A stretch of 64,000 nucleotides of DNA from Pecten maximus (GCF_902652985.1 NC_047017.1:23684001-23748000); one strand, 5' to 3'; shown: positions 1 through 64,000, counted from the stretch's first letter. Notes: generated by a model from the letters alone, not told the origin. Made by a program: numbers and translations.

Positions 1-415
1 TTGGACCTCTACACAAGATTATATGTTGTGTGTATAGATTCTACATGTGTTGGACCTCTACACGAGATTATATGTTGTGTGTATAGATCCTACGTGTGTG
101 GGACGTCTAAACAAGATTATATGTTGTGTGTATAGATTCTACATGTGTTGGACCTCTACACAAGATTATATGTTGTGGGTATAGATTGTCATGTGTGGGA
201 CCTCTACACAAGATTATATGTTGTGTGTATAGATTCTACATGTGAGGGACATCTACACAAGATTATATGTTGTGTGTATAGATTCTACATGTGTTGGACC
301 TCTACACAAGATTATATGTTGTGTGTATAGATCCGTCATGTGTTGGACCTCTACACAAGATTATATGTTGTGTGTATAGATTGTCATGTGAGGGACCTCC
401 ACACAAGATTATATG
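1..415. repeat. 49-bp minisatellite, ~8.5 copies, truncated by window start
   Basis: Unit TTGGACCTCTACACAAGATTATATGTTGTGTGTATAGATTCTACATGTG repeated with few substitutions; ORF 145-330 is its translation. Confidence 0.95.
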
Positions 416-617
416 ATAATAAATTCAAATAGGTGTTGATGTTAAAACAGTCCATAGTGAAAATAATTATTGTCTTAATTATTGAAATGGAAGTAAAACA
501 GAGATGTCACCACTGTTGTCTGTGAAAAAATAACAAGAAGAAAAGCAAAGCAATAAAGTAACAGAACAGATATGTAATGTGATAAACACTTATGTTAGAC
601 TTTTGATCCTGTTTCAG

Positions 618-686
618 GAGCTGGAAAAAGCAGACATGATCCATGAAGAGGTTAAATTAGCTACAAAACCAGAAACTGATGTCTAA
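618..686 (+). CDS. Probable terminal coding exon of an unidentified upstream gene (ELEKADMIHEEVKLATKPETDV*)
   Basis: Acceptor gatcctgtttcag|GAG at 617/618; 22 open codons then TAA; ends in class-I PDZ-binding-like E-T-D-V. Phase 0 assumed; no upstream exon in the window. Confidence 0.5.
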   Translation, partial: ELEKADMIHEEVKLATKPETDV

Positions 687-741
687 TAGCTGCTAGTATT
701 TTGTTATATTCTGAACTGTGAGGAACAACAACAGACTGGAA

Positions 742-2270
742 CCTGTAGCTTACCTGACAGATATACTGTCTGCTACCTGTAGCTTACCTGACAGATATAC
801 TGTCTGGTACTATAGCTTACCTGACAGATATACTGTCTGCTACCTGTAGCTTACCTGACAGATATACTGTCTGGTACTATAGCTTACCTGACAGATATAC
901 TGTCTGCTACCTGTAGCTTACCTGACAGATATACTGTCTGCTACCTGTAGCTTACCTGACAGATATACTGTCTGCTACCTGTAGCTTACCTGACAGATAT
1001 ACTGTCTGCTACCTGTAGCTTACCTGACAGATATACTGTCTGCTACCTGTAGCTTACCTGACAGATATACTGTCTGCTACCTGATAGCTTACCCTGACAG
1101 ATATACTGTCTGCTACCTGTAGCTTACCTGACAGATATACTGTCTGCTACCTGTAGCTTACCTGACAGATATACTGTCTGGTACCTGTAGCTTACCTGAC
1201 AGATACACTGTCTGCTACCTGTAGCTTACCTGACAGATATACTGTCTGCTACCTGTAGCTTACCTGACAGATATACTGTCTGCTACCTGTAGCTTACCTG
1301 ACAGATATACTGTCTGCTACCTGTAGCTTACCTGACAGATATACTGTCTGGTACTATAGCTTACCTGACAGATACACTGTCTGCTACCTGTAGCTTACCT
1401 GACAGATATACTGTCTGCTACCTGTAGCTTACCTGACAGATATACTGTCTGCTACCTGTAGCTTACCTGACAGATATACTGTCTGCTACCTGTAGCTTAC
1501 CTGACAGATATACTGTCTGCTACCTGTAGCTTACCTGACAGATATACTGTCTGGTACTATAGCTTACCTGACAGATATACTGTCTGGTACTATAGCTTAC
1601 CTGACAGATATACTGTCTGGTACTATAGCTTACCTGACAGATATACTGTCTGCTACCTGTAGCTTACCTGACTGATATACTGTCTGGTACTATAGCTTAC
1701 CTGACAGATATACTGTCTGCTACCTGTAGCTTACCTGACTGATATACTGTCTGCTACCTGTAGCTTACCTGACAGATATACTGTCTGCTACCTGTAGCTT
1801 ACCTGACAGATATACTGTCTGCTACCTGTAGCTTACCTGACAGATATACTGTCTGCTACCTATAGCTTACCTGACAGATATACTGTCTGCTACCTGTAGC
1901 TTACCTGACAGATATACTGTCTGCTACCTGTAGCTTACCTGACAGATATACTGTCTGCTACCTGTAGCTTACCTGACAGATATACTGTCTGATACTATAG
2001 CTTACCTTACAGATATACTGTCTGCTACCTGTAGCTTACCTGACAGATATACTGTCTGCTACCTGTAGCTTACCTGACAGATATACTGTCTGCTACCTGT
2101 AGCTTACCTGACAGATATACTGTCTGCTACCTATAGCTTACCTGACAGATATACTGTCTGATACCTATAGCTTACCTGACAGATATACTGTCTGCTACCT
2201 GTAGCTTACCTGACAGATATACTGTCTGGTACTATAGCTTACCTTACAGATATACTGTCTGGCACCTGTA
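742..2270. repeat. 33/34-bp hairpin-forming minisatellite, ~45 copies
   Basis: Unit CTGTAGCTTACCTGACAGATATACTGTCTGCTAC (variant ...CTGGTACTATAG); internal inverted repeat GACAG-ATATA-CTGTC flanked by GTAGC/GCTAC. Confidence 0.97.
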
Positions 2271-4724
2271 CCTGGTGTGTCCTGGGTGTATAGTTACAAG
2301 GCTCTCATCCCAGCCCATAGACTATTAACATTGAATTGTTATCATGTTATGATATTGAATTTTATAATTAATTTATTAGTGTTTCTCCCCAAAGAATTCT
2401 TTTAATTATGTAGTTAATTATATATCATCATCAGATCTCATTAACTGTGAGTGGGGAACCCCTTTGATGGCTATTATTAGTAACTATGAATGGGGAATCC
2501 TCCAAGGGCTATTTTAAGCATCTGCGAGCGGGGAATCCTTTGAGGACTATTATTAGTTAGATTAGCGATGTTGATGACAGATCTGTGATTATGGTAGAGG
2601 AAGTCTAGCTGTGATAGAGTTACAGAGAGCAGTGTCTCAGTCGCATGCTCTTTTATGACTTTGTATATATATATCAAGAGGTAGTCAGTCACTTGGGAGA
2701 GCTGTTTGGATTATATATTTAGTACAATGTGTGAATAGCGAAGTAAACATTTGTAGATATTTGTCATTATGTAACAAGAGCATTACTGTATCTGGTTTGT
2801 CTTCTGGCTGTCAACATATGCCTATTACATTACCTGAGTAGACAATGTTACAAGTATGAATACCTCAGCGCTCTTTTACAACTGATATTACGATTGTATC
2901 TCTTGTATGAAGGCAGAGGCAGATCATTTGGAATGTTTAGGAAAGTTTCTGGTCTAGAATGTTGAGACATGTGACAACATAAGTAGCTGCAATGTCACAA
3001 TCGCAAACACTGGTGTGTTCAGTGATGACGAGGAAAATTCATTTCAGAAAGGAAACCAAAGAAAAGTAGAAGTTGGGGACTAACAGTAACCCATAGATAC
3101 GGGACTACTAACGACAGAGACGGATCATACCAGGCATCTAGAAGTCTTTTGTCAGTGAAACAATTGATATCATTTCATATCATCTAACAAAGTGAAAGAT
3201 TTAGAAATTTGTATAATTGCTGTGAGAAAGATACAGAACATTGAAGACCAGGAAATGATGTTTTGGGTTGACAGGGAGAAGACAAAATTTTGAACAGTAA
3301 CGAAAACACAGAAATGTTCATTTCTCTTCCAATTATATGTAAAAATGGTTATGTACTGGTGATATGCATGTCCCACTCTACGCACATTGGCATTGTTTCT
3401 GTATATCTTTGTTTGCTGACCTCGTCTGAAGAATCATGGTGTCCATTGCTGTACTGTGGTATCTGTCGACTGACCAGGCTGCCATTAGTTCATTTGTTGT
3501 GTTCTTTGAGTTGACATCTCACACTGATGTGACAGATTAAGTGTTTATCTTACGCAGTAAACTTGATACATTAACATCCTGTACGTTATAGTGTCCGTAT
3601 TGTAGAAATCATACCAAATCCATCATTTTCATATCTAAGCTGAACACATTGTACTTAAAGGGACACTTATAAATGAAATATTGAAGTGTGTACTCTTTCC
3701 AGAATCCTCCCTCCTCACAGTCACTCCTATATCAAGGTAGAATTGAGATCATCATTAAGTATAATGAATTCGTTGTTTACCTACCTGGAGCATTTCTGAA
3801 CAATAATCAGTTGACAAAATTACAGCAAAATACTGTCATCAGTTTCATCCTAAATCAAAGCTACAAGCCACAAGTCAAGATATTTTAAAGAGAGCATAGT
3901 TTGGTGGTGTCTGTTCAGAGGATTATCAGGTCAAGGAGATGTATATATCTATATGTGTTTATCAATATACCATATAGGTGGGTTTTAGGGGATAGACAAG
4001 CATGATATATTCTGTTTATAGTTTACCAAGCTTTTATCTTATTTTGTGTTAGAGTTGTCTGTTATCTGTTGGAGAAATTACTGATTTTGTTTGTTTTATT
4101 TTGCTTTAAGGACATGAAGATACTTGATATAGCTTGTTTCTGCTCTGATTGTTCATTTACATTGATTTTGTACTTTTATGTTTCTTTCCTGTTCTGACAC
4201 TCTTATGATGACTATTCGTGTGACGCATTCCGCATATATAAGCTCTCTATGTTATTCAGTTCTACAAAGTATCGGACTTAAGATTTTAATACTTACAACT
4301 TTGTAGTGATTTATAATGACAGATAATAACCAAAGTTTCAGATTTACTACCAAAGATCTATCTATATTGTAAATGTAGTCTGTGTGTCGTGTTATGTTTT
4401 TAATTTCATCATGACCAAAAGGTTTTAATTTATCTCAATTATTTGATATTGATGAGCTGTGTGTAAAGTTTATGTGGCAACTCCCTATGGAAATAATCTC
4501 ATTATTACTTTATATCATTTCAATCATGCATTACAGTTTAATGAATGCCATAGATCTAGTCATACATTGCCGTAAACAAAAAATGTACTGTCCAAATAAC
4601 CCAACATTGCTAATCATACAATACAGTATACAGTTCCATGAACATTATATATTACTAGTCATACATTACAGTTTACAGTCCCATGAATGCCACCTTACCA
4701 CTCACACCAATAGATATGTTAAAG

Positions 4725-4897
4725 TTTACACTCTCATGAATGCCACCATACTACTCATACTGATAGATACATTACAATTTACACTCTCATGAATGTCACC
4801 ATACTACTCATACTGATAGATACATTACAATTTACACTCTCATGAATGCCACCATACTACTCATACTGATAGATACATTACAATTTACACTCTCATG
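4725..4897. repeat. ~53-bp tandem repeat, ~3 copies
   Basis: TTTACACTCTCATGAATGCCACCATACTACTCATACTGATAGATACATTACAA repeated directly before the SINE. Confidence 0.85.
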
Positions 4898-4911
4898 ATC
4901 ACTACCTTATT

Positions 4912-5159
4912 GTAAATGTAAACTTTATTTAATTTACAACAATTGAGAAACAAGTTATATTAACTTATATTAATCACGCTTGTTGGCCCGGATGGAAGCG
5001 CGCGAGGGGTCTTCCGGGGGAGGAAACCGGAGTACCCAGGGAAAACCCACGTGGTCGGGCAGGTGACCAAATACCGTTTCACGTCCGATCGGGGAATCGA
5101 ACCCCGGCCGCCTTGGTGAAAGGCAAGTGTGTTACCACTGTGCCACCCGACCACCCATG
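4912..5159 (-). mobile_element. Full-length tRNA-derived SINE (V/Meta-type central domain)
   Basis: Minus strand: A box TGGCACAGTGG, B box GGTTCGATTCC, central TGGGTTTTCCCTGGGTACTCCGGTTTCCTCCC, AT-rich tail; TSD ACTACCTTATT at 4901-4911 and 5160-5170. Confidence 0.9.
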
Positions 5160-5369
5160 ACTACCTTATTAGTCATACATCACACTATAAAGTTCCTAGA
5201 ACACAAAATTACTTTCTGAAAAATTGTTGCAGCAGATTTATTTTCAATTAATTTTGGATTTATCAATATGATATGAAAACATGTCCGATTCATTGATGTG
5301 AATTGAAGTCCCAAGTGATTTCTAAATTTCTTTTCTGTTAATTTTGTTTTTTATTGATTTCATTGAAAC

Positions 5370-5505
5370 AAATTCATGAAATCAAATTTTCATGAAAATA
5401 CCTGTATAGTATTCACCAGACCATTTTCAGCAAAGAAATTCATGAAATCAAATTTTCATGAAAATACCTGTATAGTATTCACCAGACCATTTTCAGCAAA
5501 GAAAT
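5370..5505. repeat. 66-bp direct tandem duplication
   Basis: AAATTCATGAAATCAAATTTTCATGAAAATACCTGTATAGTATTCACCAGACCATTTTCAGCAAAG present twice. Confidence 0.9.
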
Positions 5506-7557
5506 ACATTCAGATAAACAAAAAAAATGATGACAAAGCACAGCCATATGATGTCCTATAAATATACATGGTATGATATTTAGTGTAGGATATTGAGTGA
5601 TACTGAAGACTTCTCTACTTTAATGTTACATTAAGGGATAATTAAATTGTCAGGGCGAGTGAAATTATCTCTGTGTGTAGGACTGAAATGGTGATGTGTA
5701 TACCAAGGCTTTGTATACCCATATGTCTGTTGTGACTTTATAGAAATGAGGATCATACTGTGCTTAGTTTAATTTGTGCAATAACAGATTTGTTTTCTTT
5801 GTTTTGTGAAGACTGGTCAGTTGTTAATGCTTCAATCTTAACTTAATATACGTGTTTGTGCTATTGAAGTGAGATAATCAAAATATTGTGTGAGGGTGTG
5901 TGTGTGTTTGTGGGTAATTCAATAGATCATGTAATCCACACAGATATCTCTATATTTACCCTGAGAATCACGCTGAGACATTAATTTTACCACTGTTAGT
6001 ACAACGTAATGCCTTTCTGTGGTTACTGTCTTCCATAAGATTTTCCTTTGAACAAGATCTTTTTAATCATGACCATTCATTAGCTGTGAAAAAAGGAAAT
6101 ACATCTCCATAATTATACCCTATAAAACTTGCATCTATTCGCAATCCATCATAGTCATACTCGGTTATGGGTTTGAATTGCAAGGAACATTATTAAATAA
6201 TTAAATATAAATTTTCTCAATGAAATTTCAGCAAATTGCATAAAAGTTGATACCATAGTGGGTAAACAAATGTCCATACAACAGTGTATGATCATAAATG
6301 TCTCGCTATCATTCAGATTGAAAATCAAAGAATGAATTCGACAAAATAAAAAAAAAAATTTAACTTTCCTCTTTTCAATCTATTTACATAATACTGTACT
6401 CATTATTGTTAATTTTGGTTAATGTTTAAAGAAGAATATCCTTATGATTTTTCTAAGGGAAGTATCTTCTTTTGTATTCAAGTAATTATTCCATGTACAT
6501 GTACATCCATTCTACTTACACAGTTTAACCTGCCTTAGTGACCCTTGTTTCATTCAAACTTGTCTGTGGGATAAAAAGTAAACAATTTTAATAGACAAAT
6601 AGCCCTGATGCACCAGTACATCTTTATATGTCATACAGTAAAAGGCTGTTTTCAATCACAACATTATCAAAGTGTATCAGTGAGTAGGTCTTTATACATC
6701 AATGATATAGAGAACACAGGGACTTGGCACAAATTTCAACCCATGATTATATGTATCATAAGATACAATATAAAGATTATGTGTTGGGAGTATGTAGCAA
6801 GTCCCTGTGGAGCACCTCATTGCTAAATCTAGATCTGCTGATTGTAATAAAATTATGTTGTATTTATTTTGTAATATGTGCAATGTTATGAATGTATTTT
6901 TTCTTGCAGACAGGTGGTCTCTAACATTATAGGCACAATGATACCAGTAGATAAAAGTTACTCTATAGTTTGTTAGACCTGTGAGATAGATTGCTACACT
7001 TACCTATACTTATTGGCATGCCTGCAGCCTTAGTACTGTATCAAATACATTTTTTTAAATCTAAAAAAAAAACTACTACATAATTATTTGCCATGCAACA
7101 TAGGGACGATTTTCAAAACATGTCATTAAGATGTTTATTCAAATACTTATAGCTTCCATTCAAATAAACATCTACAAAACAAGGATATTCCTATTGACCT
7201 TGAAATAAATTATATTTTTAAACAGCCTGAAAAACTCATGATTTGCATATTTATTTTTCTATATGAAAAAGGTAATTAGGCAGAGTTTGTAGAGGGGAAC
7301 CGAGAAAGCATATTAGATATATATATATATGATAAAGGAAGGATAACTGATGGAATTAACTGTCCGACTTGTTTTAAGGCTTTACTTACACAGATGTGTA
7401 CAGGACACAGATTGTTAGACCTCGATATCAAGATCCTTGTCCAGGACCGACTACGACATCTCTCTGGGTATGGTTTATGTCAGCCTTGTAGTTATCACAT
7501 AAATTAATGTTTACCTGATGTCTATCAAGTCTATTCCCTATGTTTGTAGGGTTGGTG

Positions 7558-7800
7558 CATTCACGACCTTGTTTGTTAGGGTATTCCAGCAGTTTACCAT
7601 TCACGACCTTGTTTGTTAGGGTGTTCCAGCAGTTTACCATTCACGACCTTGTTTGGTAGGGTGTTCCAGCGGTTTACCATTCACGACCTTGTTTGGTAGG
7701 GTATTCCAGCAGTTTACCATTCACGACCTTGTTTGTTAGGGTGTTCCAGCGGTTTACCATTCACGACCTTGGTTGATAGGATGTTCCAGCGGTTTACCAC
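7558..7800. repeat. 40-bp minisatellite, 6 copies
   Basis: Unit TCACGACCTTGTTTGTTAGGGTGTTCCAGCAGTTTACCAT. Confidence 0.95.
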
Positions 7801-8065
7801 TCTGTGTAAATGACGACTTTTGTATATCTTGCCTGCTGCGTTCTGTAACTATACAAAATTCATGACCTCTGGTTCTTTTGTTAGAGTTTAACCAATAGCT
7901 GATCATACAGGTCAAGTGTTGTAGACTAAACTGAATCTTGTCACCAGTTAGTCTTTCTAAATGGTAATGCCGGAAGCATTAAGTTGCCTTAAACATGTAA
8001 ATCAACTCTTTGACTTGTGTAACTTTTAGATAATTACATATATATGTATCTTGTCACAGACCTCA

Positions 8066-9546
8066 TTTTTAGCTCACCTGGTCAGAAGCCTCCCTATGGG
8101 TAGGGGACTCAGAATTGTACAAATGATGGGGCTGACCCCCTGGGGGCCTCTGGGGCGGGGCCAAAAGGGGTCATTTTTGCACTATTGATATAAACGACTT
8201 CTTCTCTGAAACCAAGCATTGGCTATCCCTCATATTTGCCTGGTAGCATCACTATGGGGTGGGGATTCAAAATTGTACAAATGATGGGGCTGACCCCCCA
8301 GGGGCCTGAGGGGCGGGGCCAAATGTGGTCAATCTGGCTATATTGATATAAACGACTTCTTCTCTAAAACCAAGCAATGGCTATCGCTCATATTTACCTG
8401 GTAGCATCATTATGGGGTGGGGATTCAAAATTGTACAAATGATGGGACTGACCCCCCAGGGGCCTGAGGGGCGGGGCCAAATGTGGTCAATTGGGCTATA
8501 TTGATATTAGCAACTTCTTCTCTGAAACCAAGCAATGGATATTGCTCATATTTGCCTGGTAGCATCACTATTGGGTGGGCATTCAAAATTGTACAAATGG
8601 TGAGGCTGACCCCCCGGGGGCCTGAGGGGCAGGGCCAAAAGGGGTCAATTTGGCTGAATTGATATGAACGACTTCTTCTCTGAAACCAAGCAATGGCTAT
8701 CACTCATATTTGCCTGGTAGCATCACTATGGGGTGGGGATTCAAAATTGTACAAATGATGGGGCTGACCCCCCAGGGGCCTGAGGGGCGGGGCCAAATGT
8801 GGTCAATCTGGCTATATTGATATAAACGACTTCTTCTCTAAAACCAAGCAATGGCTATCGCTCATATTTACCTGGTAGCATCATTATGGGGTGGGGATTC
8901 AAAATTGTACAAATGATGGGGTTGACCCCCCAGGGGCCTGAGGGGCGGGGCCAAATGTGGTCAATTGGGCTATATTGATATTAGCGACTTCTTCTCTGAA
9001 ACCAAGCAATGGATATTGCTCATATTTGCCTGGTAGCATCACTATTGGGTGGGCATTCAAAATTGTACAAATGGTGAGGCTGACCCCCCGGGGGCCTGAG
9101 GGGCAGGGCCAAGAGGGGTCAATTTGGCTGAATTGATATGAACAACTTCTTCTCTGAAACTAAGCAAGATATATCGCTCATATTTGCCTGGTAGCATCCT
9201 TTTGGCTAGGGATTCAAAATTTTATAAAGGAAGGAACTGACCCCCACTCCCCCTGGGGTGCAGAAGGCGGGGTCAAAAGGGGTCAATTGGTTTAAACAAC
9301 TTCTTTTCTGAAACTAAAATGGATATCACTCACATTTGTGTGGTAGCATCCCTATGGGGTTGTGCCAAAAGTTAATTTTATTTCGTGGATTAATGCATTT
9401 TTTGACATCAAATCCTCACGTACCCATATAAAATGCCTATGATATATTGACATAGCAATACCAGTGACAAATATACTTAATCATCATTCTTGTTTCATAT
9501 CTCATGAAATCCAGGTGAGCGATACAGGCCCTCTGGGCCTCTTGTT
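8066..9546 (+). mobile_element. Non-autonomous Helentron/HINE-like element carrying ~8 x ~159-bp tandem repeats
   Basis: 5' TTTTAGCTCACCTGG; 3' CCAGGTGAGC (subterminal inverted repeat), hairpin AGGCCCTCTGGGCCT, then CTTGTT; T-rich insertion site; internal ~159-bp units (GGGGATTCAAAATTGTACAAATGATGGGGCTGACCCC...). Confidence 0.85.
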
Positions 9547-9589
9547 TAGCACTACATTTATATACGGTACATCTTGGGGATGCCCAAGA

Positions 9590-9905
9590 TCCTTGTTAGG
9601 AGTTTGTGGAAATTTAATGGTTATCAACGTCTTGCTGTTACCAGAGATATGTGACTTGTATCTGTCTCAAACATCTAGAGATTTGGCACTTAAGCCGAAG
9701 ATTATTGTTAGGAGTTTGTGGAGTTTTAGCTGTTATATATCTTGCTGTGACCAGAGATATGTGACTTGTACCTTGTCACAGACTTCAAGATTTGGCACTA
9801 AAGCCGGAGATTATTGTTACAATTTGTGGAGTTTTAGCGGTTATTTACATCTTGCTGTGACTTGAGACATACGACTCAGCACCTTGTCACAGAAATCATT
9901 TAGTA
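9590..9905. repeat. Degenerate ~115-120-bp tandem repeat, ~2.5 copies
   Basis: Recurring GAGTTTGTGG...CTTGCTGTGACCAGAGATATGTGACTTGTA...GATTTGGCACT blocks. Confidence 0.7.
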
Positions 9906-11756
9906 AAAGTCTGGGATCTGTAACACAGCACCTTACCACAGAGTGATGTTATATGCCTGTTGTGTTCTATTTAAAGAGAATCTCGTCATTATATACATGT
10001 AGTTTGTGATAGCAGTCGATGGGTACTATGGTATGTAGAGTCGCTAGGTATGTAAGCCGAGTGGGAGAGAGTGTGTGCTGCATCAATCATCTAGACATTT
10101 TAACATTCTCTAGCATTACCACATTCGTTGTACCCACTTGTTGACTTGTTTATTTTGTGTGTCTATTTTATATGATGCTAATGTCTTTAATCATCTGTAA
10201 CTTGTTCTTTAAATAATTGTTTTACCCTTTCAGTTATGTCTTTTAAAAATAAAATATTTACAATAGATTTCACATCATTTTCATGACTTTTCTATTAGAC
10301 TTGCCTGACATATTGTTATATGTACGTCCATCTTTCATAGGTTAGATTATATGGTGGCATGGTCTATCAGTCTGCTTTATCAAAATTGTTTAAGACAAAT
10401 TTTAATAACAACAGAACCTTATATAGAACTAACATATTGTTGGTGAGTTGGTGTTTCAAACTTCTGAACCCAATAACTTCTGATTTCTCTACAGCCTTCA
10501 CCTAACAAGATTTTAAATGATACATAATGTTAATAAGCTAAAACCAAACATGTTTTAAAATTTTCAACTTTATTACAAAGTTGTATATACACCAGCGTAT
10601 CACAGACAATCAGTATCATTTAACAAATGTGTGATGTGTATAAAGTTTGTGGAAAATACAACACAAGACACTGATATGCAAATCTCATCTCACTGAATAC
10701 TATGAAACCAACATTTAAAAATAAATTAACAAAGACGAAGATGTTGACTTTAAACATATAAGTCTGATAAAATACAGATTTATATAGTGTATAACCATAT
10801 TATTTGGCAGTAAGGCCATGACTGGTTATGACTCACATGAAGTGTGCTTTCATACATGTAACACAGGTTCATATAACCCCATTCTGATATAAAACATACA
10901 CACTGCTTCCAAAATAAGTTTATGAGACTGAAAAATCTTTAATAAAAAAAAAGTTTTTAAAAAGTTTTCAGGCTGGAAAAAAAAGAGGAAAAAAAGAAGA
11001 AGATTTTATAATTTTAACGTATAATATGCATATCAATAATGCTTCTGTAATACAAGGTTGTTTTTGCAAAAACTGGACCATGATGAAATAAAATTTCATC
11101 AGGTGTATCTGTATGGACGGTAAAGGTAAACTTATACCCTTTTAGAGAATCTTATGACCTGTAAACTTTCTAGAGAATATAATGGACGGCAAACTTTCAG
11201 GCAAAAAATGCAGTATCTCATGGAAATTAATATGAAATACCTGAATAGAAACACATGCAAGGCAGCCATACATGTTGGTATTAATAACATCCATCAGTAC
11301 ACAATAAATACATCAATTTACACCATTACAGATACAGGTAACAAGAAATGTGCATTACAATATGGTAAAACAAGACCTGGATGATTTACAATGGTTGAAA
11401 TTTCTTTTCTAGTTCAAGACAAAATATTTTTGCCTTATAGATCTCGAAATTATAAATAGAATCTGTTCCGTGTTATTCACAAGCTTGTACATTTAAAGAG
11501 TAACCTTATGTCTTGTCTGTTCATTAACTTGGAGACATTCACTTCAGACACTTTCAACAATCATTCTTTTTTGCTGAAAAATGTCCCTGAATTGTTCATT
11601 AGTAAACATTCACTGCTTGAGGTGACAAATACAACCCACCGTACACTTTCCAGTTGAGAGAACAACCCATATTCTTTTTTAAAGTGTCCAGGTAGTTATG
11701 GGCTGATTCTACATTGGGATTTTCGTCTATTTGGATTTTCGTCACTGTTATAATTT

Positions 11757-11838
11757 CCAGGTTTACATGTGACAATGTAGAAGACCTAAGCCACCACCAG
11801 GTTTACATGTGACGCTGTAGAAGATCTAAGCCACCACC
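11757..11838. repeat. 40-bp tandem duplication spanning the BBS1 stop codon
   Basis: CCAGGTTTACATGTGAC..TGTAGAAGA.CTAAGCCACCA twice; on the minus strand each copy has GTGGTGGCTTAG (V-V-A-stop). Confidence 0.9.
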
Positions 11839-14800
11839 AAAGACTCGCTGACTGGCATACTGATCACACCAGTAATTATAGGTATACTCTTCCCTTCTTT
11901 CAATACAAATACCTGGAGGAGAAAAAATAAGTGGGATTATAATACATTACAAAAATAGCAAACAAAAAAGGATTTTACTAAAGTTTAGGTACATTCTGGA
12001 CTACTATAGATACAATTGAGAATGAACTTAAATGAATCAATATTCAATTTTAAATGAAAAATGGCAACAACAAAAATTATATGATGGATGACATTCGGAA
12101 TTAATTTGACAGTAAATATTTGACTTTAAATGAAAAACGGCAAAAAAAAATTATATGATGGATGACATTAGGAATTAATTTGACAGTAAATATTTGACAG
12201 AGTATAGAGGTCCACAGCCAGAGTTCAGAAGGCCCTAAATTAAACTTGACAGTGACCTTAAAAATGACCTACTGTACTTACCTTCAAATTATCAGATACT
12301 CCTTTGTCATTCAAACATTCTACAAACGTCTCGAAGGCGTAGCTAAGGCCAGGCACAAGCATGGGCACCTGTTACAGTAAACACATACATAATCAAAAAC
12401 CAAAACTTCTACCTCATCATGTAGTGATAGGTTAACTTACAGTTCTGATGGTATGAATTTAAACCTAGGGCAAGATATCACAGGACTTACATTGGCAGTA
12501 GACAAAATATTGTGCTTGATCAACAAATCATTTCACAACTGAAGACTTGAAAGCTGCACTATCAAGAAAAAAAAGAATTCTGCGCTTCTCTTTCACCTTC
12601 CTCAAGGAATACATGACACAATCATAATGAAAAAACAAGATATCACCACAACAAATGTCAATTTATAATACAGCTATTTTTGCTAAATCTAAAAACACAC
12701 TAGATATGTGATTAAGTGTTGTCATTTATATATGAATCAAGTGCATTGAAACTAGACAGTAATTGGATTGAAGCCTTGTACCAGAAGGAAGATCTAAATA
12801 CCATCTAGTTAGTATAACTGTGGTACCTCTATGATATCTTGTTTGACTCACTAACATATACTCTCGGTATAACTGCGGTACCTCTATGATATCTTGTTTG
12901 ATTGACTCACTAACATATACTCTCAGTATAACTGTGGTACCTCTATGGTATCTTGTTTGACTCACTAACATATACTCTTGGTATAACTGTGGTACCTCTA
13001 TGGTATCTTGTTTGATTGACTCACTAACATATACTCTCGGTATAACTGTGGTACCTCTATGATATCTTGTTTGACTCACTAACATATACTCTCAGTATAA
13101 CTGCGGTACCTCTATGGTATCTTGTTTGACTCACTAACATATACTCTCAGTTTAACTGCAGTACCTCTATGATATCTTGTTTGATTGACTCACTAACATA
13201 TACTCTCGGTATAACTGTGATATCTCTATGGTATCTTGTTTGACTCACTAACATATACTCTCGGTATAACTGCGGTACCTCTATGATATCTTGTTTGATT
13301 GACTCACTAACATATACTCTCAGTATAACTGTGGTACCTCTATGATATCTTGATTGACTCACTAACATATACTCTCGGTATAACTGTGGTACCTCTATGG
13401 TATCTTGTTTGATTGACTCACTAACATATACTCTCGGTATAATTGTGGTACCTCTATGGTATCTTGTTTGACTCACTAACATATACTCTCAGTATAACTG
13501 CGGTACCTCTATGATATCTTGTTTGACTCACTAACATATACTCTCGGTATAACTGTGGTACCTCTATGATATCTTGTTTGACTCACTAACATATACTCTC
13601 GGTATAACTGCGGTACCTCTATGATATCTTATTTGACTCACTAACATATACTCTCAGTATAACTGCGGTACCTCTATGAGTGACTTCTTCAGTGTATACA
13701 GTCTGTCATCGTACTGGAAGGTGATGAGGAGGTTGGTGGACGGATGACTTAGGGACGTATTTTGTAAATTAACTGTTAATTTAAATGTAGGACCAATCCC
13801 TTGAACCTTCAATCAAAAACAAACATCAGATAAAAAATCTCTGTAACACAATGAAGAACAATGAGTACATAATAAAACTTGTTATCGGTAGTTCTGGCAA
13901 ACTCCAATATTAACATAATAATCAAACAACATTGATATAATATTGTTGTTACAAGCCTGTAAATTACTGAGCTTTCTGATGAACATTTACAGATAAAACT
14001 CCTGTTGAGGATGATAGTAACCTACATTGCTGCTGTTATTTAAAGGGAGATCTTTTCAAGCTATAAATTTGCTAAAAACTTTGCAAAATGTGATGTTATC
14101 TTCTGACAATTCTAACATTATTTTCCAGCTTTTACATTCATAACGTAAAGCATATCTAAAGATACGATTTATTGAAATCTCAATCGACTATGTGTGATAC
14201 AACTGAACACAAAACTGTAGAAATGTGTACTATCAGGGATGTTTACCTGGGCGTTGAGTTTCAGGGGTTCCGTGGGGTCTGCTGATACTGGATTCATACT
14301 GTTCTCCAGGGACTTGACGTACTCCCGCGCTGTATTTAACCGCAGGAGGTAAAGGTCTCTCTGGAATGTCCTGTGCATTGCTGAGCAAAAAGTCTTTGGT
14401 TAGAACAGGGGGGGGGGGGGGGGGGGGGGGATATAGGATTTGATATTTAAGTCAGTTTCCAAAATTTACATGGTCAAATATTCTGCCACTAAGTTTGGTT
14501 TATAATCATTCAGTTACCAGTGTCGTACATCTGCTAACAGATTAAAATATGATTGTGTACCTGGTAATAGATATGAAAAGATGACATAAAAATTAAGATT
14601 TGTTAATACCTATATGTCCAACTACTTTTACATTGTACTATCAAATAACTGCAAATGTACCATTGAAGCATAGAATCTTACATGGGTCTGTTCTGTGGAC
14701 ATGGATATCTCAACCCGAGTGTAAGAGTTTGGCTGGTCAACATGAGGCTTGCTGAGTGCTGGTAACCTTAACCTCTTGCACAGTGGTGAGATATCCCTGT

Positions 14801-17800
14801 CTAAGGAATATACCCATGTCTGATTATTTTCTCACATACTGAAAATGTCATCCATCCTCTAGTCCATTCTTTACGAGGTATAAACCAAGACACACTTACT
14901 GACAGCGTTATCACGCTCTCTCATCGTCTGATCCACGAACAGCTTGGTCTTCTTTGGTACGTTGAGTCTTGTATTCTGGGCTACAGGAGGTCCAGCTGAT
15001 ATATCCTTCTCCTCAAACGTGGCATTTCTACGGAGGATCTTCAGCACCAGTCCTCCACCTGTACAACAGTTTATTATTGTTTATACTTTAAATGTACATG
15101 TACTCATCTTGGCATATTAAAATTTTAGCTTATCATCATATCTTCACGATGATGAATTGATGCATGCATCCTTGGTTTTTGCTTTAGAGTCAGTATATAG
15201 AAACTTATTATCACAGTAGTACCAGGTATTGTAGCGCAATGCTTCTAATGCGAAAAGTGTGAAAATAATATTACTCCTAAAATATGTAAACATACAGTAA
15301 ATATATTCTTAAATTTAGTTTTGTTTTTATGTGGTGGATGAATGATGTTATCAGTATTCATACAAGAGAACATACATACAGAACCAGAAATAAGGTTATT
15401 ATTGTATTCAGTTAAATTCCCAACTATAAGCTAAATCTTTACCTGAAAGATCATGTTAATGTTAAATAACTACTGATAATGATAAAGAATAAAATACATG
15501 TAGTGATATAGAATGGACCCTAGGAGTTTCAATCTGTGATTACAAACCTCTTGTGGTCATGACCAGTGTGCCGTCCTCCCGACCAAAGCGGCCAAACTTA
15601 AGTCCAGTGACCACGTCATCAGTACTGATTACATTAACTAGGTACTTCTCCTTGTAGATGTGGACCTTACAGTTGTTGAGAGCCACAATGACCGCCTTAA
15701 ACCCACGCGATTTGTAATCCATTGTTTCCATGGTCGTAATTGCGGCTGGCATCTTTACTGTCCACAACTTTTTACCCTGATGGAAAGCAAAAAGGAGAAA
15801 AGTGGGGTTATGTCAATGTTAACAGAATTTTTCTAACACTGAAATCTAAATTGTCACAAATATTTATATCAAAGTAAAAGGGAAAACAGAGAACACTTGG
15901 ACTTAATTACCTTTGTATAGATGAAAGGTAAGAAGCTACACTTTATCAACCGAGAGGTCAGGAACATATAGATTTACCTTTTATATAAACTTTACTTCAT
16001 TGAGAATTAAGTTCATAACAACACATATTACAGTACAAATGAATAGGATCCAGAAATAAGATGTAGCAACTTATATCAATCTGTTTCCTGAAACTTACCT
16101 TTGAAGTGTAACAGTGAACCATTTCATCCATTGTGCCGACATAAATAGTCTTGTTAATTCGTTCCAGGCCAACTGGCTGTGAATTCAATTCTATACAGTT
16201 CTTTGACACATCTGACGTCCCCCTGTTACACAAATATATAATTCATATTAAAATATCTTACTTTAGTCTCCATGCCTTCTGATGATGTGACCTGTGTATT
16301 AGGGTACCGACTGACCCTGTTACACAAGGAGACTAGAATGTTAAACAAACTTACTTTAATGCCTGTATCTCAGTAGTGTACATAGTAGTAATTGAGGTTC
16401 GTGAAATTTAGTTCTACAATAAATTATTTGTATTTTCAACTTTTTTTCAGTGTTGGATTTCAATGAAAAAGAAATACACCAGTATCTAGAGTTTCCTGTA
16501 CAAAATGTGCATGACACTAAAAGAAATAAAAATTAACAACAAAACCAAATTTCCCACAGCACTGTATTCCTTGACATATGAAATTTGTATTGCCAAAATC
16601 ATGTTGCATAATTTCATGTCGTAAATAAATTTTGATTTCTCTAATGGCAGCAGAAATTAATGAAATATTATGAAAAGAAACATTAAACCAATATCTTTCA
16701 GCATGAAATGTTTTGCCAAAATTGGCCTATCAACAAAATCAGGTAAATCCATTAATAGAAGGGTTGTATTGTAAGATCATACAGTATAGAATTAAAGTTT
16801 GCAAACTCAATTTTGTCATACTTCTGTAGTACTGTAGTATCTAGCGATTCATTTGAAAATGTCACTACAACTTCTAAACCATGTATATCAACATGAAGTA
16901 ATTTGTACTTTATTTGAATGTAAACAGTCATAAAATTTTCTTTCATCCAAATCCATGGATATTGAACATGAACATAGAGTACCTCTTGAGAGTGTAGATA
17001 CAGCCATTACGACATGCCACTACGATCCTGTACTCCACATCATACAGGCCAGTAACACTGAGGAACACAGGTACACTGGGCAGGTCAATCTACAAGATAA
17101 ACTTATCTATATATAGTATCCACCAATGGCTAAACTGGTCAGTCTACAAGATAAACTTGTCTATATATATCATCATCCAGTGGCTAAACATTTTGGCATG
17201 GAAATAAAAATTTGTGAAATATTAGAACAAATTTCTGGAGGAAAACTTCCTCTCAAGACCCACAGTGTCATTGTTGACCATAAAATTTAATCAATTGTCA
17301 AATACAGTTATACTATCATGATTGTGACCTCAGTGACTTAATGTGGTCATATGTATGACCTTTATCAATGGCAGAACACAGTTGTATGATTGTCACTGAC
17401 TTACATGTATACTGATCATGAGGTCAGGTGTGTGAACTTGATTAAGTGACTTTGACCTTTGTGACCTATACTGTACGAGGTCAGGTGTGGTTTCAAATAG
17501 AATATTTTAATGACCTGGACTAAAGCATTTTTTAACATAAACCCTAGATAATCTACACTTTGCTGTAGCAGACTTCATTTAAGAGCTAATACCTGGCTGA
17601 ACATGTGTAAGAGATATCTACTGAAAAATTATTGGAGAGTTAATTTAATATAGTTATTGACCTTCTTTATTTAGTCTTGTCAGTTATTTTATTTTCATGA
17701 ATTTAACTCTTGTGTATTAAAGATATATTCATATGAAATAGAATGTCCTGCCTAATGATATGTTACTTACTGTAGTGAGGACAGTGAAGGCCTCAGGATC

Positions 17801-20800
17801 CAGAACATACACAGCCTTGTTCTCTGTACCCAGGACCAAGCAGCAAATGGCATCCTCATCTGCCATGGACTTCTTCATGGTGCTCAAACAGCTGATGACG
17901 GTCTGAAGGAGTATCATTTTATTGAAACATTACAATCATTGGTTAGCATATGGTTATTTTTCATATCAACTATTATCTGAAGTTTGACACTGCCATCTAC
18001 TAGCTAGATTTTTCTCATACCACAGAGACTGTTTTCAGTCAAAATTTAATATTAAAATTATTTGGAATGCAAAGAATGGTTTGGTTTATGGTTCAATTGG
18101 TTTAACGTCCTGTTAACAGCCAGGGTCACTTAAGGGCGTGCCAGGTTTTTGAGGTGGAGGAAAGCCAGAGTACCTGGAGAAAAACCATCAGCCTACGGTC
18201 AATACCTGGCAAAGAATGGAACAAATATCTGATACACATTTCAACAAATTTTATCTCAATTTAGATGTCATTTAGATTTAGATGTTGTAGCCTCTGTGGA
18301 CTTGCCTGTCTCCTCATTGGCATGTGTTTATACAGATTGGCAAATGCTTCCATGTCACCAATGTCTGTCATCTGGAGGAACCGGAGTGACCGCACCGTCA
18401 ACACTGTACCCTCCGCTCTGTAAAAAGAAATTGTTTATGCTTACAGACCTGGGATGTTAGTTGATACTTCAGTTGAAGTAACAGGAATTCAAAGCAATGC
18501 TACACAAGGAGAAAAAGTAAGGTTTTTATGATGGTTCATGATAGGACGGAATGCTACAGACATGGGTAACACTATATGGCCCCTCCCATATGGCGGGGGC
18601 ATAACAAAGGGAGATAACAGTATATTTTTGAAATAAATAACCAGGAAATTAAATTTATAAATCAAGCATTTTACATATCTTCACTTTGACAGTTTTAAAA
18701 CAACAAACAAGAGTTTGCTCCTCTTGTCATATTTTTTCTGATTATACATATACATGTTTATATGAATGTTTCTTACATAAATTTAAATCATTGCAAAGAG
18801 TTATCATGTCAAATTGTTTGGAAAAAATGAAAGATTTTAACATTACTCTTATATTACTACCAAACAACAGACTTCAATGTTAAATATACTTACCTCATAC
18901 CCTCAAGCATTTCTCTCAAAACAAAAACATTGATTTTTTCCTGAAATCAAAAAAAGAAAATATTTTGTAGCACAGGTTATAAAGTTAGAATTTTATGGAT
19001 ACATGTACAGGATATTACGATAGTTAAATTTACCATTTAGTCTTTGACCCCCACTGTGATCTTCAATGTAAATACATATGTGGTCATAATATATGGACAG
19101 TGGACAATGCGCCATGGTTATTCCTATTATCTATAATATATTGATATTTGACTTTATATTAAGTTAAGTTAATTTAACCACTTCACATTTGACAAGGTTC
19201 TTCATAAAAGTAAAATTTGGTACTCCTTTTATATGAACAGTAAGAAAATTCATACAAAAATATTGAGGAAAAGTATTTTTTTCTTGCTGTTACTAAAGGA
19301 ATAATCTTAGGAGCTTCAGAACGGGCCTTGACCTTGAGAGTACAGATATATCAATTTGTGAACTTTCATGGAAAACCTGGTATTCTATTAGGGAGATATG
19401 GACAATATCAGGAGACAAAATGAAAGGAGAGTATCCATTTAGTATGTGCATTCCCCCTGTTAACATAACCCAACAGGCTTCACTATGTAATGATTGGAAT
19501 TAATGAACATTTTTAGCAATAAAATCTAACCTCCTTGACCTGTGTCCAGAGGTCCAGTTCCACAGTGTTTACATCCAATGTAGGCAATGTGAATTTGAAG
19601 TAAGGCCTCAAATTTTTGTAGATGTAAATATAGGGGCCAGATGCAACAGCTATAGCTGGAAATTAAAGAAAAACAGTATCACACACATATCAGTGTATAT
19701 GTATATCTGATATTATGTCTCAGAATTATGATTTCACTGAATTCACTAAAGCAAAACTATCACATTCACTCTTACCACTGTCAATGTAGATTAAGAACAA
19801 ACTTTGGTAAAGGTGAACCATTTATAATGTAAAAGTGTACAACTTTGTTTGCTGAGGTAGTGGACATCAAATTTTGTTAATGTTTTAGACTAGTTGTACA
19901 CAAATATCCAGAACAGTTTTTCCTCAAATGCAATTCCCATTTGTAGCGTAAGTCAGATAACAAGATAAATCCCTGGAGACAAATTCTAAACAGTAAGTAC
20001 ATCTCATGATCTGTATGGTAGGTGTAATGGATAGACAATTTGCTATCATAGAACTAGCTGTTTTTGACAATCTGCTGTTGTTAGGGTTCAGTATAAGAGA
20101 TGAATACCTGGTGTTACATCAATTGTAACTTAATAACTGTTTATCTTTGATCTAAACACTGATATAAGTACCTGGCATCCTTGGTTCCAGGATATCCATG
20201 TAGAATGTCACAACCCCAGTGGGCAGGTCAATAATGGCATTTTCACTCATCAAGTTTGTTCCTTAAGAATATAAGTGCATATATTTTTTTAACATGTAAC
20301 AGCATAATAGGTTTTAATTTGAAACAATGTGAATGTCTTTCCAACAACAAAACAAGAGTTACATGCATTATTTCCCGAAGTTAATAATATGCACATTATG
20401 CGATACATATTTATAAGATTTCTTTTATCTTGTTTTTAATTTTCACCTTAAGTATTGATAATCACCTTTATAAACTTTGAGTTTCATGTCGTAAGATCCT
20501 GTACCAAGATCAGCAATCACCAGTTTCCAGTCCCCGTCGGCCTGTATGTCTGACAATGCCACACACTGTGTCAGGGTATATAGGGATGCAACAGGGTCGT
20601 GGTATGCATCCAGCCATTTCTCAGCACCCGGTCTGTATAAAAGATCAATGAAATACCTTATAAAACAGGATTTGTACAAAACTGCTGGTGAAATCCATGG
20701 ATTGACTTAAATCAAATTAAAATCCTGTATGTATTTATTGTAGGCTTGCAATTCTGAACATAACATCTTCCCTTCCCCACACATGGAAATTTAAACAAGT

Positions 20801-23063
20801 TGGCGAGCATACATGTAAGTCATTCTTTGACAGATCTAGTACTGTGACCACTCAGAATGTAAGTAACAGGAGACTAAGAAGATTTGTTGGAGCAAAGACC
20901 ATTAATTTTGGTTATTGAGGCAAAGTGAAGACTTTATGGGGGAGATATACATAGAGTAGAAGTTTTCGCTGAGTGTTAGGCATACATATGATAGCTTCTT
21001 TCTATAAATTAAAGGTATACCTGTATTACGATATGATATTATAATTGATGCAAACGGAACATATGCCTCTGTAATCATGTCTAAATTAAGATAATAAAGT
21101 TTATCATTAGTACATGTATTTCATTCCGAAAAGTTAAGCTCACAATAATCCTTCTGGTTAAAATGGCATGAGATTGTTTTAAAATAATATCTTTAAAGTG
21201 TAATATATTGATAAAAAAGTAGGAAGGAAAAAAAACAGTTTTTTCTTTTAACTGACATATCTAAAAGGAATATACACAATTTTCCTCTTTCAGGGAGGTC
21301 CATTGACTCAATATACATATTCATCTGTTTTTAAATTTGCTTTCCTCTTCGCCTCTTTTTGTAATTTCTTTCATATCTGGTGTTCTTGGAAATTTTCTTT
21401 TTAATAAAATCTGAATAGTTGACAGATTAGAATAGGTCAGTTTCCCTCTGTGGCTGTGTTTGTATCTGGTTTCTTTCCCATTCTTATAAATTTTTCGAGC
21501 CATTTTTTTCATCTGTGCTTTGCTAATCAAATATCTTTAACAACTCTTCTAATACTTTGGTGTCCACACCCAATCTCCCATCCTTTTTTCTTCCATCATG
21601 ATCAGATTGTTTTAGAACTCCAAACAGCACATAAGATTGTTTTCTTTTTGTTTCCTTCTCTTAATTGTTTGTGGTTAGATGTCAAAACATTATCTAGTAT
21701 TATGGTATCTTTTACTTCCAACATTTCGCATCTTCATAATTTTATCATTTAAGGTTCATGACCAGACCTCCAGTAAATATCATTTGCTATTGAAATAGTT
21801 TGTACAAACACCAGGGTGTTTGCGAGATTAGCTATGGTTTTACCTGTGTTTCTTTTGAAAATGGAACACTCTTGTATTCACAAATGCCTACCAACTCTTC
21901 CTAATAAACCAAATTATTGGTTCGTTCATTGCGATAATAAGTAGAAACTTCAGAAAAATCTATCTCAAAACAGGTAACAGGTACGAAATTATACTTTTCT
22001 ATGGATAACCATATGGCATTTACAAAGGTACTCCTATGCTTGAAATCTAAAAATACATCTTAGTGTTTGACTTTCAGTGTTGCAAACTCACCTACCCTAT
22101 GTATCAACAGACCAATTCAGAGGGGGTAGGTACACGTGTCAATGATTTCTTGGTATCTATAATCAATACTCAGGTAAAATATTGATAGCAGTACCTTTCA
22201 GACAAATTGATAAACAAGTTGTCTTATTTATATAATGATGCTAGTTCCAGAAATGGCTCTGGATTTTTTTGAAAGGAAATAAATTTTGCCATTGGATTTG
22301 CTAATATTGGGCAATGTATAGGTGAAATACATAGATGGTATGTCCTTGGATTGTAAAAGTGCAAGGTAACCTGGGGTCCATTGCGGGTACAACATATATT
22401 TTCAATGGAATCTTACGTAACAACGTGTTTCAGTTTCGTTAAATACCCAATGCAGTACCTCACCAGCAAAACCTGTTTGGAAGTCGGAAAGGTGTCTGCG
22501 GTCAAGCATGACGGTGTTACAATAGGATTCACTGAGAGTGTTGTCTCAAATAGCCCTGGGCATATACGACCAGGTGTGATTACCGTAGTCGCTTCGTAAG
22601 AAGCCCTGGGTTTACAGGTAAAATAAATCTGAACGGAGATTTTATGTCAGAAGTGTGGACATGTACCTTAATGGATTTATATGGAGGCCTGAACACCACA
22701 TCGTGTTAGAAAATGATTATCACTGTAAATGCAATTTGAAGCCCCCCCCCCCCCCCCCCCCTGTTTTGCCCCACATCTTACTGTATATATAGTGTATAGC
22801 CCACAAGTTGTGCCAGTAAAATGATTCTGTTTATACAATACTATGCTCCTCAAACAATTGCAGTTCAATATCCCTGTGGTAAAATATATACATATTCGTG
22901 CATGTGGGTTCCTTGTACCATTTCAAAACCATTTAAAATTGACAGTTTGAGGGGGTTCCAACCAACATTTATTCTAGTTACTAGTGTACATTTTACCAGT
23001 CTAACCAAATCCATTCCCTTACTTAGTCTTTTCAACGGTTTGATCGGGCTGTTCTTCACTCAT
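11826..23063 (-). CDS. BBS1: Bardet-Biedl syndrome 1 protein (BBSome subunit), 15 coding exons, ~591 aa
   Basis: Exons (minus): 23063-23023, 20632-20466, 20261-20172, 19655-19531, 18940-18894, 18417-18306, 17902-17771, 17089-16983, 16222-16099, 15776-15548, 15058-14900, 14380-14247, 13806-13672, 12368-12282, 11912-11826 (1776 nt, in frame). Peptides [93 protein letters not shown] match BBS1. Confidence 0.97.
12048..12198. repeat. ~76-bp intronic tandem duplication
   Basis: TTAAATGAAAAA..GGCAA...ATTATATGATGGATGACATT.GGAATTAATTTGACAGTAAATATTTGAC twice. Confidence 0.85.
12811..13679. repeat. 55/59-bp minisatellite (~15 copies) containing the BBS1 exon-13 donor site
   Basis: Unit ACTCACTAACATATACTCTCGGTATAACTGTGGTACCTCTATGATATCTTGTTTG(ATTG); minus strand reads CATAGAG|GTACC like the real junction at 13672/13671. 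Confidence 0.95.
17083..17189. repeat. ~54-bp duplication spanning the BBS1 exon-8 acceptor
   Basis: GGTCAATCTACAAGATAAACTT...TGGCTAAAC (17083-) and GGTCAGTCTACAAGATAAACTT...TGGCTAAAC (17137-); minus strand cttgtag|ATTGACC vs cttgtag|ACTGACC. Confidence 0.85.
18080..18208 (-). mobile_element. 5'-truncated SINE (Meta/V-type domain plus tail) in BBS1 intron 6
   Basis: Minus strand GGTTTTTCTCCAGGTACTCTGGCTTTCCTCCACC...GACCCTGGCTGTTAACAGGACGTTAAACC; flanking direct repeat GCAAAGAATGG at ~18069 and ~18209. Confidence 0.75.
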
Positions 23064-23440
23064 CGTGCTAAATGAGCTTGATGTATCGAGTCAGCAGTGT
23101 ATTTTGCGGACAGAGCCTCAGTAGCGAATGTAAACATTCCTTGCGACCGGAAATAGGGATTTTTATTTCAAGCTCCGAAGATACGTTTGACAAAAAAACT
23201 ATACATATTACTTTCAAAAATATAAATTATAGCAGATTGTTTTTGTGAGATATTTTGAAATGTTATAAAAGATGTTTTAATATTAAATTTTTAATTCGTG
23301 AATAAAACTCCGTTGAAATCTGCGGTCCTGCTATTTTCCCGCCAAATTCTAAATTATTTTAGATCGTAAACGACACTACTATTATACCTCAAATTATGAA
23401 AGATGGAAAGTGGTTCCTACAGCTAAATGATATAATTTAA
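23064..23440. promoter_or_regulatory. Bidirectional BBS1/MUS81 promoter region with a probable MUS81 non-coding first exon
   Basis: Head-to-head genes; CpG-containing segment; canonical E2F site TTTTCCCGCCAAA at ~23334-23346, forkhead-type TGTAAACA at ~23129, ETS-type ACCGGAAAT at ~23146; donor TTAA|GTGAGT at 23440/23441 and acceptor gctgtag| at 24196/24197 just upstream of the MUS81 ATG. Confidence 0.6.
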
Positions 23441-24226
23441 GTGAGTTTACAATACATTCACAGTTACGTATATACTGATTTTAATTGTGATAGCATGCAC
23501 AAATGTGTCCTTATTATGGAGTCACTCGACAAGCATCTTACTGACTGGCCAAACTCTTACACTGACGGATTGAGACTCATGTTAGATTCTATTATCATGC
23601 ATCTGACAGATGATTGGGTATGGCCCACATCTGCAGGTGGACTACTGTCAATAAAGAATAGCATACATCTTAGATAATTTGAATTTCGAAATTACAGCTG
23701 TTTGGAAACCTTATATAATAATTACTCTCGATCTATTCACAAAGAGAACAATTAAATCGCCCATGGTCAGCCCTCAATCAGAGACTTGGAATTATTGAAT
23801 GAAATGACCAGTGTTACTGAAAAAGTCTCTACAAGACATTGACAAACATATTTTTTTATGTTTTGTTCTGTGTCTGCATTAATATCAGCAGTTATATATG
23901 ATGAAGTATATTATAGTCAGTTACAAATATCAACTAATCTTATTAAAAACACGATAAAATAAGCAAAATATTGGATCACATTAATAAGAAAATCTATTTT
24001 TGAAAAATGTTGTTTTGTCTAGAGAAGTTTATTAGCTTTTATTGACAATCATTATAAGTCAAGTGTTTAATGTTTTGGGTCAAATATGTGCTTCCAATTA
24101 CATTTTAAATTTGTGTGTGATATATAGCTTTATATAATTATACTCTTGCACATACACCTACGTGATTACTATTTTATACTTGTTTTTATGCTGTAGCTCG
24201 ATATCAAATGTTGGGCTATCCCAAGT

Positions 24227-27200
24227 ATGGAGCTTAATGACCATCCACTCTATGGTAAAAGAAAGAAACGGAGACCAGCCTGTGCAAATCCACTGTTTTT
24301 GCAATGGCTCACAGAATGGAGAGAGGAGGCTGCAGGAAAAGGCTTGAAGACACAATTTGTATATGGCAAGGTATTAAAGAAATATTGACATTAGTGAAAA
24401 TAATGTACATGTCAGCTAGAGTCTAGATAGAGCTACAGTAGTCATGTAATAGGAAGGAGTAAACATACTCTGCCCACACTGGCTCGAATAGCAACCTTTC
24501 ACTCTCAAGGCAAACATCTACACTACTAGCTAAACTAAAGAGAAATTCCTGATAGCCTGAGCTAGTAAGGTGACATTATTACTCTCCACTTTTACAATCC
24601 ATCCACTGAACTAGATGGAATGTCACTTTAATATATAAATCGAACTCGAGAGATTGCAACTAAAATGTAGGGGATCAGAGATTGTTTCTCCTTGGTCAAG
24701 GTCCAGAAGTTTTCTGATGCATTTGATGTAGTTAGCTAGCTCATGATCAGTCCCAATATAGAAACTACCCGGTATTTAAGTCAGTTATAGGCCTAAAAAG
24801 TCTGTCAGCTCTGAAGTTGTTAATCTAAGGGTAATTAATTTTATCAGTAAAATGAAAGTACATGTATTAGGAACATGTGTGGTTGGACATGAATTATTGA
24901 GATTGCTATATATATATAATTTATACAATTAATATTTCAAGGAATTAAACATGAAGATAACTTTCTTTTATTGATTATGCATTTAATATTTACTTATTAA
25001 TTCCAAAAATCAAGTATGAATCATAATTCTGTTGTCTAAAGAAACAACAAAAACAAATCCAAAATAACATTATATGATAGCCATACATCTGACTCGTGAA
25101 AGGCTTGTATCTGCTTATAGTATGCAGTCAATTTTTTCTCTCCAATTTATGAAATAAACTGTGCTATACATGAAAATTTACAACAATTAAAAAATGTTGT
25201 TCTTTTGGTACAGGCCATCAAGTCTTTGAAGAGTTACCCTCTACCTTTGGCTACAGGAAAGGACTGCAAGATGTTGGATAATTTTGGTATGAAATTAAAC
25301 AGATATAGACAAAAATTATTATTACACTTCTAGAACCATTATAAAACCTAATCATACATTTTGCAGTTTAACAGGAATGCTTTTTCATCAAATTTCTGAC
25401 ATTGCAACATAATTTAAGCTCACCCTCTACTTCAAGTCGGAGATTTCCTGTTGGCCCCCTGGGCTTATTGAATGAATAAATACATTTCAGATTTCAGGGT
25501 ATAATATGATGAAATGGATTTAAATTTCTTACATAAGATCAAAAGACTGTCTTGTAATAGTACAGACCTCTCATGATCATGTACCAGTATACCAACCGGT
25601 ATATTTTTGATTCATTACATTTGCTATGTTATTACACAAAGTTATACCCAAGTTACATATTAATGCTATCTACCATTTTATTCTTAATGGAGCAATGGAA
25701 TTTTGATGATGATTAAAATATAAATAACAAAAAAAAAGGATAAAATAGCAATACCTTTATATGATATCAGATCTGAAAATTGAGTGTGAAATAGTGGTTA
25801 TGGCCATAGTTACAATCACCAAAATGGCATCAGCTTATTGAATATGACAAAAAATTAAAGTAAACTTAATTATCATAATTAAAAACAAAAATGGTGTTAC
25901 AATGTGTCCTTTACATTAATGATGTATGGTCTGATCTATGTTATCATTACTTCTGTAAACAGGTGATAAAACTTGCAAGTTGATTGATGAAAAGTTAGCT
26001 GAACATATAGAGCTGAATGGTGAGTATACATTACACAAAAGAGGAAATTTTCATTTCAAACATGTATATGTAAATAATTGTTCTGGTCATACCTTTTGGA
26101 ATATGATGTTATTTCTGTTTTTCATCAAGCAGAGCACTTTCAGGTGGTGACAGTTTCTCTGCATTTAACTAAATGACATTTAAAAACAAAACTTCAATAG
26201 AAGTGTCAGGCACTGGATCGATAACAGACATGAGTGTACTACTGCTGTGGTGTTCTGGGGGTCAGCTGTCAGAAGCTCATCATTGATATACACAATATGA
26301 AAGTGATACATGTTGATCATAGTAAAGGCTTTAAAATAATGTCCTTACCAAGCTGCCATTTTACATGTCGGACATAAACACAAATTCTGTATTCCCTAGG
26401 ATGTGTTGTGCCACCAGAGCCTGTGGATGTCCCAAGAAAGGCTAAATCAAAGAAGACTAACCATACTGTACCGAGTAACTCCACACATCTGGGCAACAAT
26501 TCTAGACCTGTACCAGTTGTTACAGCTACAGGAAGTGTTAATCTGACAAATGTACCTGGAGATGAGGATTTGACCGTTACACCACCTCCAAAGGTACAGT
26601 GTTTCTCTCCCAAATATATAACCAACAGACACCAGAAGTATGCTTTCAAAGGACACAACTAAAACATACAAAGTAGTAGACTGCACCTAGTTCCAAGGTA
26701 GACTCTGCATATAACTCTATCTCTACTATATATATGGCTATAGCAATAGCTGATCTGAGCAGTTATAACTGACTCATTCCAAGACATGAATGTCATTTAT
26801 TCCAACCCCTGCTACAAGATCGATATCACAGTTGCTTTTTCTACATAAAAAAAATTCTTAAAAAGGAGATAGTTTAAAAGAAATAGCTACTTATGCATTT
26901 GACTTGCTATACATTGTTCAAGGTATTCTTGTGGTAATCAAATGCAGAAAAATAAAAATGTAAACTTTTTAAAAATCAAATGCAGAAAAATAGAAATGAA
27001 AACAGGGCGATTATATAGGCCATCTGAAATAATAAGCTTCCACGAAACATTAGTAAATTGAATGTAGAAAGTCAGCTTCATGTTTTCAATTTTAGATTTT
27101 AATTTTCGTTTCATTGTACAGAGAATTGCTCGTCCCCGCAGTAAGAGTGGAGAAGGAGACTACATACCAGCCTACCGGTCAGGAGGTTATGCCATCATGC

Positions 27201-30200
27201 TGGCATTGTACAGGGACACACAGGTAACAACTCCAATGTCCACAAATAGACAAGGTCAGGGTGAGAAAAAATTTTTGAAAGCACTCCTTCCTGAACTAGA
27301 ATCACTCATCCCTCTGAATTCTAATTTTCAATGTAAAAAAACACACAAACCTGTGTAAAGATGTTTTGATCATTAATTTGAACTGCAGTTTTGTGAACAT
27401 TTCATAAAAAAAAACAAGTCAGTATATCGTTCGCTTTGCCATGGCCAAACAGGAACTAACAAGTCGGTTCTAATCATTAAAACTTTTTTCCGGACTTTGT
27501 TTTAAATAAAGTTTAATCATGTATTCGCCTGTGATACTTTTTAATATCAGGTATGAGAATACACTAAAACGAGATTTGAAAGTGTTCAGAAGCGTGACTC
27601 GCTTGTGTTCAATTTAAATATTGTCATTCTGAGTGCCGTCAAAAATTGTCGTAATTGATATGATACCGAGTCCATATTTATTACTCTCATTTACTTGTAT
27701 TAGTCTCGCCCTTCTTGATCACATAAACGCATCAGTATCACGTGGACACTTCTGCAGATCAATCGCAAAGAGAGGGCTCACTGCTCCATGGAACTTACTT
27801 TAAGTATGATTTAATCCTAATTTTTTAATTCTAAAGACAATATCTATAAACATGATTTATTAATCATTTTCTTTTGAAATTTACTCGTCACCAGGGACGA
27901 GTGCACGACGACATTCACGAGTTCTTTCGCACCATGAATGTAGAGCCAAAACAGAGATTAATAGTTTATGAGGCTTTGCTGACTTCTCTACCCAAGGGTA
28001 GAATATCAATATCCAACTGGATATTATCTGGTAAGAACAGAATAAAATAAAGGACATTGTTGCATAAGTATACCTCAGATCTAAAAAAAAAACTAGCAAG
28101 ATCTTTAGGGGAACCAATTGGGGGAAATAGGTTCAAATCTTTATTTCACCTTTTCAGTAATGCAGAATTTCAGTCCAGTTTTGTATAAAGAATCCTTGGC
28201 CCTAGTCAAAACTTATAGACTTAAAACATAGCAGAATCTACCTGTCTATTTGGCCTTTATTTGTCTGATAGAGATCACCATGTTTTGTCACAAAACTATA
28301 GGGTATATTAATAAAATCTATAACTGATTGTGCTATATGAATATAACCCGAAGGAATGGCTTCACGATGGAGTTGGTTACCTGATCCAACACTCAAAGAT
28401 TGTTGTATATAAATATAACAGTGTGTAGCGATATCATTTATAATGTTATCCGTCATTTGGTACATGTTTTCTATTGGTTATTAAAAGGATGAAAAACACC
28501 ATGACAATAAGTCTGGAATTAAGAAACAGAAATTATACAGTAATAGATTTATAATAATCCAACATGCATCAGTAATGACTATTAAATAAGATGGGGATTT
28601 CCATTGTTAAACCTCCTTTAAACCTGATTGGAGTTCAGTTACAACGGAATTTCTGAAAGTTTTGAAGAATCAGCAAAAGGATTAATACCAGGTAGGTACA
28701 TCACAGTCACATTAAACACTTAAATAGTCCGAAATATAAAAACAAATCTAAGCTTTGTAGCACATTAGCTAATTTTCTATTCAATTTATATAGTCTGGAA
28801 AATGTTACAACTTTTATGATTTTATATATTCAAAAACATCAATATTAAATTATCTATGATCTTTGCATGGATAATACTTGAAAATACATAGTCGATGCTT
28901 GCTTCAGGAAAACAACCAGGGAGACTGTACCCCAGGGAAACATACCCGCAGGATGTCCACACACAAAACAATACAGAGCAAGAGAAATAAGGCAATGACG
29001 ACTATTAGAGATGCATCACTGAAGAGGCAACTGAAACTAGAGTTCAAAACTAATGGGTACATTTCACTATACAAATTATGTGCATTTGGAAATAATGATT
29101 CTATTCACTGTTTGAAGCAGTTTTGGTTATACCATATGTACTGAAAATTGGGTCAAACTGATAGATTGTTATTAAAGTGTAGTGTGAATTTGAAATTGGT
29201 AACTTGAATTGTGTATTAACTTTTTTATACAGAGAATTATCTTTGGAGAAAAGGGAGAGTACTCCAAATCAGGACATTGTAAAGGTCACACCTCCTCCGT
29301 CTAAGACTGTACAAGCTCCTGATATTTCCACCACGGATATCTACTTTGATTTGGAGACAACCGGTTTAGGTAAGTGTTAATCGATATTTCACATACAGAC
29401 ATAAAACCATTTTCCTTTCCTGTTTCAGATTTATTTGAGAGTTTGAAGATTATAGCCAAAAGCTAATTGTGACCTATTGCAATGGCCTTTTGTTTGTCTT
29501 TGTGCATTAACTTTTTCTTGTGAAAATGATGAACGGATTTTCAAGAAACTTGGTATATAGCCTTATAATAATAAAATCTCACATGAGTTCAACAATCTGG
29601 CCAAATCAGCTGTAACTTACAGAGCTATGTGCCTTTGTTTATGCAATTGTTTTTACGTTACAGGAAGAACCTCTAGTATTACCCAAATGGCTGCTGTGAG
29701 AGGGAAGGATCAATTCTCCTGTTTTGTTATGCCAAAAAAACGGATCACACGAGAGGCTTCGCAGGTTACAGGGATCAGGGTATTCAGGAAGAAAATGTAC
29801 CGCTATGGAAAGTTTGTAAAAGCAGTATCTATAAGCGACGCCTTTAAACAGTTATATGGATTCTTGAGTAAGACACAAAATAACATTTTGGTTGGACATA
29901 ACATCCAGACTTATGACTGTCCGATACTCATGCATGCTCTATCTTTATGTGACAAGGACATTACAGAACAGTTCATGTCTCATGTCCAGGGATTTGTGGA
30001 TACGAAAAAACTATTCCGGATCATTCATCCATCTCAAAAATCATACACACAAGAGTCACTTGTAGAAAGTCTACTGGGTGAGAAATACAGGGCCCATGAT
30101 GCACTTCAAGATGTTGTGGCTCTTCAAAAGCTTGTCCGGTCTGTTGACATTGACCAGGAGGCTCGACTGAAGGCTTCCTTCTCTGTAGAGGACGTGATGG

Positions 30201-33200
30201 ATTCGTACACATACTCATTACAAGTTAAGGAGAACTTGCCAAGCCTAGAGACAATGGTCAATAAAAAAGTCATTTCGACGAACGTAGCCAAAAGTATCGC
30301 TGGTAGTGGTTTATCTTATAACCACTTACAAACAGAACATAGCAATAAAGGAAGAGAGGGGATTGAAAGTGTGTTCACTGCCACCAAGGGCGGGGACAGA
30401 GTATGTGTGACTAGATCTAGGAAGATCATAGACTCGGTATCAGACTTCCTGTCAGAACATTCAACATAGTCTTTTTATAGTCTCTTAATATGGTAAGGTG
30501 ACACGGTAAAGTGTTTCTTTGTTGTTCATCAGTGTCATCATACAGGAACGCCCGATACTTATTCATAATTGTCAGTTATAGTGATGGTTTGTACAAATTG
30601 GCTGAATAACTTTAGATAAAATTTGGTTCACATGAGCTAAATAATGTCGGTACTAGTTTATGCACTATTTACTGAAATGTTTCACTATATTGTAAGTGCT
30701 AAAAAAAATCAGTCAGTCATAAACGTCAACTAGGTAACTCATATTATTTCATATATTTGTTTACATTTTCATGAAAGGATATGAGAATGGCATACAGAAA
30801 CAGATCAAATTTATAGACTAATACATGATTACGTTGTTTGTAATATTTCATTATCATTAGTGCTTTGTGTACCATTTACATACATGTAAATGTATTCATT
30901 TTTGCATTGATAGACACTTATTTTCAGACACATGTTGTCTATATAATATTGCACCATACAAAATTATGAGGTATCTTTCAATGTAATATCACTATTGTAA
31001 CTGACTTTTCAGTCATTAAGTTAAGTGGAATAGAAGAATTTGTACATGTGAGAGAGGAAATGAGAGAAAATTTTACTTGTGAGAGAGATGTTGTCATTAT
31101 TATGACAGTATAAGATGATGATTTTATTAAATTAAACCTTCAACAAACCTTATCTCTGTTTAAAAGTAGTTGGGTTTTAAGCATGTAGTGCTTGTTTTGT
31201 GAAGTAGAAGAATTTCTATATGTGAGAGAGAAGATGACAAGCTTTTTTGGTTTTAACATTGTGAGATGATGATTACATTAAATTAAACCTTCAATAACAA
31301 AGTATGTATTATGGTAGGTAGGTATTAAACATTTTGTGCTGTACAATACATTACCTGGTACTGTTCAATAAGATGGTGTTATTGACTAAATTTCTTCACA
31401 TATGTACATGTATTTTCATCAACCTGTAAAAATAAAATCTGTTCAGTTTGATTTTGTATCTGTTTTCTGTGTCTAGTTTTAACTGTTTTATCGAGATAGT
31501 GGACTTTTGGTCATTAATGCTATTTTTCTGTTAAAAAAATTTAACTTGAAAAAAATCAATAGCTATGTAATTTGAACAGCCCCAACCTCAAACTTTATGT
31601 AAGCATAAAAACTATGCAAATTAACATGGATTTTGTAGTACTAAGTATTACTTTATCTACAGGTATAGTATCGCAATGCTGGATAGTAGCTGGTACACAA
31701 ACTGGGTGTGGTAGAAACAGAGCGCCAAAGTACCTGATTTTTTTGATTTTTTTTCATGAGACCAAACAAACAAGTTAATGGAAGAAAGGGTTTTAAAGGA
31801 TGTGGAGTTTGTCCAACTGATTCCTTGGAGATATATGTAGAAAGTGGTATGAATATAAATTTCTGATCAACAGGATCGCAAAAAGCTGCCTAACCCTTAG
31901 TCTGCAACATCACAGCCTTTACTGGCTTTTGGCCAAAGATATGTTGCTGTTAATGTGCAGTAAAACAAAAGTTAACCTGTCACTATAGTAACAAAGCCAT
32001 TTTAATTACAGGACCCTGGTAGTAGAGGTTACCTTTCAAGGGCAGATCTCATCAGGAAGGCTCAACCTCTGGCTGATAAATCATTTACAGTTGTGAGTTG
32101 AAATGTTTGGTAACCAACAAGGCTAGTCATATGGATAAACAATTCTCCATGGTGGAGGGGAGAGCAAAAAGATGCATCTGTGTAGACTCTTAGTCAAATT
32201 TAAAATTCCTTATACATGGTATGTGTACATTATTGAATTGCAATCGGTAGCAAGCCAATCATTCTCTAAGACAGGGGTAACCCTTCAGTTATATAAAAGT
32301 GTGTTGTATAAGCTACCCAGGGTAAGCATTAATTACGACAGAAAAATTTTACCAAATTTATAGATAACACAATTTATTCTTTTTAAAAAAACGTAAATTT
32401 AGCACAAAAGAAGTACAATAGGTTATTTGAGAATGTTTTTGTATATTTGTTTAAATGCACATTATTGTTACCCAGCAATATGTCTGTTCCCTTTGTAGCC
32501 AGATGCAGGTTGCCGTTACACATCCTGGTCCTCCATGGGCACTCTCATCAAAAAGGCCCTTGTCATCAAGGAGAGCAATCCAGCCAAGTACGAATTACAC
32601 TTATATTTGTCTTGTAAGGATTCAGTGAAGTCTGAAAAGTTTGATAGAACTTATAAAAATGGGAATAGTCACTTATAAATTTGTAAAATTTACTATCTAA
32701 TCTCCTCTGACCTTAAATATTGGTCAAGGTCATTTCTTTTCGCAAACTTTGTCAGGAGTCATCCCAGTAACCTACCAGGCAAATATCTTGATTGTAGGTG
32801 TTTAAGTTAATCAGAAGCCATTTTACATGTTTACCAGTTTATAACACCACTACCAGTGTATATGCTGCCTCTATGATAATTTATCAAGAGGGCAGATCTT
32901 AATAAATGACAATATTTTTCTAAAAAAAAAAACCCTTGTATTCTTAAGTTGTAATATGTATAACTTTGTAAACCCACCCCATCCTACCCCCCACATCAAA
33001 ATTTATTTCAACATAAAACCTCTGTAAATATCACAGATTTTTTCATGGTATCACTTTGTCTACAGGTATAGTATCACAGATGCTGGATGTGAGCTGGCAC
33101 ACAAACTGGAGATGGTAGGAGCAGACGGTCATGTGTCCATTACAGGAGGCCAGACACAAGCCAGTGATCCAAGAGATGTGTTTTCATTGGGCAGTCCCAG

Positions 33201-36200
33201 TAGGCTAACTGACCACCACACCACCAGGGATACTGGTGTCAAGTAAGTTAAAAAACGACTCTTCAGTCCTACATAAAAGTGAATCACATTGTATATGATG
33301 AAATACATGCATTGCCCAAGATTCAATGTAACATAATCAAATCCCAATTATTTATTTCCAACTCATAGCCGATTCTTTACAGTTTATCTAATCTGTTTGT
33401 ATCATATGCGATGCCCATGTTACAACATATATGAAGTAGTAAAAACTATAATTCTCTGTAATTTCATTGGTAAACTGATCCTCACAATATTCTTTGTAAA
33501 ATTGTTTTCATCAGATCTAGCTTTGAGTTTGTGTACGTTGATGAAACTAACAAGCCAGTTATGACAAAAGATAAAGCACAAGTTCTTGTGGATGGTATGT
33601 ATCATATTTTTCGGTCAATTTGATTGAATTTTCAGATCGTATGTTTGAAATAGCAGGCAAGTAGGATATTCTAGAATATTTTTTAAACTGAAGATGCTGG
33701 AGACTTACGTGCTGTATTGTAATAAGATAATTATTGCATAGCCTTTATTGATATTAAGTAAGAACAGTCAAATGATGATAATTCAATAATGATTTTAGAC
33801 ACATTGTCAAAAAGACAATCTTGTCAAGATTCAGACATGAGTGTGAAATCTTGATATTGTGACAGTGTACTCACATCACCCCACAAATTATGTAAAGCAA
33901 ACGTCATGTCTTTCTCTCACTATACAGTTAACCTGATAAATCTGTGTATATAATTTCTGAAATCCAAACAAGAGACCCAGAGGGCCTACGTCGCTCATCA
34001 AAAAAAAACACTTCAGTAATCATGGCAAAACACTAATGAAAATGTAGACTCTTCGATGTGGTCTGTCTGAATATACTGCGCGGCTGTGCATGTAACATCT
34101 TCCTATCTGCCTTTCCACAGGCATTTGACATAAAAAAAATTGGTTATTTTCTAATTCTTTTCCTAAAGGAATAAGATAATATGTAATATTATACTTGAAT
34201 GAGATTTCAATTTTTGCACAGCTTCAAAGTTTTAAGGGTGTGTGACCCTACAAAAACACTACAGTTATACATTCATAAAGGCACTCTTTATATCTTGTAT
34301 CTATCATTATACAACATACACATTCTGAAATGTTTGTTTCACAAGTTCAATGTGTAAAATTACTACTTATTAAAACAAATACATTATTTTAAGTGTAGTA
34401 CCCAAATTCCAACACTGGTGTAAAGTATATTTTATGCTGCAATATCCCAGGACCTATGTGTTCCTTGTTAAACACATATACCTACTAACACAACCTGGAG
34501 ATGGAAATGATCATGATGTTACATTTTGGTTACAGATGACTTCGGGATTGGGTTTTTAGTGCACTGTGACTACCATGGATTACTGACCAGTGGGAAGTTA
34601 TATAAACTGGACATGTCCAGGTTGGTACACACATATGTAAGACAGCTACTGTCATACAATATACAAAAATATCCTGTGGAGAGAGAAATGATATGTAGCA
34701 AAGTCAAAATTATGTTTTATTGTCAGCTTTATTAAAATGGACTAATGTTTAGTTTTAGAGCTAGCTAGCCTTCAATTTTATCATGCAACTGAGCAGATTT
34801 GACAGAAATTAAATAATGATCAAATCATAAGGGATATTGTATCTAGTGTATTCTATTTTAGACCTATGAGTGACCTAGTGTATTCTATTGTAGACCTATG
34901 GGTGACCCAGTGTATTCTTTTGTAGACATATGGGTGACCTAGTGTATTCTGTTATAGACCTATGGGTGACCTAGTGTATTCAGGGCCCGGGAAAAGCACT
35001 CGTCCGCTCATCCTGACGAGTAGATTTCCCCGACGGACGAGTGGTTTTAATTGTCAACTAGTCCGTCGGACGAGTAGAATTTCTCTATGTTATTTCAGTA
35101 TTCGTTAATAAAATTGCTTAAAATTTGATGCATTGTTAGTTATGTATTCTTTTTTGTGCTATTATTACGAAAAATAGTAATATTACTGCATGATAGCAGG
35201 TAAGTAGGACTATCTACGTCTGTAAATCTGAAGTCATGTACGATGACCGATAACCTCCGAGTGTTCCGGGTGACATGTTATAGTATAATGGGTGTTGTCC
35301 GAGGATGTCTGCATAAAAATGGCTCAACGGAAATTGGATGGTTATTTTTATTGTCAGTCAACCTGAAAAACAGGATGGCAGTTGTGTTGACACGACTGAT
35401 TTCTGAAAAATAACTGATTAAGTCACAGCTATATTTTATACTGGTTCATTGAAAACTTTCTCACAATTTCTCGCGTAATGTGACCTATTTTCCGATGTTT
35501 ACATTTGCTACATTCCTGTATTAGTTGAATCATCTTTCTATCAATGGATTAAAACTTTACTAACGTAATGAACATTATAAGATCAAGCGTAAACGTATTG
35601 AATACAATTGCTAAACAGCCATGTGAAAAATGAGAATGTTGTATAGCAGATAATTCTGAAATTTTCTGGACAAGTGAATTCTTTGTTTGGACGAGTACTT
35701 TTATTCAGGCAACTCGTCCGATGGACAAGTGCTTTTGAAAGTTTTTCCTGGGCCCTGGTATTCTATTGTAGACTTATGGGTGACCTAGTGTCTTCTATTG
35801 TAGACCTGTGGGTGACCTAGTGTATTCTATTGTAGACCTATGGGTGACCTTGTGTATTCTATTGTAGACCTATGGGTGACCTTGTGTATTCTATTGTAGA
35901 CCTATGGGTGACCTAGTGTATTCTATTGTAGACCTATGGGTGACCTAATGTATTATATTGTGGACCTATGAGTGACCTAGTGTATTATATTGTAGACCTA
36001 CAGGTGACCTAGTGTATTCTATTGTAGACCTATGTGTGACCTAGTGTATTCTATTGTAGACCTATGGGTGACCCAGTATATTCTATTATAGACCTACGAG
36101 TGACCTAGTGTATTCTATTTTAGACCTATGGGTGACCTAGTGTATTATATTGTGGACCTATGGGTGACCTAATGTCTTCTATTGTAGACCTACAGGTGAC

Positions 36201-39200
36201 CTAGTGTATTCTATTGTAGACCTATGGGTGACCTAGTGTATTCTATTGTAGACCTACAGGTGACCTAGTGTATTCCATTGTAGACCTATTGGTGACCTGG
36301 TGTATTCTATTGTAGACCTACAGGTGACCTAGTGTATTCTATTGTGGACCTATGGGTGACCTAGTGTATTCTATTGTAGACCTACAGGTGACCTAGTGTA
36401 TTCTATTGTGGACCTATGGGTGACCTAATGTATTCTATTGTAGACCTGTGGGTGACCTATTGCATTCTATTGTAGTGACCTAGTGTATTCTATTGTGGAC
36501 CTATGGGTGACCTAGTGTATTCTATTGTAGACCTGTGGGTGACCTAGTGTATTCTATTGTGGACCTACAGGTGACCTAGTGTATTCTATTGTAGACCTAT
36601 GGGTGACCTAGTGTATTCTATTGTAGACCTATGTGTGACCTGTTGTATTCTATTGTAGTGACCTAGTGTATTCTATTGTAGACCTATGGGTGACCTAGTG
36701 TATTCTATTGTAGACCTATGGGTGACCTATTGTATTCTATTGTAGTGACCTAGTGTATTCTATTGTAGACCTATGGGTGACCTAGTGTATTCTATTTTAG
36801 ACCTATGGGTGACAAAGTGTATGCCCATCTTCATGACAATGATGCCCCTGACAGAGCGGTTGAACTTGCTGCCCCGCCCAGATTGCCTGCCCTTCAGTTA
36901 TCTGATGATGAAGACGGTGACGATGACATCTGTATGGTATCTCTGGGAAATCCTCGGTTAACCTCATTTGATAATGAACCTATGACCAGACCAGCTGAAC
37001 CAAACGTTGTCCGTCCTACAGTTATGGCAGGTATGGCTACACTGCTGATGTGTTGTTTGACACAAATGAAAAATAGTAGCTACAACATAGATGTATCGGT
37101 AACCCCCAAGTTTAGATGTATCGGTAACCCCAAGGTTAAATATGTTGTGCAAATTTTTCAGTCCAATAAATTTCAGATTTCAATTGATGCTTTGAAATAC
37201 ACAGATAGCTCATTCTTTGGAATTACAGATTCACTGTAGCTGTTGGCATTGTTTCACAGAAATAAACAATTATTAAACATTCTTTCTTGGAGGTCTTTTT
37301 AAACTGCTGTAATTTATTCCTTGGTGAATAACACACATCTTGTATTTGGTTACTTCACACACAGAATTTATCTTACTCTTAGAATGAATTGATGAATTGC
37401 TACACAATATATCTGCTGTACAGCTTATCTCTATCCAACATGCTTTACCTGAACATATCCAAGCCTTATAAAATGTTTTAAGATTCCACCACTGGAAAGA
37501 AAACAAAGTCCAGGGCCAGAAGCAAACCTACCAAGCCGACATCTGTAAAACTATCTGCCGCGGCCTCCCATCCACATCTACCAATTGCAAGCCTCATCGA
37601 TAAACTGCCCACCTGTCCAGAGTCCAGTACAATGACAACATTACCCAGTTCCCAGGAGTCACAAGAGTCCCTAGGGTCCATTCGTAGTATAAGCTCATTG
37701 TCATCTGTGTCCAGCTTACCCCAGCCTGATTTTATCCTCACACCAGGAAACTTTGACATCATACTCTGCATAGACAACCAGGAGTTCTATGGAGGAGGGT
37801 AAAGAATAGCTGGTTAACCTTATAAAAAACCCTTGTCAAATATCTTTAATCTTTAAAATTAAAAATAAAAGCTTGCAAATAATTGAACTCTTCAAAAACA
37901 ACACATATGATTCTTGCAATGAAATGTATCTGAAAATCAACCATATTTGGGGGGGAAAAAAACTATTTATAATACCGGTATTTTATGTTTTAAACAATAT
38001 TGAGTAAAGCTTGAATTATGGTAAAGTTTTATGATATGTGTAAGTATATATTTTTTTTTTTTTTTATTTTTTTTTTTTGACATTCAGGAAAAATGGCAGT
38101 AAGACGTTGCTCCCAGACCTGATGAAGAATGGAGTGAATTGTGACTTGCGGAAACTTCAAGTAGGTGATCTTCTGTGGGTCGCAAGGGAGAAAACAGCTG
38201 GGGTTACAGGTAGGTATCTGATGTACCGGTACTGTGGAATATGTAATAATCATTATTATTTACTGGTTATCTGTAACTTGGATATTCTACATTATGGATA
38301 TGTTTGGGCAATGTGATATGGATAAACGTGCAATCTTCTCAATGAGGAACTCAAATGTTTTAAGGAATGAAACCTTTGGATCCGTGCTCAGTTTGCCAAA
38401 TGAAATACACAAAGAGAAAATAACTTGAGATGTATGGTATAGCTTTAAGGTAATTACTGGACCCTATGGATATTGATAGACATTTGTGTGAATAAAATGC
38501 ATCATTTCTATGACAATCTTTTCAAACTATGAAAATATCCATACTAGTGCATACACATGTATAAAGTCTGAAAGAATAGCTCTATCTTATTAAAGGGAAG
38601 GGGAGAGAACTTGTGTTGGACTACGTGGTGGAGAGGAAGAGGATGGACGACCTGGTTCACAGCTGTATAGATGGTAGACTGCCAGATCAAAAGGTGCTAC
38701 TTTCTTTTGAACAACAGATGTCAGATACAACTTTCTGACTACCAGCTCTTTATATTTTTGTTTTCAAACTGAATTTTAAACAGACAAATGTTCAAGAACT
38801 GTTAAGAGATAATAAAGATATATTTGCCTTTAGATATATTCCAGATAAAACACTTTTAAAAAGAGTAAATTTTTCACAAGACATGTTTTGGCTCTCGTAT
38901 ACTGTAAAAAAAACCATTGTAATTTACGCACCTTGAATATCACGATAACAATCAAAAATCAAACAATCCAAAAAAAATAATGAGCAAAATCTCAAGAATT
39001 TGTATCCAAAATACTGTATACCTGGTAATTTTCGCCCCCGTTTAATTTTCGCCATTTTCGCCCTTTGAAGATAGGGTGAATTTAAGATGAAGGCGAAAAT
39101 TTCAAGCTGAATTGGAGGATTTATAAACCATAGTACATGGGCCAAGTGTAGTCAGATCACAAACATACCCTCATACTTTTCAACTGTAAAATCACGTACT

Positions 39201-42200
39201 AGGCTAAGCATTAAAAACGATACATACGAAGTTATTTTAAAAATTCAGTAATTTTTTTTTAAATTATGTAGTCCAGTCATGAAAAAAATGAAATACAGAG
39301 TGGCATCAAATTCCTGCCATGGAAAAGACTAATTTTACGAGTTCAGCATCGCTTAATTGTGGCTTCCATTCATGTGTATGTACATGTATGTACATGTGAA
39401 CAAGAGAAAAAACACTGGTCAGTCATTAGTCACTGTGCGGTGAACTTACAATTGATCGTGTTTGATTAAAATCACCCATGCATACCCGATACTACTTGAA
39501 TGAGCAGGGACTAAAAGAAAATCTGAACTCAGGTAAACATTCTTTGTTTCTCACCTGATTACCTTTCACAACTCATGCCGGTAAGACAATTGGGGAACTC
39601 GATAAGTCCCGAGTGGTCTGAGTGCAACTGTATTGAGAGTTCCGAATGGAATTTTTCGATTTTACAAATGAGGAAAAGGATATTTCTTGAAAACCATTTA
39701 GGATATGTTTTGTGTTGCCCAAGGGCGAAAATAACCTGGGTCGAAAATTACCAGGTATACAGTATACCAGTTTGGACTGTCAGATTAATTTTGGTCCATG
39801 TCTTGACCACTGTGAAAGATATCTCACTGTAAAGCTCAAGTTTACATTTTGTATGGATCTGAAAATCCTCTTGTAAATTAAGTGTGTGATCGTATGTAAT
39901 AAATGCAATTTGATATTTTGTAGTTTCGGTTGAAACATTGCGGGATCAATAATGCTATATTTCTGATTGAGATGTATGGCTCCATGCAACATTTCAGTAT
40001 AGCTGAGGATCGGATAAAACAGACCATCACAAACTTACAGGTCAGTGTTAAGTAATTTGGCATTTATAATTCATTTCATCATTTAAATTATTTTGAATTT
40101 AGATAAACTTGATGCTATTTTATAAGTTACCTCATTATTTCAAAATGTGTTTGTCGCTATCGAACTTCACGATCATTGATTGCACTTCATGCATTATCTG
40201 AGTGCATTGCCCAATGAGCATGTTTCAATAAACATTGTGTCATGCTCTAAATTAAAAGCATGTTTTATGCTCTATGACTGTATAAAAGATATTTTATGAC
40301 AAGTTATAATATTGTAGGTTGTTTTTGTAATTGGTTTAAAGGTGCCCTGGTCTGTGAACATAAGTTTTGCTTTGTGTACTTTCAGATTATTGATGGATTC
40401 CAAATAAAGCGAACAGGCAACACAAAAGAATCCGTGTCCTATCTTACTATGATGACACGCTACATCCACAGTTACTATAGGGTGAGTGGAGAACCTGAAA
40501 CAATTTATTGGCAATAAGTCGTCAGTCATCCTATCAAATGTCTGCTCCAAAAAATCACAGAATATTTATTTATCTTTTATTTCATTCCACTCCTGAACAG
40601 AACTGAAAAACAAACACCTGACATTTAATGATCTGGTTTATAATCTTGGTAGCTTTATGTTGCTGTTATTTTTCAGAACAAGACTTTGTATGCTACCAGT
40701 CCAGATGACCTTCAAGGCAAAGGTCACATCAATGATGCGGAACAAAGACTTCTGACCTTTGAACAGTTTAATCAGGGCTCTGTCAAATCCAAGGTGAAAT
40801 ATGTGCTTGTGATTTGATATACATGTGCATATACTTGTTTTTCCTTAGACTTGAAGTTGTTGTGTTGTATATAATTATTATTCTACCTGAGTTTGAAATA
40901 ATGTAATTCACATGTTCTTAACACCTTAACAGGCACTGACTGTCAGAGAAATGTTTGGGAAGCAGCTAATTCAGCTGAATGGAATGTCTGCCGAGAAAGC
41001 AAAGGCTGTTACTGACAAGTATACCACACCATCCGAGTAAGTCGCCCACAGCCTCTTGGTACATCACCCACCATCACCTAGCCTATACTGTCCTATTAAA
41101 TCACACACTAGTTTTAAATCTGTATGTCATTCCGTCAGTCCATCACATTTTTTAGGACCTACCTCCAATAATTTTTGGCCACTCTTTAACAAATTTGTAT
41201 GCTTCTCTTCTTAACTCAATGTTTGATTGTTATGTACTATAAATGGATCAAAGGCCCTACTGGTTCATACTGACCTAAGCATATTCAGTGAACTGTGTAA
41301 CTAGTGATCATACACAGGTACCACTTGTGATTTTCAGTGTTGTGTTTGAAAAAATCAATTTTATTGCAAACTTTATACACTTGGTACAGAGTTATGCCCC
41401 TTGGTTCATCAAAGACTCGCTTCATCTTAAATGCACTATGTCACCTACATCTGCCAACTTTTATGAGCACCTGTTGGAATGGTAGTGTGACTTTGAAAAT
41501 ATGGTCTCTTGTATCATTATAAAATAGAGTTATGAGTTATGGTCCTTTGCTCATTTTATCCATAGCAGATTGGGGATTGTTATTAAAATTATTACTTGAC
41601 CCAGGTTATAAATTGCTTATTGTTACTATTTGGAGAGAATTGATATAGGCTTTTCACGTTGAAGATTTGTTGAAATTGAATTATCCTGGTATTACTTGTG
41701 AAATGTACATTACTTGTCTTTTACAATCTGTATTTAACATCTCTTTAGTATCCTGGAGGCATATGATAATTGTCACAGTGTAAAGGAAAAGGAAAATCTG
41801 CTGAATAACATCAAGTCCGGAAAGGCCATGAGGTTTGTACAATACATTAATTCACAGTATTGTGACATGTTTATTTCATAAATAGTAAATATTCCTTATT
41901 AAACTTACTGTCTATCATTAGGGCAATAAATGTATAATGTATTATACAGTATTAAATATAACAATACATTCACTTAGCATTGATTTTACTACCAAATATC
42001 TTTTTATATCTCCATGTTTGATTTTATAAAGAGGTATGTAAATTTTGAAAGTACACAGAGAGTAGTTTTAGTTTGTACTCACAGGGGATCAGTTTCGTGA
42101 TTTTGATCACAACACATGAAATGTAGTATCTTGGGACATTGATATATTACAAAAGTGTTTCAACATGTGATTTAGTTCAGAGCCCCAGCTTTTTAGATTC

Positions 42201-42512
42201 AACATCCCCATCGCACACCCATCTTCTCACACCCACACACAGTTACTCATTATTTTGGTTAACAATGTAATTAATTTGAATTTGTATTATTAATGTAAAC
42301 TGTGATTTGTATACGAATCATAATTAGACTGAAAGTGTTTGTATTCAAGATGGCAAGAATTGTAAGAATTTTTTTAGCTTGGTACAATCATTCTATTAAT
42401 CAAACAAGTTCAAATTATCAAGGCAACTTTTTTTCTCTCCTACAGAAATCTTGGACAATCTTTGAGCAAACAGATATGTCAGTTGTACTGTACTCAACAA
42501 GCTCTTACTTGA
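24227..42512 (+). CDS. MUS81: Crossover junction endonuclease MUS81, 20 coding exons, ~810 aa
   Basis: Exons: 24227-24370, 25214-25286, 25963-26019, 26400-26593, 27122-27223, 32012-32092, 32499-32587, 33066-33242, 33515-33594, 34536-34620, 36801-37030, 37483-37798, 38088-38209, 38596-38693, 39924-40040, 40386-40481, 40677-40793, 40933-41036, 41749-41832, 42446-42512 (2433 nt, in frame). N-terminal [27 protein letters not shown], winged helix [30 protein letters not shown]4 [28 protein letters not shown]-terminal HhH2 [21 protein letters not shown]. Confidence 0.95.
28953..30469 (+). CDS. DEDDh 3'-5' exonuclease with PML-C-terminal/Plex9/exuperantia-like tail, nested in the intron after MUS81 coding exon 5 (~348 aa from first in-exon ATG)
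   Basis: Exons 28908(ATG 28953)-29056, 29233-29369, 29664-30469, canonical GT-AG and in frame. Exo[11 protein letters not shown], Exo[20 protein letters not shown], Exo[13 protein letters not shown]; helical tail [12 protein letters not shown]...GREGIESVF; AATAAA at 31431. DEDDh call is direct from motifs; subfamily from recalled similarity. Confidence 0.85.
31575..31725 (+). pseudogene. Degenerate, frameshifted duplicate of the MUS81 coding-exon-8 acceptor and 5' part (pseudo-exon)
   Basis: CTTTATCTACAG|GTATAGTATCGCA-ATGCTGGATAGTAGCTGGTACACAAACTGG vs true CTTTGTCTACAG|GTATAGTATCACAGATGCTGGATGTGAGCTGGCACACAAACTGG (33054-33110); upstream intron sequence also aligns. Confidence 0.8.
34842..36822. 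repeat. 32-bp minisatellite (~37 copies) made of the MUS81 exon-11 acceptor, interrupted by a MITE
   Basis: Unit ACCTAGTGTATTCTATTGTAG|ACCTATGGGTG; last copy TCTATTTTAG|ACCTATGGGTGACAAAGTGTAT is the functional acceptor at 36800/36801. Confidence 0.95.
34981..35757. mobile_element. Non-autonomous DNA transposon (MITE), hAT-like ends with a 5-bp TSD
   Basis: TIR CAGGGCCCGGGAAAA...TTTTCCTGGGCCCTG; subterminal CTCGTCC/GGACGAG motifs; TSD GTATT at 34976-34980 and 35758-35762. Confidence 0.9.
39014..39762. mobile_element. Tc1/mariner-type MITE with TA TSD
   Basis: TA|CTGTATACCTGGTAATTTTCG ... CGAAAATTACCAGGTATACAG|TA; subterminal TTTTCGCCC/GGGCGAAAAT repeats. Confidence 0.9.
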
Positions 42513-44784
42513 CAACCATCTACAATTTTAATGGTGTGTCCACACCTGATATTAATCTATGCTGAGGACATCAATTAACTGCTCTCCATTCTGTTGAAGA
42601 CATCTGTTCTACGGATACGAAACGTTACAGAAATGAAGCTATTCCAACTACCAGTCAAATTGGAAAATATCTGATAATCAAAGGAAGATTTGCTTTATTC
42701 AGTTCCACACTGTTTGGACAGTGATTTCAGTTGTTAAGGAAAGTCTTTCCTTTGTTATTTCTCAACTTGTGTCATACTGATTTTATACAAAATATGCCAT
42801 TTTGTATAACTTCCACCTCTCAGGTTTGTAGCATTGAATATTCTTCAATTTGTTTTGTTCGAAATCTAAAATTCTTATGTTATTGAATATGCTATATCTA
42901 TAACACATCTTTAGATATTGATACAATTTGTATTTTTTACTCCTGTATTTTTTTAAATTGTCTCTGTCAAAAATAGTTTTTAATGTCTTAATTATTTTAG
43001 TATGAGTAGGAACATTGTATACCTGTGATTTCATCATTAACAAAGCATGAACTCAATATTAACCAATATACAATAAAAGATTTTAATAACTGTTTAATGG
43101 CAATGACACTCAGTATAAACACTGCAAAATATCATAACGAGAGATGATACTAACTATCATAGCAAGAGATGTGGTTGTGAGTAAGAGTTAGAAGGAACAA
43201 AACAATTGTAATATTCAACATTTTAGAAAGTAAGTAGAGCAAGGACAAAAAATGTTTATATGAAGAGTTTCCTCAATTTGGATCCCAGGAGATTGAAATG
43301 CAAATTCATTGAAGAGATCATAGTTGTAAGTGTATGAAGTTTTGGGACAATCAGGTATAGTTAATGAAGTCAGTGGAGTGAGGTTGTCAAACATTTTATT
43401 TATACTAACATTGACTTCATTTTTAACCCCAGGTGGCTTAAACACAAACTTTTTCTAGATATGTGGATCATTAATACAGATGGTAGAGAAAGGACATAGT
43501 TTGATAAATGCTTACGTATATACGAGTCTATAATAAGATACATGTATGTTCATGCTTTAATATTACATACAGAAAGAGGTATAAAATGGTTGTAGGTTGA
43601 ATATACCTACATCCCCTTTCTTACTCATTGCAAGAGGGTAAGGGATCTGGAAAATCTGTATGATGATGGGACACTTCATGTAACAGATAAAGGTTCTTCA
43701 GTGTCTGTTCATACAGTTCACATACTGTTCATACTGATTTTATCTATATCAGAATAAATCATAAAGATAATGCTTTATATGTGAAGATGAGGTAGTAGAA
43801 TGATTGTAGGATTCTGTTTATATGTACGTGTTTCAGGTGCCATAAGTCATCATTATCATACTACATCAATCATTCGTAAAATTATGTTACTGGATCTAGA
43901 GTGGTATATTGTTTAGGACTCTCCAACAGTAACTAAAGTCTTTCACAGATTGTATGCATGACTGCTGATTTTGTTTCCTGTAAGAGTCAAAATTCTTCAA
44001 CTGATGAATGTGTTCATTTTGTAATTGCGGTCAATAGATCAGTAATTTTGATAGGTTACTATTTCAATGTATAAGATTCATCATTTCGTATTGTACCTTT
44101 CTTCCATTTAATCAGTAACTTGTTACTTATGTTAGATTAGTACATATTTCGTTAAGGTCTGCAATTCCATGTTCAGTACCTGAAATTGTTATAGATTTCT
44201 CAGTAGATTGTTTCTATTGACCGACTCATCATGTATTGGATATTATTTAGTTCTGTGTTCATGTCTATAATACATGTACATATATAAAGTGTATAATACA
44301 TCTAGTCAACACATCAGAAGTATAACTAGTATTTGTACATGATAACTTTTATGGTGAACATTCAGACAGGGAAAATATTCCTGTTGATGAATTCAAATAA
44401 ACAGTAAATCAACTTCTGTATCTGTTGTTTCTATAATTATGAATTTGTGTATACTTGTTCTATACCTGTTGGCTATAGATACTGTAGACAGTACGATTCG
44501 AGGAGGTTGAAGTTAACGATAGGTCAGATTGGTTAAACTTAAATTAATAAGCTTGGACTGTTTCATGTTATTTTATACCAGAGGATACGTGATATTGGTA
44601 TATGATCCTATTAAAGATTAAAGAGGGCTGTTTCGGACTGAAAATCTGACCACCAAAAATAAGCAATAACTGGAATACATGTGTATTACAAATAATCAAA
44701 GAAAAATGATGAATTCAAATAATTTATCAAATGTGAACACATATTATAATCATAATTTCAAAATGGAATCATTGAATTTAGTAT

Positions 44785-45150
44785 TATTAGCCCACAATAA
44801 TCGGAGAGAGGGTTATTCAAATCGCCTTTGCATCCGTCTGTCTATAAGCAATCCTTGTTATTGCTATTTGTTGAAAAGTACAGGAGGGATATTCCTAAAA
44901 CTTAATGCATAGGTTCCCCTTGGTCTCTAGTTATGCCATTTCAATTTTGATTTTGGATAGAGAGAAAAAATGGTTGACAGGCGGCCATCTTGGATTTTGA
45001 GAATTGAAGTTTGTTATCGCTATTTCTTGAAAAATGCAGGAGGAATATTTCTCAAACTTCATGAGTAGGTTCCCCTCCTTCATTAGTTGTGCAAATTCAA
45101 TTGAAGTTTTTGATCAAAAAAGAAATGGCAGACAAAGCGGCCAACTTGGA
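44785..45150 (+). mobile_element. Old, diverged relative of the 155-bp-repeat HINE family (host of the younger insertion)
   Basis: ATTAGCCCAC...GGGTTATTCAAATCGCC 5' end and two diverged units (GGCGGCCATCTTGGATTTTGA, TTGTTATCGCTATTTCT, GTAGGTTCCCC); similarity appears to resume briefly after 46837. Confidence 0.7.
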
Positions 45151-46837
45151 TTTTTAGCCCACCATCATCAGATGGTGGGCTGTTCAAATCGCCCTGCGTC
45201 CGTGGTCCGTCGTCCGTCCGTCCCTCCGTCCGTCCGTCCGTCCGTCCGTCCGTCCGTCCGTCCGTCCCTCCGTCCGTAAACAATTCTTGTTATCGCTATT
45301 TCTCAGAAAGTACTGAAGGGATCTTTCTCAAATTTCATATGTAGGTTCCCCTTGGTGCCTAGTTATGCATATTGCGTTTTGAGACCAATCGGAAAACAAA
45401 ATGGCCGACAGGCTGCCATCTTGGATTTTGACAATTGAAGTTTGTTATCGCTATTTCTGAGAAAGTACTGAAGGGATCTTTCTCAAATTTCATATGAAGG
45501 TTCCCCTTGGTACTTAGTTATGCATATTGCGTTTTGAGACCAATCGGATAACAACATGGCCGACAGGCAGCCATCTTGGATTTTGACAATTGAAGTTTGT
45601 TATCGCTATTTCTGAGAAAGTACTGAAGGGATCTTTCTCAAATTTCATATGTAGGTTTCCCTTGGTGCCTAGTTATGCATATTGCGTTTTGAGACCAATC
45701 GGATAACAACATGGCCGACAGGCAGCCATCTTGGATTTTGACAATTGAAGTTTGTTATCGCTATTTCTGAGAAAGTACTGAAGGGATCTTTCTCAAATTT
45801 CATATGTAGGTTCCCCTTGGTGCCTAGTTATGCATATTGCGATTTGAGACCAATCGGAAAACAAAATGGCCGACAGGCAGCCATCTTGGATTTTGACAAT
45901 TGAAGTTTGATACCGCTATTTCTGAGAAAGTACTGAAGGGATCTTTCTCAAATTTCATATGTAGGTTCCCCTTGGTGCCTAGTTATGCATATTGCGATTT
46001 GAGACGAATCGGAAAACAACATGGCCGACAGGCAGCCATCTTGGATTTTGACAATTGAAGTTTGTTACCACTATTTCTGAGAAAGTACTGAATGGATCTT
46101 TCTGAAATTTCATATGTAGGTTTCCCTTGGTGCCTAGTTATGCATATTGCGTTTTGAGACCAATCCGAAAACAACATGGCCGACAGGCAGCCATCTTGGA
46201 TTTTGACAATTGAAGTTTGTTATCGCTATTTCTGAGAAAGTACTGAATGGATCTTTCTCAAATTTCATATGTAAGTTTCCCTTGGTGCCTAGTTATGCAT
46301 ATTGGGTTTTGAGACCAATCGGATAACAACATGGCCGACAGGCAGCCATCATGGATTTTGACAATTGAAGTTTGTTATCACTATTTCTGAGAAAGGACTG
46401 AATGGATCTTTCTGAAATTTCATATGTAGGTTGCCCTTGGTGCCTAGTTATGCATATTGCGTTTTGAGACCAATCAGAAAACAACATGGCCGACAGACCG
46501 CCATCTTGGATTTTAACAATTGAAGTTTGTTATCTCTATTTCTCAAAGTACTGAATGGATCTTTCTCAAATTTCATAAGTAGGTTCCCCTTGGTCCCTAG
46601 TATTGCATTTTTGGACCAGTATGTCCTGAAAACAACCTGGCAAACAAACAGCCATTATCGTTAAATCTCAAATTTCTTATATAGCTAGGATTCCCTTGTT
46701 TGAAAAGTACTGGAGGGATGTCTCAATTTGCACAGATTAGTAAAATGAAGGGAAAAGTAGAGAAAAGATCAATCTGACACGGAACCTATGAAGATCATTC
46801 AATGGTGGGCGCCAAGATCCCTCTGGGATCTCTTGTT
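45151..46837 (+). mobile_element. Non-autonomous Helentron/HINE-like element with (CCGT)n and ~9 x 155-bp satellite units
   Basis: 5' TTTTTAGCCCACCATCATCAGATGGTGGGCT palindrome, CCGT microsatellite, 155-bp units, 3' AATGGTGGGCGCC plus hairpin AGATCCCTCTGGGATCT and CTTGTT. Confidence 0.9.
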
Positions 46838-47315
46838 AAGTACCTGAGGAATATTTCTCAAATATGATGTGTTTGTTTAATGAAAATGAAAAATTTGACT
46901 TTTGTCAACATTCCTCCATCTATTTTTAAAAACCCTTTTTTCACTTCAGTGAATAACTAAATTTGTATCAAAACATTTCTGTGCATTAATTTGAATTATT
47001 GATATCAAAAAATCCATTTATTGATATAATTTGATATACGGAATTTATGATATCATTGATTCGTGTGTGCCACAGTAAATAATTATTCTCCCCATTTTGT
47101 GTGGGATTACACTTAAAACCATGATGGACAATAGACAGCAATATATCATGATATCGGATAGATTATTCAGGGGCAAAGTTGTTTTGACAAAGATGATGTG
47201 GACCACAGGGGCTTGGCACGATTTTCCAAATGATGGTCCATATATATATGTATTATAGTGTCAAAGCTGGTGCCTTGCATATCTGCCCTCACAAAATATC
47301 CAATACTTACCCTCA

Positions 47316-47700
47316 TTATACCCCCGCAACGAAGTTAGGGGGGTAAACTGGAATCAGGTTGTCCGTCCGTCCATCCGACTGTCTGTAGACATATTTTGTC
47401 CTGACAACTCCTTCCTCTTTTCAAGGAAACTTCACACAAATATAGAGGACAATGTGTAGATGTGCATGCCATTTTCTTTTTCTCAAAATTATGGTTGCTT
47501 TGGCAACTGGTCACTATAAACAGGTTTTCCGATAAACCATAACTTTAAGTTTGTCCAGACAACTCCTCCTAAACCGAAGGGCCTATTTCATTGAAACTTC
47601 TCACAAATATAGAGGACCATGTGTAGATGTGCATGCCAATTTCTTTTCTCAAAATGATGGTTGCTATGGCAACTGGTCACTATATTACTGGGTTATCTTA
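47316..47700 (+). mobile_element. HINE-like fragment of another family (~170-bp unit x2)
   Basis: TTATACCCCCGCAACGAAGTTAGGGGGGTAAACTGGAATCAGG, GTCC microsatellite, two units GACAACTCC...GAAACTTC.CACAAATATAGAGGAC...GGCAACTGGTCACTATA. Confidence 0.7.
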
Positions 47701-47889
47701 GTTAGCCTCTAATTAACAGCTCCAATTCACCATTGACTTGTGCAGATTGGTTTAGTCAGCCATCCTGGCAACAGTTCTAGTTAAAATTAGGTCAAGAACT
47801 GATCCATATTTTTTACCTATAGATAATACTTTTTTTTTAAATGCCACATGTAATTCCATGAGAACCGCCATTTAGGACAAAAATTGGGG

Positions 47890-48032
47890 AATTATTGATA
47901 TCATTTATTCAAATTATTGATATCATTAATTTGAATTATTGATATCATTAATTCGAATTATCGATATCTTTTTTTCATTTATTGATATCAATAATTCGAA
48001 TTAATGATATGTTTTATTCGAATTAGTTATGA
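47890..48032. repeat. ~22-bp AATTATTGATATCATT tandem repeat, related to 46990-47060
   Basis: Multiple ATTGATATCA-containing units on both sides of the 47316 element. Confidence 0.7.
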
Positions 48033-48208
48033 CATTGTGTAGATAATATACTATACGTTCCTCCTTAATAATGCGTTAGAGCAATCACGTGATCATGTAT
48101 TTACATCATGTGACTTGTACAAAATGGCAGACACCATGGAGTTCATTGAATGTGCAGAAAACAGAGAATGTGCGACAAATGATGTAAACAAAATAACAAC
48201 GTAAAAAA

Positions 48209-62498: not shown

Positions 62499-62934
62499 TA
62501 GGGCTGGGTATTGCGGACCAAAACCGTATTGCAATATATTGCAATATTCAACAGAAACTTGCAATACGTATTGCAATATTATTGACCTTAGTACCATCAA
62601 CTTGCTCGTCGTCCGCCATTTTTCGTTTCTAGTAAACAATCATAATCTCGAAAGTGCTTGATTTTAACGTAGATGTCCCATACGGCCAAGCGCTTTAGAG
62701 ACAACGAAACAAGCGCCCCACCAATACGACATAATGACGTTCTCGTGTGTTTCTTTCACGTTTACATAAGTAATTTACGCTATTGGTGCCAACACATAAT
62801 GTTAAATCAGTGATTAATATGCCTTTTTGTTAACCATCGCGATATACCGGTTTCCAGGGTTTGTGTACCGGTATATCGTATCGACCTGCCAAATTCGCGG
62901 TATACCGGTATTTCGATATTATCGCGCACCTCTA
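62499..62934. mobile_element. hAT-type MITE with 8-bp TSD
   Basis: TSD TTTAACGA at 62491-62498 and 62935-62942; ends TAGGGCTG...CACCTCTA; subterminal TATTGCAATA and ATACCGGTAT repeats. Confidence 0.85.
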
Positions 62935-64000
62935 TTTAACGATACACATTTTGTTATTATCTTTAACACAGTTTACCTCAAATGGTCATGAAAACAGATT
63001 GACAACCATAATTAAAAGATACAGCAGGTTTTAATGAATACATATATCAATATATATACTGTTACTATTTTAGCATCAAAACTGTCTTCAAGTTTGAGTG
63101 ATTTTCACTGCAAACTTCTACAACTAATTGCTCCATAGGCAGGTGAGAAGTAAGAATTTTGGAACCCGTCATTCAAATTGTTGCTTTTAACATTAGCAGT
63201 TGTATGACATCAAATACCTGCTGGGTGACTTTTCTTATTGACAACACTGCCAGGACATGAGAAATATCTGAATAATGTGGTCAGGGCAATGTCCGTCTGG
63301 TCAGACAATCATTAGGACCAAAAGTTTAAACCCAGAGCTAAGGGGATTATAATGTCTAGATGTTGCTTCAGGCTATGAAGCTGGAAAATCTATGCAACCT
63401 GCTGGTAGTGCTGTACGTATACTAGCTAGGTATATACAGTAACACTGTTAGTGGGTTGTGTGTGTAGGTGGCTGTTTTCCCTAGTATTATGCCTAATTAA
63501 TAAAGTCTGTAGCTCAGTATGAACTCCTGAAAGTGTGCCATATTCCTTTGGATGAACATCAGAACTGTGTCATGTATACAAACATAGAGATTCCTACTGC
63601 TGGAGAGACCAGGGTGTAATTGATACAACCACAACAAGGCGATTACATAGCAGGCAATCATGTACAAAATCAAGAAACACTGTCCTAGCAAGGGTCTTAG
63701 CACACCCTAATGTGGGTGTATGTGTTTGTACCTGTAAATACATAAGTATAGCAAGATTAATTGGATAAAAAGGATTGCTGTGCATTAGTCGTTAATTTTA
63801 GCTTTTAATTGGAAATATTCCAAAATAGAAAGTATTAGATTTTGAAAATTTTATATAGTACTTAGTATTGATTTTAAATCATGTTATATCACTGAACTTA
63901 TTTCAGGTTAGTGTAGATATCTTACAGATTTTCCAAGGTAGAAAAATAGAAATTGTTTGTAGTTTAATTTATGCTAATTGGTACTGTAGGCTCTTTAAGA

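What the first reader, a model, noticed from the sequence alone, without database searches (positions are those of the whole stretch)
27122..31436. Intact PML/Plex9-like DEDDh exonuclease inside MUS81, same strand and splice-phase compatible: possible endonuclease/exonuclease switch locus
Seen: the intron after MUS81 coding exon 5 (27224-32011) holds a 3-exon ORF with all DEDDh catalytic residues (DLE..YD..HDALQD) and its own AATAAA (31431). MUS81 exon 5 ends in phase 0 (ACACAG|gt, 27223). The first exonuclease exon starts in phase 0 (cttcag|GAA, 28908) and is open from its first base. Splicing 27223->28908 would give a ~553-aa protein: the MUS81 N-terminal 190 aa joined to a 3'-5' exonuclease in place of the ERCC4 nuclease. 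Established: the MUS81 N-terminal HhH region binds SLX4; TREX1 and PML-like DEDDh enzymes degrade DNA and are linked to retroelement restriction. Inference: this is either a same-strand nested gene with its own promoter (CpG-bearing 27420-27800, possible UTR exon ending at 28691) or an alternative terminal-exon isoform that recruits an exonuclease to the SLX4 scaffold. Either way, intronic polyadenylation here could truncate MUS81.
Basis: partly seen in the sequence, partly recalled or inferred. Interest (0 to 1): 0.88.

Follow-up and report, generated by a model that had tools for sequence, protein, structure and literature searches.

The report
Transposon-derived exonuclease gene inside MUS81
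A scallop MUS81 intron holds an intact, conserved gene for a PML/Plex9-like DNA-degrading enzyme that came from a Kolobok-type transposon and is already annotated as a separate gene, and nothing here shows that it fuses with MUS81.

Summary
A 3-exon, 348-aa ORF with an intact DEDDh active site and a PML_C (SAM-like) domain lies on the same strand inside the intron that splits the MUS81 winged-helix domain. RefSeq already annotates it as a separate gene, LOC117323633 of Pecten maximus.

An ortholog sits in the same MUS81 intron in Argopecten irradians. Between the two species dN/dS is 0.11 and dS is 0.84. A non-coding 5' exon ending at 28691 and the AATAAA site are conserved, while the surrounding intron no longer aligns.

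The new point is its origin. The protein belongs to the accessory exonuclease of KolobokD DNA transposons (transposase + exonuclease + PML_C). P. maximus carries young ~9.5-kb copies with TTAA target duplications. A transposon gene on another chromosome has the same three intron positions and phases. So the feature "first exon open from its first base, phase 0" is inherited from an internal transposon exon. Its match to MUS81 exon 5 is a 1-in-3 coincidence.

No such isoform is annotated, and it would cut the winged helix. One loose end remains: the 45 nt before the ATG evolve like coding sequence.

The parts
27122..27223 (+). MUS81 coding exon 5. It encodes the start of the winged-helix domain and ends in phase 0 (ACACAG|gt).
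   Evidence: Translation. Aligns to human MUS81 winged helix 2MC3, residues 4-27. 84.7% identical to Argopecten, with changes mostly at third codon positions.
27257..27924 (.). Copy of a dispersed repeat of about 670 bp.
   Evidence: At least 50 matches at 70-84% identity across the genome. No counterpart in the Argopecten intron.
28637..28691 (+). Conserved non-coding 5' exon of the exonuclease gene ('exon U'), with donor CAG|gtaggt. Its 5' end (the transcription start) is not defined; weaker conservation starts near 28572.
   Evidence: 84.5% identical to Argopecten inside otherwise unalignable intron. It has a 2-nt indel, an in-frame TAA at 28683-28685 and no codon periodicity (differences 2/2/3).
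28908..29056 (+). Exonuclease exon 1. The acceptor cttcag|GAA is in phase 0 and the annotated ATG is at 28953. The 45 nt before the ATG (28908-28952) are open and encode the family motif TPGKHT.
   Evidence: Same acceptor position and phase as the transposon gene in L016. Pre-ATG differences by codon position are 2/2/10, p = 0.004.
29233..29369 (+). Exonuclease exon 2. It encodes a disordered linker and the Exo I motif FDLETTGL, and ends in phase 1.
   Evidence: Same intron phase and position as L016.
29664..30469 (+). Exonuclease exon 3. It encodes the rest of the DEDDh domain (D165, H225, D230), a connector helix and the PML_C / SAM-like domain. The stop codon is at 30467-30469.
   Evidence: Pfam. 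PDB matches. Model and Foldseek search. For this exon pS is 0.53 and pN is 0.074.
30470..31477 (+). 3' UTR with the AATAAA signal at 31431-31436 and a conserved U/GU-rich downstream element at 31447-31477.
   Evidence: The AATAAA and the downstream block are conserved in Argopecten, while the rest of the UTR does not align. The stretch is unique in the genome.
32012..32095 (+). MUS81 coding exon 6. It continues the winged helix and is the normal splice partner of exon 5.
   Evidence: Translation. Conserved in Argopecten with third-position changes.
32499..32609 (+). MUS81 exon 7, the core of the winged helix.
   Evidence: Pfam PF21136 MUS81-like_WH, profile positions 45-75 of 86, E 6.5e-9.
38604..38705 (+). 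MUS81 exon carrying the ERCC4 nuclease motif ([10 protein letters not shown]). It shows that the host gene continues intact downstream.
   Evidence: PF02732 hit of 27.9 bits, above the cut-off. Amino-acid identity to Argopecten is 0.97.

Best explanation
This is a separate protein-coding gene (RefSeq LOC117323633 of Pecten maximus) nested on the same strand in the MUS81 intron that interrupts the winged-helix domain.

Origin. It descends from the exonuclease module of a KolobokD DNA transposon, whose single gene encodes a transposase followed by an exonuclease and a PML_C domain. The copy lost its transposase. The host has kept it under purifying selection since before Pecten and Argopecten diverged.

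Inferred expression. Transcription starts just upstream of, or within, the conserved block at about 28.57-28.64 kb. The non-coding exon ending at 28691 is spliced to 28908, followed by two more exons. Cleavage follows the conserved AATAAA at 31431. Translation starts at ATG 28953.

Inferred product. The 348-aa protein has a basic N-terminal helix, a disordered linker, a catalytically complete DEDDh 3'-5' exonuclease domain of the Plex9.1 type, and a SAM-like nucleic-acid-binding domain. By homology it trims DNA, and possibly RNA, from 3' ends in a metal-dependent way.

Shown here: the anatomy, the conserved position, the selective constraint, the fold and the transposon kinship.
Inferred only: the transcription start, the enzyme activity, the substrates, and any cross-talk with MUS81.

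Some MUS81 pre-mRNA may splice into exon 1 as a by-product, but this reading does not need that.
For: - The joined model equals the annotated 348-aa protein.
- The Argopecten ortholog P0002 lies inside an 827-residue same-strand gene. That gene's exons align with the MUS81 exons of the window, with BBS1 upstream in both.
- Over 346 codons dN/dS is 0.112, dS is 0.84 and there are no indels. This is comparable to the MUS81 exons.
- Only the exons, exon U and the poly(A) block align between the species.
- Exon U is conserved but evolves as non-coding sequence.
- Pfam finds RNase_T and PML_C.
- PDB matches: 9l8b at E 4e-27 and Plex9.1 (9mrc) at E 8e-23.
- The AlphaFold model has pLDDT 86. Foldseek gives 9mrc at TM 0.92 and then the Exuperantia EXO+SAM structure.
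- Transposon kinship: relatives carry a Mutator-like/Kolobok transposase N-terminal of the exonuclease.
- P. maximus has copies of about 9.46 kb that are 99.3-99.7% identical. They have TTAA duplications and 5'-GG...CC-3' termini, as defined for Kolobok.
- KolobokD is described as encoding a DEDDh exonuclease in molluscs.
- The transposon gene in L016 has the same three intron positions and phases.
- In the tree the nested clade sits among transposase-linked sequences.
Against: - No RNA evidence could be obtained, so the transcription start and the independence of the transcript rest on conservation and on two genome annotations.
- The P. maximus start codon is not conserved. Argopecten has CTG there.
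- The 45 nt upstream of the ATG evolve like coding sequence (2/2/10 differences by codon position, p = 0.004). They keep the family motif (S/T)PGxHT.
- Exon U cannot supply an ORF in P. maximus because of its in-frame TAA. So some translated form starting further upstream existed at least ancestrally.
- No transposase remnant, TIR or TTAA could be found around the nested copy.
- The direction of descent (transposon to host) is inferred from tree position and exon anatomy, not from a rooted test.
Confidence: 0.7

Rival explanations
1. Functional MUS81-exonuclease chimera. MUS81 exon 5 is alternatively spliced to 28908 and the transcript ends at the intronic poly(A) site. The product carries the SLX4-binding N-terminus of MUS81 joined to the exonuclease in place of ERCC4. 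This would be a host-transposon exon capture of the kind described for transposase capture in vertebrates (bioRxiv 10.1101/2020.05.07.082677, listed).
For: - The two exons are phase-compatible (0/0) and the frame is open in both scallops.
- The 15 codons before the ATG show coding-type substitution (2/2/10, p = 0.004). They retain the family motif.
- Exon U carries a stop in P. maximus and evolves as non-coding sequence, so no conserved upstream start other than the MUS81 exons is visible.
- A same-strand acceptor followed by a poly(A) site inside an intron acts mechanically like a gene trap.
Against: - A phase match has a 1-in-3 chance. The open frame is inherited from the transposon gene.
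- No fusion protein of 191-609 aa was found in the 5.8-billion-protein collection.
- Two annotations call the exonuclease as a separate gene.
- The conserved exon U with its donor is unexplained by this model.
- The junction would truncate the winged helix after about 25 of 86-109 residues.
- The pre-ATG signal covers only 45 nt. An ancestral start in exon U that P. maximus later lost would also explain it.
Confidence: 0.12
2. Reverse direction of descent. This is an old cellular exonuclease gene, and KolobokD transposons acquired their exonuclease from such a gene.
For: The tree is unrooted, and the nested clade (P0001-P0005) is well supported as a unit (99/96). Solo exonuclease+PML_C proteins also exist in a hemichordate (P0025).
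Against: - Exon 1 begins with sequence homologous to the transposase-exonuclease linker. It starts at an acceptor that needs an upstream coding exon.
- The start codon is not conserved.
- The sister sequence P0005 lies next to Mutator and FLYWCH fragments.
- The fusion architecture is spread over bivalves, gastropods and a brachiopod. The nested gene was found only in two scallops.
Confidence: 0.08
3. Decaying transposon fragment with no host function.
For: The family has many broken copies in this genome; several matches carry stop codons. No expression data were obtained.
Against: - At the orthologous position in two genera dN/dS is 0.11 with dS of 0.84. There are no indels or stops over 346 codons.
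- All catalytic residues are intact.
- The 5' exon and the poly(A) site are conserved.
Confidence: 0.03

Closest known systems
Zebrafish Plex9.1 (PDB 9MRC/9MRD) and related fish 'exodeoxyribonuclease III' entries 9L8B/9L85
   Same: Best sequence and structure match of the exonuclease domain: E 4e-27 to 8e-23, 33% identity, TM 0.92, rmsd 1.5 A. The DEDDh residues are complete. Plex9 proteins are active exonucleases that restrict LINE elements (PMC10123124).
   Different: The crystallised Plex9.1 is the EXO domain only. The scallop protein also has a PML_C/SAM-like domain and a basic N-terminal extension. The two are not syntenic and not orthologs. The scallop gene belongs to a transposon-borne family.
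PML-I C-terminal domain (CDE / PXL) and Drosophila Exuperantia
   Same: Two-part EXO + SAM-like architecture. PML_C is matched at E 5e-18. Foldseek aligns 318 columns to Exu EXO+SAM, 5L80. PXL and Exu are described as EXO-SAM modules (PMC13659232).
   Different: Human PXL and Exu have lost the DEDD residues and are pseudo-nucleases. The scallop protein keeps all of them. It has no RBCC/TRIM part.
KolobokD DNA transposons (Kojima and Bao 2022, PMC9587614)
   Same: The exonuclease family is the one fused downstream of the transposase in mollusc elements. Those elements have TTAA target duplications and 5'-RR...YY-3' termini. The nested gene shares the exon-intron structure of such a gene.
   Different: The nested copy has no transposase and no recognisable termini. 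It is single-copy, stays at one place in two genera and is under host-level constraint.
TREX1/TREX2
   Same: DEDDh fold and a likely 3'-5' DNA exonuclease chemistry.
   Different: Only a distant match (E about 0.005, TM 0.65). TREX1 has no SAM-like domain, and dimerises through its EXO domain.
Host-transposase fusion genes born by splicing into an intronic transposon (transposase capture)
   Same: A transposon-derived exon with a ready acceptor lies in a host intron, on the same strand and in a compatible phase.
   Different: No fusion transcript or protein is shown here. The captured part would be an accessory nuclease rather than a DNA-binding transposase domain.

Membership tests
DEDDh (DnaQ-like) 3'-5' exonucleases | Exo I D-x-E, Exo II D, Exo III H-x4-D | tested here: met
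   D74 and E76, D165, H225 and D230 are present. They align to the same residues of 9l8b and 9l85. H159, N160, D165, H225 and D230 are invariant in 24 relatives.
DEDDh (DnaQ-like) 3'-5' exonucleases | RNase H-like exonuclease fold | tested here: met
   The model has pLDDT above 94 over residues 70-348. Foldseek probability is 1.00 to Plex9.1, Exu and TREX1.
DEDDh (DnaQ-like) 3'-5' exonucleases | Metal-dependent 3'-5' nuclease activity | not testable with these tools
   Needs recombinant protein and D74A/E76A controls.
PML-CDE / Plex9-like exonucleases | Closer to Plex9/PML-CDE than to TREX1/2 | tested here: met
   E 4e-27 to 8e-23 for the Plex9-type entries against 5e-3 for TREX1. TM 0.92 against 0.65.
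PML-CDE / Plex9-like exonucleases | C-terminal PML_C (SAM-like) sub-domain after the EXO domain | tested here: met
   PF25244 at residues 271-345, 65.5 bits against a cut-off of 27.1. The helical bundle is modelled with high confidence.
PML-CDE / Plex9-like exonucleases | Descent from the jawed-vertebrate pml locus (synteny or orthology) | tested here: not met
   This is a mollusc gene inside MUS81, and its nearest relatives are mollusc transposon proteins. It resembles the family and works like it, but it is not an ortholog.
KolobokD transposon | Exonuclease encoded downstream of a DDD/E transposase in one gene | tested here: not met
   For the nested copy, tblastn of the transposase part against 27224-28907 finds nothing. 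The feature is met for paralogs L016 and L017 and for 60 or more database proteins.
KolobokD transposon | TTAA target duplication and 5'-RR...YY-3' termini | tested here: inconclusive
   Met for the 9.46-kb copies on C7 and C10 (definition). Around the nested gene no termini can be recognised, and the flanks do not align between the species.
KolobokD transposon | Common descent of the exonuclease module (shared introns, tree position) | tested here: met
   Three intron positions and phases are identical with L016. The alignment extends into the linker motif SPGxHT. The tree places it among transposase-linked sequences.
Independent same-strand nested gene | Own first exon or promoter and own poly(A) site | tested here: inconclusive
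   The non-coding exon with its donor and the AATAAA block are conserved. The gene is annotated separately in two genomes. No 5'-end or junction reads were available.
Host-transposon fusion isoform (MUS81-exonuclease) | In-frame splice compatibility | tested here: met
   Phase 0 to phase 0, and the frame is open in both species.
Host-transposon fusion isoform (MUS81-exonuclease) | Existence of the junction in RNA or protein | not testable with these tools
No fusion protein was found among database proteins of 191-609 aa.

The most novel reading that the evidence does not exclude
The three transposon-derived exons serve, at least in part, as alternative terminal exons of MUS81. The product would be an SLX4-docking 3'-5' exonuclease in place of the ERCC4 endonuclease. 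It would be a host-transposon exon capture of an accessory nuclease, maintained by selection. That would explain why the 45 nt upstream of the ATG still evolve as coding sequence although exon U cannot provide a start in P. maximus.
Probability: 0.12. Interest if true: 0.75.

Novelty: new member of a known kind. Interest (0 to 1): 0.36.

Why it matters
The locus is a clean case of a transposon accessory enzyme kept by its host. A catalytically intact EXO+SAM exonuclease of the PML/Plex9 type has been retained at one place for the whole Pecten-Argopecten divergence.

It also shows that the 'PML C-terminal' two-domain module is the standard cargo of KolobokD transposons in molluscs. This raises the testable idea that vertebrate PML exon 9 and the Plex9 genes have a transposon origin too. 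That idea is not addressed in the PML/Plex9 papers I read or in the KolobokD paper.

For MUS81 biology the gain is modest. A same-strand acceptor plus poly(A) site inside a repair gene is a plausible source of truncated or chimeric transcripts, but nothing here shows that they exist.

Tried and rejected

2. The joined spliced model was not built or searched. Exons were searched by reference. The identical database protein P0001, returned, was used for whole-protein work.

3. The look-up of encoding contigs has no record for P0001. The contig of P0005 gave gene calls but no DNA.

4. A third species for the pre-ATG test. The Logan contigs of P0003 and P0004 (L020-L022) hold only exon 3; exons 1 and 2 are not within reach.

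5. Transposase relics in 27224-28907: none, even at E up to 50.

6. Exon 1 alone against transposon proteins by BLASTP: no hit. The homology shows only as an extension of the full-length alignment and in the multiple alignment.

7. Is exon U a relic of the last transposase exon? A shared in-frame Q-K-N (CAAAAGAAT) is suggestive, but the local alignment is not significant (p about 0.1). I do not claim it.

8. It is a dispersed repeat and is not conserved.

9. Earlier scan notes held nothing on this place, on MUS81 or on this family.

10. An open frame over 15 codons is not in itself evidence of coding. It is expected about half the time by chance ((61/64)^15, roughly 0.49; my own arithmetic).


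Full report
WHAT IS THERE

The window is Pecten maximus chromosome piece C3:23684001-23748000 (the species name comes from the protein hit). MUS81 runs on the + strand from about 24.2 kb to about 41.9 kb.
- Exon 1 encodes the ...[15 protein letters not shown]... N-terminus with a weak helix-hairpin-helix hit.
- Exon 5 (27122-27223) aligns to residues 4-27 of the human MUS81 winged helix, 2MC3.
- Exon 7 hits Pfam MUS81-like_WH, positions 45-75 of 86.
- The ERCC4 motif lies at 38604-38705.

The 4.8-kb intron after exon 5 therefore splits the winged helix near its start.

Inside that intron, on the same strand, are three exons: 28908-29056, 29233-29369 and 29664-30469. They have canonical splice sites and phases 2/1 and 1/2. 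P0001 is named 'uncharacterized protein LOC117323633 [Pecten maximus]'.

WHAT THE PROTEIN IS

- Pfam finds RNase_T (residues 72-236) and PML_C (residues 271-345, 65.5 bits).
- Against solved structures the best hits are four fish entries (9l8b, 9l85, 9mrd, 9mrc) at E 4e-27 to 8e-23. TREX1 reaches only about 5e-3.
- 9MRC is zebrafish Plex9.1 (PMC13659232).
- An AlphaFold model built on 24 relatives has mean pLDDT 86, and above 94 from residue 70 onward.
- Foldseek ranks Plex9.1 first (TM 0.92, rmsd 1.5 A). Next comes Drosophila Exuperantia EXO+SAM, aligned over 318 columns.
- D74, E76, D165, H225 and D230 are all present.

So this is a catalytically complete EXO+SAM-like protein. Human PML-I PXL and Exu share this architecture but have lost the active site. 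Nuclease activity and substrates are inferred, not shown.

IS IT A LIVE GENE?

The closest database relative, P0002 of Argopecten irradians, shares 84-87% identity. It lies inside an 827-residue same-strand gene, with BBS1 upstream on the other strand.

BLASTN between the window and that locus (L013) aligns the following, in the same order in both species:
- the MUS81 exons;
- a 69-nt block at 28637-28705;
- the three exonuclease exons;
- a 67-nt block at 31411-31477.

The rest of the introns and most of the 3' UTR no longer align.

Summed exon by exon over 346 codons, dN is 0.094, dS is 0.84 and dN/dS is 0.11, with no indels. This is similar to the MUS81 exons. Because these are orthologous copies that diverged in place, the constraint is host-level selection. 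The 'dead fragment' reading is out.

- Its donor CAG|gtaggt is conserved.
- It carries a 2-nt indel between the species and an in-frame TAA in P. maximus.
- Its differences show no codon periodicity (2/2/3).

It is therefore a conserved non-coding 5' exon.

The 31411-31477 block holds the AATAAA and a nearly invariant U-rich downstream element.

That repeat has at least 50 copies and is absent from the Argopecten intron.

WHERE IT COMES FROM

The genome has at least 29 matches to exon 3. The best paralog is only 43% identical.

Relatives in oysters, mussels, scallops, abalone and a brachiopod carry a Mutator-like (PF20700) transposase N-terminal of exonuclease + PML_C. These often fall in clusters of 50-165 members.

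In P. maximus, copies on C7, C10 and C1 are 99.3-99.7% identical over about 9.46 kb. They are flanked by TTAA on both sides in different genomic contexts. They begin 5'-GG and end CC-3'. That is the published definition of Kolobok elements. The KolobokD lineage is described as encoding a DEDDh exonuclease in molluscs (PMC9587614).

A second, multi-exon copy on C2 (L016) shows a transposase exon ending ...LSM|gt, followed by three exons. Their boundaries match the nested gene in position and phase:
- cag|VHRKIGLSPGTHT..., phase 0, with seven residues before (S/T)PG, as in |[13 protein letters not shown];
- ...ESTGL G|gt, phase 1;
- cag|..ARTSH....

The alignment of the nested proteins to transposon proteins extends through this linker.

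In a maximum-likelihood tree the Pecten+Argopecten pair groups with P0003, P0004 and P0005. P0005 lies next to Mutator and FLYWCH fragments. This group sits in a polytomy of transposase-linked clades.

No transposase relic is detectable in the intron.

My reading is that a KolobokD copy inserted into the MUS81 intron before the two scallop genera split. It then lost its transposase, and its exonuclease module became a host gene.

WHAT THIS DOES TO THE CHIMERA IDEA

That feature is inherited. Exon 1 was an internal coding exon of the transposon gene. The match with the phase-0 end of MUS81 exon 5 is then a 1-in-3 coincidence.

Further points against a selected fusion:
- Exon U is conserved, which the fusion model does not explain.
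- Two annotations keep the genes apart.
- A search with P0001, which admits proteins of 191-609 aa, found no fusion protein.
- The junction would leave only the first helix of the winged-helix domain.

One point in its favour deserves record. The P. maximus ATG is derived; Argopecten and the family have Leu or Ile there. The 45 nt before it differ from Argopecten at 2/2/10 first/second/third codon positions (p = 0.004). They also keep the family motif. If that segment had been neutral along the whole Pecten branch, about 10 first- and second-position changes would be expected; 4 are seen (p about 0.02).

So a form translated from further upstream existed until recently or still exists. The Argopecten annotation takes its start from exon U. 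In P. maximus exon U has a stop. The two explanations are start-codon turnover in a disordered N-terminal tail, or translation entering from MUS81 exon 5. I favour turnover and give the functional chimera about 12%.

LIMITS

- The transcription start is not mapped.
- The direction transposon-to-host is inferred without a rooted test.
- Mizuhopecten proteins are in the database (P0099), but no ortholog of the nested gene was returned from it. This may reflect annotation rather than absence.

VERDICT

The locus holds an already annotated, selectively maintained, KolobokD-derived PML/Plex9-like exonuclease gene nested in MUS81. The 'endonuclease/exonuclease switch' remains an untested minority reading.

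Noticed in passing
L017 (G000:C7:42752000-42761999) with L014; also L018/L015 (C10) and L019 (C1): A young KolobokD element of about 9.46 kb. Copies are 99.3-99.7% identical. They have a TTAA target duplication, termini 5'-GGACGTTG...CCCCC-3' and an imperfect TIR of about 16 bp. The element carries multi-exon transposase pieces and an intron-less 390-aa linker+exonuclease ORF. It is likely to be recently active.
   Followed up: partly
L002, L003, L004 (G000:C2:4.05 Mb, C13:28.2 Mb, C2:53.0 Mb); L016: A second near-identical set of transposase+exonuclease+PML_C genes, with tree branch lengths of 0-0.012. Its exonuclease module has the same three-exon structure as the nested gene.
   Followed up: partly
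family level (P0014, P0047-P0100; PDB 9MRC; Pfam PF25244): The Pfam 'PML C-terminal' domain together with a Plex9-like EXO domain is the standard accessory module of KolobokD transposons in molluscs and a brachiopod. The papers I read on PML/Plex9 and on KolobokD do not connect the two. Vertebrate PML exon 9 and Plex9 may themselves be transposon-derived. I did not test this.
   Followed up: no
window 33505-33604 and 34525-34617 (+): Two short blocks between the MUS81 winged-helix and nuclease exons are conserved with Argopecten in a coding-like way: amino-acid identity 0.75 and 0.97, with changes mostly at third positions. They have no Pfam match. They are probably extra MUS81 exons of the long (827-residue) scallop protein, encoding an unrecognised domain.
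   Followed up: partly
window 27257-27924: A dispersed repeat of about 670 bp with at least 50 copies at 70-84% identity on many chromosomes. It was not classified.
   Followed up: partly
window about 44800-46750 (+ frames): A tandem-looking array that repeats an open frame with the peptide ...KVLKGSFSNFICRFPLVPSYAYCVLRPIGKQ... at least seven times. It has weak similarity to a stretch of the Argopecten locus. It was not examined.
   Followed up: no
window 20162-23187 (- strand): Conserved blocks upstream of MUS81 correspond to the BBS1 gene annotated on the opposite strand in Argopecten. MUS81 and BBS1 are head-to-head neighbours in both scallops.
   Followed up: no
window about 31020-31300: The exonuclease 3' UTR contains two adjacent similar segments of about 150 nt (...gaagaattt.tacatgtgagagag...attaaattaaaccttcaa...). 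I saw this by eye only.
   Followed up: no
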